Below the pieces are notes generated by a model. It ran no database searches and was not told where the DNA came from. It worked only from the letters and a program-made list of their open reading frames with translations. The translations under genes were made by a program, and so were the position numbers. This document shows, in pieces, positions 1 through 64,000 of a stretch of 64,000 nucleotides of DNA. The stretch lies in sequence record NC_103192.1; one strand, written 5' to 3'. The first letter of the stretch is position 1, and every line of letters begins with the position of its first letter. The DNA is from a phage.

Positions 1-37
1 CACTATCTTCAACGAGCGAGAGTATCAACTTATTCTT

Positions 38-1351
38 ATGGCAGCATCTGTATACGCATCGCAGACGCTGTATGGGGCAGAAGGTATTTACCTGGATGAG
101 CTTCTTGGAAGACAGGGTATTTACCGAAGAGGCCGTTCTAAATCATCAGGTACCTGCCAGTTGACAATCAACACAACTGTGCCGTACAATATGATTTATG
201 ATTCCAAAACTTATACGCTGGACAGTGGCAACTTTGTTCTTAGCAACGATGTGCAAGTAGCAGGGAATCTTATTGCTCACAGAATAAATGCTCCAGACCT
301 AAGGATTGGGAAATACAACTTTCAAATTACCAACCAGACAGATGGAAGCATCAAAACAAAAAGTCTGGTTTTAACCGATAAGTCTCTGGACTCTTCTGAT
401 TTACCAAGCTTTTACGGCGAGATTAAGCAATTCATTGTAGATAATACAACCCTGTTGAACGACGATTTGATTCAGATCGATATGTTGACAGGAACGTTGT
501 GGATAGGATACAATTCGAATCTTGATCAAGTTGGGCTTAATAGCAGAGTAGATTTCAGAGTATCCCCGATTGTAGGTGAAAGAACTATCACCCTAGATGT
601 TATCGCTAACGAGGCTGGTGAGCTGTCAAGAGAGGCAGAAACCGTGACAACAATGTCGCCTACTCCCAGCGGATTTATCAAGCTTACCAACCGAGAAAGA
701 TTCAATGAGGGCAGGGATGTTGAGAAGGACTCAGAGTATCGCTTAAGAGCTTCCAGCACTAAACAGTTGACATCTAAAGCTACCCGTCCTGCAATCCTTA
801 GCGCTGTAAGCGAGGTGAAAGGTGTTGAGAAAGTAAGAGTGTTCTCTAACAACACCGATAAAACGGATGCGAAAGGTATACCACCTTATAAGTTTCAAGT
901 GGTGGTGTTTGGTGGTGCAACAGAGGATATCTGTCAGGCGCTGTATCAAACCATAGCTTGCACAAACAGAACTTATGGGAATATCTTCTACGATATTACC
1001 ACATCAGACGGTCAAACTGAAAGGATTTATTACTCCAAGGCAAATACCTACCGCCTAGATGTAAGAATTACCTACTCAGGTGCTGCGCTTTCCACAACCG
1101 AAAAAGATGCCATTACAGAGGCTCTTTTGCAGGTTGTTAACGGCTTGGATGTTGCCGATACGTTGTACAATATCCAATTGGTCGGTGCTGCATCAGCTGC
1201 TGTGTCAATAGGCAGATTTAACAGACTGGTAATTCAAGTTAAACCTGTTGGAGCCTCTGATGAAGCTTACACTACAAACGATATTGTTGCGAACATGACC
1301 GAGGTGTTTGACCTCGATGAAAGTAATATAACTTTCCAACAAACTATTTAA
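38..1351 (+). CDS. virion structural protein, putative baseplate component (may start upstream of window)
   Basis: 437-aa ORF heading a co-directional tail-fiber gene block; no stop in frame upstream to position 2, so N-terminus may be truncated by the window; product assigned by position only. Confidence 0.55.
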   Translation: MAASVYASQTLYGAEGIYLDELLGRQGIYRRGRSKSSGTCQLTINTTVPYNMIYDSKTYTLDSGNFVLSNDVQVAGNLIAHRINAPDLRIGKYNFQITNQTDGSIKTKSLVLTDKSLDSSDLPSFYGEIKQFIVDNTTLLNDDLIQIDMLTGTLWIGYNSNLDQVGLNSRVDFRVSPIVGERTITLDVIANEAGELSREAETVTTMSPTPSGFIKLTNRERFNEGRDVEKDSEYRLRASSTKQLTSKATRPAILSAVSEVKGVEKVRVFSNNTDKTDAKGIPPYKFQVVVFGGATEDICQALYQTIACTNRTYGNIFYDITTSDGQTERIYYSKANTYRLDVRITYSGAALSTTEKDAITEALLQVVNGLDVADTLYNIQLVGAASAAVSIGRFNRLVIQVKPVGASDEAYTTNDIVANMTEVFDLDESNITFQQTI

Positions 1352-1362
1352 GGCGGCGGGAT

Positions 1363-2049
1363 ATGGCAGAGATTAAGTCGGATGTTAACCACATCCACAC
1401 TCTGCCAGATTTTGTTCAGGGGGGTCTTGATTACCTCCCTGGGGATTTTCTGGCTGAGAAGGTTAATTTAGTCACATTCTTAACCGTATACCTTAAAAGG
1501 TTGGAGAATGTTGATAAAATGCTGGTAGGCTTGGCTGAAGGAAGATTGCTTAACAATGCCAGCGGGAGATACCTTGACGAAGTTGGTAATCAACTTGGTA
1601 TTCTTAGGAATGGTCTTTCAGACGCGGATTTTCGTGCTACGCTGATTATTCAGCAGGCAGCATCATCAAGAGGTGGTACTCGCGAAGATGTCATCTCCAC
1701 CTTGCGACAATTGTTCGGAAGAGACAATTTCGATACGTGGAAAGGTGACAACTTTAGATTTGACATAAATATTAGAAAAACTTGCTTCGACATATTACAG
1801 TCCATCGATCAGATCTTAGATATGCTGCCATTGCCTTGTCATTTGCGTCTTACAGAATCGCAAGGGCAAGCTTTTGGTTTTGAAGGAGACTCTACAGCTC
1901 TTGGCTTCGGATCAGTGTGGGAAGAAAACCAGTTCGGAGTTGGTGGGCTGGCTACTTTGCTGTATGTTCCTGACGTAAGACCTGATTGGGACACCACAAC
2001 TATTTATTGTGAAAGTATTACAGTAAACGCAACTAGACAGGAGGGTTAA
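1363..2049 (+). CDS. virion structural protein (baseplate/tail module)
   Basis: 228-aa ORF tightly packed between structural ORFs; no diagnostic motif. Confidence 0.5.
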   Translation: MAEIKSDVNHIHTLPDFVQGGLDYLPGDFLAEKVNLVTFLTVYLKRLENVDKMLVGLAEGRLLNNASGRYLDEVGNQLGILRNGLSDADFRATLIIQQAASSRGGTREDVISTLRQLFGRDNFDTWKGDNFRFDINIRKTCFDILQSIDQILDMLPLPCHLRLTESQGQAFGFEGDSTALGFGSVWEENQFGVGGLATLLYVPDVRPDWDTTTIYCESITVNATRQEG

Positions 2050-4121
2050 TGGCAACAGCTGTTTTTAAACCTTACCGTGATTACTCTACGATGGCTGCAC
2101 GGTTTCATTACCGCACAGTTCAGGATACTGCAGTTCCAGGTAGGGATTATGATCATGTTGAGGGAGATGTAACTATCCCGGTTGGAGCAACCAGTATTGA
2201 GATCCCTGTAGAAATTGTTGACAAATTGCCAAACAGGTTGCCAAGAAGCTTCTTTATGGAGTTTTCATCAAACTCCCAAGGGGTTATGATTGGAACACAA
2301 AGAGCGAAATGTACAATAGTTTCAGATGAGAATCTTGACAGAATATCTTGGGATACCGTTGAGGAGAGAATGTTTCACCCAAGATATTGGGTTACAACCA
2401 CACAGCAGACTGAAAGCACCTGCATTGTTGCGGATAATAACTGCTGTATTAACCGTTTAGTGTCAAGAACATATGGAGGCATGGCTGGGTGCATTTGGGA
2501 AACAGTTGACAAGTATGACCATTTCGGCATTGGATTTGATGATCACTACGAGATGAGAAACACCAAGCTTTGGTTCAGAATGTCAATAACCAATGCCAGC
2601 AACTTCTCCACCCCTGAAAAGATGATTATGACTGTAGACCTTGTTGACGGCACAATCATCTATGTTCCTTTAGCTCAATATGCTGTCAGCATCTCAGAGG
2701 ATAAGAATGTTGCAGAAATTCATATTGATTTCGAGGACTGCGTCGGGATGGACCAGAACAACAATATGATGGGTGTTGATCCTCGGCAGGTGAGAAAGAT
2801 TTTAATACCGCTTATGCCTAAAGATTGGGTAAGTAATAGCACAGACCCAAGAACGGAAAATGTAGAGTGCGAGTTGCGTCTAGATCTGCTTCAGCCGGAC
2901 ACAGGCTGGAAAATGATGCAACTTAACAATATCCAGGTGAAAGAGCACGACGTCGGGATCTGCACAGCATATGACGATATGTGGAACGTATCCCCTTTAA
3001 GGGTGTTGAGCAATATCAAGCGTCTGGGCTATACCGGAACCATAAATCATTATGTTGGTATGAGTCATTATTATGACTACACATGGTCAGGAACCCAATG
3101 GTCTATAAACAAAACAGGGGCTCTAAACGCTGCAGCTTATAAATGGCATGATGATTTTATGTACAATGCCAAACGACATGACTTCGACGTTATGCAGTCT
3201 GTAAGCTTCGAGCTTTATAGCGATGCCTGTCCGTTGGAATGGACCCAGAGAGACTGGAACGATAACTACGCTAAAACAGGATATACACCTTGTAGCTACC
3301 TCCTGTCTCCAACCATTGAAGAGGGTATGAATTTCCTTACTGCAGTATTTAAGAATTTTGCATCAGCCGCTATGAGAAACAACCTGCCAGTGATTATGCA
3401 GGTTGGTGAACCGTGGTGGTGGTACAATACCGATACTCGTAGACCTTGTATTTATGATTACCCTACAAAGCAGGCGTTTTATGATGAGACAGGTGAGTAT
3501 GCATTAGATATTGGGACTATTGACGATCCTAAAACTGGTGGTGTTTACGACAAGTATGTAGCATTTTGTCGTGGTAAGCTTGGCGCTCGTATTGCGGCTA
3601 TTTCAAAGGCAATAAAAGCACACGCTGCATCGGCTCAGATGACAGCTTTACTGTTTTTCCCCACTATTATGGAAACCGAGCTTACGCAAAAACTGAACCT
3701 TGCTGACCAATATAAAAAGGAAGCAGGCGCTCTTGATTTCTTCTGCACTGAGTGCTACGATTGGGTGATGCAGGGAGGTATTGAAAAGGCAAAAGAGTCT
3801 GTAAACATACCTATCGTTAAGTTAGGTTGGAAACCGTCTGAAATACAATACCTTGCAGGGTTCGTTCCTAGCAAAGAGCTTGCTCCGGTATATGGCTACG
3901 ACCCAACCAGGAATTACCAAGAATTTTTATGGAGATGTATTTGCGGAAACATGGCAACCATAGAGTATAGATACCCTGAGGTAAAACAGTATGTGTGGGC
4001 ATACCCGCAAGTAATGTCTGACAGCATCACTGTTACCGCCAGAGATTCTACCGTGCTTCATATGGGACAGGTTGCTCTGAAAGGGTATGTAGAAGATGTT
4101 GTCCCGCCAGACTTCTCATAA
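2049..4121 (+). CDS. virion structural protein, tail/baseplate associated
   Basis: 690-aa ORF, start overlaps previous stop (ATGA-type coupling), directly upstream of tail fiber gene. Confidence 0.6.
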   Translation: MATAVFKPYRDYSTMAARFHYRTVQDTAVPGRDYDHVEGDVTIPVGATSIEIPVEIVDKLPNRLPRSFFMEFSSNSQGVMIGTQRAKCTIVSDENLDRISWDTVEERMFHPRYWVTTTQQTESTCIVADNNCCINRLVSRTYGGMAGCIWETVDKYDHFGIGFDDHYEMRNTKLWFRMSITNASNFSTPEKMIMTVDLVDGTIIYVPLAQYAVSISEDKNVAEIHIDFEDCVGMDQNNNMMGVDPRQVRKILIPLMPKDWVSNSTDPRTENVECELRLDLLQPDTGWKMMQLNNIQVKEHDVGICTAYDDMWNVSPLRVLSNIKRLGYTGTINHYVGMSHYYDYTWSGTQWSINKTGALNAAAYKWHDDFMYNAKRHDFDVMQSVSFELYSDACPLEWTQRDWNDNYAKTGYTPCSYLLSPTIEEGMNFLTAVFKNFASAAMRNNLPVIMQVGEPWWWYNTDTRRPCIYDYPTKQAFYDETGEYALDIGTIDDPKTGGVYDKYVAFCRGKLGARIAAISKAIKAHAASAQMTALLFFPTIMETELTQKLNLADQYKKEAGALDFFCTECYDWVMQGGIEKAKESVNIPIVKLGWKPSEIQYLAGFVPSKELAPVYGYDPTRNYQEFLWRCICGNMATIEYRYPEVKQYVWAYPQVMSDSITVTARDSTVLHMGQVALKGYVEDVVPPDFS

Positions 4122-4133
4122 TCAGGAGATAAA

Positions 4134-5174
4134 ATGTCAAAACCTAGTTTTCCATTAGAGATTTGGGCAGAGGAGGATCAGGTTCTGCCTAACACCCACA
4201 GACAGAACAGGCTACGCCCGATTGATGATTTGTGGAGAAAAGGTTGGGATCTTGGTCAAAAGCCATCCTGTGAAGAACTTAACTATATTTTCAATATGCT
4301 CGGGACTTGGGCAAAATACATTGCTGACGAGCAGATCCCCGCTCAAGAAGGCCGTTATCTGGTACGTGATAATAACTTGAGTGATCTTTTGAACATCCCT
4401 GTTGCCCGTAGAAACCTTGGTATTATTACTAAGGAAGAGGCAGACGCCAGGTATGTGAAAGTTGCAGGTGATACAATGACAGGCCCATTGGGTTTGCAAC
4501 GTATCAACTTTAAAGCTGCCGATACAGATAAGGCTTGGATAGAGACAACTATTGGCCCAGATAAGACAACCCTTGACTTTGGGTTAAGTGATAATATTGG
4601 GGCGTTCGATGATGGTGGCACATCTACAGTAGATGCGTTCCGTTGGAGATTCCAGCCAACTCAGCCGGACATTAACCCAGAGTTCACTCTGATGTACCTG
4701 AACGCAATCACGGCTAATCGTGCGTTGTTGAAAGTGGTGGGCAATGTTGAAGTTGTTGATAACATGCGATGTAATAACCTCACCATTAGCAGCACAGCAA
4801 CATTCACCAACTGCAATGTAGCTAGTCAGTTGACGGCTGGGTCAGTATATGTCAATGGTGGTGCAAGTTGTGACAGTATGGTTGTAAGAAGCCAGCATTG
4901 TGTTGTCGGTAACAGAAATGTGGTGCGCTCTGTGAATGGAGTGACGGCTAACGGCAACGGAGATGTAACGATCACCATCCCGCAGACAGGTGTACAGGAT
5001 ATCAGAATCGGTGCAAGACTTGTTGACGGTGTTTCTGAATCTCCGGTTCGCAACGGTTATGTTGTCACAGGTTGGCATTTTGGTGATAAAAAAGAGATGC
5101 GTGGTTCAACCTACTGGGCAGGACCTTTACAAAAACTTGTAAATGGTCAATGGATCACTGTTAATTATGCGTAG
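4134..5174 (+). CDS. tail fiber protein (paralog A)
   Basis: 346 aa; N-terminus MSKPSFPLEIW..., GDTMTGPL collar-like motif, C-terminus QKLVNGQWITVNYA shared with ORF 6189-7232. Confidence 0.75.
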   Translation: MSKPSFPLEIWAEEDQVLPNTHRQNRLRPIDDLWRKGWDLGQKPSCEELNYIFNMLGTWAKYIADEQIPAQEGRYLVRDNNLSDLLNIPVARRNLGIITKEEADARYVKVAGDTMTGPLGLQRINFKAADTDKAWIETTIGPDKTTLDFGLSDNIGAFDDGGTSTVDAFRWRFQPTQPDINPEFTLMYLNAITANRALLKVVGNVEVVDNMRCNNLTISSTATFTNCNVASQLTAGSVYVNGGASCDSMVVRSQHCVVGNRNVVRSVNGVTANGNGDVTITIPQTGVQDIRIGARLVDGVSESPVRNGYVVTGWHFGDKKEMRGSTYWAGPLQKLVNGQWITVNYA

Positions 5175-5188
5175 ATCGGAGGACTAGC

Positions 5189-5773
5189 ATGAAAATACTT
5201 CAAGAGTTTAAACTTTACCAGCCGGGATCTGGCGAATACTACACCAACAAGGAGACCAAGGAGCTGACTCCTCAGGAGGTTGAGGATTACACAGCATACA
5301 CTGGATATTTTTTACGTAATGATGATGGCGATTGGTATGTGCAATCACGAACACTGCGACAAGAAAATCCAGGCTGTATCTTCCTACTTGTTGACGAGAA
5401 GGGTATTCTTAAGACATCTACAGAAGAACCTGATGCCTTGTGGCCTGCTCCAGGTCTTCGTGTGGTTATCGCCAAAAAAGAAGAGGTACCAGAAAACATT
5501 ATGCTCCACCACGACGCTTTGCGTTTAGTTGGTGATGAATTTGTCACAGACAATGAATTCTTTGTTCAACAGGCAGAGGGTGTCATAGAGACAGAACTTG
5601 CTTGGGCTACTGCTAGAATTGGTGCCTATCAAGACATGATTGACCTTGAATACGATCTTACTGATGACCAAAAACGCAACATCAGAGATTTGAAAATGTA
5701 CAGGGTAAAACTTCTTGAAATAGATACATCTAAAGCCCCTGACATTTTCTTCCCGGAACGACCTACCCTCTAA
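5189..5773 (+). CDS. hypothetical protein, possibly tail fiber assembly/chaperone
   Basis: 194-aa ORF immediately downstream of tail fiber gene; function by position only. Confidence 0.45.
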   Translation: MKILQEFKLYQPGSGEYYTNKETKELTPQEVEDYTAYTGYFLRNDDGDWYVQSRTLRQENPGCIFLLVDEKGILKTSTEEPDALWPAPGLRVVIAKKEEVPENIMLHHDALRLVGDEFVTDNEFFVQQAEGVIETELAWATARIGAYQDMIDLEYDLTDDQKRNIRDLKMYRVKLLEIDTSKAPDIFFPERPTL

Positions 5774-5784
5774 GAGGAGGTGTT

Positions 5785-6099
5785 GTGGAGTTGGATTTGG
5801 CGGCATTGTACGGTATCTGCATGGGTACCGTTGTCCCGATCTGTGTATGGGCTTTCAACCAGTGGCACACCAAATGGAAAGGCATTTCCAAGAGGTTGGA
5901 TGAACTGGAGAAAGACCTCATCTTAGTGAAAAACAGTATGGTTACAAAAGATAAACTTGATTCCGTTATAGAGACCCGGTTAAGCAAGCTAGAGGCCGAT
6001 ATTAACGACCTTAAGCAGGATGTCAGGACAGATGTCTCCGGTATCCGAGCCGATGTACAAAAGATTTTGCACATGCTCGTAGAGCATAGTAAAAGGTAA
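5785..6099 (+). CDS. small membrane-anchored coiled-coil protein
   Basis: GTG start 5 nt after AAGAGGAGG; hydrophobic N-terminal segment then heptad-like charged region. Confidence 0.5.
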   Translation: MELDLAALYGICMGTVVPICVWAFNQWHTKWKGISKRLDELEKDLILVKNSMVTKDKLDSVIETRLSKLEADINDLKQDVRTDVSGIRADVQKILHMLVEHSKR

Positions 6100-6188
6100 A
6101 CAAAGGTCAGAACGGAAAGGACTCCGTTCTTGCATTTTGTTCCCTAAAGTGTTAAAATAGTCCTAAGGAATTTTCTCAGGAGAACGTG

Positions 6189-7232
6189 ATGACTAAACCA
6201 GTTATCCCTCTTGATATTTGGGCCAATCAGGATGTTGTGCTTGAAAATACGGGAGAGTTGAATAAGTCTCAACCAAAAAAAGAAGAGAGATTGAAAGGTT
6301 GGGATATGACACAAAGAGTGGCATGTGAAGTTGTTAACTTTGAACTTCACATGCTTTCTGCGTGGTTAAAGCATTTAACAGAAGATGTTGTCCCAGGATG
6401 GGATAATAGATTCTTAAGGGTCACTAATAATCTAGCAGACGTTCCAGACAAAGCTGCTGCACGTCAAGTTCTCAATGTATACTCGCCTGAAGAAATGGAT
6501 GACCTTTATGTTGACAAGACTGGAGACACAATGATCCAGACTCAAACTTTAGGTCTTCAAAGAATTGAGTTTGCATCTGCGTCAACAGACAATGCGGCGA
6601 TATACACCACCATAACTCCAGACAAGACGATGATGGATTTCTGGATTATGGACAACATTGGTGGCGCTGACGGCACAGACCTTGATGATCCTTCTCACCA
6701 AATAGACGGTTTCCGTTGGAGATTTCAACCTTCTGGTGGGCAGCCTGTGTTTTCGGCTATGAAGCTCAATGCTATAACTGCCAACCGTGCAAGACTGGCT
6801 ATCCAAGGAAATCTTGAATGCAATGATGCAAAAAGCTCCTCTGCAAATGCCAATGCGGTAACGATACCAAGAGCCACTGTTAATGGACAACAATCCTGCG
6901 GCAGCGCTCAAATAGGTGGAAGAGTAGATTGTAACGATAAAACCGCCAGGGGTCAATATGCAACAGTTGGTGGAAGAAACGTGGTCCGCAGGGTAAATGG
7001 TAGTAGCGCAGATAGCAGTGGTAACCTTACCATCCCTATGCCTAGTAGAGGTGTTGAGGATGTAAGGATAGCAAACCGTTTCAGAACCACCTACAGAGAA
7101 TCGAGAGTATACCCTGGGCATGTAATGTGCTCCGGCAATTACGCCTATAAACACCCGTATCAGGGCGACTATTGGACTGGTGCTATTCAAAAATTTGTAA
7201 ACGGTCAATGGATCACTATATCTTATGCTTAA
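6189..7232 (+). CDS. tail fiber protein (paralog B)
   Basis: N-terminus MTKPVIPLDIW... parallels paralog A, GDTM motif, C-terminus QKFVNGQWITISYA; ATG at 6189 preferred over in-frame GTG at 6186. Confidence 0.75.
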   Translation: MTKPVIPLDIWANQDVVLENTGELNKSQPKKEERLKGWDMTQRVACEVVNFELHMLSAWLKHLTEDVVPGWDNRFLRVTNNLADVPDKAAARQVLNVYSPEEMDDLYVDKTGDTMIQTQTLGLQRIEFASASTDNAAIYTTITPDKTMMDFWIMDNIGGADGTDLDDPSHQIDGFRWRFQPSGGQPVFSAMKLNAITANRARLAIQGNLECNDAKSSSANANAVTIPRATVNGQQSCGSAQIGGRVDCNDKTARGQYATVGGRNVVRRVNGSSADSSGNLTIPMPSRGVEDVRIANRFRTTYRESRVYPGHVMCSGNYAYKHPYQGDYWTGAIQKFVNGQWITISYA

Positions 7233-7241
7233 AGAGGGTAA

Positions 7242-7508
7242 ATGAAATTAACTCAGTTTTTATGGGGACTGGTTGCAGCATCTGATGACCCTACAAAAGT
7301 GTCCCAATCTAAGCTATGGTCAAACATAGGCATGGCAGTGATGACTGGGGTGTTTATTCATATGGGGTATAATGATACGCTTCCTGAATGGTATGCGTGG
7401 ATATACGCACCTTCGGTAGCTTGCCCCCAGCTTATTAGCAAATTCATCTCGCTCCGGTGGGGTTGCCAACACCCTGACCACGTTAAAAACGAAGAGCAAA
7501 AAGCTTAA
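7242..7508 (+). CDS. hypothetical protein
   Basis: 88-aa ORF between tail fiber genes. Confidence 0.45.
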   Translation: MKLTQFLWGLVAASDDPTKVSQSKLWSNIGMAVMTGVFIHMGYNDTLPEWYAWIYAPSVACPQLISKFISLRWGCQHPDHVKNEEQKA

Positions 7509-7517
7509 GGAGAAATC

Positions 7518-9263
7518 ATGGCGCAAGACATGACAAGCTTCGAGCAGGCGGTAGATCAAGTAATTGTTGATTCTGAACGTTTGCACTTGATTGTCAACGG
7601 TAACGCTGTGGATGAAGTTGTCGTAGAGGATGGGACCACTATCCCTACGGTACGAAAAGCCATGCTTGACACCCTTTATTTTAAAACGCCGCCGATCCCT
7701 TGGGCGTATGGTGCATCCACAACAGTTTTTAACCAGTTGTATGAGTTTAAAGGAGATACGGGCACTCAGTGGTGGTACGCCCCAGCAGCATCAAAATCTA
7801 ACCCAGTTAGGATGCCAGCAGATCCTTCAGAATCTCCGAACTGGAGATTATATACCGATTCTGCAGTAATGGCAAAATACTACGCAAAACTTAACAGTCC
7901 AAGGTTCGAAGGTGACCCGAGAGTACCTACACCTCCAATGGACGATAAGTCCGAGTCTATAGCAAACACAGAGTTTGTTGTTGACTATGTGGATAGTATA
8001 TTCAAAGCCATGGAGGGGATGAAAGTAACTGTAGGGTCTTTGGTGGTAAAAGGTCTTACAGAACTTGCTAACACCATAGTTGGTGGCACCCTTACCTTGC
8101 ACGGGCCTGTTAATGGAGCGGATTCTACTGCACGCTTCAGGAACCTAATCCTTACTGCAAATACTTCTACATTGACTTTTGCGTGGAGCGATCCTAAGCA
8201 TGCAGACTGGAGAAGCACAGAGCTGCAACCTCATGAAGTATCCACCCACAGAGTTATAGCTGACACTATAACTTCTGGGAAACCAGTGGCTAATAACAAC
8301 GATGTGCATTTTGATGGTCTAGGTAATAACTTTTTTGACTACGTGTACATTCGTGGTAATGCCATGAAGGCAGCCACCGAACCGACATTGCAGGTTGATG
8401 GGACCACTAGGGTTAAGAACCTTGAGGTGACAGGCACCGTTACAGGGATAACCTACTCTGTAGATGGCACCATGATCTACCCTAGCTATATTGAAAGCAC
8501 GGGAGATGCACTGATCAATGGAGATTTAGAGGTTGGCGGGTCTGTAGTCATTCGTGGCACAGCATCTGTCCAGAACATATCTTTAAATACTCTGAGGGTG
8601 AATGAGCGTGCCACTTTTGAAGGAGAGGGGCTTACAGCCAACAAAGGTGTAATTACCGAGCTGACAACCACCACTCTAACTGCAACAACTGCAAACTCTG
8701 AAAACTGCAACGTTACCAGAAACTTGCAGGTAAATGGAGATGTTAGTTTAAACACAGCAGGGACGGGCACTACCCACCTTCACAACCTTGAAATATCAGG
8801 TACAGTGACTGGGTGGCTGCCAGACTTCTCTAATGTCAACTTTGTCTGTAATGGCATTAACTCCAGTGGCAAGATAACCACCTCTCAAGAAATTGAAGCT
8901 GGTAAAACTATTACTGCCCCTGCTTTCCATGCAGGGAAGGTGGAGTTTGACTTAGAGGAGGCTGACGCATCTAGTGGGACATGGACACCTAACGGGCAGG
9001 CCAATATGTATGTTGTCCACGCGAAAGGGGATTTTACAATAGGGCAATGGCCTGGAACATCGGCTGAAGATAAACCTTACCCGTTCACTGCAATCATCTA
9101 TGTCATTCAGGATGCTGTAGGCCACAACGTGACCTTACACGATAAATATGCCATACTGTCGGCTACTCCTGTTATTAACAACAAAGCCAACAGTGTCACC
9201 TTGCTACAATTGACATATTGTGGTGTTGGTGATATTGTGGATGTGGTTATTGCACAACGTTAA
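7518..9263 (+). CDS. tail fiber / tailspike-like protein
   Basis: 581 aa, repetitive T/G/N/V-rich segments (e.g. NLEVTGTVTG, NLEISGTVTG) typical of fibrous beta-structure proteins. Confidence 0.65.
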   Translation: MAQDMTSFEQAVDQVIVDSERLHLIVNGNAVDEVVVEDGTTIPTVRKAMLDTLYFKTPPIPWAYGASTTVFNQLYEFKGDTGTQWWYAPAASKSNPVRMPADPSESPNWRLYTDSAVMAKYYAKLNSPRFEGDPRVPTPPMDDKSESIANTEFVVDYVDSIFKAMEGMKVTVGSLVVKGLTELANTIVGGTLTLHGPVNGADSTARFRNLILTANTSTLTFAWSDPKHADWRSTELQPHEVSTHRVIADTITSGKPVANNNDVHFDGLGNNFFDYVYIRGNAMKAATEPTLQVDGTTRVKNLEVTGTVTGITYSVDGTMIYPSYIESTGDALINGDLEVGGSVVIRGTASVQNISLNTLRVNERATFEGEGLTANKGVITELTTTTLTATTANSENCNVTRNLQVNGDVSLNTAGTGTTHLHNLEISGTVTGWLPDFSNVNFVCNGINSSGKITTSQEIEAGKTITAPAFHAGKVEFDLEEADASSGTWTPNGQANMYVVHAKGDFTIGQWPGTSAEDKPYPFTAIIYVIQDAVGHNVTLHDKYAILSATPVINNKANSVTLLQLTYCGVGDIVDVVIAQR

Positions 9264-9270
9264 TATATCT

Positions 9271-9297
9271 GACCGCTCCTGACGGGGCGGTTTTCTT
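9271..9297 (+). terminator. stem-loop plus T-run (partial terminator/attenuator)
   Basis: accgctcctgacggggcggt followed by ttttctt right after the stop of 7518-9263. Confidence 0.5.
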
Positions 9298-9311
9298 ATC
9301 TGGAGAACACA

Positions 9312-12300
9312 ATGCTTCCAATCCCTTTGCTAAAACTTGGTCGTCATTTCCTCGATAAGAGGGGTGGAGTTAAGGAACTTGCTGTTCTGTCATACCCAAT
9401 AGACAACAGTGACGGTACAAGCACTACAGTAGCTTATGTAAATAGCTTAGCTATACTTTTTGACGACGGTCAGCTTAATATTACTGGCTATAACAAGTTC
9501 GGGGAGTGTCGCACTGGGGATCGTAACCCTATAAACTACCCGAGCGAGACGGCCTGGAATGTTGATCATGTGTGGAGAGCAGACCGTGCGTTTGTGATCC
9601 GGACTTTTGATAACCAGTTTTTCTACATCGGTTGCACTGCAGGTCTTATCGGATCCACTGCGGCAGGTGGTAACGATGTTTGCGTAAACGAGTGGACACC
9701 TCTTCCGGAACAGATTGTTCAAGGATTGCACCTTGACACCCACCCAGAGCGCCTTATCGAGGTAATGGGTGGTATTAACAACACTGTTTGGGTTATGGCA
9801 GAGGCTGAGGGTGACGGCATTTTACACCTGTACGGGTCTGGTAACAACACCTACGGATCTTTACATGTAGATAAGAACCAGCATGCAACTCCTGTAAAGA
9901 TTGGTGAAACATCAGAAAATCCTGAAACAGGCCCTTGGAAAAACCCAAGTATCAACTGCGAGGTGCATGACAACTCTGTTATTTTCGGTGGGCCTAGAGG
10001 TTTTTGGATTGCTGGATACGACTTTCTGAGAAACAACAGTAGAAACGACCTTGTTTGGCCCCCTGCTCAGATTACTCGCAACGATTTGAAAGGCATTCCT
10101 GCAGATGAGGAGTGGAAAGGATTCATGTGTGGTCCGAACGGGGCAGTGGTTGCAACACAAAGAATGCACAGACCTGATGACCAACAACTTGTTAACGTAT
10201 TTTATGGTCAAAACGTTTGGGGGGATGATACCTGGCGTGCTTTGAATATAACCTACACCCATGAGGTGATAATGGCTCGTGGGTACGGCACAAGTGGCAT
10301 TTTCTTCAACAATGGTACTAAGCAGTATCGTGGCTTCTCTCGAAACCTGTGCAACGATATTGGCGCACAATCTGCAAACAATAACCCCCGTGCCGATTTT
10401 GTTCATTACCAGGCCCTTGCTACGGCTAAATACGTTGAGCAACGCCTCCCAGTTAGCTGGACAGAGAGTGTTTATTTCCAAGGCATTCACAGAGAAGGTT
10501 TCTTAGGGACCTTTACTGTTGTTAATGGTAAACTTTGGTGGTCAGGCATCCCAAGGGGAAGTTTTGCAGGTTCTAATAACCTGTTTGGTGGCAGACTTAA
10601 TAGTCAAGGGTTCACAGAGGTTCCTGAGAATTGGTATAAAAATGTCCCAGTAGATAGTTGGGGTGTTGATGATATTTTTGACGTTAACGGTGTTAGCAGC
10701 GTTAGCAATATCTACATTGGTGACACGGTAAAGATGAAATTGAAGCCTCAGCCAGAGGGAGCTACGTTCATTATTGACAAGATTGAACTGGTAAATGCTG
10801 CAGGTACGGTTGTTACAGATGCAAATTACCAATTCTCCACCAACTGGAACCACGGCGGGGCCAACGAAGTTGTTGTTACTCAGTATAACAGGAATGTGAA
10901 CAGACGTGGCCTGTACTCTGTAAAAATAACCTATCATGACAAGCATGGCACAGGCAGAACGCACACGACAAGGAACTTGAACTGGAACACCATAGTTCCT
11001 GCGTATCCTTCTGACGGTAAGTGGCATACTGTCGGTAGAAACAAACAGTTCCATGTTAATGACACTGTATACTTCGGGCTGAATGGGACTCAGCCTGCGG
11101 TAGAAGGAGATACATCGTATATGGTCCGACTCCACAGAATGGATGGTGGATCAGTCACTTATGATGTTACCCAAGAGATTTATGATCAGAGACGAAATAC
11201 CTACAACAACTTAGTGCAGACACAGGCCGTATGGGAGTTCAACCCTAACGGCAGAGGTGGTAAAATGTTGCAGGTTAACGAGCAAAACGGAACGTCGTTG
11301 ACTGTCCACGAACACCCAGACCCTTGGCCTGATCCTGGAAAACCTCACCCAGGTGCTCGTACACTGAAAATTGTCAGCCATGATGCAGGATATTTCGGAA
11401 TACGCTGGGAAGCCACAGTAAGATATGCCGACGGGACAACAAACAACATAGGGATTACACTTGGGGGCACCAGTGAGGATAACTCACTGAAAATTGCCTA
11501 CACCCCTAGAGGCATCTCTATTGACAATATGGATGTTGTTCGCAACGGTTACGGAGATGTGAACATCAAAGTTACTCTTGGTGAACATCTTGGCGGGGAA
11601 AGGATCATCATGTACGCCTTTGATCACGACCCACGCACTGACGGAACCTATGCAGACCAAGCGTGGAGCTACCTGATAAGCGCACCTGAGCCAAATACCA
11701 AAGAATTCTACTACGGTATGAAACGGGATGTGTGCAAGAAAACAGGGACACATGACTGGATTGCAATCTGCGTTAAAGATGAACGTACCGCTTGGGACGA
11801 GCCTGTTAACAGATGGTTCATAGGAATTCCCACTCGAAGTGATAAATACGTTGAAGAATATATTGTATGCATGGGCGGCACCAACCTCAACATGTGTTGG
11901 AACGAGGATGCAAACAAATACTCTGATTACGATTATATGAGGGATTACTCTTGCAATCAATGGTTTAACCAAACCGGGTATGCTAATCGACAGTCAAGAG
12001 TAAACCCTGCAATCTTTACAGATACGCAGGTTTTCTTGACAAAACAGGCCAACGAGGTTCAGACCTTCAAGAACAAATACGACCCTAACAAGTGGTTTTA
12101 TAACTGTTATGGCGCATTTTTCTGGGGGCCAGGGGAACTGCCTAACGGGGGATCTTGCTTCGAGGCTGCAACTTACGCCAGTGACAGGTTCATGGGGCAG
12201 GTTAAGAAGTACAAGATAATCCCCGGGCCTGAAACTTTAGGCAACGCTGTTGACCCATATATCATCATGACAGCACTAAGATCGAACATGGACGGAACAT

Positions 12301-14945
12301 CCCTATCTATGCAAGTTCCAGTAACAAACGGGTACAAACGTGTTGTGATGATCATTAAGTGCGACTTAATAGGTAAGCAAGTTCTTGCAGAAAACGGAAC
12401 CTCAACACATCTATTCGAGACTGCTCTGCATTATCAGTTTGCTGATTCACCTTTTGCAGGGGATAAGAGAATATCTGATACAGACAATACTCGATGCAAG
12501 AAATTTATGCTTGGTGGTGGATGGTGGTGGTATGAATTTGATTTAACAGACAAATTCACTGACACGTCTAAAGTGGTGACAGGGCTTCGTCTAGATCTTG
12601 GCGAAAACATGCACAAAAGTGTTTGTGATGGCACCTACGGTGACCCAACAATCTACTTAAAGTATGTCTCTTTTGAGCATCCGGAAGATGTTGTTTACGG
12701 TCCAAAACTGAGATTGTTTGGCAGTTGGATTGCAAAAGACAGGGTAGGCATGGGTAAAAAGGTAAGAGGGTTCTTGGTTGATGCAGGAACAGAAGACATG
12801 CTGGTTAATGCAGTGTGGCCTGAATTACCTGGGACTCAGTGGGATAACTCAGCCAAGTCCATAAACTGGTTCAACATTCACAGAGCTATGTGGACAACTA
12901 ACTGCTACCTGTGGAAAGAGTTGAATGACGGCGCTTTCGGGTTTACAGGTGGCAGAAGAATGGCAATCATTTGCTGGACAACGCTGCAAAGATGTTATGA
13001 CCATGACTACGAGATTGGGGGTAGGGCATGGAAAAATATTAGGGATAGAATCATAACTAACTTCGCAGACCCTAATGGTGGTGGAGCGTATGGCTTCGAC
13101 TGCAGCAGGCTCATCCATTTGAACGGGTCCTCTGCATATAAGAAAGAGGGTTACTCTGGATCTATGATTGAGTGGGGCCTGGTGAAAGATGCTCGCGTAT
13201 TGATGGGTCAACAACTTGCTGCTGCAATAGGACCTAACGCAGTGCAGTCTGTTAAACCAGCGTGGTTCGATATCCCAATATGGTCATCTGGAACACCAGG
13301 AACTGCGGCAATCAACCCTACCACTGGGGATCTGGAAATCTCTTGGGAGGACTTGAAGCAGGTTGGTGGCTGGGATAAGACAGGCTACCAGGTACAATGG
13401 TGGAGATCTGACGGATCGTTAGCGGCTGATGAGTTTGTTAAGGACAATTTCTACACTATGTCCTCTGCAAAAGCACAGCAATTGTTTGGTCAGGCAACTC
13501 CGTCAACGATCACCATGTCCATGTGCTGTAAAGACAACAGGACTGGAGCCTTGGGACCGAGGGTTGCTAAAGTTTTCTCAGGTATTAAATGGAATCTCCC
13601 TGTTCAAAGTGTTTCATGGAAGCAAATAGGTGATAACAAGCTGCTGGTTACTCCTGCCTGTCAGTTCAACGCAACTCTTAACGTTGATCCTGCTGTTGCG
13701 GCAAACTCAGCTAAAGCTTCTGACTTCTCTGTGTCTAACACTGCTATGGCAGATGTGAGGAAGATTGACACACTGAACGCCAGAATTACCTGTAAAAACA
13801 CTTATGGCACATTCCAGATCATCAACAACTTCACAGATGCTGATTCTAAGGTAGTGAGGACAGCAAGCCAGACTATGCAGTTGGGCACTCTGGCATACTC
13901 TGCCCGGATCACTGAACAATCTCCTACTCTTCAGGGTGGGGGTGTTGGTAAGTTGATCACAACACCTGTGTGGAAGCCAAATGAGTGGGTTGTGTTTGAT
14001 TTGACTGTAGACTTCTCCAGTGACAATAACTGGACATGGGTAAGGAATTGCTTGTCACAGTTGATGGGTGGTCCAAGCTCTGTTAGTGATAGCCACGACT
14101 CTACTGACCCCAGCGTGTTCCAGGTTGGTAAAACTCACCCAGAGACGGGAGCAACGTTGCCTGACAGGAAGTATGCTTTGGTTTGCATCTCTTACGGAAA
14201 AGCAGATGTCACCTTCTCAGGGACGCACACTTATAACGGAACTTACAACTTCTCAAGGAAGTATAGTCTCAAGGCAGGTAACATTATAGATGAAGTTGGT
14301 GCGTTGTATAACCCAGGTAACGGCATAGGGATTGTGGGTGGTAAACTGCAGATGCAGGAACCTTCTATTACCCCTTCCAATGTGTCTGGGATTAGAAAGA
14401 CTTGGGAAAGCAGTAATACCAACATTGCAACAGTGGATGCCACCACAGGACTGGTAACATTTAAAGCTACTGGGAATGTCACCATAAAGTTTGTAGTTAC
14501 TGATGATGCAGGGCGCAAAACGTCTTCAACATCTTTTACTGTCAAACAGATGGCACCACAGTGGAGAATGTGGATAGGTACAGCAACAAACGGGGCATAC
14601 CCTAATCCGGCAGGTACTTCTGGTATGAAGACTTTCTCTACAAGCAAACCGATGGAGTACGGCAGCGGTCCTAAGGTAGGGCAGATGGTGTACTTTGGTG
14701 CGTATATTCCTGAAATTATAGGGCTTCCGAGAAGTCAGCTTCAGTTGCTGTTTGGGGCTGGTGTTGACGATCTTGCCACTTTCGGGTATAGCGACAACAT
14801 CGAGGCTGCAAGGAGTTCAGGATGGGTAGGGTTCAGAATGGAGTCTGGAAAGGAAGGCAGGATTCTAGGGACAGCCTCTATAGGTGTTATGTTCCCTGGT
14901 GACCAGCAGTATCGTCTGGGAGCCTACGCGACTTTCTCTCTTTAA
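9312..14945 (+). CDS. giant virion protein (putative long fiber/adhesin) with Ig-like Big_2 domain
   Basis: 1877-aa uninterrupted ORF; Big_2-like segment WESSNTNIATVDATTGLVTFKATGNVTIKFVVTDDAG near C-terminus; last gene of structural block. Confidence 0.75.
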   Translation: MLPIPLLKLGRHFLDKRGGVKELAVLSYPIDNSDGTSTTVAYVNSLAILFDDGQLNITGYNKFGECRTGDRNPINYPSETAWNVDHVWRADRAFVIRTFDNQFFYIGCTAGLIGSTAAGGNDVCVNEWTPLPEQIVQGLHLDTHPERLIEVMGGINNTVWVMAEAEGDGILHLYGSGNNTYGSLHVDKNQHATPVKIGETSENPETGPWKNPSINCEVHDNSVIFGGPRGFWIAGYDFLRNNSRNDLVWPPAQITRNDLKGIPADEEWKGFMCGPNGAVVATQRMHRPDDQQLVNVFYGQNVWGDDTWRALNITYTHEVIMARGYGTSGIFFNNGTKQYRGFSRNLCNDIGAQSANNNPRADFVHYQALATAKYVEQRLPVSWTESVYFQGIHREGFLGTFTVVNGKLWWSGIPRGSFAGSNNLFGGRLNSQGFTEVPENWYKNVPVDSWGVDDIFDVNGVSSVSNIYIGDTVKMKLKPQPEGATFIIDKIELVNAAGTVVTDANYQFSTNWNHGGANEVVVTQYNRNVNRRGLYSVKITYHDKHGTGRTHTTRNLNWNTIVPAYPSDGKWHTVGRNKQFHVNDTVYFGLNGTQPAVEGDTSYMVRLHRMDGGSVTYDVTQEIYDQRRNTYNNLVQTQAVWEFNPNGRGGKMLQVNEQNGTSLTVHEHPDPWPDPGKPHPGARTLKIVSHDAGYFGIRWEATVRYADGTTNNIGITLGGTSEDNSLKIAYTPRGISIDNMDVVRNGYGDVNIKVTLGEHLGGERIIMYAFDHDPRTDGTYADQAWSYLISAPEPNTKEFYYGMKRDVCKKTGTHDWIAICVKDERTAWDEPVNRWFIGIPTRSDKYVEEYIVCMGGTNLNMCWNEDANKYSDYDYMRDYSCNQWFNQTGYANRQSRVNPAIFTDTQVFLTKQANEVQTFKNKYDPNKWFYNCYGAFFWGPGELPNGGSCFEAATYASDRFMGQVKKYKIIPGPETLGNAVDPYIIMTALRSNMDGTSLSMQVPVTNGYKRVVMIIKCDLIGKQVLAENGTSTHLFETALHYQFADSPFAGDKRISDTDNTRCKKFMLGGGWWWYEFDLTDKFTDTSKVVTGLRLDLGENMHKSVCDGTYGDPTIYLKYVSFEHPEDVVYGPKLRLFGSWIAKDRVGMGKKVRGFLVDAGTEDMLVNAVWPELPGTQWDNSAKSINWFNIHRAMWTTNCYLWKELNDGAFGFTGGRRMAIICWTTLQRCYDHDYEIGGRAWKNIRDRIITNFADPNGGGAYGFDCSRLIHLNGSSAYKKEGYSGSMIEWGLVKDARVLMGQQLAAAIGPNAVQSVKPAWFDIPIWSSGTPGTAAINPTTGDLEISWEDLKQVGGWDKTGYQVQWWRSDGSLAADEFVKDNFYTMSSAKAQQLFGQATPSTITMSMCCKDNRTGALGPRVAKVFSGIKWNLPVQSVSWKQIGDNKLLVTPACQFNATLNVDPAVAANSAKASDFSVSNTAMADVRKIDTLNARITCKNTYGTFQIINNFTDADSKVVRTASQTMQLGTLAYSARITEQSPTLQGGGVGKLITTPVWKPNEWVVFDLTVDFSSDNNWTWVRNCLSQLMGGPSSVSDSHDSTDPSVFQVGKTHPETGATLPDRKYALVCISYGKADVTFSGTHTYNGTYNFSRKYSLKAGNIIDEVGALYNPGNGIGIVGGKLQMQEPSITPSNVSGIRKTWESSNTNIATVDATTGLVTFKATGNVTIKFVVTDDAGRKTSSTSFTVKQMAPQWRMWIGTATNGAYPNPAGTSGMKTFSTSKPMEYGSGPKVGQMVYFGAYIPEIIGLPRSQLQLLFGAGVDDLATFGYSDNIEAARSSGWVGFRMESGKEGRILGTASIGVMFPGDQQYRLGAYATFSL

Positions 14946-14957
14946 CAAGGGGTAAAT

Positions 14958-14987
14958 AAAAAGGGGCCAAACGGCCCCTTTCTTTTT
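14958..14987. terminator. bidirectional intrinsic terminator
   Basis: aaaaaggggccaaacggcccctttcttttt: GC stem flanked by A-run and T-run between convergent gene blocks. Confidence 0.7.
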
Positions 14988-14991
14988 ATAA

Positions 14992-15192
14992 TTAGTAGTA
15001 TTCCCAACACGACCCATCTTCAGACGGCTGGACACGCTTACCTTCATGATCGACATAGGTGTAACCACAGCCTTCACAAATAACAGGTGCTGCATAGCCT
15101 TCCTTCCACTGATCCTCAGTGATCAATCCTTTCAGATCTCCGCAGTCACTACCAAACAACTCTTCAGAACAGTCTTTACAAAAATCAGCCAT
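14992..15192 (-). CDS. small Cys-rich protein
   Basis: 66-aa ORF with paired CxxC-like cysteines (CKDC...CEGCG). Confidence 0.5.
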   Translation of the reverse strand: MADFCKDCSEELFGSDCGDLKGLITEDQWKEGYAAPVICEGCGYTYVDHEGKRVQPSEDGSCWEYY

Positions 15193-15261
15193 CTCTATCA
15201 GTCTCCATATTTAACCAATCTATATTACATATTGCCGAAGAAACAGTATTTCATTTCATCA

Positions 15262-15480
15262 TCACAGATCTCCAACAACTTCCCAAATACCCCAGTGAGC
15301 ATCTATATCCTTGATAAAGTATCTTTCTCCACGGTTTGTCCACACACCTATCCCAACTTTACCATCTATCCCATTGTATACATCTGCCTCATACTCTTTG
15401 CCCGGTGTAAAGTGTACACCCATCATAAGGGCTGTTATTCCATTAGGATTTTTAAATTTAACAAATTTTACTTTGCTCAT
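15262..15480 (-). CDS. hypothetical protein
   Basis: 72-aa ORF in minus-strand gene array. Confidence 0.5.
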   Translation of the reverse strand: MSKVKFVKFKNPNGITALMMGVHFTPGKEYEADVYNGIDGKVGIGVWTNRGERYFIKDIDAHWGIWEVVGDL

Positions 15481-15481
15481 A

Positions 15482-15811
15482 TTACTTAATCCTTGCAGTT
15501 ACAGTAGCGCTATACCCTATGTAGTTATGAGACATAAAGAATGTAAGCCCTTTAAGTTCAGGATTCTTTCTAAGAAATCGTTTCAATTTTCGAATGCAAT
15601 TAACACCATGATCATAATTTGAGAAATTAAATTTAATACCCTGCTCCATCATAGTACACACTTCTTCATGGGTATGCCATTGTCTATCGTGGTCACAAAA
15701 CCAGTAACCAATACCTTCTTTTTCTTGGATATGCAATCCCCAAAATACTTTATGCATTGGATATTTTGGTTTTCTACCATGATAATGTAGTTTAATATTC
15801 ACATGTGCCAT
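15482..15811 (-). CDS. hypothetical protein
   Basis: 109-aa ORF, His/Cys-containing, no assignable motif. Confidence 0.5.
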   Translation of the reverse strand: MAHVNIKLHYHGRKPKYPMHKVFWGLHIQEKEGIGYWFCDHDRQWHTHEEVCTMMEQGIKFNFSNYDHGVNCIRKLKRFLRKNPELKGLTFFMSHNYIGYSATVTARIK

Positions 15812-15979
15812 TTTTTGTTACTCCGTTCTGTATCTGTGATAATGAGAATAGCAAACTGGGGTGTGTGCTGTCAACAACATTTTTAAGCGTTTTGGGGAAG
15901 TTTTTTGAAAGGTGGGTGTAATCACAAGAGAGGGTGGAGTTGTTGAAGGCACAGGCCTCTTTTGAGGCCTTAAAATCGA

Positions 15980-16360
15980 TTATGACACTTTGACGTAGCG
16001 CTCTGACAGAGCTGGAAAGCCAAAAGCAGTACCTATACTACCGTATGCTACCCACCATTGAAGTTCATCGTGACACCATTTTCCGATCAGGAAGGTGCTG
16101 GGGTAGCGGGTCAGTATTTTGGCATAAGCTTTAGGATCTGCATCCTCTGGGATAATGATACTTGGAACATCTTTGTTATGACCACAGCAGCAGTTTAGAG
16201 TTTTCAATCCTGCCGCCCATAGACTCATGATAGGCTTAGCCATGCACTTATCAAGGCACACACGTTTTTTGCCGTCACGGAGCTTTTTAGGCACATCAAC
16301 GATAACATTTTGATGCTTGGCACCTTTCACTTTCCAATTATAGGATTTACACTTGCACAT
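15980..16360 (-). CDS. hypothetical Cys-rich protein
   Basis: 126-aa ORF with CCCGHN cluster; function unknown. Confidence 0.5.
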   Translation of the reverse strand: MCKCKSYNWKVKGAKHQNVIVDVPKKLRDGKKRVCLDKCMAKPIMSLWAAGLKTLNCCCGHNKDVPSIIIPEDADPKAYAKILTRYPSTFLIGKWCHDELQWWVAYGSIGTAFGFPALSERYVKVS

Positions 16361-16390
16361 TTAATCAGTCTCCATCTAGAAAGCAATACT

Positions 16391-16561
16391 TTACTTAAAG
16401 TCTTTATCACCTGCCACGATTGCATGAATCCACTCATTGTGATGCTCAATAGCGGTGAGATGTAACATGATGTAGTGATCGTCATTGCCAAACATGATAT
16501 GATAGGCTTTGGCAGCATTTTGATATAACTTCCACATCAGGTAATGATATCTTCGCCTCAT
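16391..16561 (-). CDS. small hypothetical protein (56 aa, below ORF-track cutoff)
   Basis: ATG 5 nt downstream of stop of 16567-17037 with GGAG upstream; translation MRRRYHYLMWKLYQNAAKAYHIMFGNDDHYIMLHLTAIEHHNEWIHAIVAGDKDFK. Confidence 0.4.
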   Translation of the reverse strand: MRRRYHYLMWKLYQNAAKAYHIMFGNDDHYIMLHLTAIEHHNEWIHAIVAGDKDFK

Positions 16562-16566
16562 GGCTC

Positions 16567-17037
16567 TTACTCCGGTTCAGGATCTGGGTAATCTTCGATA
16601 ATAAAGGGCCATCCGTTCCGCTTAGCCGCAGACTTATACTCGATCTCCTTCATTGCAAACTCTAACTGATTCTTAGCCGGAATACATGCCGGAGAATCAT
16701 CAATCCAGATATCTGGGTAGATATCAAACTGCGCCAGATAGGCTGCCTTCTGGACACCACCAGTATAAAACACACCAACATCGAGATCCTTACGCCAATA
16801 CTCAATGTCTACATTATCTTGAGTAATGAATCGGAAAGTCACAAGGTATACTGTCCACCCTTCCTTTTTCAAGTCCCTAATCAGGCGGGAGAAGATGAAA
16901 GGACTCGCATTAAATGTTCCATCAAAGTCAATGGCAATGATGTGTGTGCCGTGGCGTGTCTCATATGGATTGCTTGTGGTAAGATTGCTGTAGTTAAAAG
17001 GAACTTCTTCCCCGCAGTAGCTGTAGTCCATATTCAC
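16567..17037 (-). CDS. HAD-superfamily phosphatase (5'-nucleotidase-like)
   Basis: motif I IIAIDFDGT (DxDGT) near N-terminus. Confidence 0.6.
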   Translation of the reverse strand: MNMDYSYCGEEVPFNYSNLTTSNPYETRHGTHIIAIDFDGTFNASPFIFSRLIRDLKKEGWTVYLVTFRFITQDNVDIEYWRKDLDVGVFYTGGVQKAAYLAQFDIYPDIWIDDSPACIPAKNQLEFAMKEIEYKSAAKRNGWPFIIEDYPDPEPE

Positions 17038-17309
17038 ACCTTCTCGTTGATAAATTTACGGGCGGTTTGGTGAGTTGTTTCTGCTGTCTTCAGAATGATA
17101 TTAATCTTATTGTCAAGATCATTCATCTCTGCAGTTAATTCAGGAATCTCTCCGGCATGCATAGTGAAATCATACATAGACATGCCCAGAATCTCATTGA
17201 TTCGGCGGTTGCATTCTGCAGCACGCTGGTTCATTTTCCAAGCTAACACCAGAGCCTCTTGCGTAGCCTCCAGTGCAAAGTCTAATACGTCAGCTTCTTC
17301 TTTCGTCAT
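17034..17309 (-). CDS. hypothetical protein
   Basis: 91-aa ORF, stop/start overlap with next gene. Confidence 0.5.
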   Translation of the reverse strand: MTKEEADVLDFALEATQEALVLAWKMNQRAAECNRRINEILGMSMYDFTMHAGEIPELTAEMNDLDNKINIILKTAETTHQTARKFINEKV

Positions 17310-17364
17310 CTCAGTCTCTCTTGTTGTATTGTTGGTAGGTGCATGAACACCTTATATCTCACTT

Positions 17365-17931
17365 TTATTCAAACTGCAATAGCAAGTCCACCACCGCACT
17401 AGGCCTGTCAACAAATTCCCCAGGCCCACATGCCCATAGAGGGTATCCATCAACATACCGCCATATCCAACCTGCAGTGTGAAGCTCAAGCAGGGCAGTG
17501 CCGTCCTTACTGTCAACCACCCTTTCCCACAGTGTTGGGCAGCGAAGCTTGAGAATCGGGTCCCCGCCCTTATACCCGTCCATGTAGATACCCATTGCAA
17601 AGTTCAGCATCATCTTTTTGTGCACTGATCTTTTACTGAGGGTGCTCATCACTTCCTCTTTGTGAATGTTTGTAAGCTTCTCTTTGGCTACCCGCAGATC
17701 ATTGCAACCATTGTTCAGCAGATCTTCCAGACACTTGATCCGAAGGTCGTGAATGTCTTTGTCGTGTACCGTTGGCACAGGGTCGTAGCGGTATAGCACT
17801 GTTGATACAAGGTTGCTCGGGTGTGGGTCTGACAGCAACCCATAACCCCAATACTCCTCTGTATCTGAAAGGACAAGACACCCAATGTCTCTGTCAAGCT
17901 TTCCTGTGTTGTAAGCCACATTGACCGCCAT
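17365..17931 (-). CDS. hypothetical protein
   Basis: 188-aa ORF. Confidence 0.55.
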   Translation of the reverse strand: MAVNVAYNTGKLDRDIGCLVLSDTEEYWGYGLLSDPHPSNLVSTVLYRYDPVPTVHDKDIHDLRIKCLEDLLNNGCNDLRVAKEKLTNIHKEEVMSTLSKRSVHKKMMLNFAMGIYMDGYKGGDPILKLRCPTLWERVVDSKDGTALLELHTAGWIWRYVDGYPLWACGPGEFVDRPSAVVDLLLQFE

Positions 17932-17933
17932 GA

Positions 17934-18179
17934 CTATAGCTCCACTAGCAAAGTGCTTTCAAAGTGCCGTTCATGCAAACCATTGTAAGGGACCACTTCT
18001 ACAACGCCATCACGGACATATGGGGCCATCATAGTGGTATAATCTCCAAACGGGTTGGTATTGTCACTAACCACAACCACCTTCTGCCCTTCCTTGGCAG
18101 AGTGCCAAATAGATCTGCACTTCATCAGGTGTTCGAGAGCTCCAGGTAAAATTTTGTTACGTTCTTTACGAGTCTTCAT
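17934..18179 (-). CDS. hypothetical protein
   Basis: 81-aa ORF. Confidence 0.5.
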   Translation of the reverse strand: MKTRKERNKILPGALEHLMKCRSIWHSAKEGQKVVVVSDNTNPFGDYTTMMAPYVRDGVVEVVPYNGLHERHFESTLLVEL

Positions 18180-18625
18180 AACAGGTATAGCTCCTTATGA
18201 AAGTGATCTTTTAATTTCTCACTGAGAAACTTCTTGATACCTTCCTCTAAAGTGTTTTCGATGTAGTCCAGCTTAACTGCTTCGATGGACATATCATAGA
18301 TCGCCAGCTCTAAGCTGTCAAGTCCCATCATAGCATGAACCATAAGATTTTCATCTTCAGATACATTCAGGGGGCTTCCTATAACATCTGGAGGCAGAAT
18401 AGTTTCCCAATTATTCTGGGTGGTAGTTCTCCCTCCCTCTACTTTACGGCGCAGTTCGAATGTGTTCTTAGTGTAGAACACTTCATAAGAAACGATACGA
18501 CTGTCGCTCTCATAATAAACGAAGTTCAGGTAGGAGCCTAGCCGCAGTCGGCAAACTTCCACCCCAAACCATTGTTTCTTATAAGAATTCAGGCTAATGC
18601 TGTCGCATTCACGTTTGCTCAACAC
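18176..18625 (-). CDS. hypothetical protein
   Basis: 149-aa ORF overlapping the neighbouring gene by 4 nt. Confidence 0.55.
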   Translation of the reverse strand: MLSKRECDSISLNSYKKQWFGVEVCRLRLGSYLNFVYYESDSRIVSYEVFYTKNTFELRRKVEGGRTTTQNNWETILPPDVIGSPLNVSEDENLMVHAMMGLDSLELAIYDMSIEAVKLDYIENTLEEGIKKFLSEKLKDHFHKELYLL

Positions 18626-18641
18626 GGCTCTCTCCTTCTTG

Positions 18642-18875
18642 TTAATCTTCGTAAATAATGATTTCTGCTTTAGGTTTTCGTGCTTTCAGGTCCAGCTCTA
18701 TCCAGTGCACCATCGCTGTTTCAAGAAAAACAGCCTGGATGCATCCGTCTTCAGCGTGCCCTACCAGCATAACAAGATCTTCACATTCATCATCTGCATC
18801 ACGGACATACAAGATCTCTCCAGATTCAAAGTCTTTCACAACCTGATTGCTGGATAATTTACGAATTTTTGCCAT
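18642..18875 (-). CDS. hypothetical protein
   Basis: 77-aa ORF. Confidence 0.5.
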   Translation of the reverse strand: MAKIRKLSSNQVVKDFESGEILYVRDADDECEDLVMLVGHAEDGCIQAVFLETAMVHWIELDLKARKPKAEIIIYED

Positions 18876-18876
18876 A

Positions 18877-19140
18877 TCAGAAACCCTCTAAAAAGCTCTT
18901 GTAGAAAATAATCTCAGTATCCACACCAGTCACGATCTTGTCGTTCCAGATTTCATCTGTAAGATAGGTGTCAAAACGCAGCACCTGTGTGGTATTGTCA
19001 CACATCCACTCGGCTGTGACCATGGCAAAAATCTTGGCATCTTCATTATCTGGTGTGAATGTTACCACCTCGCCGCACTTAAACTTTTCGATAGGTTGAG
19101 TGTTAGCTTTCGGTTCTGCGATAGTGATTTTCGTGGTCAT
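18877..19140 (-). CDS. hypothetical protein
   Basis: 87-aa ORF. Confidence 0.5.
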   Translation of the reverse strand: MTTKITIAEPKANTQPIEKFKCGEVVTFTPDNEDAKIFAMVTAEWMCDNTTQVLRFDTYLTDEIWNDKIVTGVDTEIIFYKSFLEGF

Positions 19141-19406
19141 TACTCTTCCTCCATAGTTTCACCAAATACTTCGATACGAGCATCGAGCTCGGTTGCTTTC
19201 AGCTCACCAACAAAATCTTTTAGTTCTTTCTCGTCCAGATCGTAAGCCCACACACAAGAAGAACATGCAGATTTCACAATCAGCAGCGTAGATACACGAC
19301 CTGACTCCGTGATCATGCTCACAATGGTTCCTACAGGGAACGTGTTGATAGCTTTTTTAACTGGGCGTTCAGCTTTGATTACTACCTCTGTTGCCATAAA
19401 TAACAT
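19140..19406 (-). CDS. hypothetical protein
   Basis: 88-aa ORF. Confidence 0.5.
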   Translation of the reverse strand: MLFMATEVVIKAERPVKKAINTFPVGTIVSMITESGRVSTLLIVKSACSSCVWAYDLDEKELKDFVGELKATELDARIEVFGETMEEE

Positions 19407-19412
19407 CCTCTC

Positions 19413-20894
19413 TTATTTAGCGTACCCGATCAATTCTACAGTTTTCCCAAAGCTTGGGATATAATTTTTATTATACCCTTCGGTGAGAACCCATAAAGTA
19501 TCGTACTTTTTCCACTTGTTGTCAACAACCTTTTGTTCAAAGTTGTGCTCAAAGTAGAGGTCGGTCAGGACGATGACATCTTTTGCATTTGGTATGTTAG
19601 CGTCCAGATACTCGAACACGCAAGCGGCTGTTGTGCCCCATGTTGAGTGGACCTCGTAGTTGATCATCTCGTCGATGTTCCCGCGAGTGTATACTTTAAC
19701 CTCTCCAACCTCAGTTGACCAACAGAACATCGTAACCTTGAACTCTTTATACAGATTGCACAACCCAGTGATCTCATTGAACATTTTCTTTAAAGTTCTT
19801 TGTGAGATCGATCCAGAAACGTCTAAAGCCACCACAATATCTATAGTGTTTTCCGGATTACGACCAGGAACAACAACGTGCTGATTCTTGTTTATAGCTC
19901 CAACTTTTCGCATTGTGCTGGTCAAAGACCCAGATCGGCGACCAGGTTTTCTGTAGGTTAGTTCAGCCTTTCGTTTAGACAGCATACGTTGCTTAATGAT
20001 GTCTATATAATTGATTACAGGCTTGCCTCTGTTTTTGACAAACTCGCGCACAGCCTCAGGGCAACGACCTCCGGAAGCTTGCATTGCTGCTTCCAACATG
20101 TCACCAGAGTCCTGCATGGCCTGATCTTTATCAGATTGACTGATCACGGGTTGTGGCTGATCATACCCCATAGCCTTTCCAAGATCGTCACTTGTGCCAC
20201 CGTTCCCACTCATGTGATCATCGGTTTGTCGTTTATCTCCTTGAGAGTTCTCGCCTTTACCGTTCTTACTTTTACCACTATTCTGATCTCTTTGCTTATC
20301 AAGAACTGCATAGACGTTCTCAGCAATCCATCCATGGAACCTCATGTCACAGTAGCAACTAGCTAAGAAGCCAAAAGGCTTACCTTTTACGAACGTAGTG
20401 CTTTTCCCCTTCGGAAAGAAAACACAAGGGGGCTTGCTAAAGTCAACCACAAGACCTGTGTTGATAACATGATCACAGGCAATATTGAACAGTTCCGGCT
20501 CAAAGCTTTTACCACGGACCAGATGATCGCAGATAATATGCCCCACTTCATGCGATAGAAGAAAGGCCACCTCTTTCACAGATTTGGGGGAATAGAAAAC
20601 CTCAGCCATCTCAAACTGCTCGTCAGTCAGAGATGCTTTAAGAATGGTTTTGCGCTCATCAGCCAGTCCCATAATGAACTCGGGACTGTAATAAATGCGT
20701 TTATGGTCTGTTGCCATGGTGGAGCACCATGTGTGGTTTTCTACGAACTGCAGCCCTGACAATAGTGTGCCATAAAACGGCAGTTTTTCAAGAAGATACA
20801 TGCGTGCTGCCTGCAGCATTCGCAAGGCGTCATCTTTTTGTGCGGCAATGATTTCTGAACTTCTGCTATCCATTAAAACTCCAGAAGGGGCCAA
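19413..20894 (-). CDS. metallopeptidase-like / von Willebrand factor A domain protein (CobT-like)
   Basis: HEVGHIICDH (HExxH) in N-terminal half; vWA MIDAS-type start IVVALDVSGSIS in C-terminal half. Confidence 0.75.
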   Translation of the reverse strand: MAPSGVLMDSRSSEIIAAQKDDALRMLQAARMYLLEKLPFYGTLLSGLQFVENHTWCSTMATDHKRIYYSPEFIMGLADERKTILKASLTDEQFEMAEVFYSPKSVKEVAFLLSHEVGHIICDHLVRGKSFEPELFNIACDHVINTGLVVDFSKPPCVFFPKGKSTTFVKGKPFGFLASCYCDMRFHGWIAENVYAVLDKQRDQNSGKSKNGKGENSQGDKRQTDDHMSGNGGTSDDLGKAMGYDQPQPVISQSDKDQAMQDSGDMLEAAMQASGGRCPEAVREFVKNRGKPVINYIDIIKQRMLSKRKAELTYRKPGRRSGSLTSTMRKVGAINKNQHVVVPGRNPENTIDIVVALDVSGSISQRTLKKMFNEITGLCNLYKEFKVTMFCWSTEVGEVKVYTRGNIDEMINYEVHSTWGTTAACVFEYLDANIPNAKDVIVLTDLYFEHNFEQKVVDNKWKKYDTLWVLTEGYNKNYIPSFGKTVELIGYAK

Positions 20895-20902
20895 CGGCCC
20901 CT
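20886..20902. other. GC stem-loop between two minus-strand genes
   Basis: aggggccaacggcccct; no T-run on the minus strand, so more likely a processing/stability hairpin than a terminator. Confidence 0.4.
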
Positions 20903-20906
20903 GTCA

Positions 20907-21962
20907 TTATTTAACGTGCTTGAAAATACCAGCCAACTCGGTCATTGTCATGCGAGTGGTCTTCATAAGGTCTGTCATAGCCTTCTCCATAATTGGAGAT
21001 ACTACCATAAAGTTACCTTTGGTGAAACCTTTATTCCAGTCGGTCACTAATAACGGTTTAAGTCCTGCCCCGAAACGCTCACCAGTTAAAGCACAGCATT
21101 TTCGAATGTACGTGCTCTTAAATTGGCTGAATGACAGATCAACTTTCATACCTGCATCGTAGAACGTCTGGCAATAGAAAGTGTAGGCTTTAGCAATCTC
21201 AACATCGTCAGGCAGTGCAGGAACCTCTTCTGTAAGCCCTTCTTCGACCTTTTGAGGCTCTTTTTCCTCTTCGTGAGCCTGTTGCGTCATTTCTTCAATC
21301 TCTTCTGTTACAGGCTCATTTACGATGTCAGAAATGTGCTTGTTGGCTTCACGATTAGCCATGAAGTTTTTAAAATCCTGCATTGGTGACATATCTTCCT
21401 CCCATTCTTCGTCAAAGAGTGCCAGTTTATCCTCTTCCGTTCCATATTGCAAGATGAAATCTTCAAAAGTGTAATCACCTTTCAATTTCTCCATGCGCTC
21501 TTCGCTCAGGTGAAGCATCATCTGCTGGACAATTTTTCGATCAGTTTTGTCTTTAATCAAGACTGCGGTCTTTTTATCTACCAGACAGTCCTTCAGGGAG
21601 TTGCACCTTAACCCAACCACACAACAGTTATCAATTGCGTAAGGACCTTCATCATCTATCCGCTCTAAGGATGGATAGAAAGGATTGCCCAACCCGTTTT
21701 CATCTGTGTGCATGTCAAAAGGTATAAGGGTATAGTCGCACACCCCCTCTCCTAAAAGTTTTTTACCAAATAGGAGGTATTCTTCCCATGACAGGTTGAA
21801 CTCTATATCTCGTTTCCGTGCATTATTTTGTTTGCGTCTGTATTTTTTGAGCAGGCGCTCTAACTCTTCTGGTGTATAATATTTTTCAAGATTCATAAGT
21901 CGTCTCTTGTGCTTTGTAGGTGAAGAAATCTTATCAAGTGCCTCAACAGATGTCAACCTCAA
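20907..21962 (-). CDS. hypothetical protein with two HNH_3-like repeats
   Basis: SLERIDDEGPYAIDNCCVV resembles HNH_3 core, second degenerate copy near C-terminus; product tentative. Confidence 0.45.
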   Translation of the reverse strand: MRLTSVEALDKISSPTKHKRRLMNLEKYYTPEELERLLKKYRRKQNNARKRDIEFNLSWEEYLLFGKKLLGEGVCDYTLIPFDMHTDENGLGNPFYPSLERIDDEGPYAIDNCCVVGLRCNSLKDCLVDKKTAVLIKDKTDRKIVQQMMLHLSEERMEKLKGDYTFEDFILQYGTEEDKLALFDEEWEEDMSPMQDFKNFMANREANKHISDIVNEPVTEEIEEMTQQAHEEEKEPQKVEEGLTEEVPALPDDVEIAKAYTFYCQTFYDAGMKVDLSFSQFKSTYIRKCCALTGERFGAGLKPLLVTDWNKGFTKGNFMVVSPIMEKAMTDLMKTTRMTMTELAGIFKHVK

Positions 21963-22038
21963 AAACGTGTTGACTTTACTCTAAATCCACGATATAGTGC
22001 ACCCATTCTAAAGAAAACGAACACAGGATCACTTAATC

Positions 22039-22938
22039 ATGTCAAATCTTAACAGCTTTAGCACTCGGTGGAAACAAGATATCACAACCAATCTCTCAGC
22101 AGGGGATATCCTTTCTGCAATTTACGAGGCCTTGGATGATAAAGCTACTTCAAAATCGGTCTGTACCAACCCGCTAATTCCTATAGTAATGAAGGTGATT
22201 GAACGTAGGTTGGTATCCGGATCTGATAAGTGGACATATCTGGATAATGGAGGCCACACTTACTCCAACGGATATGTTGATATAAAAGTGGAATACGCAG
22301 TATCATATCGCCGGAGCGGCTCTGTAACTTTCAACTTCTCTGGTGGTTTCCGATCTCTGGCAACTTCACCTTTTGTTTCCTCAGAGGAGAAGTTTGAACT
22401 TCCGTTCCTTTGGATGATGGCTAACGCGACAGGCAAAACCCCTGTAAGCATTCGCGTAAAATACAACTACAACGGATCTAGTAAGATCTATGCCGAGAGT
22501 GTCTCAGCAAGTTTTTATTTTGTGATGGGAGATGGAATCCTCAAACATATAAAGATGTGTGATATGCATGATGTTATAAATGAAGTAACTGATAAGAATG
22601 TTCTAGTAAAAGACCTCAACAATTTTTATACACCTGGAGACTATTACGTCAACCGTCCACTGTGCATCTTTAATGCCGCACACCCTTTAGGTGAGTATTT
22701 GATCGCCAATAGCGATATTGCCAATAACCGCTTCGAGGTAGCAAGAGTACAGAATGAGGTGTTGACATCTTGCAAGAGTGGTGATAAGTTTACCGAAGAA
22801 GAGATGAGTGTTTTAGAAATGATGGGATATAAGTGTAGCCTTTGGGTAGATGAGGTGTTTAATGACGGCATCTATGGACAGGATATTTACCCGTTAAAGA
22901 AGTATACTGATTCCAGTTTAATTTACGCGGAGATTTGA
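22039..22938 (+). CDS. hypothetical protein
   Basis: 299-aa ORF, first gene of plus-strand block after divergent intergenic region. Confidence 0.6.
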   Translation: MSNLNSFSTRWKQDITTNLSAGDILSAIYEALDDKATSKSVCTNPLIPIVMKVIERRLVSGSDKWTYLDNGGHTYSNGYVDIKVEYAVSYRRSGSVTFNFSGGFRSLATSPFVSSEEKFELPFLWMMANATGKTPVSIRVKYNYNGSSKIYAESVSASFYFVMGDGILKHIKMCDMHDVINEVTDKNVLVKDLNNFYTPGDYYVNRPLCIFNAAHPLGEYLIANSDIANNRFEVARVQNEVLTSCKSGDKFTEEEMSVLEMMGYKCSLWVDEVFNDGIYGQDIYPLKKYTDSSLIYAEI

Positions 22939-23213
22939 CTATGATGAAGTCATGTGGTAGTGTATATTATGTTGGTGAGGATGTTCAGGCAGATAGTGTG
23001 TGGAAATCCATTAAGTCCACCACCGACGATGCCTTCTTGAGCGGGTTATGTTTCCCCAATCCAGGAGACATTCTCCCTCACCCTGGAGATTTTGTTGTCA
23101 ACAAGACGGACGGTTATACCGTGTGCCTGATGGTTGAAAAAATCTTTTTAGACACTAGACACAATCACCGTCTTGTGCTAAAATTTCAAGAATGTAAAAT
23201 GACAGTTGCCTAA
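22935..23213 (+). CDS. hypothetical protein
   Basis: 92-aa ORF. Confidence 0.45.
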   Translation: MTMMKSCGSVYYVGEDVQADSVWKSIKSTTDDAFLSGLCFPNPGDILPHPGDFVVNKTDGYTVCLMVEKIFLDTRHNHRLVLKFQECKMTVA

Positions 23214-23226
23214 GGAGGCCTTACCG

Positions 23227-23583
23227 ATGTCCAAAGTTACTTATCGTGCAGCTATTTACTGCAATGAACAACCAATCAATAATGACGGTCACTGCCTTTT
23301 TAAAGAAAATCAGTTGGGCTGTATTGTCCTCCCTGATGAAGGGGAAGGTTATCTGATTGCATTGACAGGGTTTGAGCCTGAAGCCTTGGAAGCCAATCTG
23401 GACTACCTGGTAGAGAAGGGTGCTGCAGACCTGGTTGCCAATGGCCTCTCCATAAGCCTTGAAGAAGTGGAGCGCTTCATGGGCAATTACCGTGTAGTGC
23501 GTGAGTTTACTGTCGAGGTGGAAACTCCAGAGTGGGGTAGCACTGAAACTAATGCTGAAGAAAAAGAAGAGGAGGTAGAATAA
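23227..23583 (+). CDS. hypothetical protein, acidic C-terminus
   Basis: ATG 8 nt after AAGGAGG; C-terminal EEKEEEVE. Confidence 0.5.
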   Translation: MSKVTYRAAIYCNEQPINNDGHCLFKENQLGCIVLPDEGEGYLIALTGFEPEALEANLDYLVEKGAADLVANGLSISLEEVERFMGNYRVVREFTVEVETPEWGSTETNAEEKEEEVE

Positions 23584-23840
23584 TGAAAGTGCAAATCTTG
23601 ACTAATGCCGAGAAGATGTTTATCGAAGATACGCCTTTTGAAACTGGTGAGCTACAGTTTGTATATTTTGTTGACTTAGATAAGGTTTTTCCTGCGCTGA
23701 ATCTGGGTTTGGAGAAAGTACCTTATAAAACTCTATGCCAGGTTGTCCGTGCCTTAGCGGCAGATGGGGAGTTCCGCACCCTTGAAGATATCCAGACCTG
23801 TGGGTATCTTGAACTGCAACGAGAAGAAGAGGTGGACTGA
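23583..23840 (+). CDS. hypothetical protein
   Basis: 85-aa ORF, ATGA overlap with upstream gene. Confidence 0.5.
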   Translation: MKVQILTNAEKMFIEDTPFETGELQFVYFVDLDKVFPALNLGLEKVPYKTLCQVVRALAADGEFRTLEDIQTCGYLELQREEEVD

Positions 23841-23842
23841 TA

Positions 23843-24223
23843 ATGGCCCAGTGGAAGACAACAGTTGACCTTCATGATCAGTGGTTAGGACGCATCACCG
23901 AAGACGGGAAACTAGTGGAGTGGGACAACAAGCATGTTAGCGAGTTGGCAAGCATTGTGGCTGGTAAATTACGCTCCAAGTTCCCTGAACAACTGGATCC
24001 TGATAGTTCAAAGTTCGATCCTGAGTTGGAGGATGTTGTATACTACTTCGACACCGTTGATGACTACGACGCGTGGTTTGCAGCACGGGAGCTTTACCCA
24101 CAAGGCTCTGCTATGCGCCAGATGGAAGAAGATTATCCTCCGTGTGAGCAATTCAATAGTGCAATGACTTGCCTCTATGATTGGGCAGATAAGAACCTTG
24201 TCTGGATTCGGACTGCATTTTAG
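23843..24223 (+). CDS. hypothetical protein
   Basis: 126-aa ORF. Confidence 0.5.
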   Translation: MAQWKTTVDLHDQWLGRITEDGKLVEWDNKHVSELASIVAGKLRSKFPEQLDPDSSKFDPELEDVVYYFDTVDDYDAWFAARELYPQGSAMRQMEEDYPPCEQFNSAMTCLYDWADKNLVWIRTAF

Positions 24224-24267
24224 TGGGCAGGAATGGCGGCAAGGATGCTGCTTAAGGAGTAGTAGAG

Positions 24268-24537
24268 ATGTTATACCAGCAATATGAACTTCGTGCAGAA
24301 AAAGAGTTAAATTTTGACAAAGATATTCACAGATATTATTATGGGAAAGTTAGAGGGCAAGCAAGAAAGTGTACTCCAACACTCTTTTATGCCAGCAGAC
24401 GACTAGCGCCAGAAGAGGCAACAGCAGAAAGGGTTGCATATGGCTGGAGAGTTGCGTATGATATTGACAGATCCGATGTGATGTCTGTTTTGGAAAACTT
24501 TGAAAACACTTACACACAAGTAGAGGACTTTTACTAA
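24268..24537 (+). CDS. hypothetical protein
   Basis: 89-aa ORF directly coupled to the ATPase gene. Confidence 0.5.
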   Translation: MLYQQYELRAEKELNFDKDIHRYYYGKVRGQARKCTPTLFYASRRLAPEEATAERVAYGWRVAYDIDRSDVMSVLENFENTYTQVEDFY

Positions 24538-25721
24538 TGTCAAGAAACGTATTCGAAAGTGGTCAAATCACTGTCCGCGAGTTGCCAGCTATTATTCAAT
24601 TTGCCCAGCGTCATAACCGATCTGTCCTGATTTTAGGACCGATGGGTGTGGGGAAGAGCCAGGTGATGAAGCAGATTGCTGATAATATGTTCGGTGAGCG
24701 AGATGACAACCTGGTTGACGTGCGGCTGTCAGATAAAGATCCTGCTGACTTGTCTGGACTACCTATCCCTGTAGAGGCAGATGGAACTACACGCACAGTG
24801 TTTGCAATTCCAGAATTTTGGCCTGCAGACTCGGACTGGAGCGGAATTATCTTTCTGGATGAGCTTACTCATGCAGATAACTACCTGCAGAAGGTTGCAA
24901 TGCAAATTATGCTCGACCACAAGTGCGGCACCTATGCATTTCCTAAGGGCTCTGTTTTTGTAGCTGCAGGTAACCGTTCTACAGATGGTACGGTTCTTTC
25001 GGCGCTCGAAGCTCCTCTGGCTAACCGCTTTATCATTGTAGAAGTTACAAGCAATGCAGAGGTGTTTATTGAGGACTATGCATTCCTTAATGGGGTGCAC
25101 TCCTCTGTAATTGGATATTTGAAAAGAGTTCCATCAGCTATTGATAATTATGAGGCTATGGCTGAGATTAATTGTCCATCTTTTGCCACACCGCGATCTT
25201 GGGTTGCTGCATCTGATATCTTGCACGATTTTGACAGCGGTATTATTTCTGACGCTATGGCCCGTGTTCTTCTGCAAGGTGCTATTGGTCACACTGCAGC
25301 GGTAGAGATCTGGACTTACCACACCAAGAAACGCAATTTACCGGAAATCGGTCGGATTATGGCAGGTGGCTGCAAAGAATACGTAGGTCCTAAGCAGCCA
25401 GACATTTTGTGGATTCTTGGATCTGAAGGTTGTATCGCTATTCGTAATATGATGGAAAATGCAAGTATCTCAGACGAAGATCTTGTCAGCTGCGTGGCAA
25501 ACTTCCTCGATTTCCTTTGGGAAAACTTCAAGGACGAGAACCGAGATTTTGTATTCTCAGTCTTTATGGCGATGATGAAACCTAATGCCTTAGGAAATGC
25601 CTTGCTTATCGGTAAAGGGCGTGACAAGATTGTTGCTCAGCTGATCAAAGCATACCCAAACCTGATGAAGATTGTAAAAGAGTTTGGTGAAGAGTTTAGC
25701 GCCATTTTGGCTAAAGCTTAA
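24537..25721 (+). CDS. AAA+ ATPase, MoxR/CobS-like
   Basis: Walker A GPMGVGKS, Walker B IIFLDELTHA, sensor-like AAGN. Confidence 0.8.
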   Translation: MSRNVFESGQITVRELPAIIQFAQRHNRSVLILGPMGVGKSQVMKQIADNMFGERDDNLVDVRLSDKDPADLSGLPIPVEADGTTRTVFAIPEFWPADSDWSGIIFLDELTHADNYLQKVAMQIMLDHKCGTYAFPKGSVFVAAGNRSTDGTVLSALEAPLANRFIIVEVTSNAEVFIEDYAFLNGVHSSVIGYLKRVPSAIDNYEAMAEINCPSFATPRSWVAASDILHDFDSGIISDAMARVLLQGAIGHTAAVEIWTYHTKKRNLPEIGRIMAGGCKEYVGPKQPDILWILGSEGCIAIRNMMENASISDEDLVSCVANFLDFLWENFKDENRDFVFSVFMAMMKPNALGNALLIGKGRDKIVAQLIKAYPNLMKIVKEFGEEFSAILAKA

Positions 25722-25730
25722 GGGGGTTGT

Positions 25731-26111
25731 ATGGCTAAAGTAGGTAAGCGGGGAAACTACCTGGTGGTATTGACCGAGGAGCCGGAGAAGGAGTACGAAT
25801 GCAGCTCCACTTGCGTGATCGATATCCGAGAAAAAGATGTAGATGAAATCTGGTTTAAAATATTGGACGCTTGCGATAGCAGTGATTATTTCTTCATCTA
25901 TGTCAACGATAAGGCTGGGTTCTTCCATGACGACGGAGAGTTGCCGTATGAAATCTATGAACTTGTAGAGGCTTGCCATCGTGGAGATGCGGAGTTATTT
26001 GGCTTACGGCTGAAAAGCGGTAAATTCTTCTACCAAGACGAGTGCATGAATCTTCACAACTTCGTAGAGGGAACTTGCAACGATGGAGAGATTTTGGCAC
26101 ACTACGACTAA
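25731..26111 (+). CDS. hypothetical protein
   Basis: 126-aa ORF. Confidence 0.55.
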   Translation: MAKVGKRGNYLVVLTEEPEKEYECSSTCVIDIREKDVDEIWFKILDACDSSDYFFIYVNDKAGFFHDDGELPYEIYELVEACHRGDAELFGLRLKSGKFFYQDECMNLHNFVEGTCNDGEILAHYD

Positions 26112-26123
26112 TTTCTAAGACCA

Positions 26124-26150
26124 CCCCCGCTTCGGCGGGGATTTTCTATT
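26124..26150 (+). terminator. intrinsic terminator
   Basis: cccccgcttcggcgggg (UUCG loop) followed by attttctattt. Confidence 0.6.
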
Positions 26151-26160
26151 TGGAGCTATT

Positions 26161-26661
26161 GTGAAAATTAAAATCTTTGCTATTATTTTGAGCGCATTTT
26201 TATCGCTGCCTGTTGTTGCAGCACCCAAACAAAAAGTATATCACACCTGCAAGCCATCGGATACTAAGGAGAACATTCTGGCATGCAATATCTACAGGGA
26301 AGCCAGAGGAGATGGCACGATGGGTATGCTGGCATCAGGGTTTGCCACACTAAACAGGAAATCTCACCCCAAATACCCGGACACCATAAGAAAGATTGTC
26401 TACCAACCTAACCAGTTTTCGTGGACAAACCACGGCAAAACTTTTAAGGTGACAGAAAAAGATTCATGGGATCACGCTAAAAGTCTTGCAAAGATGCTTC
26501 TAAAGGTCTATAATAACAACCATGTTGCATACATGGCTATGGATATAACAGGTGGAGCAACGCACTATCATACAACAAAAGTACGACCGAAATGGGCAAA
26601 AAAGATGCAGAGGACAGCTCAATTCGGGAGTCATATCTACTACAAGGAGCGCAATAAATGA
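26161..26661 (+). CDS. SleB-type cell wall hydrolase with signal peptide (candidate endolysin)
   Basis: N-terminal MKIKIFAIILSAFLSLPVVAAP signal-like segment; NIYREARG motif of the Hydrolase_2 family; GTG start after GGAG. Confidence 0.7.
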   Translation: MKIKIFAIILSAFLSLPVVAAPKQKVYHTCKPSDTKENILACNIYREARGDGTMGMLASGFATLNRKSHPKYPDTIRKIVYQPNQFSWTNHGKTFKVTEKDSWDHAKSLAKMLLKVYNNNHVAYMAMDITGGATHYHTTKVRPKWAKKMQRTAQFGSHIYYKERNK

Positions 26662-28640
26662 TTGTAAACAGTAATGAAACTAAAGCAGTACTAACCGGAA
26701 ATATGGAGGTCACCAGGGGCTCAATTTCTCTGAACAAAGAGACTTTTGGGCTAATCATTAAAGGGATTTACGAAGATAAGGTGCTGGCAAGCTGCCGTGA
26801 ACCAATCTTCAATGCCGTGGACTCCCATGTTGAGTCTGGACGAGGTGATGTACCGATCATTATTCACTCTCCTACAGACCTTGAACCATACTTCTTTGTG
26901 CAGGACGTTGGATTGGGCATGTCAGAAGAGATGGTCCGCAACACTTTCATGAACCTCGGGGAGTCAACCAAGCGCAACAGCAACGCTCTGGTAGGTAATA
27001 AAGGTGTAGGTTCAAAGGCCCCGTTCAGCATGGTGGACACTTTCGATGTGATCAGTGTGCACAACGGTGTTGAAAGCACATATCTGTTGTTCTTGGATCA
27101 GGGTATCCCAAACGTTACCAAGATCCGCGAGCGGAAGACTGAAGAGCACAACGGGGTAAAAGTTCAGTTCCATGTTAAGAAAGAGCATGTCCTGAAATAT
27201 CGCACTGCTATTGCATCGTGCTTACGCTATGCGAAGTTTCCGTTCACCGTCACCGACCCTATGACCAGTAAAATGCTGGAAGGTGACAAGGTTGAGGCGC
27301 AGTATCACTACGAGAAAGATGGTTGGAAAATGACTATCCTAAAGGGCTATACCAGCTCTGACGAGAGTCGTGTGGTAATGGGGCACCAACCTTACCGATC
27401 TAAATTTCTGGAAACATTGACAGACTACCCTGCAATCTGTGTAGAGATCCCTATCGGGGATTGCAATATTAACCCAGGGCGTGAATGGACTATAGAGGGT
27501 CACGACGATGGTGGATTCCAAGAGCGTCTGGAGGCTTTTGTCAAAGAGGGTATCCGCCTACGTGGGGCAGAAGTTGTTGCGGAATTAGAGACAGCAAAAA
27601 CATCCTCAGAAGCACGCGAGATGATGAAGAACAGTGGAGTGTTCGGGCACATCTTCGGTAAAAATTTTATGTGGGAACGATGGGAAGAGACAGGACTAGG
27701 AAGCTTGGGAGATTGCGAGATCTTCGCTGGCGGCTTAAATAAAGGCCGTATAGGTTACGCCTGCTACGGAAAGGTAGAATTCTTACGGGGAGTCTATTTA
27801 GTATTTAACGACGGAGACGGCAAATATAACCGAAATAAGTGTAACTACTTAAGCGAGATCACCGGACGCAACGTTTTCTATTGCCGAAACACGGATCTGG
27901 TGAAAGAGTTTAAAGAGGCGGCACACCATCCTTTCTTTGCAGATACGGTCAAATTGTTATCAGAGCTCCCTCGCCGACCTGCGAAGAAAGGTGAAACAAA
28001 AACTCATTATGAGCCAGGCTATTGGGTTAAAAAACTTGAGAAGGATGGTTACTTCCGTCGTGAGCGTATTACTAAGGCAGAGTTCAAGAAGATTAAGCAC
28101 TGCATTCCTTATGAGGGTGATATCCAACGTGGAAGTTGTTGGCTGGGACAGCTAAGTAACATCTACCAGCAAAATTATGACCGTGTGCGTGCGGCACTCC
28201 AGATTCCTGAAGGGGAAGATCTGTACCTGGTATCAGAATCTCGTCTGCTTTGGACTGATCCTGATTGCCAGTATGTTACAGAGAAAAATGTGGAACATTT
28301 GTTGAAAGAGGACGCCTGGAAATTCTTACTGACTCGCGCAGCAAATGAAACTTCATATGACAGCCTGTATAGACAATTAGGGAAAATTATCCCCATGCAA
28401 GATTTTGGAAATTATCGGCCACATTTTCACAAGTGGGAAGGTAACACCGCGTGGAAGCACAGTGAGCTAAATCATCGTGCCAAAATCTTAATCGCCAACC
28501 GAGTCAAGTGCGGGAAGGCCTATATTGCAAGATTGGAAAAGAAATATCCACTTTTGAAGCATGTGGGCTTGAAATATTGGGACACTCCTGCTATGATTGA
28601 ATACCGTGAACTGATCGACGCAAAGAATAACACCAAATAA
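26658..28640 (+). CDS. rIIA: rIIA-like protein (GHKL ATPase fold)
   Basis: DVGLGMSEEMV and GNKGVGSKAPFS match the T4 rIIA ATPase motifs; immediately followed by rIIB. Confidence 0.75.
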   Translation: MIVNSNETKAVLTGNMEVTRGSISLNKETFGLIIKGIYEDKVLASCREPIFNAVDSHVESGRGDVPIIIHSPTDLEPYFFVQDVGLGMSEEMVRNTFMNLGESTKRNSNALVGNKGVGSKAPFSMVDTFDVISVHNGVESTYLLFLDQGIPNVTKIRERKTEEHNGVKVQFHVKKEHVLKYRTAIASCLRYAKFPFTVTDPMTSKMLEGDKVEAQYHYEKDGWKMTILKGYTSSDESRVVMGHQPYRSKFLETLTDYPAICVEIPIGDCNINPGREWTIEGHDDGGFQERLEAFVKEGIRLRGAEVVAELETAKTSSEAREMMKNSGVFGHIFGKNFMWERWEETGLGSLGDCEIFAGGLNKGRIGYACYGKVEFLRGVYLVFNDGDGKYNRNKCNYLSEITGRNVFYCRNTDLVKEFKEAAHHPFFADTVKLLSELPRRPAKKGETKTHYEPGYWVKKLEKDGYFRRERITKAEFKKIKHCIPYEGDIQRGSCWLGQLSNIYQQNYDRVRAALQIPEGEDLYLVSESRLLWTDPDCQYVTEKNVEHLLKEDAWKFLLTRAANETSYDSLYRQLGKIIPMQDFGNYRPHFHKWEGNTAWKHSELNHRAKILIANRVKCGKAYIARLEKKYPLLKHVGLKYWDTPAMIEYRELIDAKNNTK

Positions 28641-28650
28641 GGAGACAGCT

Positions 28651-29856
28651 ATGATTTTCATCTACGAACATTTCAAAACTCGTAAAGAAGCACGTGACCG
28701 CCGTGCAGAGCTTGAGAAGAAGGGTTTCACATGCGCTATTGAGAAAGGTAACACAACCTGGACACTGGCAGTGGGTGCCCCAGAGTTGTTCGATCCTGAC
28801 CGTGACAGCGTCTGCTACACCCGTGAGGATTTTGAAACCCGTGAAGAGGCCCGTTTATTTCGATATGGGCTGGAAGATAACGGTAAGTACGCCATGATCT
28901 TAGACTTAGGAGAAGGTTCCGTTAAACGTTGGGGCGTGGTATATCCGCTGTGTGTTGTTCACGGTGTAGGGTTCACTGGGGTAGCAATCAAGTCAGAAGA
29001 ACCTTTAGTAGAAGTAAAAGACCCGGTGCTGGAGGTGGTGAGCAGTGTGTCTCAGCAACAGACCCGAAGCATCGAGCCTTTGGTGGTTATTTGCGGAGAA
29101 CTCCTCCAGATCACCTGTAACGAAGGCATTTTTGAAATTCGCCGCAGTGAAAGTGAGGAAGTTTACCAGAAAGTTTTCGACCATATCTCTGTTCAGGAAT
29201 ATGATGAGGCAATTGGTGAAATCCTTGTCTGGCTGGAACGCAAGAATGAGTTCACCACACTTGCAGACAACCTGATCATGAAAGATGGCAAGCTCTACTA
29301 CTACGGTGTAGAGATGCGATCCACCATTGCAAAGAAAATTGAGAAAGATTATGCAGATGGAACACTGGATGACCGCTATGTGAAATTCCTCGTTCGCCTG
29401 CTACGCAATCCTTCTGCAAAATCTGTAAACATGCTCTACGATTTTATGCAGGCCAACGATATCCAGATTGCAGAAGATGGTCGAATCATTTGCTACAAAG
29501 GGGTTCAGTTTAACGGCAGCAAATGGGTGGATTGGCACAGTGGTAAAGTTCCACAATACCAGGGTGCTTTTGTATCCATGCCTCGTAACTTTGTAGAGGA
29601 TGATCCGGAAGCTGCGTGCTCCTATGGCTTACACTGCGCCAGCAAAGAGTATGCAAAGAGCTACGGCACTGTAATGATGGTTATGGTTGATCCTGCAGAT
29701 GTGGTTAGTGTGCCATACCAACACAATAGCGCTAAGTGCCGTGCATGCCGCTATGAGATTGTGGTAGCTCCGGAAGCACGCAAAGATGGAGACCCTATCG
29801 AATATGTAGTTGATCGTGACGGTAACACTATCGACATTCTTTACGAGGAGGCGTAA
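28651..29856 (+). CDS. rIIB: rIIB-like protein
   Basis: C-terminal half (YDFMQANDIQIAEDG...SYGLHCASKEYAKSYG...VDPADVVSVPYQHNSAKCRACRYEIVV) is collinear with the T4 rIIB C-terminal region as recalled. Confidence 0.75.
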   Translation: MIFIYEHFKTRKEARDRRAELEKKGFTCAIEKGNTTWTLAVGAPELFDPDRDSVCYTREDFETREEARLFRYGLEDNGKYAMILDLGEGSVKRWGVVYPLCVVHGVGFTGVAIKSEEPLVEVKDPVLEVVSSVSQQQTRSIEPLVVICGELLQITCNEGIFEIRRSESEEVYQKVFDHISVQEYDEAIGEILVWLERKNEFTTLADNLIMKDGKLYYYGVEMRSTIAKKIEKDYADGTLDDRYVKFLVRLLRNPSAKSVNMLYDFMQANDIQIAEDGRIICYKGVQFNGSKWVDWHSGKVPQYQGAFVSMPRNFVEDDPEAACSYGLHCASKEYAKSYGTVMMVMVDPADVVSVPYQHNSAKCRACRYEIVVAPEARKDGDPIEYVVDRDGNTIDILYEEA

Positions 29857-31226
29857 TGGAAAAAGGGCAGTATGATGTAGGCACAGATGCTGCCCTCGTT
29901 GCAATCATGAGTGGTGAGAATGTCTTCGTTTCAGGACCTGCAGGTTGTGGGAAGACGTATCTCATCAACATGATCCAGTCAATGTATGGAGACTCTTGCA
30001 TAACGGTTGCCCCGACAGGGGTAGCCGCTTTAAACGTTAATGGAGCAACAGCACACCGAACATTCGATCTTGCAGCAGGTGTGAGCATGGAGTCGGACTG
30101 GACCGCAATAAGGGCAAAAACAGCAAAGCCTTTGAAAAGCAAGGCATTTACCATCCTAATTATCGATGAAATCTCTATGATCCGTGCTGATAAGTTTATA
30201 GAGATGGATAGGAAACTCCGCTTCCTTCGAAAAAATGACAAACCTTTCGGAGGCATACAGGTCATATTGTTTGGCGATTTTTACCAGGCACCTCCTGTTG
30301 TCTCTTCTATGGAGAAGGAAGCCTACTTCAACTTCTACCATACGGACCTGTGTTGCTATACCGAATCTTGGAAAGAGCTTGACCTCCACAACATAGCCCT
30401 AGTAGATCAGTTCCGACAGGAGTCTATTCGATTTGCCACAATGCTCAACTGTGTTCGTGAGGGTCGTCGCATAAAAGAGGTTGTAGCAGAACTTAATGCT
30501 CGCTGTTACAAAGGCGGTGTACCAACAGACGCTCTCACAATTTGCGCTACCAACAAACAAGCGGAGGAAGTGAACAGAAGGTTCTATGATGCCATCAACG
30601 CCCCAGAGAAGGTATACACTGGTGAAATGAAAGGTAAGTTTCCCTCCACCCTGCCAGTTGAGCAGGAGATGAAGTTGAAAATTGGCATGAAGGTCATGAT
30701 AACCGCTAACGATGTTGACCCGACTCACAAAGTACCTTATTATGTTAACGGAACACGTGCCACAATTGTTAAATTTAAGAACAAGGCGGTGGTGGTAGAG
30801 CTTGAAGATGGAACACAGGTTGACATAGAGCAGAGGTTGTGGGAGAATAACGAGTATAAGCCATCTCAGAGATACAACATTGCAGAAAGGAAGATGGAGA
30901 AGTTTATAGAGAGGGTAGTGATTGGGTCATACAAGCAACTTCCTCTGAAATCTGGGTACGCCGTAACATCTCATAAAAGTCAAGGACTTACGCTAGATTG
31001 TTACAACCTAGACCTTGGAAAGAACGGGGCTTTCTCTCCTGGGATGACGTATGTTGCTTTGAGTCGAGTTAAGACAATACAAGGAATAAACTTGTTGCGT
31101 CCACTAAGAGAAGTTGACATTATTGTTGACCCGCGAGTCGTAGAGTTTTACAATACAACATTCCCTGACTTAGACAAAATTGTCAGGAAAGATTTTGAAA
31201 CCAGAACTGAAGAGGGGGACGTATGA
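29856..31226 (+). CDS. SF1B DNA helicase, Dda/RecD-like
   Basis: Walker A GPAGCGKT, Walker B IIDEISM, GDFYQAPPV, C-terminal TSHKSQGLTLD. Confidence 0.8.
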   Translation: MEKGQYDVGTDAALVAIMSGENVFVSGPAGCGKTYLINMIQSMYGDSCITVAPTGVAALNVNGATAHRTFDLAAGVSMESDWTAIRAKTAKPLKSKAFTILIIDEISMIRADKFIEMDRKLRFLRKNDKPFGGIQVILFGDFYQAPPVVSSMEKEAYFNFYHTDLCCYTESWKELDLHNIALVDQFRQESIRFATMLNCVREGRRIKEVVAELNARCYKGGVPTDALTICATNKQAEEVNRRFYDAINAPEKVYTGEMKGKFPSTLPVEQEMKLKIGMKVMITANDVDPTHKVPYYVNGTRATIVKFKNKAVVVELEDGTQVDIEQRLWENNEYKPSQRYNIAERKMEKFIERVVIGSYKQLPLKSGYAVTSHKSQGLTLDCYNLDLGKNGAFSPGMTYVALSRVKTIQGINLLRPLREVDIIVDPRVVEFYNTTFPDLDKIVRKDFETRTEEGDV

Positions 31227-31564
31227 GTTTGTGGAGAAATATAGTTAACTACGTGTGCGGCAATCCAACTCCTGAAGAGAAGGATGTTGTGATTCACGAT
31301 TTTACTAAAAGATCTCGTGAAAAAGATCTACTGCTAACAAAGGTGACTGATAAAGATCCTGCAGTAGGGGACTGGGCAGGTTTTGCGTTCACATCGGACA
31401 AATACACCTTTAACAAAGGTGACTATCTTGTTGTGGATTTTAACGAGGACATCGAGGGTGCTGAACCTTACTATCAGACCCTTATCGTTGCAGGGTGTGT
31501 TAATCTCTCTGCAGGTATGCACAGTTTGATTCTTTTTGAGCTTGACTCTGAAGACCTCCAGTAG
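31223..31564 (+). CDS. hypothetical protein
   Basis: 113-aa ORF. Confidence 0.5.
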   Translation: MSLWRNIVNYVCGNPTPEEKDVVIHDFTKRSREKDLLLTKVTDKDPAVGDWAGFAFTSDKYTFNKGDYLVVDFNEDIEGAEPYYQTLIVAGCVNLSAGMHSLILFELDSEDLQ

Positions 31565-31625
31565 TAAGATGTGAGTATAAAGGGGAGGCACTCCTCCCCA
31601 CAAAAACTAAGGAGAGCACCAAACG

Positions 31626-32951
31626 ATGAGTAAAACCAAATTAGAACTTACCTGGATAGGTAAAAACGAGCGCAAAAAGTTAGAGCCGCACATTTTGTTA
31701 GAAGATTCTAGCAAGTCTTACCACAGCCAGAAAGTGACCGAAAACGATATTTTTGATAATAAACTGATTTTTGGAGATAACTTATTAGCATTGAAGGCGC
31801 TAGAGCAAGAGTATGCAGGCAAAGTGAAGTGTGTTTACATAGACCCACCATTCAATACTGGAAGGGCTTTTGAGCACTACGATGATAGCCTTGAGCATTC
31901 CATTTGGCTGGGCTTAATGAGGGATAGGTTAGAAATAATTCGTAATCTTCTAAGTGATGATGGGGTAATATTCGTTCACTTAGATGATTGCGAGATGGCG
32001 TATTTAAAAGTTTTGATGGACGAGATTTTTGGTCGTGCAAATCAGTTAAATACCATATCGATGACCACAAATTCCCCTTCGGGATTTAAGGCAACAGGAG
32101 CCACAGTTTTCTCCACAGCAAACTTTTTGCTAGTATATGCAAAAGATCGCACCCAGAAACCGCTTAACAAAATCTATATACCTAAAGGGTATGATACAGG
32201 ATATAACAAATACCTATTAAACCCGGATGACCATTATAAAAATTGGACGTGGTGCGGTATTGCCGATGCGTTTGCAAAGGCCAATGGCTATAAAGATGCA
32301 AAAGAAGCCAAGAAAAAACTGCCTGATACATTCGATGATGAATTAGCACAATTCGCAATTGATAATGCAGAACGTGTATTTCAATCTGTTGCAATTGGCG
32401 GTGGTGCTAAAATAAAGAGAAAAGAAACTATCGAGAAGTCAAAGAAAGACAGGGATAAGGTTTATGTACATCCAAATGAAGATGTTGAAGGATTTTATAT
32501 CGCAAATGGTAGGCAAATGGTCTTTTACTCCAACAGGCTTTTGGAAATTGACGGTGAGATGCAACCTGCGGAACTAATAACTGATGTTTGGACAGACATT
32601 AGTTGGAATGGGATAGCAAATGAAGGTGGCGTTAGTTTCAAAAATGGGAAAAAACCAGAAGCGCTTTTGAAGCGAATTTTCGAAATGTGTACGCGAGAAG
32701 GTGATTTGGTATTGGATTCATTCGGTGGTTCGGGAACTACTGCTGCTGTAGCTCACAAGATGAAAAGACGTTGGATCTCAATCGAGCTAGGTGATCATTG
32801 TCATACCCATATTATTCCGCGCTTGGAAAAAGTGATCGATGGTGAAGATCAAGGTGGTATTTCTAAGTCTGTAAACTGGCAAGGTGGTGGTGGCTTCCGT
32901 TATTACAAACTTGCCCCGACCTTAATTGCGAAAGATAAGTCTGACCAATAA
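31626..32951 (+). CDS. DNA N6-adenine (or N4-cytosine) methyltransferase, beta-class
   Basis: catalytic motif IV DPPF (VYIDPPFNTG) precedes AdoMet motif I DSFGGSGTTAAVA. Confidence 0.8.
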   Translation: MSKTKLELTWIGKNERKKLEPHILLEDSSKSYHSQKVTENDIFDNKLIFGDNLLALKALEQEYAGKVKCVYIDPPFNTGRAFEHYDDSLEHSIWLGLMRDRLEIIRNLLSDDGVIFVHLDDCEMAYLKVLMDEIFGRANQLNTISMTTNSPSGFKATGATVFSTANFLLVYAKDRTQKPLNKIYIPKGYDTGYNKYLLNPDDHYKNWTWCGIADAFAKANGYKDAKEAKKKLPDTFDDELAQFAIDNAERVFQSVAIGGGAKIKRKETIEKSKKDRDKVYVHPNEDVEGFYIANGRQMVFYSNRLLEIDGEMQPAELITDVWTDISWNGIANEGGVSFKNGKKPEALLKRIFEMCTREGDLVLDSFGGSGTTAAVAHKMKRRWISIELGDHCHTHIIPRLEKVIDGEDQGGISKSVNWQGGGGFRYYKLAPTLIAKDKSDQ

Positions 32952-33270
32952 AGAGTACAATCAAATGATGAAACGTTATAAACCATACACTTTTGAAATC
33001 GATTTCGAACTTGACGATATGTTCACTGTGGAAGCTCAGGCAGTTGTCCAGTTGCCAGACCCAGAGTGCCGTGATTCTGATGTTGACTATTACGGATTTA
33101 GACAAATTACCGATGTGCATGTTTACCACAACGGTGAAGAGGTTGACTTTCACCAACTGCCAAACGATATGCGCCACTCAATTTACAAACGTGCAGCCCG
33201 TGAACTAGAGTCCTATCTGGATGCAGCGACGACAGCAGCTGCATTTGCTGAAGAAGTGGGAGGTTTCTGA
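32926..33270 (+). CDS. hypothetical protein (start uncertain)
   Basis: 114-aa ORF; alternative ATG at about 32965. Confidence 0.45.
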   Translation: MRKISLTNKEYNQMMKRYKPYTFEIDFELDDMFTVEAQAVVQLPDPECRDSDVDYYGFRQITDVHVYHNGEEVDFHQLPNDMRHSIYKRAARELESYLDAATTAAAFAEEVGGF

Positions 33271-33668
33271 TGATTACAGGTGTGAAGATTATCCAATACC
33301 ACTTAACCAAATTGGAAGATGCTGAAAAAGAGCTTGCAGAAGTTCTGAATAGTGGATATACTTTACTATCATGCGCCTGCTCAGACACCTACGTTGTGTG
33401 GACACTTATCCGGAAGGAAGAGCCTGCAGGGATCTTGGTGCCAAACCCTAAGATTATTAGTGAGGTGGATGACTATTCCCAGGACGGCCTGCCAGAAGGC
33501 TGGGAAGTATGGGAAGGTGGTGAAAACCCTGCACCAGGTAAGTGGGTAAAATATAAACTACGTAGTGGTGCACAGTACGCTGACTACTCTGATGACCTAG
33601 ACTGGAGTCATTCTTCACCAGGATCGTCTGCAAGTTCATATGATATCGTTGCTTTTCAGGAAGAATAA
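33270..33668 (+). CDS. hypothetical protein
   Basis: 132-aa ORF. Confidence 0.5.
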   Translation: MITGVKIIQYHLTKLEDAEKELAEVLNSGYTLLSCACSDTYVVWTLIRKEEPAGILVPNPKIISEVDDYSQDGLPEGWEVWEGGENPAPGKWVKYKLRSGAQYADYSDDLDWSHSSPGSSASSYDIVAFQEE

Positions 33669-33680
33669 GGAGATAGTGTT

Positions 33681-34163
33681 ATGTCAGATTTTATGTGGAA
33701 AGTAGGTTACGCAGCTCCTGAAATGTGTGAGGCTTGCTTTGTGAAAATAGGCCGCGAGGATATCGACAAAGTGATCCTTAAGTTTCGTGATGTGGCTGTG
33801 ATCGGCAACCGAGTGCTTAAGCACTTAAAGAATCTGAAGCTCACCAAAAAGAAGTTCTTCGGACTTTTCGAAGAGAAAGTCGATGCTTGGACCCATTGCA
33901 TTCAGGAAGCTAAATCTCACTACAGTGCTATCGTTACCCCAGAACGGGTAGCCAAGATGGAAGGATTTATCAACAGCACAGAGTTTGAGTGCTTAAAGGC
34001 GGCTCTTGATAGTTATCCAAAGTGCCTCAAACACCTTGACAAGTATGTGGAAAAGGATGGGGAAATGTATCTCACCCTGGACGCATACTATGAGATGCAA
34101 GAAATTTTAAATTTAGATTTGACATTGGTATCCACCGAGTATACAATAGGTATCCGGGTTTAA
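33681..34163 (+). CDS. hypothetical protein
   Basis: 160-aa ORF. Confidence 0.55.
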   Translation: MSDFMWKVGYAAPEMCEACFVKIGREDIDKVILKFRDVAVIGNRVLKHLKNLKLTKKKFFGLFEEKVDAWTHCIQEAKSHYSAIVTPERVAKMEGFINSTEFECLKAALDSYPKCLKHLDKYVEKDGEMYLTLDAYYEMQEILNLDLTLVSTEYTIGIRV

Positions 34164-34169
34164 CACTAG

Positions 34170-34196
34170 GCCCTGCCCGAAAGGGTGGGGCTTTTT
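34170..34196 (+). terminator. intrinsic terminator (repeated hairpin, copy 1)
   Basis: ccctgcccgaaagggtgggg (GAAA loop) followed by cttttt; near-identical copy at 46250-46277. Confidence 0.6.
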
Positions 34197-34214
34197 GCAT
34201 TAGGAGACAGCAAA

Positions 34215-34979
34215 TTGAAATTTATCTACAAAGAACACCACCACAAAGGTGTTGTGTGGAGTCTATTTGACGGGTCTGGTGGTGCAGTCATTGACTGGGC
34301 TAAAGCTGGGTATCTGTGCCTGTGCTTTAACGCAGAAGGTGCTGACCATGGTAGTTATGCAGAGGTGATAACCGATCATCCTAACATTCACTACGTTGAT
34401 TATTGGATTGACCCGTGGTTCCCTCAAGAAACTTTTTGCATGTACCCAGCTCCAGACTTTATTCTTGCATTTCCTCCGTGCACGCATTTAGCAGTATCAG
34501 GTGCTGCACATTTTAAGAAAAAGCTGGCTAAGGACCCTCTGATTCAAATTAATGCTGTAAAAGATGCTCGGGTTGCAGAAGAGTTGGGAGAGATTTACGA
34601 TTGCCCGTGGCATGTAGAGAACCCTGTAGGGGTTATGTCCACACTGTGGCGAAAACCTGATTACCGTTTTCATCCTTCTGATTATGGCGGGTATTTACCA
34701 GAAGATGATGTAAACCCGTGGTTTCCTGAATTTATAGCTCCACGTGATGCCTACCCAAAAATAACTTGCGGTTGGATAGGCAATGGATTTATAATCCCAG
34801 CCACAAAACCTGTCCCGCAAATAGTGGATGCGGTTAGTGGTTATTCTATGCAACACGCTAAGCTAGGTGGAAAGAGTGCAAGGACGAAGATGATTCGAAG
34901 CCTTACACCACGTGGCTGGGCAAGAGCTGTATTCTTAGCAAACGAGACTGTAGTAAGGAGCAGAATTAATGGGCAGTAA
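34215..34979 (+). CDS. DNA (cytosine-5)-methyltransferase-like protein
   Basis: motif I LFDGSGG, PC motif AFPPCTHLAVSG, ENV-like HVENPVG; TTG start 7 nt after AGGAGA, because the upstream in-frame GTG lies inside the terminator stem. Confidence 0.5.
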   Translation: MKFIYKEHHHKGVVWSLFDGSGGAVIDWAKAGYLCLCFNAEGADHGSYAEVITDHPNIHYVDYWIDPWFPQETFCMYPAPDFILAFPPCTHLAVSGAAHFKKKLAKDPLIQINAVKDARVAEELGEIYDCPWHVENPVGVMSTLWRKPDYRFHPSDYGGYLPEDDVNPWFPEFIAPRDAYPKITCGWIGNGFIIPATKPVPQIVDAVSGYSMQHAKLGGKSARTKMIRSLTPRGWARAVFLANETVVRSRINGQ

Positions 34980-37047
34980 ATTCATGGCATCTGCATATAA
35001 CCGCTATGGAGAGCCTAACCCAGTTGCAACAAGATACAAAAGCGGAGGCAGTATGAAACGAGACTATCGTGATGAAAAAGAGGTCGAAACTGTAGAAGCT
35101 GTTTTAGAAAATACTAAAATTGTCCCTGTTCCACAACAAAATATCGGACTGATGGCTGCACAATATTTTGGGGTGCGATCAGCATTGTCTCAAGAAGACG
35201 GGGTAACGGTCACTGCAACATATTTCCCATATTACGACCGCTACGGTAATCTATCCGGTTTCAAAAAGCGCGATTGGTCTAAGCCGAAAGAGCAGAAAGG
35301 GCACTGGTCTGTAGTAGGGATCGTGAAGGCCAGCTCCCAGATGTTCGGTCAAAAGCTGTGTGCATCCTCCAACAACCGTAAACAGATTAACGTTTGCGAG
35401 GGGGAGGGTGATGTTATTGCAGCATGGCAGGCTGCATATCAGATACAAGTAAAAGGGATTCTCACCAATGCTAAAGCCCCAGCGAAGGTGAAGCAGTGGG
35501 CTAAAGAAGTCCAGGATGGGATCGATGCAGTTATCAACGGCGGCGATCTGGCAGGAAAACCCTGCCTGCCTTTTGTTGGAATTAACTGCGGGTGTGCAAA
35601 CGCCGTAGACACTTTTGCGAACAATGAGAAATTTATCCGTAGCTACGGAACAGTGGTCCTTGCAATGGACAACGATGCAGCTAACGAGGTAGAGAAGCAA
35701 AAACACGTTATCAAAGGTGTTGAAGCCACACATAATATCGCAGCATTTTTGATGGCTGATAACGTTTACCACGTGGAATACCCAGGTGAGGTAAACGACC
35801 CTGATGGTGTAAAAGATATCCGTGACATGCTGAAGGCTAAAAAGCTGGAAGATATTGTCAACATGTTCCGTCACCCAGTCAAATATGTGCCTGATGCTGT
35901 ATCTGATTTAGAAGACTTCTCCATTGAATCTCTTCGTAAGAAGACTTCTAATGGCGTAGATATCAGTGCGGAGTTCCCTAAATTGCAGAAGATGCTGAAA
36001 GGACTCCACAAAGGCACCTTGATGATGCTGACAGGACCATCTGGTGGCGGTAAAACAACTGTAGCCAAGAAGCTGGAACACTGTATTGCAAGATACTTGA
36101 TGGATCCAACATGCCCTAAAGCTGATGATTATGAAGAGGATGATCGCCTGTGCCTGATTCACCTTGAAGAGGATCCAGAGGAAGCAATCAACTCTCTATA
36201 TGCTAACCAGTTAGGGTTTGATGTTAAAGAGTTTGTTGAAGACCCCAGTCAGTTCCTGACCGATCAGGAGCATGCTGAGATTCATCAATCTTGGGCCAAG
36301 GCCGGAAAAATCAAAGTGTTCAAACATTTCGGTTCTATCCCTGTAGATGAACTGATTACCAAGCTTAAACAAATGGTATGTCTGTATCATTGCCGTTACA
36401 TTGTGCTGGATCACCTGTCCATGGTGATTTCAGGGCTTAATGTTAAGGATGAGCGCAAAGAACTTGACATGGCTATGACTCAACTAGCCGCGTTCTGTAA
36501 GCAGTTTAATGTGTTTATCCTGGTGATTGCTCACCTGAAGCGCACAGAGATTGTACCTCCGAAGGATAAGGATGGAAATCCGTTACCTTTCTGGTACCCT
36601 GTACGAAAAGAGAACCTTCGCGGTAGTGCCGGATTGGAGCAACTTAGCTGGGTGGTTGTCGGGGTAGAGGCAGAGGAGATGGTGGATCGTTCCCGTGGAC
36701 GTGTCCGACTGGTAGGTCTTAAAAACCGCCCAGCAAAAACCTTAGGTATTGCAGACACTCTAGTTATGGATCCCCACACAGGCAAGTTCCATGATGCCAG
36801 CAACTGGTACTGGGACAAAGAAATGCAGATGTTTACAGACGGGGAAGGTGGGGAGGTTGTTTGGAGACCTCAGGCTATGTTTGAGGATCAGGAGCATGCA
36901 GTTGTAGAAACACCTGTGGGCAAGGTTGTGGCTGATAAGGTTATAACTCCTGCTGTTAACCCTGTTGACACACAGGAAGATCTTCAGTACGATGATCCAT
37001 CCTCTGACCCGGTCCCTGGTTTTGAGGATGATGAAACGCCTTTTTAA
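34969..37047 (+). CDS. bifunctional primase-helicase (Toprim + DnaB-like)
   Basis: Toprim-like CEGEGD, Walker A GPSGGGKTT, DnaB-type VLDHLSMV. Confidence 0.8.
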   Translation: MGSKFMASAYNRYGEPNPVATRYKSGGSMKRDYRDEKEVETVEAVLENTKIVPVPQQNIGLMAAQYFGVRSALSQEDGVTVTATYFPYYDRYGNLSGFKKRDWSKPKEQKGHWSVVGIVKASSQMFGQKLCASSNNRKQINVCEGEGDVIAAWQAAYQIQVKGILTNAKAPAKVKQWAKEVQDGIDAVINGGDLAGKPCLPFVGINCGCANAVDTFANNEKFIRSYGTVVLAMDNDAANEVEKQKHVIKGVEATHNIAAFLMADNVYHVEYPGEVNDPDGVKDIRDMLKAKKLEDIVNMFRHPVKYVPDAVSDLEDFSIESLRKKTSNGVDISAEFPKLQKMLKGLHKGTLMMLTGPSGGGKTTVAKKLEHCIARYLMDPTCPKADDYEEDDRLCLIHLEEDPEEAINSLYANQLGFDVKEFVEDPSQFLTDQEHAEIHQSWAKAGKIKVFKHFGSIPVDELITKLKQMVCLYHCRYIVLDHLSMVISGLNVKDERKELDMAMTQLAAFCKQFNVFILVIAHLKRTEIVPPKDKDGNPLPFWYPVRKENLRGSAGLEQLSWVVVGVEAEEMVDRSRGRVRLVGLKNRPAKTLGIADTLVMDPHTGKFHDASNWYWDKEMQMFTDGEGGEVVWRPQAMFEDQEHAVVETPVGKVVADKVITPAVNPVDTQEDLQYDDPSSDPVPGFEDDETPF

Positions 37048-37105
37048 TGTTTAACAAAGAGTGGGAGGGGTAGTACAACCGCCTCCCCTTTAAGGAGAAC
37101 TGTAT

Positions 37106-40100
37106 ATGAGCATGTATAGCTTCGATTTTGAGGCCTCCGGGCTTTTGGAAGATCCAGATCTTTATTATCACTGCGGCCTGTTTAAAGAGCTGAATAAGAA
37201 CCGTTTTATGCTGTTCCTCCCTCTAAATGACCGCACACACTACTCCGAGGAGGATATAGAGAAGGCTAAGAACTTTATTCTGGCAAAGAAAACTCTTTAT
37301 AAAGATTTTGAAGTTCGCATAGCAGATTTTTCAGAGTTGGAAGGTTGGCTTACAGGCAATTCTGACTGGTCACCAACAGCTTTGAACTGCCATAACTGCT
37401 ACAGTTATGACTTTATGCTGATGGAGAGATTATCCGGTATTCATTTTGATATGTTCCGTGATCCTAAATGCATGGGTACTATCAACGATCACCAGGTTAA
37501 CCTGTTTGATACGTTGGCGATGAGCCGAATCTTGTGGCCTGATCGCCCTTTACCAAAAGGTTGCCCGGACGCTGTATTCAACCCGGTTACTAAGAAAATG
37601 CAGCCTGTTGGTCCTCACGGCCTTATGGCATGGGGCTACGCTCTTGGTAACCAGAAAGTTCAAATTGATGACTGGCGCGATCTTCCGCTGTGGAAGTATG
37701 TGGATCGTGTATTTGAGGACGTTATCATCCAGGAGCTGCTCTGGAAAGAGCTAGTAGCGGAATCAAAAGGTGTATTCTACGGCAAATCTGACATGCAGAA
37801 CTTCATGTATGACCCTGCCAAAGAGAAGCCTAAAGGATTCAAGAAGATTACCTGGAAGAATGCATTACGCCGAGGCATGCTGCAGCACTTCCTGATGGAG
37901 CTGCAGGCCCGTCAGGGTGTGTATTTCGACATAGATGGGGCTATTGCTTTACGTGACCGTTGCGATGCGTGGATGAAAGAGATCGCTGATCGTGTTGAAC
38001 CTCAACTCCCTTTAAAAGAGTTGTCAATATCTCAGCGGCCCAAGTTCCCTGAAAAGCCGTTTAACCAAGATGGGACAATCTCCAATAATGGTTGGAAATG
38101 GTTAAAAGATAAGCTTGGCTACCCTGTGGACATGAGCGCTTTAGATTTCAAAGCCCCACCTAAGCGAGCATTTACCTCCACAGGAGATGTCAGTAAGATG
38201 GGGATAAAATGGTGTGAAGAGATGGGCTGCAAAGACCCCGATAAGATGGCTGCTTTCTTGAGAGGCTATATTAAGGGCACTTCCACACCACAACCTTTAC
38301 CTAAAGAGCTGATGGATCAGGCAATAAGTGATCTACAGCAGAAGCGAATGCCTGACTGCAAGATACCTATGAAAATCAGCAATCAGGACGACATTAAGCG
38401 ATACCTGATCAGTGCTGGTTGGCTTCCGACAATGTGGAGAACTAAGGATGTAACTAAAGACAGCAAGAAGAAAGCTCTACCTGATGCAGATGTTGATGCA
38501 CGAGTATATGCATATATGGACGAGCTTTTAGAGTCAGAGTATTGTGACCTAATTATCAACTTCTGGAACAAAACTGATGCTAAGTTTCAGACAACAGTGC
38601 ACAAGTTCCGAAGCTTTCCTAACTCCGAAAGGATTAAAAAGGAAGTATTCGGGAAAATACGCAGAAAAGCTAGGGCACTTATTACTTCCCCGCAACTGAA
38701 AGATACGTTTGGACACCTATGCCCGAATCTTGAAAGATTGAACGGAGAGATGGCTAAAGATATCGTCTTGTGGTTATCATTGCGAAACCGCAGATCGGTA
38801 CTTGATCCAATCAAGGAGGATAAGGTTGATACTGGTCTTCTTAATCACCCACGTTTGAAGATTGACCATAAGCTTCCTGCTAAAAGCTCTGGATTAACAA
38901 ACACTTCCCGACAGAAACACAGTATTTGTGCAAACATGCCTAAACCATCTCCTAAAGTGGTTATGGGTAAAGAGATGCGTAGTCTGTGGGGTGTTCCTCC
39001 AGGATACTTTGAGATCGGTATTGACGGGTCTAACTTGGAGCAGCTTATCGGGGCTTGGGGTGCCTTTGAGTTCGACAACGGCCTGTATTACGATGTTGTA
39101 AGTAACGGCGATGCACACTGTTATTCAGGAGATACACAAATTCTCACGGAGAAAGGGTGGGTGAGGTTTGAAGATCTTGATCCGGGAACACAAGTGTTCC
39201 AGTACGATCACAACACCTCGTCGATGAACCTTGTTACTCCATTAAATTACGTTAAGCGTAGTTATTGTGGGGATATGTATCATTTCCACAACAGCGGTGT
39301 GGATTTTATGGTTACAGATCAACACAGGATGCTGACCGTGGATCACAGAAGCAATAAATTGTTTGAAGATTTGGCAAAAGACCTGAAAGCAGGTAAAGGG
39401 TCTAATTCAGGAAGAAGGTTTATCCATGCGGCAGAGTTTTATGGGAATACAACCTTATCTCCTGCCCAGGTTAATTTGCTTATTGCTATTCACGATGATG
39501 GGCACTTGCATACAAATAAGGACGGCAGCATCGTGTGCAGGATTCAGGTCGGGAAGGGCAGAAAAGTTGCAACGCTTTTAGATACTTTTTCTGCTCTAAG
39601 CCTTAGTTATGTAGAGCAGAGCGGGAAAACCACAAAAGGGGGCTTACTGGCGAGAAGGTTCCAATTCCACGTTCCGTCCTGGGTATTTGAGTTTTTGGAC
39701 AGCAATAAGGATTTCACCTACAACCTGATGGACCTTGATAAAGAATCTAAAAACCTGTTTATAGCTTCTTTATCTAACTGGGACGGGTGGGTATCTTCCG
39801 AAGGTGGAAAAGTTGCCTACTACTCTCAGGCCGAGTGCAGGAAGAAATCTGTAGAGGTTGTGTCTGCGCTGGCTACTCAGTGTGGTTTACGGAATAATAC
39901 GGTAGCGATTCACAAAAAAGGTCGTTCCGTACAGCACAGAATCACGATTGGTAGCAAACAGAGAGCAGGGTTGCTGACACTATCTAAAGAGTCTGTCGAG
40001 GTGAGCGGTTCTTTGGTTTATTGCGTTACCGTCCCTTCTGGAGCAATCATTGTGAGAAGGAATGGTAAAGTGGCAGTGTGCGGTAACTGTAATAACGCCA

Positions 40101-41180
40101 AAGCTTACTCTTCTGTAGCAGGCAAGGAGATTTCCCGTAACGATGGTAAGCCTGTCACGTACGGTGTTATGTACGGGGCACAAAAAGATAAAGTTGCAGA
40201 TATGCTGGACATCTCTCCAGAGTTGGGACAAAGGGTAATCGATGCGCTTTGGGATGCCAACCCCGGTCTTAAGGGGCGTAAAGAGGATCTGGAGAAATTC
40301 TGGGAAGCAACTGGTAAGAAGTTTATCTACTCTTTTGATGGTCATGCCATCTGGACCCGATCTAAACACTCTTTACTTAATGCATACCAACAAAATGGTG
40401 GTGCATCGTTGTGTGACTTAGTTGGGATACTCATGCACCACCAAATGGTGAAGCGTGGGTGGTACGATGAAGGTGTTCGCCGTATTATCTATTACCATAA
40501 ATAACATTGTGGCTTCGTGCAGTGATGCACGTCGAAAACCTCTTTAATTGACGGGAAGGCTAAGTTGACTTTTACACCTAAACATGGTAAAAGCTCGATA
40601 TGCTAATCCGCAGCGAAGCATCCGAGAGGATGAACGTTCAGAGACTATCGAAAGCATAGCTCCAGCATAGTTTGGTGTGAAGAAGCGAGTAGAGTAGGCC
40701 AGCAAGTGCGGTCGAAATGAGAGGTGCCTTGGTAACAAGGCAGTGAGATAGTCCGATCCATACGGGAAACTGTATGGCTATGCACGTAATGGTGCGGGGT
40801 AGCTTAACGACCTACCTGAACTATTGGATGAGTACCAACTTCAAGTACCTGACACACCGAAGTATAAGACTGTGTACACCTTCGACACAATCGAAGAACT
40901 GGAAGCATTTAAGGCAGAGCAGGAGGCCAAACTTCATGTGTTCGACGGTCATAAGTACAAAAAGGCACGCAAGGATGAGGACGGAAACGAAGTGGTTGAC
41001 AGAGACGGAAACACGGTGTACGATCCTATCCTGAACGATGACGGAAAGCTTGAACTTATCTGGAGCCCTGTGGGTGAAATGGTGGTGCATTGCTTCTGGC
41101 AAGCTTCTAAAATGATGGGCGTCCCATTCCAGATCACAGGTGAATACTTGTGTGGGGCTAATTGGGGTAGTTGTCACTAA
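37106..41180 (+). CDS. family A DNA polymerase, exons 37106-40498 and 40827-41180, containing an intein
   Basis: N-terminal exo motif FDFEASGL; motif A IDGSNLEQL; KPVTYGVMYGAQ (motif B region); HDE motif split across the intron (YYH | DEYQL); C-terminus GANWGSCH. Confidence 0.85.
39119..40087 (+). mobile_element. intein (323 aa) with LAGLIDADG-like homing endonuclease domain
   Basis: begins CYSGDTQILTEKGW (block A), block B TDQH, LAGLIDADG-like LLIAIHDDGHL and LFIASLSNWDGW, ends ...VCGN followed by Cys +1; extein flanks GDAH/CNNAK fit the family A pol O-helix region. Confidence 0.7.
40499..40826 (+). ncRNA. group I self-splicing intron (ORF-less)
   Basis: core elements P aattgacgggaagg (40546-40559), Q aatccgcagc (40605-40614), R gttcagagacta (40636-40647), S agatagtcc (40746-40754); 5' exon ends in U, intron ends in G; restores the HDE motif in frame. 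Confidence 0.8.
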
Positions 41181-41229
41181 TGTAAACTATCAACACATGG
41201 AAGTGTTGTTGAGCAAAGAGGAGACTTTT

Positions 41230-41514
41230 ATGGTAGTAGAACCAACAAAAACATTTACATCCATGACTATCCCTGTTATTATGCAGGTGGAGTGTGTTCA
41301 GGTATCTCAAGTGTGGCCTGGCACTAAAATCCCAACAGGGCCTGATTTCTTTCAGGTTGGGAAAGTGTATAATGTCTGGAAGGCACCAGATTGTTACCCT
41401 TTCATTAAAGATGACCGTGGGATGCTGTGGTATCTTGGAAATGATTTGACACTGCACCTTGGGAATGCTATTATTGCAGTATTCAGACTTAACAAGAAGG
41501 AGACCGATCAATGA
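41230..41514 (+). CDS. hypothetical protein (small paralog family)
   Basis: ATG 6 nt after AGAGGAG; shares a KDD.G..W(Y/F)L motif with the next two ORFs. Confidence 0.5.
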   Translation: MVVEPTKTFTSMTIPVIMQVECVQVSQVWPGTKIPTGPDFFQVGKVYNVWKAPDCYPFIKDDRGMLWYLGNDLTLHLGNAIIAVFRLNKKETDQ

Positions 41515-41738
41515 CAACTTTGGTTAAAGCTACTTTTGTAGAAGAAAAGATGACAGACCTGTCCTTCTTTAAAGAAGGAAAGACCTACGAGGTTTATTAC
41601 GATAAAAATCGTGCAAACAAGATGATTAAAGACGAGGAAGGGATTGCCTGGTTTATCTCCCATCTGGCAAACGGTGAGTATCATATCTACGGAACCACCC
41701 TGCTTGCCAAGTTTGTAGCTGTTGAAGAGGATCTATGA
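41511..41738 (+). CDS. hypothetical protein (small paralog family)
   Basis: 75 aa, motif IKDEEGIAWFISH. Confidence 0.5.
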   Translation: MTTLVKATFVEEKMTDLSFFKEGKTYEVYYDKNRANKMIKDEEGIAWFISHLANGEYHIYGTTLLAKFVAVEEDL

Positions 41739-41929
41739 AAGTAAAGTATCTGGCTGAAGGTATGAGTAGGTATTTTACCCTCGGAGAGGAGTATTGGCCC
41801 TTTACGGAAAATGGAGATGTATACGTGAAGGATGACCAAGGTGTGCCGTGGTTTCTGCACCATAATGGGTTGGGGTATTCCATCTACTGTGGTGCAGTGA
41901 ACAATACAACCCTTGCAGAGTTTGTCTAG
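41735..41929 (+). CDS. hypothetical protein (small paralog family)
   Basis: 64 aa, motif VKDDQGVPWFLHH. Confidence 0.5.
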   Translation: MKVKYLAEGMSRYFTLGEEYWPFTENGDVYVKDDQGVPWFLHHNGLGYSIYCGAVNNTTLAEFV

Positions 41930-41939
41930 AGGAGGCAGA

Positions 41940-42311
41940 ATGTTAGTAAAAGGTACCCACACAGTCAAGCAACGTATTGAAGTTGAGATCGATGATTGTG
42001 AGCTGAAGCATATTTTGCGGTCATGCTCCAACGTTTTGCTCCTTAGTGTTCTCCAGGAGCGAGCGGAGAACGAGTTCTTAAATGCACTGGCAGGCCGTCC
42101 TGGTGACTTCTGTGTACGTAAACGTGGAAATAACAAACCGTGGCTATGGGAAATCGATGCCAGCTGGGATTACCACAAAAATGAGGGTATAGATGAGCCT
42201 ATTCGCGAACTGACTGAAAACGAAGTTCAGATGTACGAAGATGTTTGCCAGTGGGCAAAAAGTCAACAAACCTACCTTGATCCTTGGTGGATGATTGAAA
42301 ATAGTCGTTGA
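41940..42311 (+). CDS. hypothetical protein
   Basis: ATG after AGAGGAGG. Confidence 0.5.
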   Translation: MLVKGTHTVKQRIEVEIDDCELKHILRSCSNVLLLSVLQERAENEFLNALAGRPGDFCVRKRGNNKPWLWEIDASWDYHKNEGIDEPIRELTENEVQMYEDVCQWAKSQQTYLDPWWMIENSR

Positions 42312-42387
42312 CAACAGGTCGGGGTAGATGTAAGATACCCCACACAAACAGAGCGTTGATTTTTAAATAACTAAGGAGACTGCCAAG

Positions 42388-42642
42388 ATGAAAATTACTT
42401 TGAAGCCAGAATGCGTTGCAAATGACCTAGCTTTTAAGGATTGCACAGTCGGTGCAATTTATGAAGCAGAGTTTTGTGAGAACCCTCTGGTAAAAGCCCT
42501 TCTGGAAGAAGGGGCCCCTTTATCACAAGAAGAGATTGATGAGCTGGAAAACTCAGCCCAGTGCCTTACCTTTAAAGATGATGAAGGAGACTCTGTCTGG
42601 TGCACTGTTAATGAAGTAGTTTTTGTAAAACCTGAGCATTAA
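42388..42642 (+). CDS. hypothetical protein (paralog of 42673-42966)
   Basis: 84 aa; KPECVANDLAFKDCTVGAIY parallels KPDYLEKDSAFRDCTADKVY in the next ORF. Confidence 0.5.
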   Translation: MKITLKPECVANDLAFKDCTVGAIYEAEFCENPLVKALLEEGAPLSQEEIDELENSAQCLTFKDDEGDSVWCTVNEVVFVKPEH

Positions 42643-42672
42643 TACTTGACAACATCGATAGGGCCTAATACA

Positions 42673-42966
42673 ATGGCTCTATCAAAACGGAAGGGGACCA
42701 CAGCAATGACCAAACAATATCAACGAATTAAAGCCAAGGTTAAGCCAGACTACTTGGAGAAGGACTCTGCTTTTCGGGACTGCACCGCAGACAAAGTTTA
42801 CACAGGTGCTGTTCTGTTAAACGATGAATTTGAAGTGGATGTTCTTGGCAAAGAGGCCGTTATCGAAGATGACAACGGGGACTGTGTTTTCTGCACCACC
42901 CGTGAGCTGGAAGTCTTAGAATACTTCGGTGAAATCTTCAACTCATTAGATGACGAGGAAGTGTGA
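42673..42966 (+). CDS. hypothetical protein (paralog of 42388-42642; start uncertain)
   Basis: conserved motif as above; ATG at 42673 or 42706. Confidence 0.4.
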   Translation: MALSKRKGTTAMTKQYQRIKAKVKPDYLEKDSAFRDCTADKVYTGAVLLNDEFEVDVLGKEAVIEDDNGDCVFCTTRELEVLEYFGEIFNSLDDEEV

Positions 42967-43367
42967 TGAAAAACATTTGGGATATTAGTATCTTTGAAGC
43001 CTCTGAGCTTGACGGTGCCGATGGGGTTATTATAGTTTCTGATGGAAAGGCAACATTGACCTCTGGACTGACCTATGAGGACACTACCTACGCATTGGGC
43101 GATCTTGCCTTGTTGAAATCAACAGGTGACTCTCTGGAAGAACGTCTGCAAGGATTTGCCTTTAAAGAAGGCACAAGCACCACACTGATGTGCACTACAC
43201 GCACTGTTCAGTTGGGCAACGGGGTCTATATGGTCATTGCTGTGTGCCCCAAATTCAGCAACATTAATAAAGATGATGCTGACGCTGTCAACGACGTGGT
43301 TGTCCTCTTCGTTGGTGACGCTATGGCAGATCTGATGAATGCAGGAGAAGCAGCAAATGAAGACTGA
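42966..43367 (+). CDS. hypothetical protein
   Basis: 133-aa ORF. Confidence 0.5.
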   Translation: MKNIWDISIFEASELDGADGVIIVSDGKATLTSGLTYEDTTYALGDLALLKSTGDSLEERLQGFAFKEGTSTTLMCTTRTVQLGNGVYMVIAVCPKFSNINKDDADAVNDVVVLFVGDAMADLMNAGEAANED

Positions 43368-43659
43368 AAACATCAACCCAACAGGATTCTTGAAAGTATA
43401 CCGTGAACTGCTATATACTACAGAGGACAGTGTTCTAGAGTACCCAGAATACCTTTTGCTGTATAAGTATCTACAGGAAGCTGGTGAAAATCTACCAGTT
43501 AGTGCAGAAGGCGGTCCAAACTGGGTCTACAGCGCATGGAGAAAGGTTGACATTCTCCCAGATCCAGGAAAAGATATGGTAGTTTGGCAGCTTATCAACA
43601 ACATCGGGATTCCAATCTTCGACGAAGCTGTTAAAATCTATTTTGAACTTGACGATTAA
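43357..43659 (+). CDS. hypothetical protein
   Basis: ATG after AGGAGA. Confidence 0.5.
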   Translation: MKTENINPTGFLKVYRELLYTTEDSVLEYPEYLLLYKYLQEAGENLPVSAEGGPNWVYSAWRKVDILPDPGKDMVVWQLINNIGIPIFDEAVKIYFELDD

Positions 43660-43676
43660 TATCAGGAGACCTTAAG

Positions 43677-43922
43677 ATGACTGAAGTAGTTGCTCGCGCA
43701 GGACAGAAAGTACGTTGTGTTGAAGTGGGTTTTGGTGGCAAAGGGTGTCAAAACTTGACTCAAGGTAAGGAATACACTGTTGTTTCTGGCGGTGGTGACA
43801 AAAGTATTGTGTTCGATGACCATATTCTGGATGTTGAAAACTTTGAAATAATTGATGATGATGGTGATCCGATCACCTGCCTGCTGGACGGGAATTGGGG
43901 AACTTTTGAAGTGATTGGCTAA
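43677..43922 (+). CDS. hypothetical protein
   Basis: 81-aa Gly-rich ORF. Confidence 0.5.
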   Translation: MTEVVARAGQKVRCVEVGFGGKGCQNLTQGKEYTVVSGGGDKSIVFDDHILDVENFEIIDDDGDPITCLLDGNWGTFEVIG

Positions 43923-44005
43923 CAAATACCTATTGTAATTTGCAGAAGGGGATGCTAAAATAGTGTCTCCTTCTATGTTGTTCAAATAAAATCGGAGATT
44001 CCATA

Positions 44006-44371
44006 ATGGAACAAATGAACGATCAAACGTCGGTTGCGATGAACGAGCAAGAACAACCTCAAGAATTTTTCTTAGGGTTAAGTAAAGATCAAGTGTCTCT
44101 TCTGCTAGTGCTTTCTTCTTTCATGGGAAGACTTCAGGAGCTTACACAACAGCCAGAGGCTGAACAATTATTCCAGGCGCTGCGTGAAGAAGAAAAATAT
44201 CGTCGTTTGGACTATGCCTTAGGTTGGGTAGCTCAACAACGAGATATGCTGATGGCCCTCTCTGGGACCACAAGTTTTGCAATGGGCCTGTTGGCTCAAG
44301 TTCAGGACAAATTAATTCAAGCAGGGTTTGCACACACAGCAAACACCAACGAAGAACAAGGAGACAAATAA
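44006..44371 (+). CDS. hypothetical protein
   Basis: 121-aa ORF, TAATG overlap with the next gene. Confidence 0.5.
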   Translation: MEQMNDQTSVAMNEQEQPQEFFLGLSKDQVSLLLVLSSFMGRLQELTQQPEAEQLFQALREEEKYRRLDYALGWVAQQRDMLMALSGTTSFAMGLLAQVQDKLIQAGFAHTANTNEEQGDK

Positions 44372-45639
44372 TGAGTGTTATTCAACAATTTGCCAACCCG
44401 ATGAATCCGCGTGAGACTGTTTTACTGGCTCACGGCATGATTAAACGTGTTAGCATCAAGCCTATCAAAGGTGCTGATCCTACAACAGGTATTAAAACCA
44501 CTGTGTGGCAAGGTAAGAAAATTGAATCCAGCCACACCATTTCTTTACTGATTTCTGAACTGGATTCCTCTGATAACCTGCTTCAAGGTGGTGAAGAAGT
44601 CTGGATCAGCATGGGTGATAAGCTGCTTAAGCCTGGTCATCAAGACTCCGTCTCTGTTAAAATTGATGACAAGTGGGAAACAGTAACGCCAGGATGGATC
44701 GTAAATATCCCTTTAAAGGCAAATGAGCATAACGGTAAGACCTACTACAAAGGCTCACTGGCTAAAATGGTTAAGTTGGGGGCAGGAGAGGCTCCAGCAG
44801 CGACTCAGCAGCAAAAACAGCAACAAGGTGCACAATCACAAGGTCAGAAGCAGAAACCTCAGCAGAATGCCAATCAGGACGTTTTACGCATCTATGGCGA
44901 TGTGACTCAGATTGTTGGCAACGTGGTTACTGTTAATGACCACAAGATTGGCGAAGGTGCCATGGTTGTCACTGATGAGCAGCTTAAAGATCTGGTGGTA
45001 GGTGGTCGTGTTGCAGCCATTGTTGACAAAGACACCGGAAACATTATCAGTGGTTTCAAAGCCTATCCACCTAAGGCAGAGAACGGCACTCAAGGCTCTG
45101 GTGGCAAGCGTAAATCCTCTTACGACCCTATTGGTGTAGAGACGGGGCACAGCATTAATGCGTTGCAGATCATCTTGGATCGCGGGTTTAAGGTAGACAA
45201 TCCTTTAGACGTAGCTAAAACACTACACGTGGTCACCATTGAGCTTAAGAAAGAGTACGCTCAAGCCACCAACCGAACCGAAGATGAAGTGGGTGCCAGT
45301 GTCGGTAATGCGGTGTTGAACGCTTGTCGCCGTATTGACAAGAAAACGAAAGTTGATGATTTTGCAGCGGCAATTACTGCAGAAGCAAAAGATGTCTTGA
45401 CTAATCTGGCTGAGCCGTTGTACGATTGGATCAAGAACGGTGCTGGAGCCACTGACCATCAAGAGCCTCAAGCTGCCAAACAGGAAGCCACCCCACAGCA
45501 AAACACTGTAGACGCTCCTCCTGTAGATGATGCGGAAGACGACCCGATGGATCAGAATCCGGCACAGTATGAGTTCGATGACATACCTTTCGCTCCGGTG
45601 GGTTTGCAATATGGCAAAAGTAGAATCCACGCATTGTAA
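44371..45639 (+). CDS. putative single-stranded DNA-binding protein (acidic DDIPF tail)
   Basis: ATG after AAGGAGA; Q-rich linker, acidic C-terminal region ...[22 protein letters not shown] resembling bacterial SSB tips; assignment tentative. Confidence 0.5.
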
Positions 45640-46234
45640 GAGGTGCATCAAGTGTGGAGAGGTGAAAAACCTCTCCGAGTTCTACAAACATCCAAAGATG
45701 TCTGACGGTCATCTTAATAAGTGCAAAGAGTGTTGCAAGAAGGCCAGCAGGGAGGCTGACCAATTTTCCCACGACTCTTCAGAAAAAGGTGTGATCCGCG
45801 TGTTGTACAAGACTCAAAAGTGCAACAGTAAGAAGAGAGGTCACCCACCTCCGACTTACACCAAAAAAGAGTTTAAGGAGTGGCTATACCTAAACGGTTA
45901 CAAAGAGTTGTATGACCAATGGGTAGCCAGCGGATACGACAAAAGGAAAAAGCCTTCTTGTGACAGGATAGATGATTTCAAAGGGTACTCTTTTGATAAT
46001 ATCCGTTTAACGACTTGGGGAGAAAATAAAGACAAGCAGACAGAGGATATTCTGTTACATAGAAGCACCAGCGGTAGACGGTGTAAAAATGTAAGGAGGC
46101 TGGACATGAATGGCAACGTTCTTAAAGAATGGGTATCCCACAATTCTTGTAGAAGAGAAACCGGAATATGTGTTGATTACTACATTCATGAAAAAATTCC
46201 AGCCCCAGATGGATACCTCTACGAATACTTTTAG
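45611..46234 (+). CDS. HNH homing endonuclease
   Basis: zinc-binding cysteines [10 protein letters not shown]...KCKECC and HNH_3-type [18 protein letters not shown]; start overlaps the 3' end of the SSB-like gene. Confidence 0.7.
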
Positions 46235-46249
46235 CACCTAACTAACATA

Positions 46250-46277
46250 GCCCTGCCCGAAAGGGTGGGGCATTTTT
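46250..46277 (+). terminator. intrinsic terminator (repeated hairpin, copy 2)
   Basis: ccctgcccgaaagggtgggg followed by catttttg. Confidence 0.6.
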
Positions 46278-46296
46278 GTATAAGGAGATCTGAAAA

Positions 46297-46713
46297 ATGA
46301 CATTAGAAGATATCATTGTTAAACCTGAGAACTATGACCAATACAACCTGTCAACTCAATCTGTAGACCTCGGATGCGCCACAGTCAGTGCATGGCTGGT
46401 TAACGGAAAAGAGCTTGACGAGTGCCTGGAAGCTCACATGTCTATTAACAAGTTTCTGGATGAAAATACTCACTGGCTTGAGGGTGCAGGAGTATATGCT
46501 TCATGGTTGGAAAGTATGGGATTCGACTACCAATCTGAAGAAGGGTGGTGGAGCTATTTAGCTATCTGCCCAGAGACGCTGCAATGCTTCATGAAATATT
46601 CTGAAGATTTGGAGTACCGGGCGGTGGTTGATAGTGCTATTGCCCGTTATAGCCGTAAACCTTTTTCCCACGACATTAAAACTGTGGAAGAATTTGTTGA
46701 AGTTTTCTGTTGA
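46297..46713 (+). CDS. hypothetical protein
   Basis: 138-aa ORF after AAGGAGA. Confidence 0.55.
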   Translation: MTLEDIIVKPENYDQYNLSTQSVDLGCATVSAWLVNGKELDECLEAHMSINKFLDENTHWLEGAGVYASWLESMGFDYQSEEGWWSYLAICPETLQCFMKYSEDLEYRAVVDSAIARYSRKPFSHDIKTVEEFVEVFC

Positions 46714-46809
46714 CACAGGTTGGAAGGTGTGTAATTATAACCTTGTAGAGCTGGAGGACGTGATGAACGAAGAAAACTGGGATGTATAACTAACAGGAGG
46801 CCACTGCCC

Positions 46810-47007
46810 ATGATTTATCGAATCCGTGTAAGAGAAGATGCACCAGGCTGTTACTTTGACTGGCGTGGGTGGTGGTTTCTCCACCCAATGGATGGACTCA
46901 CAGATAGAATGCTAGATGCTGCCCTTTACACAGATACTGACATAGAGTATAATCTTTACTTGAAGGATGGTATCGATAACGGCCTGTTTGAAGCAATTCC
47001 TGCGTAA
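46810..47007 (+). CDS. hypothetical protein
   Basis: 65-aa ORF after AGGAGG. Confidence 0.45.
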   Translation: MIYRIRVREDAPGCYFDWRGWWFLHPMDGLTDRMLDAALYTDTDIEYNLYLKDGIDNGLFEAIPA

Positions 47008-47075
47008 GAGAATGTGATCGCCATGTTTTATGATCTCCCTGTAGCACCACCACCTGTTGAACCTGGAGAACCAAG

Positions 47076-47501
47076 ATGATTTATGAAATGCCAAAACTGA
47101 TTCGTGACGATGCACGAAACGCCCACACCTTTATTATGGGCAAGCGCATGGATATTATTTGCCACAAAGATTTCTGGGAAGGGAGCTACTTCACAGAATA
47201 TTTTGGAAAAATGGATGATGGCCTACTGATCCAGTTCTACACCGATGCGGAAAACAACATTAATTGGGAGTTCGAGACCGAAGATATCCATAAACTTTTC
47301 ACCTTCCTCAATATTAAGGTTAAGGCCAAGTTTGAAGAGGGTGAGTGCGACGATTGTGGATTTTATGAGGTAACAGATTTCTATCTTCCTAGTGGTAAAA
47401 ACCTTTACTATGAAAGCCACTTCGGTAACTCCAATATGCCACAGTGCTGGACTGAGTTTTTTGAAGTTGTGGAAGAGGAGCTGGAATATCGTGATTATTG
47501 A
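47076..47501 (+). CDS. hypothetical protein
   Basis: 141-aa ORF. Confidence 0.55.
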   Translation: MIYEMPKLIRDDARNAHTFIMGKRMDIICHKDFWEGSYFTEYFGKMDDGLLIQFYTDAENNINWEFETEDIHKLFTFLNIKVKAKFEEGECDDCGFYEVTDFYLPSGKNLYYESHFGNSNMPQCWTEFFEVVEEELEYRDY

Positions 47502-47949
47502 TACTGTAGAGGGAGATTTAATCTCCCTTTTTAAGAGCGGTGCTGGTCACCTGATCCACGGTTGTAACTGCTTCCACACAATGGGTAAGGGGATAGCAAA
47601 ACAGATTGCCCGTGAGTTCCCTCAAGCATTGGCAGCTGACAAAGAGACCAGATATGGTTGCCTAAGTAAACTGGGTGCGTTCTCCCGCTGGGAGCACTTA
47701 TCTCCGAGAGGTATTGTCTACGGAATCAATCTGTATACTCAGTTCTACCCAGGACCTAATGCTGAATATTTCTCAATCCTGAAAGGCTTTGAGCTAGTCA
47801 ATAAGGTATTCAGTGGATCGACTTTACCATTCTACATCCCTAAGATCGGGTGCGGCATAGGCGGTTTGAAGTGGGAGCACGTAGAGGACGTTATTAACCT
47901 TGCCACTTTTGATATAGATATTATCGTGGTGGAGTACAAAGAGTGTTGA
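47491..47949 (+). CDS. macro domain protein, TARG1/DarG (Macro_2) type ADP-ribosyl hydrolase-like
   Basis: GDLISLF...AGHLIHGCNCFHTMGKGIAKQIAREFP and PKIGCGIGGLKWEHVEDVI align with the TARG1 motifs (GDLF...AHCIS.DCRMGAGIA; PRIGCGLDRLQWENV) as recalled; GTG start inferred. Confidence 0.7.
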   Translation: MIIDTVEGDLISLFKSGAGHLIHGCNCFHTMGKGIAKQIAREFPQALAADKETRYGCLSKLGAFSRWEHLSPRGIVYGINLYTQFYPGPNAEYFSILKGFELVNKVFSGSTLPFYIPKIGCGIGGLKWEHVEDVINLATFDIDIIVVEYKEC

Positions 47950-48003
47950 CAGATATATTTTAAGGTGGTATAGTCACCACAACGATTAAGACAGAGGAGC
48001 ACT

Positions 48004-48198
48004 ATGGAGACTAAAATCTTAATTCTAGCTGTGATAGATACAACAGAAGGAGCCATGTTTGAATCTGCAGGAGGGTATTTCTACCTGCCCTACGGAAAAA
48101 GAACTTCCGAGCCGAGTAAAGATTCAATCCTCAAAGTGTTCCCGTGTGCTTTCTGGCTGGAGATTCTGGTAGAAGATTGCAGAGGACTAGGGAGATAA
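48004..48198 (+). CDS. hypothetical protein
   Basis: 64-aa ORF after AGAGGAG. Confidence 0.4.
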   Translation: METKILILAVIDTTEGAMFESAGGYFYLPYGKRTSEPSKDSILKVFPCAFWLEILVEDCRGLGR

Positions 48199-48200
48199 TT

Positions 48201-48395
48201 ATGAGAAACAAGAAAGAGCTTTACTCTGGTGAGTGGATAAACGATCAACAGGTAGGAGAGGTAACCTGCTTCCGGTGCTTTACTCGGTACAATCTTAAAA
48301 CTGCACCAAAAAGTGTTCCAAAGACTGATGGTTATTACATAAAAGAACCTCATTGCCCAAAATGTAAATGCCGATTGTACTGGAGCAATCTGTAA
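48201..48395 (+). CDS. small zinc-ribbon protein
   Basis: CFRC...CPKCKC cysteine pairs; ATG after GGGAGA. Confidence 0.5.
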   Translation: MRNKKELYSGEWINDQQVGEVTCFRCFTRYNLKTAPKSVPKTDGYYIKEPHCPKCKCRLYWSNL

Positions 48396-48458
48396 GAGGT
48401 TGACATCTGAAAACTGTAGTGTATAATATACGCATAAACTAACAGAGAGTGATGTATT

Positions 48459-48650
48459 ATGGTAATTTTTAACCGAGATGGTATCATAGTTAGACAGCAC
48501 CCGTTCCTTGAATACTATCAAATTGAGCAATGGTGTTATGGTGATTGCAGCCATTCTTATGGGCAAAGTTGGGGATATCGTACAGTTTTTGAATCAACAG
48601 ACATTGATAAGGTAAGACAGAAAGTTTTAGAACTTATTAACAACAAGTGA
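48459..48650 (+). CDS. hypothetical protein
   Basis: 63-aa ORF downstream of a TTGACA/TATAAT promoter at 48400-48427. Confidence 0.45.
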   Translation: MVIFNRDGIIVRQHPFLEYYQIEQWCYGDCSHSYGQSWGYRTVFESTDIDKVRQKVLELINNK

Positions 48651-48657
48651 GTATGAT

Positions 48658-48990
48658 ATGGTAACATTAGAAAGACGTAAAGCTATCGCCGCCACACTGG
48701 CAGACATCTTTTGGGATTGCAACTTAAAAGATACCCGAAATTGTGGCGCATCTGTAGATGTATTATTCCCACGGCCCACCATTGTTGCAATGGGAAACCT
48801 GTTAAACGTGGTGTACGGAGCATGGGACAAAGAAGGTGGATTCTATATCTGGCAACCTGACTACGGGGCCTGGAAAGAGGTAAGGGGTGCGGATGACTTT
48901 GGGCCTACAGTTGCTAAGATGGATGGCTGGGAAATTTATGTTGGAAATGACATGAAGCTGAAAGGCGAGATTGTTTACTGGCTACCTTAA
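48658..48990 (+). CDS. hypothetical protein
   Basis: 110-aa ORF. Confidence 0.5.
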   Translation: MVTLERRKAIAATLADIFWDCNLKDTRNCGASVDVLFPRPTIVAMGNLLNVVYGAWDKEGGFYIWQPDYGAWKEVRGADDFGPTVAKMDGWEIYVGNDMKLKGEIVYWLP

Positions 48991-48999
48991 GGGTAAAGT

Positions 49000-49245
49000 A
49001 TGAACACAGAGTGGACATTTGTAGACGGCGTTAAAAACATGCCTCTTGGAAAGTATATCGTAGCCATGGCTGATAAGGATGGCAATGTGGATTTCGGAGC
49101 TTGCGAGGTTGTTCTTGCAGGATCTGGTAACTATGTGGACAAAACCGGGATAATTAACGGTCAGTTCTACTTTGATCACAACCCTGTTGTAGCGTATATG
49201 GCTATGCCAGAGTTTAAGTTCCCAAAGGAGGGTGCTGATGTTTAA
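49000..49245 (+). CDS. hypothetical protein
   Basis: 81-aa ORF. Confidence 0.5.
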   Translation: MNTEWTFVDGVKNMPLGKYIVAMADKDGNVDFGACEVVLAGSGNYVDKTGIINGQFYFDHNPVVAYMAMPEFKFPKEGADV

Positions 49246-49435
49246 GCTTAAATCCGCATGGAACATTGCTGTGGGTGATGAGATCCGTATCCCAGGGGGA
49301 AAGACCATTATGAAGATATCTCGTATCGAGTACGAAGGTGATCGTGTATTTCATATCTTTGCAGAAGATGGTCGAGAAATTTATATACAGGCAGGCTCTC
49401 ACATCTATATTCGTAAGAAAGGGGACGACAAATGA
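49238..49435 (+). CDS. hypothetical protein
   Basis: ATG 5 nt after AAAGGAGG. Confidence 0.45.
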   Translation: MFKLKSAWNIAVGDEIRIPGGKTIMKISRIEYEGDRVFHIFAEDGREIYIQAGSHIYIRKKGDDK

Positions 49436-49761
49436 CAGAGATCATCGTTTCAACTGCAGGGTATGTATTCCTGACAATCATTGCACTGACTATTTTGGTG
49501 ACAGTGTATGGGTTTGTTATCCTTCCTATCCTTGAGACATTTAGTTTGTGTCGGTGTTGGAGAAAAGCTTACGGTCCACAACCATGGAAGGACTGGCCCC
49601 ACCTGGTGCGCTTAGCGTTCTCTTATGCTTACGATCACTCCAGCAGTGCATGCATAACCGGATACCACGCCCACAACTGGAGCTGGGAAGGGTTGAGGAA
49701 ATGGAATGTTACAAAGACCATACCTCTGCGCATGTACAAACCTAAAAACAAAGACAGCTGA
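49432..49761 (+). CDS. hypothetical membrane protein
   Basis: N-terminal hydrophobic stretch VFLTIIALTILVTVYGFVILPIL. Confidence 0.5.
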   Translation: MTEIIVSTAGYVFLTIIALTILVTVYGFVILPILETFSLCRCWRKAYGPQPWKDWPHLVRLAFSYAYDHSSSACITGYHAHNWSWEGLRKWNVTKTIPLRMYKPKNKDS

Positions 49762-49799
49762 TACTTGAAAATTCCTGGCATATCAAGTATAAGGGGGAT

Positions 49800-50265
49800 T
49801 TCTAAAATGGATTTCCTCCTTTTGATATTTCACCAGGCTGGATATTTTAAAATCCTTAGAAAATCAGAAAATGGATCGAAAACTAAAATGGATTTTTTCA
49901 AGACAGGCACGATAAGCTGCGCTGCTCATTCTATCATTCGCACCGTACTTCAAATCACAGTTCCAGATTTTCCACACACACTCTCGCCCATCTAACAGGA
50001 CTTTCCCAACTTACCTTCGACCTTTTATGACAATAAGTTAATTATTATCAGTAAGTTTTGATACATCTCTCTCAGTACTCGATCTGTTTTTCATTTCAAA
50101 GATTGGATTTTCTGAAAATTTTTCTCGATAAATTTCTCAGTACTCGATCTGTTTTTCGTTTTCTGAATTGGATTTTCTGGAAATCGTTCCAGCTCTCGAC
50201 CTGAAATTTTTGGGGACGAAATCGATTTTTCGTTTTCAGAAATGGATTTTTAAAATTTCTATATG
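49800..50265. repeat. iteron-like AT-rich repeat array
   Basis: about 6 copies of (a)aatggattt(t); three imperfect tandem copies of a ~65-bp unit from 50071 containing ctcagtactcgatctgtttttc and ttggattttctg(a/g)aaat. Confidence 0.6.
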
Positions 50266-50365
50266 GGAATATTTTAGTGGATACTATTTTATAGGAAATT
50301 GTTACGGAGGGTAATTAGCATGCTAACTAAATTTATTAAATGCGAAAAGTTCTCATTTAGAATTT

Positions 50366-50690
50366 TGAATGATAATCATTCTCGTTTGCAGAATAACGGG
50401 CACCCCCGGTGATTGTCTCCCGGCCCCTGTTGCCCCGGCTTGTTATTATAGTATCACACAGGACAAAGAAAGCAAAGACTTTTTGCATAAATTTTTAAAT
50501 GATAATGATAACCGTTCTCATTTTATGCAGCGCCCATCCCCGGTGGTTGTCTCCCCCGTCACCGGTGCCTGCCGTCCTTTCGATAGGTATATTGTGCCAC
50601 CTGGCGGGGCCGCTGTCAACACTTTTCAAAAAAAAAAAATTCTAACCTGATGCGCTAACCGTTGCAACCTGGCGGGGCCAGCCTGGCAGG
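50366..50690. repeat. GC-rich repeat family (copies A1, A2 plus acctggcgggg motifs)
   Basis: aatgataat...gttctc...cccccggtg(a/g)ttgtctccc repeated at about 50366 and 50495; acctggcgggg at 50598, 50667, 50863; inverted copy at 59727-59767. Confidence 0.5.
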
Positions 50691-50986
50691 TCCGCGCTAT
50701 AAAGTAAGCAGCTACAGAAGAGGTACAAAAATGAAAAGTAATATAATCCCCTGGAAAATGTAGCGATCAATGCCGCTGAAGTTATCGCCCTGGTTGAAAA
50801 GGCTATGGCGGGAGCGTTGGAACATAAAGAAGAGTACGAAAAAATGGTGGTTAACCTGGCGGGGGGCGGCAGGTGGATTCTATCATAAAAATAATTTAAA
50901 ATAGTCGTTGACAACAAGGTTAATCATGGTATTATTACCCTACAAGGTGAACAACACCACACTAATTAACAGAGAGGATAAAAATC

Positions 50987-51184
50987 ATGAACGCCTACGG
51001 AATTAAAGTACGTCGCAACACTCGCCAGGTGGTCACCGATCAAATGGTTTGCCGGGTGGATGTAACCATCAACAACGGGCAAGGCCTTTATAAATTCTGT
51101 CGCGGTCAGAGCTATACCCTGCAACAGCTTAATCGTTGCGCCCTGACAAAAGGTCAGATCAACCACTGGTTTAATAAAAAATAA
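50987..51184 (+). CDS. hypothetical protein
   Basis: 65-aa ORF with GAGAGGA upstream and a TTGACA-type promoter at about 50907. Confidence 0.5.
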   Translation: MNAYGIKVRRNTRQVVTDQMVCRVDVTINNGQGLYKFCRGQSYTLQQLNRCALTKGQINHWFNKK

Positions 51185-51248
51185 ATATTGACATGTAGTC
51201 TGAAACAAAACATACTGAAAGCACAAAAGGCACTAAGAGGATAAAATC

Positions 51249-51647
51249 ATGAAAACCACAACCTTTAATTTTGACAATGCTGACTTCTCTTTTTCTGATG
51301 TTAAAAGCTGCCGCCGTGATCGCGGATTCTACAAGGCCTATAATCTGGTTGGCCTGGACGATGATAATAATTTGCACGAAGTAGCGGAGATCCGGTACTA
51401 TGCCGCCGCCAGCGGTAACACTCACTACTGCGTTTTTTGGATACACGACAACAAGAACAATAAGTACGGTTATACTGGCGGCAAGGCGAGCGGTCACGGT
51501 TATGATAAAGCTAACGCAGCACTTGAGAGCGCATTAAATGCTATGGGGATCACTGCCGACGGCTGGATCTACGAAGAAGGGTTTTTGTCGGCACTTGCTG
51601 ACCACCTAGGCTATAAAAAGCACATTGTAACATGTGCCCACGAATAA
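51249..51647 (+). CDS. hypothetical protein
   Basis: 132-aa ORF after AGAGGA. Confidence 0.55.
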   Translation: MKTTTFNFDNADFSFSDVKSCRRDRGFYKAYNLVGLDDDNNLHEVAEIRYYAAASGNTHYCVFWIHDNKNNKYGYTGGKASGHGYDKANAALESALNAMGITADGWIYEEGFLSALADHLGYKKHIVTCAHE

Positions 51648-51735
51648 AAAAAAAAATTATTGACACGCTGCAAAATTCAAGTAAACTATGCACAAAAGGC
51701 GGGAATGTTTCCCGCCAACACAAAGGAAAAAGATC

Positions 51736-52131
51736 ATGAATAAGAACGTACGCCGCATCATGAACGAACTGGCAAACGATGAAAAAATTATTGACATGCA
51801 TTTAGTCAACATTTGCCGCCGTTGTGTAACATATAACAACCGCGCCGCAAAAGCGCGTGAGATGAACGCAAAAGGCACCTTAAAGCCCTTTCAGGTGGTT
51901 GTAAAATCTATAACTAATGCAGCAGGCCAGGCGCATGACCACAACAACGAGAGCGCTAATATTGATCCGTCTTACGTAATGAAACGGATCCGGACTTGCA
52001 AGAATAAAGAGCAGGTGTATAACGTCATAGATTGGCTGGACTCCCTGGGCGATGTGGTTTACAATAGGTTTTCTGCAGCTATCGAGATCCAGCTTGACAG
52101 ATTGGACGGGAAAGTACTAAAAACTTATTGA
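51736..52131 (+). CDS. hypothetical protein
   Basis: ATG after AAGGAAAAAG; preceded by promoter and hairpin ggcgggaatgtttcccgcc. Confidence 0.55.
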   Translation: MNKNVRRIMNELANDEKIIDMHLVNICRRCVTYNNRAAKAREMNAKGTLKPFQVVVKSITNAAGQAHDHNNESANIDPSYVMKRIRTCKNKEQVYNVIDWLDSLGDVVYNRFSAAIEIQLDRLDGKVLKTY

Positions 52132-52178
52132 GTTTATTTTTAGATGGCCTTGACACCAGGGCCATCAATAAAGTAAAC
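52132..52178 (+). promoter_or_regulatory. repeated promoter/operator cassette, copy 1
   Basis: tttatttttagATGGCCttgacaccagGGCCATcaataaagtaaac: -35 TTGACA inside a 6-bp-arm inverted repeat. Confidence 0.5.
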
Positions 52179-52210
52179 TAATCTCAGTTAGGCTAAAAGG
52201 AGGCTTGAAG

Positions 52211-52330
52211 ATGAGCACTACACGCCAGCACACAAAGGTAACCATCATCGTTTGCATCATTGGTTACATCCTGGCGCAAATGTTGATGGGTAGCGCCAAT
52301 GATTTCGCAAAATTTTTCTTAAACTTCTAA
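52211..52330 (+). CDS. small hydrophobic peptide (39 aa, below ORF-track cutoff)
   Basis: ATG after AAAAGGAGG; MSTTRQHTKVTIIVCIIGYILAQMLMGSANDFAKFFLNF. Confidence 0.4.
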   Translation: MSTTRQHTKVTIIVCIIGYILAQMLMGSANDFAKFFLNF

Positions 52331-52358
52331 TTGACAAGCTAACTTAAATCAGTATAAT
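52331..52358 (+). promoter_or_regulatory. sigma70-type promoter
   Basis: TTGACA (52331-52336), 16-nt spacer, TATAAT (52353-52358); followed by leader hairpin and the gene at 52411. Confidence 0.6.
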
Positions 52359-52410
52359 ACTAAGCACATAAACGGGAAAACTTCCCAGAACACCAAAAGG
52401 AGAAAACATT

Positions 52411-52761
52411 ATGAATACTTCCATCACTATGACCGCCGAAGAAAAAGCCCTGCAGATCGCCGCTCTGAAAAAACAGATTGCAGAACTTGAAGACAAGATC
52501 GACAATTTTGAAATCGACGAAGACAAACACGACGATAAATATGATGAATGGTTAGACGAGATCTACGGCGAAATCATGATCGGAAACATTTCTTTTCTTC
52601 CGTCGCGTATCCTCAAGGAGCTAGATCCTATCGCTTACCGCTGCGGATTTAGCGACTACATCGACAGCCTAGATATTGAGGACGATGAAGAATACCAGGA
52701 ATTGCAGACAGAGCTCGAAGAAGTGAAAGAGGAGCTTTCAGAGCTGGAAGAAAACGAGTAA
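52411..52761 (+). CDS. highly acidic coiled-coil protein (candidate DNA mimic)
   Basis: 116 aa, rich in D/E (IEDDEEYQELQTELEEVKEELSELEENE). Confidence 0.6.
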   Translation: MNTSITMTAEEKALQIAALKKQIAELEDKIDNFEIDEDKHDDKYDEWLDEIYGEIMIGNISFLPSRILKELDPIAYRCGFSDYIDSLDIEDDEEYQELQTELEEVKEELSELEENE

Positions 52762-52808
52762 ATTTATTTTTAGATGGCCTTGACACCAGGGCCATCAATA
52801 AAGTAAAC
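52762..52808 (+). promoter_or_regulatory. repeated promoter/operator cassette, copy 2
   Basis: identical to copy 1 over about 47 nt; immediately follows a stop codon. Confidence 0.5.
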
Positions 52809-52850
52809 TTTATACTGTTAACACTTAACCAATACAGAGGAGTTAAAACC

Positions 52851-53096
52851 ATGGCCGCACTAATTACCAAATATTATGCCCCTACCAACACCAAAAGCGC
52901 CCGTATCATGGTAAAAGGCTTCGGACGTAAAAAGGTGTACACCTGGGATTATTCCCTAGACATGGAAGACAACTACACCAACGCGATGACAGATTTTATT
53001 AATGAGCTGAACACGCGGATCTTGACAAATTATAAAATTACCGATATTGCCTATGTAGGGGAAGGCGGGATCTGTTTTGTCGGTATCGTCAAATAA
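52851..53096 (+). CDS. hypothetical protein
   Basis: 81-aa ORF after AGAGGAG. Confidence 0.5.
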   Translation: MAALITKYYAPTNTKSARIMVKGFGRKKVYTWDYSLDMEDNYTNAMTDFINELNTRILTNYKITDIAYVGEGGICFVGIVK

Positions 53097-53172
53097 ACTG
53101 TTTTTTCGGTGGTCCTGGTAGCAGGGCCATCTATAAAGATAGTTTATCAACACAATGAAAGGAGAAAGTAAC

Positions 53173-53520
53173 ATGATCAGCGGGGCAAGTTTTATTATTG
53201 GCGCTATTGCTACGGCTTTAATTGTAAACAAGATCCAGGATAAAAAGGAAAGTACCGCCCTTGCAGAATATCCATTTTGGACATTCAACGATAATGAAGA
53301 TTATATTGTAAAGTATAAAAATAAAGAAGGTGACCAAGTAACACCGCGACCGATCCCGGCTTACAAAATGCAGGAAACACTGTACCGCCTGGAAGCGGGG
53401 GGCGCAAAAATTGTAGACTTTTGGGGATACGATCACACAGATCAGGAAGTTATAAAGCGCCGTATCCGGGCTATTCAGGCCAATATCGAAGTTAGTAAGG
53501 GGGGAATATATGAAGATTAA
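53173..53520 (+). CDS. hypothetical membrane protein
   Basis: ATG after AAAGGAGAAAG; N-terminal hydrophobic segment. Confidence 0.5.
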   Translation: MISGASFIIGAIATALIVNKIQDKKESTALAEYPFWTFNDNEDYIVKYKNKEGDQVTPRPIPAYKMQETLYRLEAGGAKIVDFWGYDHTDQEVIKRRIRAIQANIEVSKGGIYED

Positions 53521-53707
53521 TTTTGAAAAGATTGTAAAGCGATCTCATGATTCCGAAGAGCTGCCGGAACGCCGCCAGCGTAACAATAAACTGAATAAGC
53601 CAAAAAGATTTGGGAAGATCTGGCGGAATCATTATGATCGCAAATTACCGGGCCTGCTTTTGGAACGTGAACGACAGGCGGAACGATACCGCCACAAAGG
53701 CAAATAA
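53510..53707 (+). CDS. small basic protein
   Basis: 65-aa Arg/Lys-rich ORF. Confidence 0.45.
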   Translation: MKINFEKIVKRSHDSEELPERRQRNNKLNKPKRFGKIWRNHYDRKLPGLLLERERQAERYRHKGK

Positions 53708-53715
53708 CAACCAAC

Positions 53716-53741
53716 GCCCCGCCATTGTGCGGGGCTTTTTA
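53716..53741 (+). terminator. intrinsic terminator
   Basis: gccccgccattgtgcggggc followed by tttttatttc. Confidence 0.65.
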
Positions 53742-53952
53742 TTTCTATCCTACGAATAGCGCCCCTGGTTGGCCCCACAAACGCCACAAAAGCCCCTACC
53801 TATGCAATCCCCTTTCTTAATCTGAAAACATCACCCAGGGCCGTTTTATGGCGTTAAAAATATTATTGACAGTTATTTTATTTAAAGCTTGACACCTTGG
53901 AATAGTCCGGATATACTAGCCACATCAAAGCAAGAAGGAAGGAGTAAACGCC

Positions 53953-54213
53953 ATGCGTAAATTGAAAAATTTTGATAAGGTCGATGCAGTACTAAATAAT
54001 TTTTACTACTGCAATAATAAAGCCGTTTGGTGGCGTGATAGTTCCACCGATAAAGTTAAAGCGCGCTTTCTCCAGGGGCACTGGCAAGGCCGCCCAGTGA
54101 TTAAAATCTTGGGGCAATTGGTAGCGTTTAAAAATTGCCGCCGTGTTGATGACGTTGAAGAGATTTTAAACATTTTGCGCCACAATAATTTAAAAAATAG
54201 TGTTGACAAGTAA
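53953..54213 (+). CDS. hypothetical protein
   Basis: 86-aa ORF after GGAAGGAG. Confidence 0.5.
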   Translation: MRKLKNFDKVDAVLNNFYYCNNKAVWWRDSSTDKVKARFLQGHWQGRPVIKILGQLVAFKNCRRVDDVEEILNILRHNNLKNSVDK

Positions 54214-54285
54214 GTATCAATAAGTATACTTAAACACAGGCGGGAAAACTTCCCGCCACTAACAAAGAAAATAGGAGAAAATATC

Positions 54286-54909
54286 ATGACCACCGTTAAC
54301 ATTACCACAGGTTACAATTTAGCTTTCGACGTGCTGACCGACGAACAAAAAGAAAAAGCCGTTGAAATGGTCCGAGAAAGAGAAGAACACAGCGGGGATA
54401 ACTTTTTTGCAGAAAGTGTAATTGAAGACTATAAAGAATATGTCTTTCCAGAGTATGGCCTTGAAGATACCAAGGTACATTGGTCCGGCTTTTGGTGTCA
54501 GGGTGACGGCGCGTCAATCAGTGCGGAAAACGTGGATTTAGAAAAATTCTTGCGTAAAGTCAAGTCTCTGACTAAATTTCGCTCAATTCGTCACTTGTTC
54601 GGCACAATGCACGATGGCGAACTATCCGCAAGTGTTGAGCGTGATCCATATAGCCGCTATAGCCACGAAAACACTGTAAACGGGTACATCGATACTACAT
54701 GGCTAGACCTGACCGCCAAACAAGAAGATAAAGTGGAAGATTTGGAAGAACTGATCACCGAGACGGTACGGGAGCTATCCCGCAAGGTTTACGTAGACTT
54801 GGAAGCGGCCTATTTGGAGCAATTCACATCTGAAAACCTGATCAACCTTATTAAGGACAATGATTGGCGGTTTGATGTAGATGAACATGGCGAGATGACT
54901 TTTTCATAA
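54286..54909 (+). CDS. hypothetical protein
   Basis: 207-aa ORF after ATAGGAGA; preceded by promoter and hairpin ggcgggaaaacttcccgcc. Confidence 0.55.
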   Translation: MTTVNITTGYNLAFDVLTDEQKEKAVEMVREREEHSGDNFFAESVIEDYKEYVFPEYGLEDTKVHWSGFWCQGDGASISAENVDLEKFLRKVKSLTKFRSIRHLFGTMHDGELSASVERDPYSRYSHENTVNGYIDTTWLDLTAKQEDKVEDLEELITETVRELSRKVYVDLEAAYLEQFTSENLINLIKDNDWRFDVDEHGEMTFS

Positions 54910-54998
54910 ATAAAGTGTTGCAATAACCTAAAAACCTGCTATATTAAAACTCAAGGGGGCAAGACGTTTGCCCCACACAAAACAAAGAGGAAAACATT

Positions 54999-55379
54999 AT
55001 GAAAAACACTACTAAAGCTATTGACACCGTTATGTTTAACCTGGTTACCTTTCGCGAGGATATGAAAGATCTTCCACGTGAAACAGTGTGCGATCACATT
55101 GAAAACTATCGCAAACTAATCAAAGAGTTGCCTTTAAAACGTGACCAGTATGCGGCTAACGCTATGCTCAACGCCATGATCAAAAAGATGATTCAGTGTG
55201 ATTTAACCCTGGCCTATGATTATGCAGGTGGTCGTTTTGCAGTATATAATCAGCCCGTGCCTGGTATGGGCACCACCGAAGAATTGCACGCGCTCAATCT
55301 AAAACAAGACGTGTGGGATAGTATGCCTCGCGTGGTGGTGTGGGCAGAAAGCGGAAAGATTTACGGCGATAATTTTTAA
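54999..55379 (+). CDS. hypothetical protein
   Basis: 126-aa ORF after AAAGAGGA. Confidence 0.55.
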   Translation: MKNTTKAIDTVMFNLVTFREDMKDLPRETVCDHIENYRKLIKELPLKRDQYAANAMLNAMIKKMIQCDLTLAYDYAGGRFAVYNQPVPGMGTTEELHALNLKQDVWDSMPRVVVWAESGKIYGDNF

Positions 55380-55445
55380 TCAAGAACAGACGGCGGCATA
55401 TTTGCCGCCTTATTGTTAAACAGAACTGCAAAAGAGGTACATAGA

Positions 55446-55817
55446 ATGGAATTTATTATTTTGGCTGTATTAGTTGCCTTGTTTAACGCCTGGATCGCTG
55501 GCAAGATGGGTAGATCCGCCTTTTTATGGTTTATTATATCTATTTTCCTGGGGGTGGTTGCAACTATTGTATTAGTTATCCTTGCAATTGTTGACAAGGG
55601 CGATAATAGAAAGGGTAAAGTATTTTCAGACCTGTACGACGCTCAAACGTTTGTCAACGCATATTATAGTGATCTTCCAGTCTCCCTACGCTGCAGCCTG
55701 GCACAACAAGTTTTCGATGAGGCTAAAACCAGAGATCAAGCCCATGAGATATGTTTAACTGAGGCGGATCGCCTATTTGAGAGGAATAGAAAATATGTGG
55801 GCCAACCGTTTAAATAA
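55446..55817 (+). CDS. hypothetical membrane protein
   Basis: two hydrophobic segments at N-terminus; ATG after AGAGG. Confidence 0.5.
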   Translation: MEFIILAVLVALFNAWIAGKMGRSAFLWFIISIFLGVVATIVLVILAIVDKGDNRKGKVFSDLYDAQTFVNAYYSDLPVSLRCSLAQQVFDEAKTRDQAHEICLTEADRLFERNRKYVGQPFK

Positions 55818-56040
55818 TGCCACGTTAATTAATCCCTTTAGTGAAGATTTGAAGCCAGCCGCCTGGCGTGATGGATTCAATACCGAACGCTTTATTTTCA
55901 GGCCTGATCTTGAGGAATTTTATAACAATGGATCGAACAACGACAGAGATAATTTTTCTTGTGATGTGCGTAGTGATGGTACTCCTGGGGGCCATTGTAA
56001 ACCACGTCACTACTACCAGGAGGAAAGGGGGAGACGATGA
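55795..56040 (+). CDS. hypothetical protein
   Basis: ATG after GAGAGGAA. Confidence 0.45.
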   Translation: MWANRLNNATLINPFSEDLKPAAWRDGFNTERFIFRPDLEEFYNNGSNNDRDNFSCDVRSDGTPGGHCKPRHYYQEERGRR

Positions 56041-56156
56041 CACCCAAGGATAAGCCACGCACCGATAAGGCGCGCCGTGTTATGGTGTGGCTGGAGATCA
56101 TCGCCCTTGAAATATTGTTAGGCGTAGGGATGTACTTTATCGCTATAAGTAACTAA
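56037..56156 (+). CDS. small membrane peptide (39 aa, below ORF-track cutoff)
   Basis: ATG overlaps upstream stop (ATGA) after GGAGG; hydrophobic C-terminal half; followed by a hairpin plus T-run at 56161-56190. Confidence 0.35.
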   Translation: MTPKDKPRTDKARRVMVWLEIIALEILLGVGMYFIAISN

Positions 56157-56295
56157 GAACGGCCCCCGATCATGGGGCTTATCTTTTTAAAAAATTTTTC
56201 TTCTAGGGTGTTGCAATCCGGTCCGAGATGTGGATAATGACAATCAACGGGGAGCCAATCCCCACCAACACAAAAAACCAGAAAGGAGAAACAAA

Positions 56296-56496
56296 ATGAG
56301 CAACAATATCCGCGTTATTAACTTCAAAAAAGAAGAAAAAATTGCCGTGCTGATTGACGGTCAAGAAATCTTCAAGGGCGATTATGAAGATCATCAAACG
56401 GCGATTAGTATCACTCGCGTGATCGGTTACCATAATTTCTACCCCCAAGGCGCTGAGGCAGCAGTTAAACGAATCAAAGAGATTGTAGGCCTGTAA
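56296..56496 (+). CDS. hypothetical protein
   Basis: ATG after AAAGGAGAAA. Confidence 0.5.
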   Translation: MSNNIRVINFKKEEKIAVLIDGQEIFKGDYEDHQTAISITRVIGYHNFYPQGAEAAVKRIKEIVGL

Positions 56497-56545
56497 AATT
56501 TATTTTTAGATGGCCTTGACATCAGGGCCATCAATAAAGTAAATT
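56497..56545 (+). promoter_or_regulatory. repeated promoter/operator cassette, copy 3
   Basis: aatttatttttagATGGCCttgacatcagGGCCATcaataaagtaaat; one substitution in the spacer. Confidence 0.5.
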
Positions 56546-56581
56546 TAAACCCTGTTAAAATAATCAGTGCAAAAAGGAGTA

Positions 56582-56887
56582 ATGATCATGTTTATACCCG
56601 CCAATAATCTTTATTTCTTTGATGGTCAGATCGTAGACGGTGTGGAAGTCGAGATCACTGGATGTCAAGGCGGTCAGGCAATGATCTTTCGCAATAGTGC
56701 CTTTAACGATCAATTCATTACAATGACCATGGAAGTTAAAAAGCTGGACGATAAGAAAACGCTCATTGACTATTCCGTGAAAGATCATCCAGACTACCAC
56801 ATGATCTATGGTGATTTGTGCATTGTTGACCGTGACAAGGTGGGCGGCATTGTGATCGCTATTGTGAACGATGTTTTCTCAAACTAA
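56582..56887 (+). CDS. hypothetical protein
   Basis: ORF after AAAAAGGAG; start 56582 or 56588. Confidence 0.5.
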   Translation: MIMFIPANNLYFFDGQIVDGVEVEITGCQGGQAMIFRNSAFNDQFITMTMEVKKLDDKKTLIDYSVKDHPDYHMIYGDLCIVDRDKVGGIVIAIVNDVFSN

Positions 56888-56904
56888 TTTCAGCAGGTGA
56901 TTTT

Positions 56905-57255
56905 ATGAAAGTAAAACTATATTACCTTAATGAGCTTAACCCCCTTGCCCAGGTCCGCGCCCTGGCTAATACCTTGATTTGTGAGAAATCTGCATATTGT
57001 GTTGAGCTTAACGCCATGCGTGAACGTCTTAAAGGGGGTTACTTTGACATCCATGCTGCAATCAACGGCCTGAATATGGGATTTATACGCTTACGTAACA
57101 GCCGCCGGAATCTGGCAAGAATGGAACAAGATCCGGCCCACCTTCGTAAGCTGGTTATTGAAAACCATCTGATGTTTAATGCCGAGGGTGATTATTACCA
57201 TTTTCACCGCAAACGCTGGTACCGTGGCGGCAATACAGGCAAGAGTGCAAAATAA
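56905..57255 (+). CDS. hypothetical protein
   Basis: 116-aa ORF. Confidence 0.5.
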   Translation: MKVKLYYLNELNPLAQVRALANTLICEKSAYCVELNAMRERLKGGYFDIHAAINGLNMGFIRLRNSRRNLARMEQDPAHLRKLVIENHLMFNAEGDYYHFHRKRWYRGGNTGKSAK

Positions 57256-57290
57256 GGCCCCAGGCAGGGCCTGCAGCGATATAATCACAT

Positions 57291-57324
57291 AAAGGCTATG
57301 CGGTTGCATGGCCTTTATTATTTT
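57291..57324 (+). terminator. intrinsic terminator
   Basis: aaaggctatgcggttgcatggccttt followed by attatttt. Confidence 0.55.
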
Positions 57325-57456
57325 AGCGTTACAGCGGCCTCCAAGGCGCTTAAAAATTTTTAAAGAAGTACTTGCATCAAGCCCTACAATATGGATAATA
57401 GGACGTGTCAGGGGGGCGGCCCCCAATCATTAACCAGATAGATAGGAGTTAAAACC

Positions 57457-57741
57457 ATGGCTATTGTTACCGCTGGCGATGTAGTAGAAATGGAAGCAAA
57501 ATACTTAAAAGCTGGTATGCATATCATCCGCAATGATCTTGATCTGGTCCTCACTATGGTTGATTATAACCCTGGTCAAGATTATCCAAGCGTTGACTAC
57601 TTTTTCCAGTATGTTGATGAAGAATTAAAAGAGGATGAGGCTTATCGGGGTGAATTTTGTAATTTCTTTTGCCCTGATGAGGTTGTAAAAGTTATTTATC
57701 AACCTGGCGTACCTTTCCCGTTGCACGCTATCAATAAATAA
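57457..57741 (+). CDS. hypothetical protein
   Basis: 94-aa ORF after ATAGGAG. Confidence 0.5.
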   Translation: MAIVTAGDVVEMEAKYLKAGMHIIRNDLDLVLTMVDYNPGQDYPSVDYFFQYVDEELKEDEAYRGEFCNFFCPDEVVKVIYQPGVPFPLHAINK

Positions 57742-57807
57742 ACCTGGAGGGGCCGATAAGGCCCCCACCCAACCTGAGATTATGAAAATAAAGAGAGACA
57801 AATCATC

Positions 57808-58041
57808 ATGATGGAACAAATTAAACGCGCTGAGGCTATTAATGGCAATGTGATCTATTTTGTCAGCAAAAACGAAAAAGGCGTACCATATGCGGCGGTA
57901 ATAGTACAGCCTGACGGCAATTATTGGTTTACTGTATACGGATCTTATTCTTTCGGGCGTCCGGTGCATGATAGAATTTTGAAAGTAGCGAACCCCACCG
58001 GGAAGAATATCACGGCAGAAAAATTTTTTGAAAATAATTGA
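57808..58041 (+). CDS. hypothetical protein
   Basis: 77-aa ORF. Confidence 0.5.
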   Translation: MMEQIKRAEAINGNVIYFVSKNEKGVPYAAVIVQPDGNYWFTVYGSYSFGRPVHDRILKVANPTGKNITAEKFFENN

Positions 58042-58119
58042 CAACGTTTTAAATTAGTTTAAGATGTATCACGTAGGGGCAAGCGCCCTATTAAACGCAA
58101 CAAGAAGAGGATAAACACC

Positions 58120-58359
58120 ATGAAAAGCAGTAAAGGTTATAACGGTTGGAAAAACTTTAATCAGTGGAACGTTGTTCTGTGGATCAATAATGACGAAAGT
58201 ATGTACTTTTTCGCCCTGGGCCTGATTAATGAGTGTGGTAATAAAGGTGCGGCGGCTGATTTGATGTGCTACCGTTTGAAACAGGAAGGGATCACCCATA
58301 CCCCTGACGGTGTGCCTTATACTAAAACCAATATCCGCGCCGCTATGGTTGGAATGTGA
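58120..58359 (+). CDS. hypothetical protein
   Basis: 79-aa ORF after AGAAGAGGA. Confidence 0.5.
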   Translation: MKSSKGYNGWKNFNQWNVVLWINNDESMYFFALGLINECGNKGAAADLMCYRLKQEGITHTPDGVPYTKTNIRAAMVGM

Positions 58360-58448
58360 TAAAATAGCTTGACACTGTTTTTTATTCTGGTATAGTTTAT
58401 CACATAGGGCGGCAATAGTGCCGCTCACAACTAAAAAGGGAAATCATC

Positions 58449-58643
58449 ATGGCGCTTAAAAAACTAACAAGCAATACTCGTTGGGATGAAATCGACGGGG
58501 AAGTTTACATTTTTGCCCGTAAACCAGGGGATCAAAAATGGTCAAAGGCTTTTACTTGCCACCCTGCAACAATAGATCTAATAAAAAGTAAAGGTTTACG
58601 TGAAGCAGTAGCGAGAAGTTTACTGATCCCTTATAAAAAATAG
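58449..58643 (+). CDS. hypothetical protein
   Basis: 64-aa ORF after AAAAAGGGAAA. Confidence 0.45.
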   Translation: MALKKLTSNTRWDEIDGEVYIFARKPGDQKWSKAFTCHPATIDLIKSKGLREAVARSLLIPYKK

Positions 58644-58703
58644 TTTGACAATATCGCACTAACCTTTAAAATGTTCTCTGTTACGTATCTTTAAAGGTGT
58701 AAC

Positions 58704-58883
58704 ATGTTCCAATCAATCATTGATGTTCTATCAGTCGCTAACAACGTGATGAACGTCATTACAATGATTAAACTTGTTGCGTGGTTTGTTTCTGGGGATT
58801 ATCGCTATACTAAGTGGCGCAAGCCAACCATAAAAGACGTAGCAAAGATCTTGTTTGAAGCAATGACAGAATATTATCTATAA
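58704..58883 (+). CDS. small hypothetical protein (59 aa, below ORF-track cutoff)
   Basis: ATG after AAAGGTG; promoter-like TTGACA at about 58644. Confidence 0.35.
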   Translation: MFQSIIDVLSVANNVMNVITMIKLVAWFVSGDYRYTKWRKPTIKDVAKILFEAMTEYYL

Positions 58884-58979
58884 CGATTATTTTTTGTTGA
58901 CATCTTGGGATTGCTCTTTTACTATTAACGTGACTCGAAGGCCGTAACTGGTACGGCCTGATTCGAAAGGTGAATTAAT

Positions 58980-59180
58980 ATGAAACGTTTTACTTATGGC
59001 GTTGTTGGTGGGTATGTATCTAACCGTTTTTACAATACCGAGCGTGGTGCTAAAAATGCCGCTACCCGTGAACATGGCAATAGTGTGAATTTACAAATTG
59101 GTTATATTAGCAACATTAGTGGTATGTTTATTCCGGTTGCTCAACGCGGCATGTATTGCATAAACTGGATGCCAATGTAA
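58980..59180 (+). CDS. hypothetical protein
   Basis: 66-aa ORF. Confidence 0.45.
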   Translation: MKRFTYGVVGGYVSNRFYNTERGAKNAATREHGNSVNLQIGYISNISGMFIPVAQRGMYCINWMPM

Positions 59181-59195
59181 AAAGGAGTAATAAAA

Positions 59196-59387
59196 ATGAA
59201 TGCCGAACAAGTTAGAAAGGTATTGGCGGTACTGCGTTATCATAATCATAGAAAGGTCATAGACGATCCTGATTATGTTGATTCAAGCCTGGAAGAAGGC
59301 ACATTGCAAGCTATAAGCCATATGCAAGAATTGCTTAAGCGTATGACAGAGAAAAACAGATCTGATTATATAGGTGACGAGATCTAA
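59196..59387 (+). CDS. hypothetical protein
   Basis: 63-aa ORF after AAAAGGAG. Confidence 0.45.
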   Translation: MNAEQVRKVLAVLRYHNHRKVIDDPDYVDSSLEEGTLQAISHMQELLKRMTEKNRSDYIGDEI

Positions 59388-59471
59388 AATAGCTTGCACA
59401 ATGTATCTGATAGTGTAAGATGTATCACGTAGGGCGGCAATGGTGCCGCTCACAACTGGAAGGAAAACACC

Positions 59472-59675
59472 ATGACTACAGCTAACCGCCTGATCGCCGT
59501 CCTGAACAAAGCAAAGGCTAACCGCCTGGATGTTCAAATCAAAGATCAAGCAAATGGCGAGATCCTTGCTACGGTGTCCGATGGCGGTTATGTATCGGAA
59601 TCATTTTTATCAGGGAGCTTAGATCATCTTGTTTGGAAATTAGAAATTATCGTGGAGGATATGCAGATCATCTAA
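59472..59675 (+). CDS. hypothetical protein
   Basis: 67-aa ORF. Confidence 0.5.
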   Translation: MTTANRLIAVLNKAKANRLDVQIKDQANGEILATVSDGGYVSESFLSGSLDHLVWKLEIIVEDMQII

Positions 59676-59684
59676 TCTTTACAA

Positions 59685-59712
59685 AACAGGGCTTGCAATG
59701 GTCCTGTTTTTT
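59685..59712 (+). terminator. intrinsic terminator
   Basis: acagggcttgcaatggtcctgt followed by tttttt. Confidence 0.65.
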
Positions 59713-59726
59713 GTTATACTTATTCT

Positions 59727-59767
59727 ACGGCAGGCACCTGGCGACGGGGGGAGACAATCACCGGGCC
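59727..59767. repeat. inverted copy (A3) of the GC-rich repeat seen at 50533-50576
   Basis: cggcaggcacctggcgacggggggagacaatcaccgggcctgcc is approximately the reverse complement of ccccggtggttgtctcccccgtcaccggtgcctgccg. Confidence 0.5.
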
Positions 59768-59879
59768 TGCCTGTCATATAAGAACTATAAAAACCGTTGA
59801 CATCTGCCATGGGGTGGGGTAACATTTATCTTGAAGGGGCAAAAGTGCCCACACAACAACCAGGAGAGAGGAAAACATT

Positions 59880-60152
59880 ATGTCAAGCTGGATTAATCAA
59901 GAAGTCGAATCACGTTTTAACGCTATTTGGGATCTCATCGAAAAAGAAGACGGAACATCAAGCCCCTACCTCAACAATTTGGAATTCCATTTTGTGGAAG
60001 CGATGAACGCAGAACATGATCACGAAGGTGGTGCGGATGAGTTCGCTAAAGGTTATGGCTTCAACAGCGCCAACGAAATGATCGAGGCGGTTGTACTCCA
60101 GGCTGAGGAAGATTATCAATTAAAAACGCTTGAATTTTGCCGCCGTAAGTAA
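59880..60152 (+). CDS. hypothetical protein
   Basis: 90-aa ORF after AGGAGAGAGGAAAA. Confidence 0.5.
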   Translation: MSSWINQEVESRFNAIWDLIEKEDGTSSPYLNNLEFHFVEAMNAEHDHEGGADEFAKGYGFNSANEMIEAVVLQAEEDYQLKTLEFCRRK

Positions 60153-60211
60153 TAAGATAATGACACGGGCCAAAAGGCCCACCAAACCAGAACCGCATAG
60201 AGGTAAACATC

Positions 60212-60475
60212 ATGAAACGTCTTGACCAGCTCAAACTAGTTCAATATATGGCTTATCGTGTTCTTGAAGTACAGAAAGGTAGCAAAAAAGAGGTTTGCGA
60301 AAAAGCGTACAAGATCTTTACTCGTAAAAAAGATGATTGGATGTTACGCCAGACCAAAAAAGCCGATATCCTGGGGTACCTGGAAGAAGAGATCCGACTT
60401 GAAGAGCAAGAAGAGATCCGCCGTAGTGAGGCAGATTATCAGGCAGCTTGGGAAAACTGGATGAGCAACAAATAA
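60212..60475 (+). CDS. hypothetical protein
   Basis: 87-aa Lys/Glu-rich ORF. Confidence 0.5.
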   Translation: MKRLDQLKLVQYMAYRVLEVQKGSKKEVCEKAYKIFTRKKDDWMLRQTKKADILGYLEEEIRLEEQEEIRRSEADYQAAWENWMSNK

Positions 60476-60618
60476 TACAACAAGTTACGGTCAGGGGGTA
60501 ATAAAGCCCCTTGATCACATAAAAATTATGCTATCCCTGGTTGACAGGGATCGGCAGTTTTGCTATATTCTTTTTTGAAGGGAAGTTGTAAGAAAATTAA
60601 CTAAGAGGTAAAAACACC

Positions 60619-61038
60619 ATGAACATTAAATCTAATAATCCGGCATATAGCTTTGATAACGCTTTTTGTCACGGTCCGGCGGCGAAAGGATTCGAAATCG
60701 ATGGTAAACTAATTATTGTCAATGTTGACGGGGAAGAGGTTGCAGTATATCCGGTGGCAGACGTTAAAAGCCGTTTGCAATGCCGCATGGATGTTACCGC
60801 CTACCAGCTTGATCCGGTCCGCATAGTTGCCCTGGTCCTGGAGGAAGAGATCAAAGCAATGCACCACAGCAACAAGTTTATTGGTGACGCTCAAGATAAT
60901 ATGAAGGTGTGCCGCCATAAAGTTAATGAAGTGCTTAAAGAATATGGCTTTAAAGATCTGATGATCAAACGTGAGGAAAAATTCCGCTACCGTAACGACC
61001 TGGCAAATCGGATTTTTGAAATATACGAATCATTATAA
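60619..61038 (+). CDS. hypothetical protein
   Basis: 139-aa ORF after AAGAGG. Confidence 0.55.
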   Translation: MNIKSNNPAYSFDNAFCHGPAAKGFEIDGKLIIVNVDGEEVAVYPVADVKSRLQCRMDVTAYQLDPVRIVALVLEEEIKAMHHSNKFIGDAQDNMKVCRHKVNEVLKEYGFKDLMIKREEKFRYRNDLANRIFEIYESL

Positions 61039-61057
61039 TTTCTTAACTGAATTATCA

Positions 61058-61083
61058 AGGGGCTTAAAGGCCCCTTTCTTTTT
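61058..61083 (+). terminator. intrinsic terminator closing the small-gene module
   Basis: aggggcttaaaggcccct followed by ttcttttt. Confidence 0.65.
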
Positions 61084-61099
61084 GTCTGCTCTTCTCCTA

Positions 61100-63600
61100 C
61101 CATAAACGGCCCCACCCGGCAAGTGGAATAATTGACTAGCCAGCAATTGCCTGCACTGTACAAACATACAGGTAAAATAGTTATTGCATAACCTTTCATT
61201 GTGTGGTAGCAGTGCCATTTTTACACGTTTTTCCTTCCAAAATTGCACGTAATGCCGCTATTGCATAAATTTTAACCTGATGCATATCTTCAATATCTTG
61301 TCAACAACTAAAAATCTTTATAAGTCATACACTTACACCACCACAAAAGCGTGTTCTACGTGAAAAATCGGGTGTAACTATAGCCGCCAGATCTCAGAAT
61401 TTACGTACGCTCACCAGTCTATAGCCTGCTAAGTATTTATTCCAACCATAGAATAACGGAATAGTCAATACCTGCATAAAATAATTATTCGTGTAAACTG
61501 CATAACATAAATCAGCCAGGGTGTCAACATTTTTCGTAAACATCTCGAAATTATCACGATGAGTTATCATAAACAGAGAAATCTTTAGTCGTCTAATGTT
61601 TACTGTACATTACTATACTGGCTGGAATCATTAGATGACTAAGAGAAAGATAAGAAATAGTTAACAATGTAATTGTTTTACCTGTAACAATAAGGCAACT
61701 ATGCAAACGAATGGCATGGCGCGACGGAGTCGCGACATAATATAAAAGCAGTAACCATCACCCCCGTGATAGTTTGTCTGCAAACTATTAATCAGATCAT
61801 AGTTGCCTTGTAGTTAGTTAATCATGACACAATAAGCAAGGCAACTATAGATCTGCTAATAGTTGCCCTGCTTTTATATTATGTCATAGAAACACCCGAA
61901 GGGGTGACCGAAGGTCACCTGGCCTAGCCAGTGAAAGATTATTAACTTGTTAATTGTTAACTTGCTAATTGTTTTCATGCAAACGAATGTCATGGCTTAT
62001 CATATCTGCGTGAACAGTGAAACATGGAAATGATAAATATGTGAACAGTTATCCATGTAAACTATTAGACATGCAAACAATCAGGTGTGCAAAAGTGACA
62101 TAGTATGTCACCAGTATGTCATAGTATGTCAGACAAGTTTTTCTCCTCTTTGTCAAGTGCTGCATGGAAAATTTACAAACTGGTATGGTAGCATTTTTGC
62201 GGCCCTGTTTACATTCAGGAGTGTATGTATAATCCTTGTTGTGTGGGCGTTTAGACGTCTGGACGGTCAGAAGTCCGCAGGTTAATATCTAATCTATTGG
62301 TTGCTAACTATATCCCACACAAATAGTAAGAAATATAATTGTTATATGCGTAAACAGTAACTCATGTTATCAATCCATGTATGGATCGCCAGTGGTGCGC
62401 ATAATGGGTATTATGTTAAATTGCCCGTAATGATAACCATTCCCACAATGATAGGTATTCTCATTCACCCCCACAAGATAGGTTGCAAATGTTGTGCCAC
62501 TGTGTGAACGGCCTCACCTATTAATTTGCCCCACTGCCTCGATATTTGAGAATTGTTATAAGAATGAGAAGTATTCCCATTCCGTCCGCCTGGCAGCACT
62601 CCAGTCGCTAACGCTCTCGGGCTGAGAGCTATGCTCGATGCTACCGGCTCCTGACAGGGAGGCACTCCTGTAGGACAGGTCAAAATCGGGGCATAACTGG
62701 ACCCCCCTTCAGATATTTCTGGCTGACTCTTCAGGTCTGTGTGGGAAAAGCCAACCTCTCCGGCAGAGGGGAGGGGGTCAATTAAAAAATTTACGTGGTG
62801 TATGAAGCGCTCTTCAGGCAAGGTGTGTATTATGGGAGGAATCACTCTTCAGGTGATGATATTTGTGGGTGTGATATTTGCTGGAAAGCCAGATATGACG
62901 GGACTCCCGGCGGGGCAGGGGTAGTACAGACAGGGAAAATGTGGAGAATGTGGTGGGTAAATTGATCAGGCAGGTAGAGTATGAAATATGTTACAGGTAT
63001 GTTAAATATGGAGGGTGAATATCTGTAAGATTTGTGTGTAAAATCAAAGACTTAAGTGGTGTTGTGGTATTTTCTATAAATAATTCAAGTTTAATAGGTA
63101 ATATTTGTCTCTATCCACTTTGTGTGGTAACCAGATTCAGATGAAATTGGTTTACAAGTGTATACATAATATACAAATTAAAGATACAAGAAACCCCCCT
63201 CCCCCTTCGGCTACCATTCACCTTTTCCTCTGACTGGTACTTAAACACTTATTCAGACTCTTCAGGTTATCACCCATATATCATATGGCAGTGACTGGTG
63301 TCCTCCGGCCCCTCTTTCGTCACCCGTCCGCTTCGCCATGCTAATGCCATAGCCAAAGGTTCGGTTGTTCACCCTGTTCACTCAGGTGTATCTCCATACC
63401 CCTTCAAACCGAAGAGAACAGAAAACCCGAATTACTCGGTAAAAGAAAAGAGAAGAACTTAATTTTATCAGGATAGGCAAGAATGTCAAGGCATGACTGC
63501 TCACTAAACAAGCAAACAGTCATGTGTGGGAGGTAAGTGATTGTGGTGGTAGGAAATTTAGTTGAAAGATGTGTTATAGGTGCTTCCAGCACTTTAGCCG
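61100..63600. repeat. 2.5-kb non-coding, repeat-dense region
   Basis: no convincing ORF; ggcaactat/atagttgcc x4 in alternating orientation (61691-61879); 18-bp inverted repeat gacataatataaaagcag / ctgcttttatattatgtc; agtatgtca x3 (62098-62135); ctcttcagg x4; attgcataa x3. Confidence 0.5.
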
Positions 63601-63616
63601 GGCAGCTAATTGTGTG

Positions 63617-63832
63617 TCAGTCCAGCGGTTCATCTACTACTTCACTGAAATCAATGTTCAGAGTCTCTTCCCAACCATCGATCTCAGCACAAGAGTGGAG
63701 TTCTTTAGGGTTTACTCCCAAAGCCTCAGCAACAGAGTCTATATTTAACACCTCTGGCAGGTATGATTCATCGAATTCAAGGTAAATCAGGCCACGAGTG
63801 TTGTCAGCTCCACCAAATATTTCTATCTTCAT
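63617..63832 (-). CDS. hypothetical acidic protein
   Basis: 71-aa ORF with AGAGGAG 5 nt upstream of ATG on the minus strand. Confidence 0.5.
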   Translation of the reverse strand: MKIEIFGGADNTRGLIYLEFDESYLPEVLNIDSVAEALGVNPKELHSCAEIDGWEETLNIDFSEVVDEPLD

Positions 63833-64000
63833 AAAATCTCCTCTGGAAATGAGAGTGTGAACAGGGTTATACGTTCCAATGCACTGGAATTTATATACGT
63901 TTGCCTCTTCAGGCCATGCTTTAGCATGATAAACTTGTGTGGGCTCGGTACTTCATAGTCTGCCACCTCTGAACTCTTCGTTCTCAGGCATGATAGAGAA

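Follow-up and report, generated by a model that had tools for sequence, protein, structure and literature searches.

Results

Small genes downstream of the DNA polymerase

The window, by which we mean the whole 64,000-nucleotide stretch of phage DNA that was analysed (NC_103192.1), derives from a Vequintavirus, an rV5-like E. coli myovirus. Just downstream of its DNA polymerase gene (37106-41180) lie two sets of small genes, termed here A, B and C (rV5 gp219/218/217) and D and E (rV5 gp215/214), which are annotated as "hypothetical" in ~115 deposited genomes. The open reading frames (ORFs) were found where an earlier, sequence-only reading of this DNA had placed them. The features of the interval are as follows:

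41230-41514, plus strand: gene A, 94 aa (rV5 gp219/ORF224; phrog_12922), extended at the N terminus and having the longest beta1-beta2 loop of the three
41511-41738, plus strand: gene B, 75 aa (rV5 gp218/ORF223; phrog_12623), a predicted six-stranded beta-barrel
41735-41929, plus strand: gene C, 64 aa (rV5 gp217/ORF222; phrog_12802), the minimal version of the module
41940-42311, plus strand: X1, intervening gene, 123 aa (rV5 gp216; phrog_6273, PHROG match 2e-49, function unknown)
42308-42336, plus strand: sigma70-type promoter-like site before D (TTGACA-17-TAAGAT)
42388-42642, plus strand: gene D, 84 aa (rV5 gp215/ORF220; phrog_12544), paralogous to E and carrying an acidic insertion of helical structure
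42646-42674, plus strand: sigma70-type promoter-like site before E (TTGACA-17-TACAAT, 11/12)
42706-42966, plus strand: gene E, 86 aa (rV5 gp214/ORF219; phrog_11936), paralogous to D, predicted SH3-like barrel
42966-43367, plus strand: F, intervening gene, 133 aa (rV5 gp213; phrog_8284), very acidic
43357-43659, plus strand: G, intervening gene, 100 aa (rV5 gp212; Pfam DUF7238 / phrog_1451)
43677-43922, plus strand: gene H, 81 aa (rV5 gp211/ORF216; phrog_4927), acidic

The genes had been described as lying between a polymerase and an SSB. The polymerase flank is correct; the product of the other flanking gene (44371-45639, 422 aa), however, matches no SSB or OB-fold family in Pfam or PHROG and no Pfam family at all at E <= 0.001, and is assigned to phrog_4477, annotated 'unknown function'. 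Its sole SSB-like trait is the sequence FDDIPF near the C terminus, which we take to resemble the tail of E. coli SSB.

At the A/B and B/C junctions the downstream start codon overlaps the upstream stop as ATGA, and the AAGGAG Shine-Dalgarno sequence of B sits within A. A programmed frameshift joining A, B and C was considered and rejected, because a separate Shine-Dalgarno sequence and an ATGA overlap are found at every junction. D and E encode acidic proteins (pI 4.1, with a net charge of approximately -13, and pI 4.2, respectively). An alternative start at 42673 would extend E to 97 aa; the true start, however, is more probably the ATG at 42706, since the promoter-like site at 42646-42674 overlaps the 42673 ATG. 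The start equivalent to 42706 is the one annotated in phage Gotham, in which a promoter is also predicted at the position of this site. For the site before D, the counterparts are promoter P220, annotated in rV5, and again a predicted promoter in Gotham. Promoter-like sites of this kind are enriched, with 20 found against 9.5 +/- 3.2 expected.

Family searches were uninformative about function. In a Pfam scan of the nine ORFs only G scored above threshold (PF23885, DUF7238: E 4.4e-7, 30.4 bits, cutoff 27), the PHROG families matched by these ORFs are all of 'unknown function', and the nine proteins gave no match at E <= 0.1 in PADLOC-DB, the models of which cover defence-system proteins only. 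No Rfam family was detected within 41230-43922. The rV5 genome paper makes no mention of A/B/C or D/E, and we found no report in the literature of small Vequintavirinae proteins acting as defence triggers or inhibitors.

Two sets of paralogues

The motif KD(D/E)xGxxW(F/Y)(I/L), which the sequence-only reading had ascribed to the first three genes, is present in A (IKDDRGMLWYL), B (IKDEEGIAWFI) and C (VKDDQGVPWFL), and the second motif, KP(E/D)..(A/E)(N/K)D.AF(K/R)DCT, is found in both D and E. Smith-Waterman scores for pairs among ten neighbouring ORFs were compared with 500 shuffles. The resulting z values were 10.2 for A-B, 10.9 for B-C, 5.6 for A-C and 12.9 for D-E, and for each of these pairs none of the 500 shuffles equalled the observed score. 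Other ORF pairs were mostly at z < 3, with six at 3.0-3.9, none of them within A/B/C or D/E. The motif similarity is thus backed by statistical alignment; indeed the likeness extends well past the motifs, A, B and C aligning over a core of ~55 residues and D and E over practically their entire length, with identities between paralogues of 26-37%. These alignments identify A, B and C as paralogues of one another, and D and E likewise, so that two real paralogous sets of small genes lie directly downstream of the polymerase.

The two sets could not be joined to each other (hhalign probability 1-5%). X1, which has no significant similarity to A-H by the shuffle test, belongs to neither family, and G is unrelated to either. 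For F, a relationship to D/E is hinted at by sequence (D-F z = 3.6; 3% probability, P 0.013, for the D/E profile against F by hhalign). An apparent link between F and D/E at E 3.6e-5 was rejected as an artefact of including P0062, a natural E/F hybrid ORF joined at a shared CTTR, in the alignment; it is without this hybrid that the P value is 0.013.

The A/B/C module in other proteins

The ~60-aa module of A/B/C recurs as tandem domains within single proteins of other phages. A whole-library HMM search retrieved the multi-repeat proteins P0077, P0079, P0082, P0084 and P0085, and a profile restricted to these proteins picks up A, B, C and H, with E values from 4e-10 to 7e-6 (A, E 1.4e-8; C, E 3.7e-10). 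The match is significant in both search directions for A, B and C (1e-8 to 4e-10), and the same holds for H (7e-6) and for rV5 gp111 (3e-7 to 2e-10). The superfamily is defined in this analysis as phrog_12922, 12623 and 12802 with their relatives, sharing a ~55-aa module. The multi-module proteins display the A/B/C pattern (V/I)xC(V/I)...(F/Y)(F/W)TxGKEYxV...(I/V)xDDxGxxW(F/Y) despite an identity of only 13-25%, but fuse two to five modules in one polypeptide, whereas in the A/B/C array every module has a gene to itself and the genes are coupled in translation. P0077 (346 aa) has relatives in 91 Enterococcus phage records, and in the one examined, phage vB_EfaS_SZ1, the gene is one of a series of small early genes; for P0084, a tblastn search of phages returned no match. 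The ankyrin protein P0078, together with P0081, P0083 and P0086, was discarded as a spurious product of the deep search, in which many weak repeat matches had been summed. A further search with a broad module alignment added a dozen unnamed proteins of ~105 aa and no informative domain fusions.

In rV5, gp111 (ORF116, 78 aa) is, on the sequence comparison, clearly a dispersed fourth paralogue of A/B/C (z 11.2 against B and 8.3 against C), bearing the motifs WFTFGKDYEI...DDGCYWFVSY. Unlike A, B and C it is not arrayed, but lies ~38 kb away between nrdD and nrdG, outside the window. Its label 'putative minor capsid protein' is an inherited annotation for which we saw no support. At the end of the interval, H appears to belong to the module superfamily at profile level, with E 7e-6 against the distant multi-module profile among the 709 ORFs of the window, although its pairwise z values against A/B/C are not significant by the shuffle test. 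The likeness is confined to the half of the module comprising VxC(V/I)...TxGKEYxV, and H and B have a common cross-match to phrog_10169. Sub-threshold matches to Pfam DUF7244 (PF23896) were obtained from H (E 0.021) and from P0082 and P0084 (E 2e-4), at scores of 15-22 bits, under the gathering threshold of 27; A, B, C, D and E gave none at E <= 1. The tandem-domain form of the module, the probable membership of H and the dispersed gp111 paralogue are new here.

Predicted folds

A, B and C are predicted, with confidence, to form a six-stranded small beta-barrel with a prominent beta1-beta2 loop, as in Gp54 of Escherichia phage Bas11 (PDB 9AXB). The length of this loop (16 residues in A, 8 in B and 6 in C) is the largest surface-loop difference between the copies. 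A Foldseek search of BFVD returned dozens of small uncharacterised phage proteins at TM 0.7-0.8, four of them in phage NBD2, and the gp111 orthologue of phage isim is among the structural neighbours of B.

The resemblance to Gp54, which belongs to PF25180 ('Phage antiviral trigger protein Gp54'; Zhang et al., Nature 2024, PMC11578894), is one of predicted structure. Between the module and Gp54 no sequence similarity was detectable (hhalign probability 0.1%), A, B and C do not match PF25180 at E <= 1, whereas Gp54-Bas11 itself scores 116 bits, and the A/B/C profile gave only chance matches to PDB sequences (E >= 0.07). Gp54 also differs in lacking the GKxY and KDDxGxxW motifs and in being a single gene, in contrast to the coupled three-gene array and dispersed copies of the A/B/C family. 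Gp54 is known only as a trigger of the bacterial immune protein CapRelSJ46, to which it binds directly; close Gp54 homologues nonetheless fail to activate CapRelSJ46, and the nearest structural neighbours of Gp54 are SH3-like barrels (PMC11578894). It should be emphasized that the fold match says little about function, as Gp54 itself has no assigned function.

The model of E has the secondary-structure elements in the same order, and its best structural matches are SH3-like domains; a generic SH3-like barrel is the tentative prediction for D/E. The predicted overall architecture would be that of SH3-like small beta-barrels at large (SH3, KOW, Tudor/PWWP, MazF/Kid).

Age, conservation and selection

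The sequence-only reading had viewed the genes as a local, rapidly evolving expansion and proposed a comparison of copy number across related phages. The number proved unchanged in every annotated relative examined, in which gene order and the 4-nt overlaps are also alike; Gotham, S127, rV5 and 241Ecol014PP all have an identical array, and the whole 2.9-kb block is present in 115 of the 117 matching phage records. The duplications are old, with paralogues that have diverged to 26-37% identity, and the array is fixed across the genus. Nor is the family fully local, in view of gp111 and of H. Rapid evolution is likewise not supported: comparison with three relatives shows purifying selection on all the genes, with dN/dS of 0.00-0.26 and dS reaching 0.9. 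The dN/dS is 0.00-0.09 for A, 0.02-0.09 for C and 0.10-0.15 for D, and E is among the genes (A, C and E) with values as low as 0.00-0.09. Beyond the genus, GAP31, Seu621, CR9 and pEa_SNUABM_56, from other Vequintavirinae genera, have no syntenic copy within 6 kb of the end of the polymerase gene.

Discussion

We propose, with a probability of about one half for the account as a whole, that A, B and C are ancient duplicates with the Gp54 fold, that D and E are a second pair of barrels, and that all are protein binders. The tandem duplicates A, B and C would each be one stand-alone, phage-specific SH3-like barrel of ~55-65 residues, produced jointly through translational coupling by means of the ATGA overlaps and the Shine-Dalgarno sequence of each gene. 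The shared motif would represent the structural skeleton of the barrel, in which FFxxGKxY runs into strand beta2, (I/V)KD forms the end of beta3, D/ExG the turn of the beta3-beta4 hairpin and W(F/Y)(L/I) beta4. The same module recurs in gp111, in H (at profile level) and in numerous small proteins from enterobacterial phages, T1-like ones among them; in other phages it is concatenated 2-5 times in single polypeptides, and Enterococcus phages have relatives. D and E would be a separate duplication that yielded two small, very acidic barrels of the SH3-like type. They carry GxxY and a DDxGD hairpin at equivalent positions and so may be very distant relatives of A/B/C; this is suggestive only, and D and E do not match the distant-module profile significantly (E 1-4).

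Beyond the paralogy, the predicted fold, the distribution of the module and the purifying selection, all documented above, we infer that A/B/C and D/E are most likely non-enzymatic protein-binding accessory proteins in host takeover or counter-defence. An accessory function, such as the binding of variable host targets, had been guessed at from the sequence, and a binding role is indeed a reasonable guess because the proteins look non-enzymatic, with no catalytic or known family match (Pfam, PADLOC, PDB by sequence). Made from sigma70-type (early/middle) transcripts, each paralogue would bind a different host or defence protein or, alternatively, the set would act together in a multivalent manner, like the fused multi-module proteins. 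Against this account, the resemblance to Gp54 is confined to the predicted fold, and that of H to the family is confined to half a module. The strong conservation of A, C and E, moreover, is unusual for proteins engaged in an arms race, and would equally fit a housekeeping role in replication.

It could be argued that A/B/C, and perhaps D/E, are replisome accessory subunits or adaptors that bind the polymerase, primase-helicase or SSB-like protein, a role from which a fixed position between replication genes and tight conservation would follow. The location between the polymerase and the 422-aa SSB-like gene, the invariance of the block in the genus and the dN/dS of A, C and E, which matches the low value of the polymerase, are all consistent with this proposal, and since rV5 has no annotated promoter between the polymerase and A-C, these genes may be co-transcribed with it. 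In the other Vequintavirinae genera, however, polymerases that are orthologous (43-57% identity, C-terminal exon) have no module member within 6 kb, indicating that the replisome works without it; related modules occur in settings unconnected with replication (gp111 between nrdD and nrdG, and the early clusters of Enterococcus phages); and Gp54, related by fold, can be dispensed with under laboratory conditions (PMC11578894). We regard a replisome role as unlikely, and somewhat less probable still is that the proteins are small SH3/KOW/Tudor-like barrels that bind nucleic acids and control transcription or translation in phage or host, or that the acidic D and E mimic DNA and thereby obstruct restriction or other defences that bind DNA. 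A last possibility, in which the genes are genuinely similar but hitch-hike without function, either as decaying duplicates or as mis-called ORFs, would be in keeping with small genes that have neither function nor family name and with the truncated or fused variants in the databases (P0048, P0062, P0065-P0075). Such a view is hard to reconcile with intact ORFs, conserved lengths, Shine-Dalgarno sequences and overlaps in ~115 genomes or with the confident fold prediction, and it is strongly disfavoured by the selection data, which make it very improbable.

The protein-binder account has a broader extension, which we consider unlikely. A/B/C, gp111, H, Gp54-Bas11, the many small uncharacterised barrels of T1-like and other phages, and possibly D/E may constitute one large, phage-specific superfamily of modular binding domains, deployed as coupled arrays or fused repeats, whose multivalency would serve to decoy or inhibit the immune sensors of the host. 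If so, the rV5 trio would be the hetero-oligomeric counterpart of the fused multi-module proteins, and single members would either set off or inhibit particular defence systems, in the way that Gp54 triggers CapRelSJ46.

Small early phage genes mostly have no assigned role. Placing A/B/C, gp111 and H, by prediction, in the fold class of Gp54-Bas11, its sole solved member and the direct ligand of a bacterial immune sensor, provides a concrete testable hypothesis. The module is also widespread and has been multiplied at the level of genes as well as of domains, which is suggestive of a scaffold for binding in general. Should its function prove to be replication-related or trivial, the locus would be a mere example of old tandem duplication in an accessory region of a phage; the feature is of an ordinary kind, with a useful structural lead. 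The phage group is well used, and rV5-like BASEL phages are readily available.

Two paralogous families of small genes

The tandem arrays that a sequence-only reading had described between the DNA polymerase gene and a presumed SSB gene, with their shared motifs, were located where it had placed them. The genes of the interval and their rV5 counterparts are:

41230-41514, + strand, gene A, rV5 gp219 (ORF224)
41511-41738, + strand, gene B, rV5 gp218
41735-41929, + strand, gene C, rV5 gp217
41940-42311, + strand, gene X1, rV5 gp216
42388-42642, + strand, gene D, rV5 gp215 (ORF220), with an annotated sigma70-type promoter, P220, upstream in rV5
42706-42966, + strand, gene E, rV5 gp214
42966-43367, + strand, gene F, rV5 gp213
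43357-43659, + strand, gene G, rV5 gp212
43677-43922, + strand, gene H, rV5 gp211

The motif similarity is backed statistically. Local alignment scores gave z values of 10.2 (A-B), 10.9 (B-C), 5.6 (A-C) and 12.9 (D-E) against 500 shuffles, none of which matched the observed score for these pairs. The A/B/C alignments span a ~55-residue core at 26-37% identity, while that of D and E covers almost the full length at about 32-37%. The remaining pairs among the ten neighbouring ORFs mostly had z <3; six reached 3.0-3.9, none of them within A/B/C or D/E. A/B/C and D/E are two real paralogous families; we treat D/E as a duplication in its own right, perhaps distantly related to A/B/C.

At A/B and B/C the genes share ATGA overlaps, with the Shine-Dalgarno sequence of the downstream gene inside the upstream gene. 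These overlaps are annotated identically in Gotham, S127 BCL3, rV5 and 241Ecol014PP, in which A-H are 'hypothetical proteins' throughout. The most likely start of E, judged from sequence, is 42706, since a strong promoter-like site (42646-42674) overlaps the alternative ATG at 42673 and the shorter form is annotated in Gotham. Two strong sigma70-like promoter matches (41254-41282 and 41446-41474; 10-11 of 12, with an extended -10 TG) lie inside A, upstream of B. G is the sole gene of the interval with a Pfam family above threshold (DUF7238, scoring 30.4 bits with the cutoff at 27).

Conservation of the arrays

Vequintavirus is the genus of rV5-like E. coli myoviruses, and its ~115 deposited genomes show 92-94% identity to the 2.9-kb interval, at least 80% of which is present in 115 of 117 matching phage records. 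Sixteen 'Campylobacter phage' records (MG0656xx) are about 91-92% identical to the window over the whole interval; their host labels appear doubtful.

Comparison with Gotham, S127 BCL3 and rV5 gave dN/dS values of 0.00-0.09 for A, 0.18-0.26 for B, 0.02-0.09 for C, 0.10-0.15 for D, 0.02-0.04 for E and 0.17-0.23 for H, indicating purifying selection on all the small genes even at dS 0.5-0.9. Array copy number and gene order are fixed among relatives, so that the arrays are old and stable rather than the outcome of a recent or fast-evolving expansion. Thus the two families proposed from sequence are real, but the rapidly evolving local expansion envisaged with them is not supported by these data (dN/dS 0.00-0.26 overall). 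The only structural variants seen were three: in two phages an HNH endonuclease gene separates A from the polymerase; in database protein P0031, a form of A, 11 aa are duplicated internally; and an E/F fusion ORF (P0062, 131 aa) is joined at a common CTTR tetrapeptide, implying that some phage underwent a deletion between E and F. The fusion junction corresponds to 42892-42903 and 43191-43202, where DNA identity in the window is only about 5-8 nt. The B allele is nearest Gotham (98% nucleotide identity versus 89% to S127), whereas for C and F the nearest alleles are those of S127 (94-98% versus 83-85% to Gotham and rV5); this gene-by-gene mosaicism across 41230-43367 indicates allele exchange among vequintaviruses at the scale of single genes.

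A predicted Gp54-like barrel

B was modelled with AlphaFold2 from 18 aligned sequences covering the A, B and C orthologue groups, with a pLDDT of 91.4 and a pTM of 0.79. In the model, beta1 (residues 3-10) is followed by a short helix (12-16) and five further strands (25-31, 36-40, 46-48, 56-60 and 64-70). Mapping the A/B/C alignment onto this model shows the motif KD(D/E)xGxxW(F/Y)(I/L) to be scaffold of the predicted fold: FFxxGKxY runs into beta2, IKD ends beta3, D/E-x-G makes the beta3-beta4 hairpin turn and W(F/Y)(I/L) lies in beta4. We are confident in predicting for A/B/C a barrel like that of Gp54, the Bas11 phage protein that triggers the bacterial immune protein CapRelSJ46 (PMC11578894). 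The Gp54 sequence (from MZ501085) matches Pfam PF25180 'Gp54' at 116 bits; a Pfam profile scan found no such match for A, B or C, and neither HMMER nor hhalign linked the A/B/C module (~55-65 residues) to Gp54 by sequence, so that the relationship is one of predicted fold only. The beta1-beta2 loop, with which Gp54 clamps its partner (PMC11578894), is the element varying most in length among A, B and C, a variation that fits diverged specificities although it proves nothing.

The module is widespread, occurring in fused repeats as well as in separate genes. An exhaustive profile search covering 1.8 billion representative proteins retrieved the three orthologue groups, two diverged single-module proteins (P0076 and P0080) and five proteins of 179-571 aa with two to five copies each (P0077, P0079, P0082, P0084 and P0085). 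Four larger matches, an ankyrin protein among them, were set aside as spurious, their scores being added up from weak repeats. Conversely, when a profile from the multi-module proteins alone, containing no A/B/C sequences, was run against the window's 709 stop-to-stop ORFs, it recovered C (4e-10), A (1e-8) and B (3e-8), as well as H (7e-6); D and E, ranked 7th and 11th, were not significant. Foldseek against predicted viral structures found dozens of small uncharacterised proteins (TM 0.7-0.8), including two-module versions of 127-172 aa and four proteins of phage NBD2. Most belonged to phages of enterobacteria, many of which bear siphovirus-style names (vB_EcoS); several, going by name, are presumably T1-like.

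Possible functions

Apart from DUF7238 in G, neither Pfam and PADLOC searches of the small proteins nor comparison of the A/B/C profile with the PDB found a catalytic or known-family signature. The genes are under strong constraint. We infer that their products serve as small modules for protein binding and are made in early or mid infection, the timing being suggested by enrichment of promoter-like sites together with P220. Such modules would target proteins of the host or of defence systems, perhaps working as a stoichiometric trio.

The main rival is that the genes instead serve as replisome accessories, a role favoured by both their position and their conservation. Within 6 kb of the end of their orthologous polymerase genes, however, other Vequintavirinae genera have no module member, and tblastn matches to B were confined to 115 Vequintavirus records. 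Related modules also occur in non-replication contexts. A scan of rV5 (29-138 kb, loci L008, L011 and L012, the NC_103192.1 window substituting for 1-29 kb) recovered the array genes gp219, gp218 and gp217, as well as gp211 (H), and a clear fourth paralogue of A/B/C outside the window, gp111 (78 aa, between nrdD and nrdG; L011:9106-9342, rV5 record 88106-88342), with z values of 11.2 against B, 8.3 against C and 4.0 against A. It also matched gp161 (E about 1e-4) and, at borderline level, gp130 and gp152; counterparts of gp161 and gp152 were not found in the window. The label of gp111 as 'putative minor capsid protein' appears to be an error carried over from other annotations. Enterococcus phages account for 91 records with P0077-like proteins; a single relative was examined, that of vB_EfaS_SZ1, and it lies in a series of small early genes that precedes an SF3 helicase. 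Nucleic-acid binding is another possible activity, and D/E could be DNA mimics: the products of D through H are highly acidic (pI 4.05-4.4, net charge -9 to -14), those of A, B and C neutral to mildly acidic (pI 4.8-6.5).

Among the small accessory genes of phages, old tandem paralogues are commonplace, and these have been deposited many times as hypothetical proteins. What is new is the structural lead, from prediction, to Gp54, the sole characterised protein of this fold.

Flanking genes

The polymerase gene carries a group I intron at 40489-40826 (Rfam RF00028 at 40489-40776, 73.7 bits, E 8e-17), with an exon junction at about 40498/40827 relative to the uninterrupted 925-aa Gotham polymerase. 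In the rV5 RefSeq record the two exons are separate CDS (gp223, gp220); the only introns described in the rV5 genome paper are those of the terminase. The same ORF contains a 323-aa intein-like insertion (39119-40087, starting CYSGDTQIL), missing from Gotham and S127; one polymerase gene thus holds both elements. The insertion matches PHROGs of unrelated PhoH-like, ribonucleotide reductase and thymidylate synthase proteins, which we read as probable inteins common to them, and no Pfam intein model matched it at E <= 0.001.

The 422-aa protein previously labelled SSB (44371-45639) has no SSB family match and belongs to phrog_4477, of unknown function. Its middle is rich in Q and G, and near the C terminus lies an FDDIPF motif that we take to resemble the E. 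coli SSB tail. An EndoVII/HNH-like ORF (45527-46234; phrog_1035, 4.5e-41) overlaps the 3' end of its gene; S127 BCL3 lacks this ORF, and the equivalent position in rV5 is occupied by an endonuclease gene, gp208.

What the first reader, a model, noticed from the sequence alone, without database searches (positions are those of the whole stretch)
44371..46234. HNH endonuclease gene overlaps and extends the C-terminus of an SSB-like protein
The 422-aa protein at 44371-45639 has a glutamine-rich linker and an acidic tail containing DDIPF, the hallmark C-terminal tip of bacterial SSBs. Here that motif is followed by 15 extra residues ([15 protein letters not shown]) encoded by sequence overlapping the start of a free-standing HNH homing endonuclease (45611-46234). 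This suggests the endonuclease inserted at the 3' end of the SSB gene and buried the interaction tip, which in SSBs normally must be the free C-terminus. The SSB assignment itself is tentative.
Basis: inference. Interest (0 to 1): 0.5.

Follow-up and report, generated by a model that had tools for sequence, protein, structure and literature searches.

The report
Capped phage SSB tail beside homing endonuclease
An rV5-like phage encodes a single-strand-DNA-binding-like replication protein whose normally terminal 'DDIPF' docking tip is covered by a conserved 15-residue cap, and the gene is followed by a mobile endonuclease gene of a clade that repeatedly sits at the 3' end of such genes; the cap is a widespread, apparently undescribed module and was not made by the endonuclease.

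Summary
ORF 44371-45639 (422 aa) ends ...EFDDIPF + [15 protein letters not shown], and an endonuclease ORF (45611-46234) overlaps its last 29 nt.

The window is an rV5-like Vequintavirus. The 422-aa protein is the ortholog (98% identity) of Bas52_0087, described in a 2026 preprint as an SSB-like trigger of the DRT10 defence. My model agrees with theirs: an OB fold closest to bacterial SSBs, a second beta-barrel, a four-helix domain and a disordered acidic tail.

The "HNH" is a PacI-like beta-beta-alpha-metal nuclease with a Cys4 ribbon, and no Pfam HNH model matches it. It is mobile: 31 of about 116 close relatives carry this version, 20 carry a variant, and the rest carry none. The flanking sequences do not track its presence.

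In 8 of 10 contexts that I did not select by the tail, relatives of this endonuclease lie just 3' of genes ending in an SSB-tip-like motif. In 5 of those 8 the tip is damaged or extended.

The same 15-residue extension occurs without any endonuclease in PVP-SE1, BIS47 and phi92-like phages. It also occurs on canonical SSBs and on primase-helicases. It is under purifying selection (pN/pS 0.18) and is found in about 227 phage records.

Verdict: interpretation partly supported; new variant of a known kind; interest 0.55.

The parts
44371..45639 (+). Gene for the 422-aa SSB-like replication protein (rV5 gp209 / Bas52_0087 ortholog, phrog_4477)
   Evidence: ORF. phrog_4477 match at E 2e-170, with the profile ending at residue 407. 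98% identity to Bas52_0087, with D252 and Y351 conserved. AF2 model.
44371..44787 (+). N-terminal OB-fold domain (residues 1-139)
44788..44877 (+). Gln-rich disordered linker (residues 140-169)
   Evidence: 13 Q in 30 residues. pLDDT below 50.
44878..45078 (+). Second small beta-barrel (residues 170-236), absent from the short phi92-like forms
   Evidence: AF2 strands 171-232. The alignment shows this block deleted in P0056-P0064. The preprint calls it OB-fold-2.
45118..45444 (+). Four-helix domain (residues 250-358) holding D252 and Y351, the DRT10 escape positions in Bas52_0087
   Evidence: AF2 pLDDT above 90 with helices 253-355. Invariant G255, G259, H260 and N263. Escape mutants are reported in the preprint.
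45445..45591 (+). Disordered acidic tail ending in the SSB C-terminal tip motif DDIPF (tip at 45577-45591)
   Evidence: 13 D+E against 1 K+R. pLDDT below 40. P406 and F407 are invariant in the family. Motif scan.
45592..45636 (+). 15-residue cap [15 protein letters not shown] (consensus AP[IV]GLQY[GA]xxx[IL][HY]xx) that makes the tip internal
   Evidence: Sequence. The same module is seen in orthologs and in unrelated proteins. pN/pS is 0.18 for its first 8 codons.
45597..45602 (+). GGTGGG, the likely ribosome-binding site of the endonuclease gene, encoded inside cap codons P-V-G
   Evidence: Read directly from the sequence. It lies 8 nt before ATG 45611. Its function is inferred.
45611..46234 (+). 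Free-standing homing-endonuclease-like gene (207 aa; rV5 gp208), a PacI-like beta-beta-alpha-Me nuclease
45644..45733 (+). N-terminal Cys4 zinc ribbon (C12, C15, C38, C41) shared with endonucleases that have a different nuclease domain
   Evidence: The four Cys are invariant. The same ribbon is found in the ABPH49, KE23, ESh4 and nieznany endonucleases.
45953..46057 (+). Beta-beta-alpha-metal core with invariant D118, R119, Y126 and N139 (Arg where the catalytic His would be, as in PacI)
   Evidence: AF2 hairpin 115-119/131-135 plus helix 136-149. Invariant columns. Alignment to PacI DRxDxxxGYSxxNxRL..N. PacI chemistry from PMC4081073.
46088..46231 (+). C-terminal NUMOD-like DNA-binding region
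46250..46281 (+). Intrinsic terminator closing the operon. In endonuclease-free relatives the same terminator directly follows the SSB-like gene
   Evidence: Terminator scan. Alignment with Murica and HeinrichReichert.
34969..37047 (+). DnaB-like primase-helicase ending ...FEDDETPF*, a second SSB-tip-like end in the same replication module. Orthologs in Mydovirus and Seunavirus carry the cap
   Evidence: for the window gene. VLCpiM5b ends ..DDDTPFAPIGLQYAKHAIYVI*. KE23 ends ..DDDTPFAPIGLQYANHAIYVL* and is followed by an endonuclease.

Best explanation
The locus is a three-gene operon of an rV5-like phage: a 121-aa gene, an SSB-like gene and an endonuclease gene, closed by one terminator.

Shown:

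1. The 422-aa product is an SSB-like protein encoded close to the replication genes. It has an OB fold, a second beta-barrel, a helical domain and a long disordered acidic tail carrying the bacterial-type SSB tip DDIPF.
2. In this allele the tip is not terminal. It is followed by a 15-residue cap.
3. The cap is a conserved, portable module under purifying selection.
4. The module ends proteins of at least four unrelated families: this family, canonical SSBs, other OB-fold SSBs and primase-helicases.
5. The module toggles between present and absent, with the alternative state ending exactly at ...IPF, in nearly every sub-lineage.
6. The downstream gene encodes a PacI-like beta-beta-alpha-metal nuclease with a Cys4 ribbon. 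It is a free-standing mobile endonuclease.
7. Its clade is specialised for the 3' end of genes that encode the SSB tip.

Inferred:

1. The nuclease recognises DNA at or next to the tip-coding sequence. By double-strand-break repair it copies itself, together with neighbouring sequence, into endonuclease-free genomes. In Vequintavirus the unit copied or lost is cap plus endonuclease, with its left edge at the Phe codon.
2. The endonuclease is co-transcribed with the SSB-like gene and translated from an ATG and a Shine-Dalgarno-like site that lie inside the cap codons.
3. The cap blocks canonical docking of the tip, which needs the free Phe carboxylate, into host SSB-interacting proteins such as ExoI and the chi subunit. 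It replaces that docking with a different interaction surface that the SSB and the primase-helicase share.
4. The cap was not generated by the insertion. It is an older functional module that this endonuclease clade sits behind and helps move around.
For: SSB-like protein:
- AF2 architecture.
- phrog_4477 match.
- 98% identity to Bas52_0087, predicted SSB-like and genetically shown to be the DRT10 trigger.
- No other canonical SSB in the window by tblastn.
- Neighbouring primase-helicase and other replication genes.

The cap is a conserved module:
- Family-wide two-state C-termini with no intermediates.
- Same module on the epsilon34 SSB, a Vibrio OB-fold protein and the VLCpiM5b helicase.
- Also on the ESh4 OB-fold protein, the KE23 helicase and the nieznany ortholog.
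- About 227 phage records, 125 plasmid records and many prophage SSB fragments.
- pN/pS 0.18, against 0.09 for the DDDIPF core, with synonymous sites saturated.
- Present without any endonuclease or remnant in PVP-SE1, BIS47, L017, epsilon34, Vibrio 511E55-1 and VLCpiM5b.

Endonuclease:
- PacI is the top sequence hit and the top structure hit.
- Invariant Cys4, D118, R119, Y126 and N139.
- PacI uses Asp and Asn as metal ligands and Tyr as general base (PMC4081073).

Mobility:
- 31 records carry version 1, 20 carry version 2, and roughly 62-65 of 116 carry none.
- No fixed flank differences between classes, and class-discordant flank distances.
- An endonuclease scar in L010.

Specialisation on the tip:
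- 8 of 10 contexts found through the endonuclease alone lie 3' of a gene with an SSB-tip-like acidic tail.
- The endonuclease start is embedded in the cap codons in four unrelated phages.

Blocking of the tip:
- One extra Gly after F177 of E. coli SSB abolishes detectable chi binding and impairs growth (PMC3045619).
Against: 1. No cleavage data exist, so the target site is inferred only from gene position.
2. Two N4-like homologs lie next to RNA polymerase genes, so not every member of the family follows the rule.
3. Within Vequintavirus and the 75%-identity group the cap never occurs without the endonuclease, apart from the L010 scar. This fits a cassette that brought the cap at least as well as it fits an older cap.
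5. ssDNA binding by this protein has never been measured.
6. The cap's partner is unknown. The DDIPF core remains conserved under the cap, which could mean the cap is removed or that the tip is read internally.
Confidence: 0.6

Rival explanations
1. The endonuclease gene inserted at the stop codon of an SSB gene. The 15 extra residues are an accidental read-through into cassette sequence that buries the tip and is neutral or harmful to the protein.
For: In Vequintavirus and in the 75%-identity group the extension and the endonuclease form one indel starting right after the Phe codon. Relatives of the endonuclease are associated with seemingly arbitrary changes of the tip. Examples are IPF+NRG, IPHSS, IPF+28 aa, DFDDK* and DFDDDNL*.
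Against: The window's extension is not arbitrary. The same AP[IV]GLQY[GA].. peptide occurs in orthologs and in unrelated proteins without an endonuclease. It has saturated synonymous sites but few replacements. Only two C-terminal states are ever seen. Only 9 of the 15 codons overlap the endonuclease ORF.
Confidence: 0.1
2. Cargo model. The cap is part of the mobile cassette. It originated once and was carried by the Cys4-ribbon endonucleases into many different tip-encoding genes, by recombination at the conserved DDDIPF-coding sequence. It then stayed behind after the endonuclease decayed, because it keeps the invaded protein functional.
For: The cap is attached directly after PF in four unrelated protein families. 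The endonuclease start codon lies in the cap codons (TAT GGN) in the window, ESh4 and nieznany, and in TAT GCA in KE23. DNA similarity of 73% spans the cap and the endonuclease 5' end between the window and ABPH49, whose SSB-like proteins are only 29% identical. L010 shows loss of the endonuclease with the cap retained.
Against: VLCpiM5b and KE23 share the helicase cap, and the endonuclease indel there starts after the cap's stop codon. No endonuclease remnants lie downstream of the other endonuclease-free caps. Most of the roughly 227 cap-bearing phages show no adjacent endonuclease annotation.
Confidence: 0.25
3. The protein is not an SSB. It is a phage factor that merely mimics the SSB tail to hijack or titrate host SSB-interacting proteins, and the cap tunes that mimicry.
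For: There is no Pfam SSB match. The protein has an unusual extra helical domain. The preprint proposes interference with host ExoI. Expression of the protein alone does not trigger DRT10.
Against: The best structural neighbours of the N-terminal domain are true SSBs, PriB and RPA. The gene lies near the replication genes, and no other SSB candidate was found in the window. Related short forms are annotated as SSB in phi92-like phages.
Confidence: 0.15

Closest known systems
Bas52_0087 of BASEL phage RudolfGeigy (bioRxiv 10.64898/2026.04.29.721553)
   Same: It is the ortholog, 98% identical over the first 400 residues. The predicted architecture is the same: two OB-like domains, a four-helix bundle and a disordered tail with the tip motif. 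D252 and Y351 are conserved.
   Different: Bas52_0087 ends at ...FDDDIPF and has no endonuclease downstream. The window's allele has one Asp fewer, the 15-residue cap and the endonuclease gene. The preprint passages I read do not mention capped alleles.
Bacterial SSB (E. coli SSB, PF00436) and its C-terminal tip
   Same: An OB fold with bacterial SSBs as the best structural matches, a disordered linker, and an acidic tail with D-D-I-P-F.
   Different: No sequence-level family match. The protein has an extra beta-barrel and a helical domain. The tip is internal, and in E. coli SSB even one added residue abolishes chi binding (PMC3045619).
T7 gp2.5 and gp4 acidic C-terminal tails (established knowledge, not tested here)
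   Same: Both the SSB-like protein and the primase-helicase of one phage end in an acidic stretch with a terminal Phe. In sister genera both carry the same cap. This suggests a shared docking partner.
   Different: There is no sequence relationship to T7 proteins, and the partner is unknown. The cap has no T7 counterpart.
Restriction endonuclease PacI (PDB 3LDY/3M7K)
   Same: It is the best sequence hit and the best structure hit. Both have a Cys4 site, the motif DRxD...GYS..N.RL....N, and Arg in place of the HNH general-base His.
Free-standing phage homing endonucleases such as I-HmuI-type HNH enzymes and T4 SegG next to gene 32 (from memory, not tested)
   Same: A polymorphic endonuclease gene beside a conserved replication gene. 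The flanks are shuffled relative to its presence. There is a structural match to I-HmuI.
   Different: The nuclease core is a different variant. The clade is tied to the tip-coding 3' end of SSB-type genes across unrelated phages, and it is associated with alternative protein C-termini.

Membership tests
Bacterial-type SSB (PF00436) | Sequence match to the SSB family model | tested here: not met
   No Pfam family matched at E up to 1. tblastn with E. coli and epsilon34 SSB matches only the tail region.
Bacterial-type SSB (PF00436) | OB-fold ssDNA-binding domain | tested here: met
Bacterial-type SSB (PF00436) | Disordered linker plus acidic tail ending in D-D-D-I-P-F as the free C-terminus | tested here: not met
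   The linker, the acidic tail and DDIPF are present. However, 15 residues follow the Phe in this allele. Orthologs such as Murica and Bas52 do end at IPF.
Bacterial-type SSB (PF00436) | Binds ssDNA | not testable with these tools
   No biochemical data were found for this family. The preprint offers prediction only.
phrog_4477 / Bas52_0087 family (DRT10 trigger) | Full-length sequence homology including the escape positions D252 and Y351 | tested here: met
   phrog_4477 at E 2e-170. 98% identity with D252 and Y351 conserved.
phrog_4477 / Bas52_0087 family (DRT10 trigger) | Triggers DRT10 during infection | not testable with these tools
   Shown only for the uncapped Bas52 allele.
HNH / beta-beta-alpha-metal nucleases | Beta-hairpin plus helix metal finger | tested here: met
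HNH / beta-beta-alpha-metal nucleases | Catalytic His (first H of H-N-H) after the metal-binding Asp | tested here: not met
   The position is an invariant Arg (D118-R119). No Pfam HNH model matches.
PacI-like HNH variant | Asp and Asn metal ligands with Tyr as general base, plus a Cys4 zinc site | tested here: met
   D118, Y126, N139 and four Cys are invariant and align with PacI DRsD..GYS..N. The chemistry is taken from PMC4081073. Activity was not tested.
Free-standing homing endonuclease gene | Presence/absence polymorphism at one locus among close relatives, incongruent with the flanks | tested here: met
   31 records with version 1, 20 with version 2, and about 62-65 with none out of 116. 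There are no fixed flank differences. One class-1 / class-3 pair differs by 0.006 in the left flank, less than class-1 phages differ among themselves.
Free-standing homing endonuclease gene | Cleaves the endonuclease-free allele and is inherited above 50% in crosses | not testable with these tools
   This needs enzyme assays and co-infection crosses.
T7-type shared replisome docking tails (gp2.5 / gp4) | SSB and helicase-primase share an acidic tail with a terminal aromatic residue | tested here: met
   The window helicase ends FEDDETPF*. The SSB-like orthologs end DDDIPF*. Both proteins carry the cap in Mydovirus and Seunavirus.
T7-type shared replisome docking tails (gp2.5 / gp4) | The tails bind the phage DNA polymerase | not tested
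   No complex prediction or binding data were available.

The most novel reading that the evidence does not exclude
A clade of Cys4-ribbon homing endonucleases uses the DNA encoding the SSB C-terminal tip as its homing site. In doing so it drives a widespread on/off polymorphism of a functional 15-residue cap on phage SSBs and primase-helicases. The capped and uncapped states give different access to host SSB-interacting proteins such as ExoI, and therefore different visibility to defences that sense phage SSB-like proteins, such as DRT10 and retron Eco8. A selfish nuclease would then be toggling a defence-relevant protein terminus.
Probability: 0.25. Interest if true: 0.75.

Novelty: new variant of a known kind. 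Interest (0 to 1): 0.55.

Why it matters
The SSB C-terminal tip is the hub through which bacterial replication, repair and recombination proteins are recruited, and it is thought to work only as a free C-terminus.

Hundreds of phage, prophage and plasmid SSB-type proteins carry a conserved 15-residue peptide after that tip. Close relatives switch between the capped and uncapped states. This points to an unrecognised layer of control over which proteins a mobile-element SSB recruits.

The uncapped ortholog of this protein is the genetically identified trigger of the DRT10 defence, which host exonuclease I modulates. Natural capped and uncapped alleles in the BASEL collection therefore offer a ready-made test of whether the tip matters for triggering.

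The endonuclease clade's preference for the 3' ends of tip-encoding genes is also a clear, testable case of a homing endonuclease targeting a short, ultra-conserved coding motif shared by unrelated genes.

Tried and rejected
1. Pfam on both proteins returned nothing useful. An NCBIfam scan failed because of a coordinate error and I did not repeat it.
3. A profile of the tails searched against the 5.8-billion-protein set returned only short fragments (77 aa or less). It therefore could not give a family census. The tblastn searches of phages and plasmids did that job instead.
4. I tested whether DDSIPF versus DDDIPF marks linkage to endonuclease version 2. This is rejected: both variants occur without any endonuclease in the 75%-identity group.
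5. I tested whether the type of Cys4 ribbon predicts cap presence. This is rejected: the window-type ribbon also occurs behind uncapped tips.
6. I looked for endonuclease remnants downstream of endonuclease-free caps. None were found except in L010.
7. Literature searches for the cap sequence strings gave zero papers.
8. I considered the cap as a beta-clamp-binding motif, a ClpX-type degron or a protease site. This was from memory only and had no supporting test, so I did not pursue it.
9. The DRT10 preprint's supplements held no per-phage plating data that could separate capped from uncapped BASEL phages.
It was rerun with alignment A6.
Full report
**What is in the sequence.** The ORF list and the raw bases confirm the observation.
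- An ORF runs from ATG 44371 to TAA 45637-45639 and encodes 422 aa.
- It has a Gln-rich stretch at residues 140-169, with 13 Q in 30 residues.
- It has an acidic C-terminal region at residues 359-407, with 13 D+E against 1 K+R.
- The motif DDIPF is at residues 403-407 (45577-45591), followed by [15 protein letters not shown].
- A second ORF in another frame starts at ATG 45611, eight bases after a GGTGGG that is encoded by cap codons. It ends at 46234, so the two genes overlap by 29 nt.
- A strong terminator follows at 46250-46271 and another precedes the upstream 121-aa gene. The three genes therefore form one transcription unit.

**Origin.** The region is 94-96% identical to about 116 rV5-like phages of genus Vequintavirus. 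In phage rV5 itself the two genes are gp209 (hypothetical) and gp208 (endonuclease), with the same overlap.

**The 422-aa protein.**
- Pfam finds nothing. PHROGs places it in phrog_4477, of unknown function, at E 2e-170. The profile ends exactly at residue 407, the Phe of DDIPF.
- An AlphaFold2 model built on 37 homologs gives five regions: a confident all-beta domain (1-139), a disordered linker, a second small beta-barrel (170-236), a very confident four-helix domain (250-358) and a disordered tail (359-422).
- No other canonical SSB is detectable in the window.
- A DnaB-like primase-helicase (34969-37047) and other DNA-metabolism genes lie upstream.
- An April 2026 preprint (10.64898/2026.04.29.721553) identifies Bas52_0087 of BASEL phage RudolfGeigy as the phage factor required to trigger the DRT10 reverse-transcriptase defence. 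It describes the protein as SSB-like, with two OB folds, a four-helix bundle and a disordered tail ending FDDDIPF.
- The window's protein is 98% identical to Bas52_0087 over 400 residues and keeps both escape positions, D252 and Y351.
- The tentative SSB assignment is therefore supported at the level of fold, context and literature. ssDNA binding has not been measured.

**The endonuclease.**
- No Pfam HNH model matches it or its homologs. PHROGs assigns phrog_1035, "endonuclease VII", at 3e-41.
- The best match among solved structures by sequence is the restriction enzyme PacI (E 0.026). The alignment covers DRxDxxxGYSxxNxRL....N.
- In an alignment of 34 homologs four Cys (C12, C15, C38, C41) and D118, R119, Y126 and N139 are invariant.
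- The AlphaFold2 model (pLDDT 90.7) has a hairpin and helix at 115-149.
- PacI is an HNH-family enzyme in which Asp and Asn hold the metal and a Tyr replaces the usual His as general base (PMC4081073). This explains the Arg at the "His" position here.
- Some homologs match the I-HmuI NUMOD-like domain at the C-terminus.
- "HNH" is therefore right at superfamily level. The enzyme is a PacI-like variant, and its activity is inferred.

**Mobility within the genus.** Close relatives fall into three classes.
- Class 1 has the window's arrangement, cap plus endonuclease version 1. It comprises 31 records.
- Class 2 has a version-2 endonuclease with a different N-terminus, starting 8 nt after a protein that ends DDSIPF*. 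It comprises 20 records.
- Class 3 has no endonuclease and a protein ending DDDIPF*, followed directly by the same terminator. By subtraction (116 − 31 − 20, less a few partial records) this is about 62-65 records.
- In class 3 the Phe codon, the stop and the next roughly 20 nt are homologous to the last codon, the stop and the downstream bases of the endonuclease gene. The indel is therefore exactly "cap + endonuclease", with its left edge at the Phe codon.
- The same holds in a metagenomic group that is 75% identical.
- Across 12 genomes there is no fixed flank difference between class 1 and class 3. Flank distances cut across classes: DrSchubert (class 1) against Murica (class 3) is 0.006 on the left, and MaxBurger (class 1) against slur16 (class 2) is 0.005 on the right.
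- That pattern indicates repeated gain and loss by recombination.
- A relative that is 83% identical (L010) keeps the cap but retains only about 25 nt of the 5' end and about 40 nt of the 3' end of the endonuclease gene. It is a scar.

**Why the extension was not made by the insertion.**
- Distant orthologs in Salmonella phage PVP-SE1 and Klebsiella phage BIS47 end DDDIPFAPIGLQYGRNFIHCI* and DDDIPFAPIGLPYGRNFIHCI*. A terminator and opposite-strand tail genes follow, with no endonuclease.
- Among 64 homolog clusters every protein ends either exactly at ...[DES][IV]PF or with PF + AP[IV]GLQY[GA]xxx[IL][HY]xx. Both states occur in nearly every sub-lineage, and there are no intermediates.
- In the phi92-like group both a capped and an uncapped allele lack an endonuclease.
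- The same peptive module ends several unrelated proteins:
  - the canonical SSB of phage epsilon34 (...[21 protein letters not shown]);
  - a Vibrio phage OB-fold protein;
  - the primase-helicase of Mydovirus VLCpiM5b (...DDDTPFAPIGLQYAKHAIYVI);
  - the OB-fold protein, probably an SSB, encoded beside the recombinase gene of Hanrivervirus ESh4;
  - the Seunavirus KE23 primase-helicase.
- About 227 phage records and 125 plasmid records carry it. Many are annotated as ssb. Numerous prophage SSB fragments in Enterobacterales carry it as well.
- Across ten examples synonymous sites are saturated, but pN/pS is 0.18 for APIGLQYG. This is close to the 0.09 of the DDDIPF core. Selection therefore acts on the peptide.
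- No endonuclease remnants lie downstream of the endonuclease-free caps I checked.
- For the primase-helicase, VLCpiM5b (capped, no endonuclease) and KE23 (capped, with endonuclease) share the flank at 88% identity. The indel there begins right after the cap's stop codon.

- Endonuclease genes sharing the N-terminal Cys4 ribbon ([30 protein letters not shown]) start inside the cap codons in four other settings: ABPH49, KE23 (behind the helicase), ESh4 and Phapecoctavirus nieznany. These endonucleases have a canonical HNH core and not the PacI-like one.
- I then sampled homologs found only through the endonuclease. In 8 of 10 contexts the gene just upstream has an SSB-tip-like acidic C-terminus:

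| Context | Upstream C-terminus | State of tip |
|---|---|---|
| Vibrio 1.085.O | ...DTEIPF* | intact |
| Deseoctovirus S192 SSB | ...DFDDSIPF* | intact |
| Vibrio 1.167.O | ...DDTQIPF* | intact |
| Metagenomic PF00436 SSB (L032) | ...SEIPF+NRG* | extended |
| Metagenomic PF00436 SSB (L034) | ...DDEIPHSS* | altered |
| Helicase (L031) | ...DEDIPF+28 aa | extended |
| Vibrio 1.187.O (upstream but one) | ...PPMDFDDK* | tip lost |
| PH357 | ...PPIDFDDDNL* | tip lost |

- The two exceptions are N4-like phages, whose homologs (33-35% identical) sit beside RNA polymerase genes.
- This clade is therefore tied to the 3' end of tip-encoding genes and often leaves an altered tip.

**Most likely mechanism.**

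*Shown:*
- an SSB-like protein with a capped tip;
- a conserved, portable cap under purifying selection;
- a PacI-like mobile endonuclease whose clade associates with tip-encoding 3' ends;
- in this genus, cap plus endonuclease inherited or lost as one block.

*Inferred:*
- The endonuclease recognises DNA at or next to the tip-coding sequence, which is very conserved and shared by unrelated genes. It spreads by break repair with co-conversion.
- The cap prevents canonical tip docking. In E. coli SSB a single added Gly abolishes chi binding and impairs growth (PMC3045619).
- The cap offers another interaction surface. Because the primase-helicase carries it too in sister genera, it probably docks both proteins to a common partner. 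This is reminiscent of the T7 gp2.5 and gp4 tails (from memory, untested).
- Whether the cap is cargo of the cassette or the older target behind which the endonuclease inserts is unresolved. The helicase case and the clean endonuclease-free caps favour "older module". The strict linkage in Vequintavirus favours "cargo". Both may hold.

**Comparison with known systems and novelty.**
- The gene pair has been in GenBank since rV5 was sequenced.
- The SSB-like nature of the uncapped ortholog, and its role as the DRT10 trigger, were reported in 2026.
- Free-standing homing endonucleases next to replication genes are well known.
- I could not find three things in the searchable literature: the cap module itself, its two-state polymorphism, and the specialisation of a Cys4-ribbon endonuclease clade on tip-encoding 3' ends.
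- I rate this a new variant of a known kind, with moderate interest (0.55).
- The most novel reading not excluded is that a selfish endonuclease toggles a defence-relevant protein terminus. I give it a probability of about 0.25.

Noticed in passing
window 34969-37047 (tip at 37030-37044): The DnaB-like primase-helicase ends ...FEDDETPF*, an SSB-tip-like end. Its orthologs in Mydovirus and Seunavirus end ...DDDTPFAPIGLQY..., carrying the same cap as the SSB-like protein. In KE23 an endonuclease gene starts inside that cap.
   Followed up: partly
window 46763-46789; also L014 3276-3305, L008 about 3555-3584, L011 about 4321-4350: A conserved mini-ORF, M(F)NEENWDV*, has its own Shine-Dalgarno-like site. 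It recurs downstream of this locus in several lineages. In the 75%-identity group it lies between the SSB-like or endonuclease gene and a terminator. It could be a small peptide or a leader ORF.
   Followed up: no
window 37106-40504: An 1132-aa ORF lies directly after the primase-helicase and has no Pfam match at E 0.001. By position it should be the DNA polymerase, since relatives annotate a DNA polymerase there.
   Followed up: no
database records MG0656xx: About 16 records labelled 'Campylobacter phage' with host C. jejuni are 95% identical to E. coli rV5-like phages across this locus. Others match phi92-like phages. The host labels look doubtful.
   Followed up: no
window 43600-46800 against 11 Vequintavirus genomes: The window is 3.7-6.8% divergent from every database relative in this region. 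Most of those relatives differ from each other by only 1-3%. The window therefore represents a somewhat separate lineage.
   Followed up: no
L002 2507-3085 against window 45611-45760: Endonuclease versions 1 and 2 are nearly identical over most of their length. They have unrelated first roughly 35 residues, and version 2 lacks the [12 protein letters not shown] loop of the Cys4 ribbon. This is a mosaic that suggests swapping of the N-terminal module.
   Followed up: partly
window 29856-31226 and 31626-32951: A PIF1-like helicase and an N6/N4 DNA methylase lie upstream in the same replication module.
   Followed up: no
L036 (Vibrio phage 1.187.O) and L037 (Pseudoalteromonas phage PH357): The upstream proteins end ...EPPMDFDDK* and ...EPPIDFDDDNL*. 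These are SSB-type acidic tails that have lost the IPF tip. Each has an endonuclease homolog 400-600 nt downstream, so they may be examples of a tip destroyed by insertion.
   Followed up: partly

What the first reader, a model, noticed from the sequence alone, without database searches (positions are those of the whole stretch)
47491..47949. Phage-encoded TARG1/DarG-type macro domain: candidate anti-defence ADP-ribosyl hydrolase
The ~152-aa product carries two motif blocks that line up with the Macro_2 family as recalled (human TARG1, DarG antitoxin): IHGCNCFHTMGKGIAKQIAREFP and PKIGCGIGGLKWEHV. Enzymes of this family remove ADP-ribose from protein or DNA. In a promoter-dense small-gene region of a lytic phage, the simplest role is reversal of host ADP-ribosylation-based immunity (for example DarT-type DNA ADP-ribosylation) or another ADP-ribosyl signalling step. 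The start codon is inferred (GTG at 47491 overlapping the upstream stop).
Basis: partly seen in the sequence, partly recalled or inferred. Interest (0 to 1): 0.7.

Follow-up and report, generated by a model that had tools for sequence, protein, structure and literature searches.

The report
Phage macrodomain, likely anti-DarT eraser
This small early gene of an rV5-like E. coli phage encodes an ADP-ribose-processing macrodomain related to phage T4 Tk.4/AdfM, which T4 needs to grow on hosts carrying the DarTG2 DNA-ADP-ribosylating defence; it is a real but already recognised kind of phage counter-defence gene.

Summary
Window 47491-47949 (+) is a conserved 152-aa gene of a Vequintavirus (rV5-like) phage, with a conserved GTG start. 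Both quoted motifs are present.

- **Domain:** it is a macrodomain by Pfam (PF01661, above cut-off), by PDB sequence matches (DarG, TARG1, SCO6735, BT1257, Poa1p) and by a pLDDT 96.8 model (TM 0.78 to TARG1).
- **Prior knowledge:** relatives are already annotated "macro domain protein".
- **Closest characterised relative:** T4 Tk.4 (38% identity, E 3e-40). A 2025 preprint named it AdfM because deleting it sensitises T4 to DarTG2.
- **Most likely function (confidence about 0.6):** early removal of DarT2-added ADP-ribose from thymidines in phage DNA.

- The Pfam family is Macro, not Macro_2.
- The catalytic Lys of DarG/TARG1 is an invariant Gln (150/150 cluster representatives), as in SCO6735, which hydrolyses thymidine-linked ADP-ribose on DNA.

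Main rival: the same family contains Adpp, a phage ADPR-1''-phosphate phosphatase that works inside NARP1 NAD+-rebuilding operons. No NARP1 genes were found in this window or in a close relative's genome.

Verdict: new member of a known kind; modest interest.

The parts
47491..47949 (+). Macrodomain gene (152 aa, GTG start, TGA stop). Member of the T4 Tk.4/AdfM - Adpp phage family (PHROG 335).
47554..47622 (+). Motif block 1, IHGCNCFHTMGKGIAKQIAREFP. It carries H23, N26 (codon 47566-68) and the first diphosphate-binding loop, G32-K-G-I-A36.
   Evidence: N26 is conserved in 150/150 and H23 in 148/150 cluster representatives. N26 aligns with DarG N22 and SCO6735 N27; H23 aligns with SCO6735 H24 and Poa1p H23.
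47728..47742 (+). NLYTQ motif. Q84 (codon 47740-42) sits where DarG and TARG1 have the catalytic Lys and where SCO6735 has the essential Gln85.
   Evidence: Q84, N80 and Y82 are conserved in 150/150 representatives. SCO6735 Q85A is inactive (PMC9411070).
47839..47883 (+). Motif block 2, PKIGCGIGGLKWEHV: the second diphosphate-binding loop (P117, G120, G122, G125). G124 occupies the position of TARG1 D125.
47475..47480 (+). GAGGAG Shine-Dalgarno sequence, 10 nt upstream of the GTG start.
   Evidence: Sequence.
47076..47501 (+). Upstream 141-aa gene of unknown function (PHROG 8157). Its stop overlaps the macro start by 11 nt, so the two are probably one bicistronic, translationally coupled unit.
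   Evidence: One natural allele, P0017, fuses this gene's N-terminus to the macro C-terminal half.
46925..46953 (+). Sigma-70-like promoter TTTACA-17-TATAAT (11/12), the likely driver of the 47076 gene plus the macro gene.
   Evidence: consensus scan only.
47946..47974 (+). Sigma-70-like promoter TTGACA-17-TATAGT with an extended TG (11/12). It overlaps the macro stop codon and starts the next small-gene unit.

Best explanation
The gene encodes a stand-alone, single-domain macrodomain enzyme of the phage Tk.4/AdfM lineage.

**Proposed mechanism.**
- It is transcribed early from host-type promoters.
- It binds the ADP-ribose that the host DarT2 toxin attaches to thymidine N3 in single-stranded phage DNA.
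- It hydrolyses the C1''-N glycosidic bond. This releases ADP-ribose and restores replicable DNA, so the phage can grow on DarTG2 hosts.
- Catalysis does not use the DarG/TARG1 lysine. An invariant Gln84, held in place by Asn26, would position the distal ribose for water-mediated cleavage, as proposed for Streptomyces SCO6735.

**Shown here:**
- the macrodomain fold;
- a conserved ADP-ribose pocket;
- the Gln-type active site;
- homology to T4 Tk.4;
- purifying selection.

**Inferred:** the substrate (thymidine-linked ADP-ribose on DNA) and the anti-DarTG2 phenotype in this particular phage.
For: **Homology to T4 Tk.4/AdfM.**
- Window versus T4 Tk.4 is the best-scoring pair among all anchors: 120 bits, 38% identity, full length, E 3e-40.
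- T4 Tk.4 hits the window only at 47491-47940.
- T4 tk.4 is the single DarTG2-conditional gene in T4. Its clean knockout is DarTG2-sensitive, and it is non-essential on K-12.

**Defence-family profiles.**
- PADLOC DarG matches at E 2e-13. That is better than T4 AdfM's own match, E 1.3e-9.
- The NCBIfam DarG model matches over the macro part.

**Structure and active site.**
- The model has pLDDT 96.8. Its top PDB folds are TARG1, Poa1p, DarG, BT1257 and SCO6735.
- Q84, N26 and H23 align with SCO6735 Q85, N27 and H24. SCO6735 cleaves dT-ADPr DNA, Q85A and N27S inactivate it, and it protects against DarT.
- These residues are invariant across 150 diverse cluster representatives.

**Domain fusions.** Macros with the same HGCN...NxYTQ motif are fused to NADAR, the guanine-ADPr DNA eraser used by DarG1 and AdfN. 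This was seen in P0107, P0153 and P0208, 3 of the 10 family members over 200 aa that were scanned.

**Genome context.**
- No NARP1 genes and no Alt-like ADP-ribosyltransferase were detected in the window or in JES2013, a 94%-identical relative.
- The gene sits in an early, promoter-dense region.

**Accessory-gene signature.** Intact copies are under purifying selection. Deleted or frameshifted alleles also occur in nature, as expected of a conditionally useful counter-defence gene.
Against: - No experiment exists for any Vequintavirus protein. The Bas54 (Vequintavirinae) transposon library does not appear to have been challenged with DarTG2 in the passages read.
- For T4 AdfM only genetics is reported. 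DNA de-ADP-ribosylation is assumed, not shown.
- A 35%-identical family member, Adpp, is a proven ADPR-1''-phosphate phosphatase.
- The tree separating the window+T4 group from Adpp has only 66/100 bootstrap support.
- The N-terminal motif IHGCNC...G.GIA.Q is nearly identical to that of yeast Poa1p, an ADPR-1''-P phosphatase.
- The protein misses the DarG equivalog cut-off (45.8 versus 250 bits). It also lacks the DarT-binding domain and the catalytic Lys.
Confidence: 0.6

Rival explanations
1. It is an ADPR-1''-phosphate phosphatase like phage Adpp or yeast Poa1p. It would convert the ADPR-1''-P made by RES-type (aRES) NADases into ADPR. This could be its main role, or a second activity of the same C1''-directed active site.
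For: - Vibrio phage Chester gp175 is 98.7% identical to the biochemically validated Gary Adpp. It is 35% identical to the window protein (E 3e-20) and also has Gln at the key position.
- Chester gp175 lies between the Adps-like and Namat-like genes. A Pakpunavirus homologue lies beside the same two genes.
- The N-terminal motif closely matches Poa1p, including H23 and a hydroxyl residue at position 30. Those are the positions mutated in PDB entries 6lfs and 6lft.
- Databases call the family 'phosphatase'.
Against: - Adpp is useful only together with NARP1 (Adps + Namat). tblastn with Chester Adps and Namat finds nothing at E<=1 in the window or in the whole JES2013 genome.
- The window protein scores much higher with T4 AdfM (120 bits) than with Adpp-type proteins (69-80 bits).
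- The two NARP1-linked examples carry HQxN...YGQ, while the window, T4 and 196 of the 216 sequences aligned carry HGxN...YTQ. With only two examples this is a weak discriminator.
- T4, which also lacks NARP1, needs its copy against DarTG2.
Confidence: 0.17
2. It reverses ADP-ribosylation of a different target. Candidates are proteins or RNA modified by other host ADP-ribosyltransferase defences or toxins. Another option is O-acetyl-ADP-ribose, or protein-ADPr, produced by the phage's own Sir2-family enzyme.
For: - The TARG1-class fold is the top structural match.
- SCO6735 also acts on ADP-ribosylated protein.
- JES2013 encodes a Sir2-like protein (ORF78) next to a nucleotide pyrophosphohydrolase.
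- From general knowledge, macrodomains of this class hydrolyse O-acetyl-ADP-ribose (not tested here).
Against: - The TARG1 Lys/Asp dyad for Glu/Asp-linked protein ADPr is absent.
- The Sir2 gene lies about 50 kb away in JES2013, outside this window. No link to the macro gene was established.
- No Alt-like transferase was found.
- The only phenotype known in the lineage is DarTG2-specific.
Confidence: 0.15
3. It is a non-catalytic ADP-ribose binder or sponge, for example sequestering ADPR-derived immune signals or blocking DarT by binding.
For: - It lacks the canonical catalytic Lys.
- Catalytically dead SCO6735, DarG and TARG1 still inhibit DarT by interaction.
- One fusion relative gives a weak ThsA_Macro hit.
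Against: - Q84, N26 and H23 are invariant, which is the pattern of an enzyme. The same residues are essential for SCO6735 catalysis.
- The Adpp homologue is a proven enzyme.
Confidence: 0.05

Closest known systems
T4 Tk.4 = AdfM (anti-DarT factor macrodomain; HIDEN-SEQ preprint 10.1101/2025.11.20.689424)
   Same: - Stand-alone phage macrodomain of about 150 aa; 38% identity over the full length (E 3e-40).
- Identical HGCNCFHTMG, NLYTQ and P.IG.GIG motifs.
- Non-essential accessory gene of a large lytic E. coli myovirus.
   Different: - Different phage subfamily and different neighbours: in T4 the gene lies between vs and tk.3.
- The Vequintavirus protein is untested.
- DNA de-ADP-ribosylation is not yet shown even for the T4 protein.
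Adpp, the NARP1-associated ADPR-1''-phosphate phosphatase of Vibrio phage Gary (bioRxiv 10.64898/2026.01.28.702374)
   Same: - Same phage macrodomain family: 35% identity, E 3e-20.
- Gln at the key position.
- An anti-defence role connected to NAD+ chemistry.
   Different: - Adpp lies between Adps and Namat and acts on a small molecule.
- The window phage has no NARP1 genes.
- Motifs are HQCN/NVYGQ in Adpp versus HGCN/NLYTQ here.
Streptomyces coelicolor SCO6735 (PDB 5E3B) and Bacteroides BT1257
   Same: - Gln replaces the catalytic Lys; the His and Asn partners are conserved.
- SCO6735 hydrolyses thymidine-linked ADPr on DNA and protects from DarT.
   Different: - Only 38-42 bits of pairwise similarity.
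- The loop after the Gln is 6-7 residues shorter here, about the DarG length.
- These are bacterial housekeeping proteins, not phage genes.
DarG2 antitoxin macrodomain (T. aquaticus 5M31/5M3E, M. tuberculosis 5M3I)
   Same: - Best PDB sequence hit: E 5e-7 with the single sequence, 1.9e-17 with the profile.
- Same fold and the same catalytic Asn.
- Presumed same substrate.
   Different: - Lys80 is replaced by Gln.
- No C-terminal DarT-binding domain and no adjacent DarT gene.
- Far below the NCBIfam equivalog cut-off.
Chimallivirus AdfM (PhiKZ gp104; Cell Rep 2026, PMC13309987)
   Same: A phage-encoded orphan macrodomain that counters DarTG2. For PhiKZ gp104, removal of T-linked ADPr from DNA has been shown in vitro.
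   Different: - A separate lineage: 20% identity, 24 bits.
- PhiKZ gp104 is DarG-like (133 bits to PADLOC DarG; ITVN...FPTK with Lys78) and is imported into the phage nucleus.
Human TARG1/OARD1
   Same: Top structural match (TM 0.78, E 3.8e-10). The ADP-ribose-binding loops are shared.
   Different: The K84/D125 catalytic dyad is replaced by Q84/G124. TARG1's target is Glu/Asp-linked protein ADPr.

Membership tests
Macro domain (Pfam PF01661) | Profile score above Pfam's gathering threshold | tested here: met
   28 bits versus a cut-off of 22, E 2.3e-6. Macro_2 gave no hit at E<=1.
Macro domain (Pfam PF01661) | Three-layer alpha/beta/alpha macro fold | tested here: met
   AlphaFold2 pLDDT 96.8, pTM 0.91. 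Foldseek gives TARG1 at TM 0.78, with DarG, Poa1p and SCO6735 all at probability 1.00.
Macro domain (Pfam PF01661) | ADP-ribose pocket: N-terminal Asp contacting adenine, plus two Gly-rich diphosphate loops | tested here: met
   D9, G32-x-G34-x-A36 and P117-x-x-G120-x-G122-x-x-G125 are conserved in alignments with ligand-bound PDB chains. This rests on alignment only; no docking was done.
T4 Tk.4 / AdfM lineage | Full-length homology to T4 Tk.4 with a reciprocal single hit | tested here: met
   38% identity, 120 bits, E 3e-40. T4 Tk.4 hits only 47491-47940 in the window.
T4 Tk.4 / AdfM lineage | Groups with Tk.4 rather than with the Adpp-type homologues | tested here: inconclusive
   - Highest pairwise score is with Tk.4.
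- In the NJ tree, the window+T4 clade (22 of 216 leaves) excludes Adpp.
- Bootstrap support is only 66/100.
T4 Tk.4 / AdfM lineage | Required for plating on DarTG2 hosts | not testable with these tools
   Genetic evidence exists only for T4.
DarG antitoxin (type II TA, DarTG2) | NCBIfam NF048014 equivalog cut-off | tested here: not met
   45.8 bits versus a cut-off of 250. Only the macro part (positions 3-143 of 338) matches.
DarG antitoxin (type II TA, DarTG2) | Catalytic Lys (T. aquaticus K80) and Asn (N22) | tested here: not met
   The Asn is present (N26), but the Lys position holds Gln84.
DarG antitoxin (type II TA, DarTG2) | C-terminal DarT-binding domain and an adjacent DarT (DUF4433) gene | tested here: not met
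   The protein is 152 aa, macro domain only. The ten neighbouring ORFs tested give only one Pfam family above threshold, a phage zinc-binding domain, and no DUF4433/DarT hit. A genuine DarT-DarG pair is shown for contrast.
TARG1/OARD1 | Lys84/Asp125 catalytic dyad | tested here: not met
   Q84 and G124 occupy these positions. Across 150 representatives the second position is Ala or Gly.
SCO6735-type Gln macrodomain (dT-ADPr DNA hydrolase) | Gln at the catalytic position with the His and Asn partners | tested here: met
   H23, N26 and Q84 align with H24, N27 and Q85.
SCO6735-type Gln macrodomain (dT-ADPr DNA hydrolase) | Extended mobile loop after the Gln, and close sequence relationship | tested here: not met
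   The loop is 6-7 residues shorter. Pairwise similarity is only 42 bits, against 182 bits between SCO6735 and BT1257.
Adpp (NARP1-AP phosphatase) | Homology to Vibrio phage Gary Adpp | tested here: met
   35% identity, E 3e-20, to Chester gp175, which is 98.7% identical to Gary Adpp.
Adpp (NARP1-AP phosphatase) | Encoded within or next to a NARP1 operon (Adps + Namat) | tested here: not met
   No Adps or Namat homologue at E<=1 in the window or in the JES2013 genome. The neighbours are unrelated small ORFs.
Adpp (NARP1-AP phosphatase) | ADPR-1''-phosphate phosphatase activity | not testable with these tools
   Needs an enzyme assay.

The most novel reading that the evidence does not exclude
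The Tk.4/AdfM-Adpp phage macrodomains may form one large Gln-type clade of general 'C1''-leaving-group' hydrolases. If so, a single 150-aa enzyme could cleave both thymidine-linked ADP-ribose on DNA and ADPR-1''-phosphate. The same gene would then serve against two unrelated NAD+-based defences, DarTG2 and aRES, depending on what else the phage carries. The Lys-to-Gln switch would mark this broadened, water-mediated chemistry. The macro-NADAR fusions would be all-in-one erasers of T-linked and G-linked DNA ADP-ribosylation.
Probability: 0.15. Interest if true: 0.55.

Novelty: new member of a known kind. Interest (0 to 1): 0.3.

Why it matters
DarTG systems occur in pathogenic E. coli and other clinical bacteria, and Vequintavirinae are popular therapeutic phage candidates. 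Knowing that they carry a probable anti-DarTG2 gene helps predict host range. It also helps to know that some natural isolates have lost the gene.

Two experimentally defined counter-defence proteins, AdfM of T4 and Adpp of Vibrio phages, turn out to be homologues. They share an invariant Gln where DarG and TARG1 use Lys. Naming phage macrodomains by homology alone is therefore unsafe. The finding also points to a simple biochemical comparison that would define substrate specificity in a family found in more than 2,700 of about 50,700 sequenced phage records.

Tried and rejected
- **Macro_2 label.** Rejected. Only PF01661 matches, and TARG1, DarG, T4 Tk.4 and PhiKZ gp104 match PF01661 as well.
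- **Longer ORF from GTG 47392 (185 aa).** Rejected. It overlaps the upstream gene, and the N-termini of homologues and the annotated CDSs support 47491.
- **Functional partner among neighbours.** The ten flanking ORFs gave only unknown PHROGs, an endonuclease VII and a phage zinc-binding domain. No DarT, transferase or NAD-pathway gene turned up.
- **A phage ADP-ribosyltransferase that the macro might balance, or a NADAR (AdfN) partner.**
  - tblastn with T4 Alt and T4 AdfN found nothing below E=1 in the window or in JES2013.
  - This test is insensitive. The published Bas60-62 NADAR needed DELTA-BLAST to be found.
- **Phylogeny to separate AdfM-type from Adpp-type.**
  - The NJ tree agrees with the AdfM assignment.
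  - Bootstrap support is weak: 66/100 for the window+T4 grouping, and 20/100 for monophyly of the phage family versus DarG/SCO6735.
  - It is not used as strong evidence.
- **Genomic context of the macro-NADAR fusion proteins.** The contigs are short or full of ORFans and were uninformative.
Full report
**What the window is.**
- The region 46.0-49.5 kb is 92-95% identical to about 115 Vequintavirus (rV5-like) E. coli phage genomes, including ECML-10, JES2013, I29 and rV5_ev168.
- The whole window maps onto JES2013 across the ends of that record.

**Checking the observation.**
- The gene runs from GTG 47491 to TGA 47947-49 and encodes 152 aa.
- The GTG overlaps the stop of the upstream 141-aa gene (GTGATTATTGA). 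It follows a GAGGAG ribosome-binding site at 47475-47480.
- The same 459-nt CDS with the same GTG is annotated in I29, rV5_ev168 and JES2013.
- Homologues from many phages start at the equivalent residue.
- Between diverged Vequintavirus alleles, synonymous changes outnumber non-synonymous ones 17 to 5, giving dN/dS of 0.08-0.13.
- The surrounding 8 kb carries more sigma-70-like promoters than shuffled sequence does: 26 versus 15.3 +/- 4.0. A near-consensus promoter lies about 120 nt upstream of the 47076 gene, and another overlaps the macro stop codon.
- The gene therefore looks like the second cistron of a short early transcription unit.

**It is a macrodomain of the TARG1/DarG/SCO6735/Poa1p class.**
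- Pfam Macro (PF01661) is passed at 28 bits against a cut-off of 22.
- PHROG 335, annotated 'phosphatase', matches at E 2.5e-59.
- The single sequence finds M. tuberculosis DarG (5M3I, E 5e-7). It also finds Poa1p, SCO6735, BT1257 and TARG1 in the PDB.
- A 69-sequence family profile raises these matches to E 1e-17 to 1e-13.
- An AlphaFold2 model built on that alignment has pLDDT 96.8. Its best PDB folds are TARG1 (TM 0.78, E 3.8e-10), Poa1p, both DarG macrodomains, BT1257 and SCO6735.
- The adenine-contacting Asp (D9) and both glycine-rich diphosphate loops are conserved.
TARG1 and DarG themselves fall in PF01661.

**The active site is not DarG/TARG1-like.**
- The profile-to-PDB alignments and a direct multiple alignment place Gln84 (motif NLYTQ) exactly where DarG has its catalytic Lys (FPTK) and TARG1 has Lys84 (ITK). 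Gly124 sits where TARG1 has Asp125.
- This is not a quirk of one allele. In 150 representatives of different 50%-identity clusters, Q84, N26, N80 and Y82 are conserved 150/150 and H23 148/150.
- The same Gln, with the same His and Asn partners, occurs in Streptomyces SCO6735 and Bacteroides BT1257.
- SCO6735 efficiently removes thymidine-linked ADP-ribose from DNA and protects against DarT. Q85A/E mutants are dead and N27S is almost inactive. A water-mediated mechanism positioned by Gln85 has been proposed for it (PMC9411070).
- The phage protein is still only distantly related to SCO6735 (42 bits), and its post-Gln loop is 6-7 residues shorter.

**Relatives with known function.**
- tblastn finds the family in 2,721 phage records, including the tk.4 gene of T4-like phages.
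- The T4 Tk.4 protein is 38% identical over its full length (E 3e-40) and shares HGCNCFHTMG, NLYTQ and the C-terminal loop.
- A 2025 preprint found tk.4 to be the single T4 gene that becomes conditionally essential on a DarTG2 host. It confirmed this with a clean knockout and named the gene adfM. The gene is dispensable on K-12.
- Independently, chimalliviruses carry a different macrodomain, PhiKZ gp104, also named AdfM. It removes T-linked ADP-ribose from DNA in vitro.
- PhiKZ gp104 is Lys-type and DarG-like: 133 bits to PADLOC DarG. It is only 20% identical to the window protein.
- The window protein matches PADLOC DarG at E 2e-13, better than T4 AdfM does at 1.3e-9. It falls far below the NCBIfam DarG equivalog cut-off and has no DarT-binding domain.

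**A second function in the same family.**
- In Vibrio phage Chester the homologue sits between a Prs-like gene and a Nampt-like gene. In a Pseudomonas Pakpunavirus it lies beside the same two genes.
- These are the Adps and Namat genes of the NARP1 NAD+ reconstitution pathway.
- A 2026 preprint shows that the macro protein in this position in Vibrio phage Gary, named Adpp, is an ADPR-1''-phosphate phosphatase. It lets NARP1 overcome the RES-domain defence aRES.
- Chester gp175 is 98.7% identical to Gary's protein and 35% identical to the window protein (E 3e-20).
- AdfM (T4) and Adpp are therefore homologues, and homology alone cannot fix the substrate.

**Why the AdfM reading is preferred.**
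- The window protein scores 120 bits with T4 AdfM, against 69-80 bits with the two NARP1-linked proteins.
- It shares HGxN...YTQ with T4, whereas both NARP1-linked proteins have HQxN...YGQ. This contrast rests on only two examples.
- No Adps or Namat homologue exists in the window or in the complete genome of JES2013, so an Adpp would have no pathway to feed.
- Three of the ten longer family members scanned, all with HGCN...NAYTQ macros, are fused to NADAR. NADAR is the domain that DarG1 and phage AdfN use to erase guanine-linked DNA ADP-ribosylation.
- The NJ tree groups the window protein with T4 and away from Adpp, but with only 66/100 bootstrap support.
- I put about 0.6 on the anti-DarT2 DNA-eraser role and about 0.17 on an Adpp-like role. 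The remainder goes to other ADP-ribosylated targets or a binder role.
- Both chemistries are displacements at the distal-ribose C1''. A dual-activity enzyme therefore cannot be excluded.

**Other context.**
- Neighbouring genes are uninformative.
- No Alt-like transferase or T4-type NADAR was detected, though the test was insensitive.
- JES2013 carries a Sir2-like gene elsewhere in its genome, which keeps an O-acetyl-ADP-ribose role formally open.
- Natural contigs of Vequintavirus size carry inactivated alleles. These include a deletion fusing the upstream gene to the macro C-terminal half, an in-frame deletion between the two WEH motifs, and frameshifts.
- Together with purifying selection on intact copies, this is the pattern expected of a conditionally useful counter-defence gene.

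**Verdict.**
- The gene is already annotated as a macrodomain in public records, and the anti-DarTG2 role of its lineage has been published.
- It is therefore a new, untested member of a known kind.
- The points this analysis adds are the invariant Gln-type active site, the homology between AdfM (T4) and Adpp, the macro-NADAR fusions and the naturally inactivated alleles.

Noticed in passing
Related contigs: proteins P0017, P0020, P0029, P0037 and P0054. The corresponding window region is 47076-47949.: Several natural contigs, four of them 12.9-135.5 kb long, carry broken alleles of the macro gene:
- P0017 fuses the N-terminus of the upstream gene to the macro C-terminal half.
- P0020 has an in-frame deletion between the two WEH motifs.
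- P0037 and P0054 are frameshifted.
- P0029 has its C-terminal half replaced.

The gene is repeatedly lost in nature.
   Followed up: partly
P0107 (L011:6001-7419), P0153 (L010:114-1250), P0208, P0152: Family members with the same HGCN...NAYTQ macro are fused to NADAR (three proteins) and/or to DUF4326. These could be combined erasers of thymidine-linked and guanine-linked DNA ADP-ribosylation. The contigs are ORFan-rich and virus-like.
   Followed up: partly
L013:4132-7138 (Vibrio phage Chester); L014:1-2983 (Pseudomonas phage vB_Paer_PsIn): In two unrelated phage lineages the macro homologue lies within or beside the Prs-like (Adps) and Nampt-like (Namat) genes, which form a NARP1-AP operon. 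The T4 AdfM family and the Adpp phosphatase family are therefore homologous. None of the papers read here states that relationship.
   Followed up: yes
JES2013 record positions 64781-68633 (L006:14781-18633), outside the window: The close relative JES2013 encodes a Sir2-like protein (ORF78) next to a nucleotide pyrophosphohydrolase. Upstream lies a phosphoesterase / ATPase / RNA-ligase-like trio. The same three annotations occur near the NARP1 cassette of Vibrio phage Chester. This may be another NAD+-related module.
   Followed up: no
window 37106-41180: - The DNA polymerase region differs from JES2013. About 1.7 kb (39118-40839) replaces 0.42 kb of JES2013 sequence.
- The polymerase ORF is 1132 aa, against 925 aa in JES2013, and a separate 118-aa ORF follows it.
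- I29 annotates an HNH homing endonuclease at this position.
- The HNH gene that precedes the polymerase in JES2013 is absent from the window.
- This looks like mobile endonuclease traffic around the polymerase gene.
   Followed up: partly
window 1-28640 and 28651-64000: The window aligns to JES2013 positions 28434..1 and then 136900..102318. It runs straight across the ends of that linear record, which suggests the record ends are arbitrary (a permuted or circularly assembled genome).
   Followed up: no
window 48144-48395: The small ORF after the macro gene carries a phage zinc-binding domain (PF23903, E 1.5e-22). The PHROG match and the I29 annotation suggest the true start is further downstream, near 48201, than the longest ORF implies.
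   Followed up: no
Plasmid record CP057073.1 (hit H81); protein P0002: A 137.6-kb 'E. coli plasmid' carries a macro gene 81% identical to the window's. An E. coli assembly contig of 136.8 kb (P0002) carries one 83% identical. Both are probably Vequintavirinae phage genomes deposited as bacterial replicons.
   Followed up: no
L009:1-4038 (Paracoccus marcusii plasmid pMARC5): A canonical DarT (DUF4433) - DarG pair lies directly downstream of E2/UBC, ThiF-like E1 and DUF6527 genes. The DarG is Lys-type (NFPTK) and 337 aa long. The arrangement looks like a small defence island.
   Followed up: no
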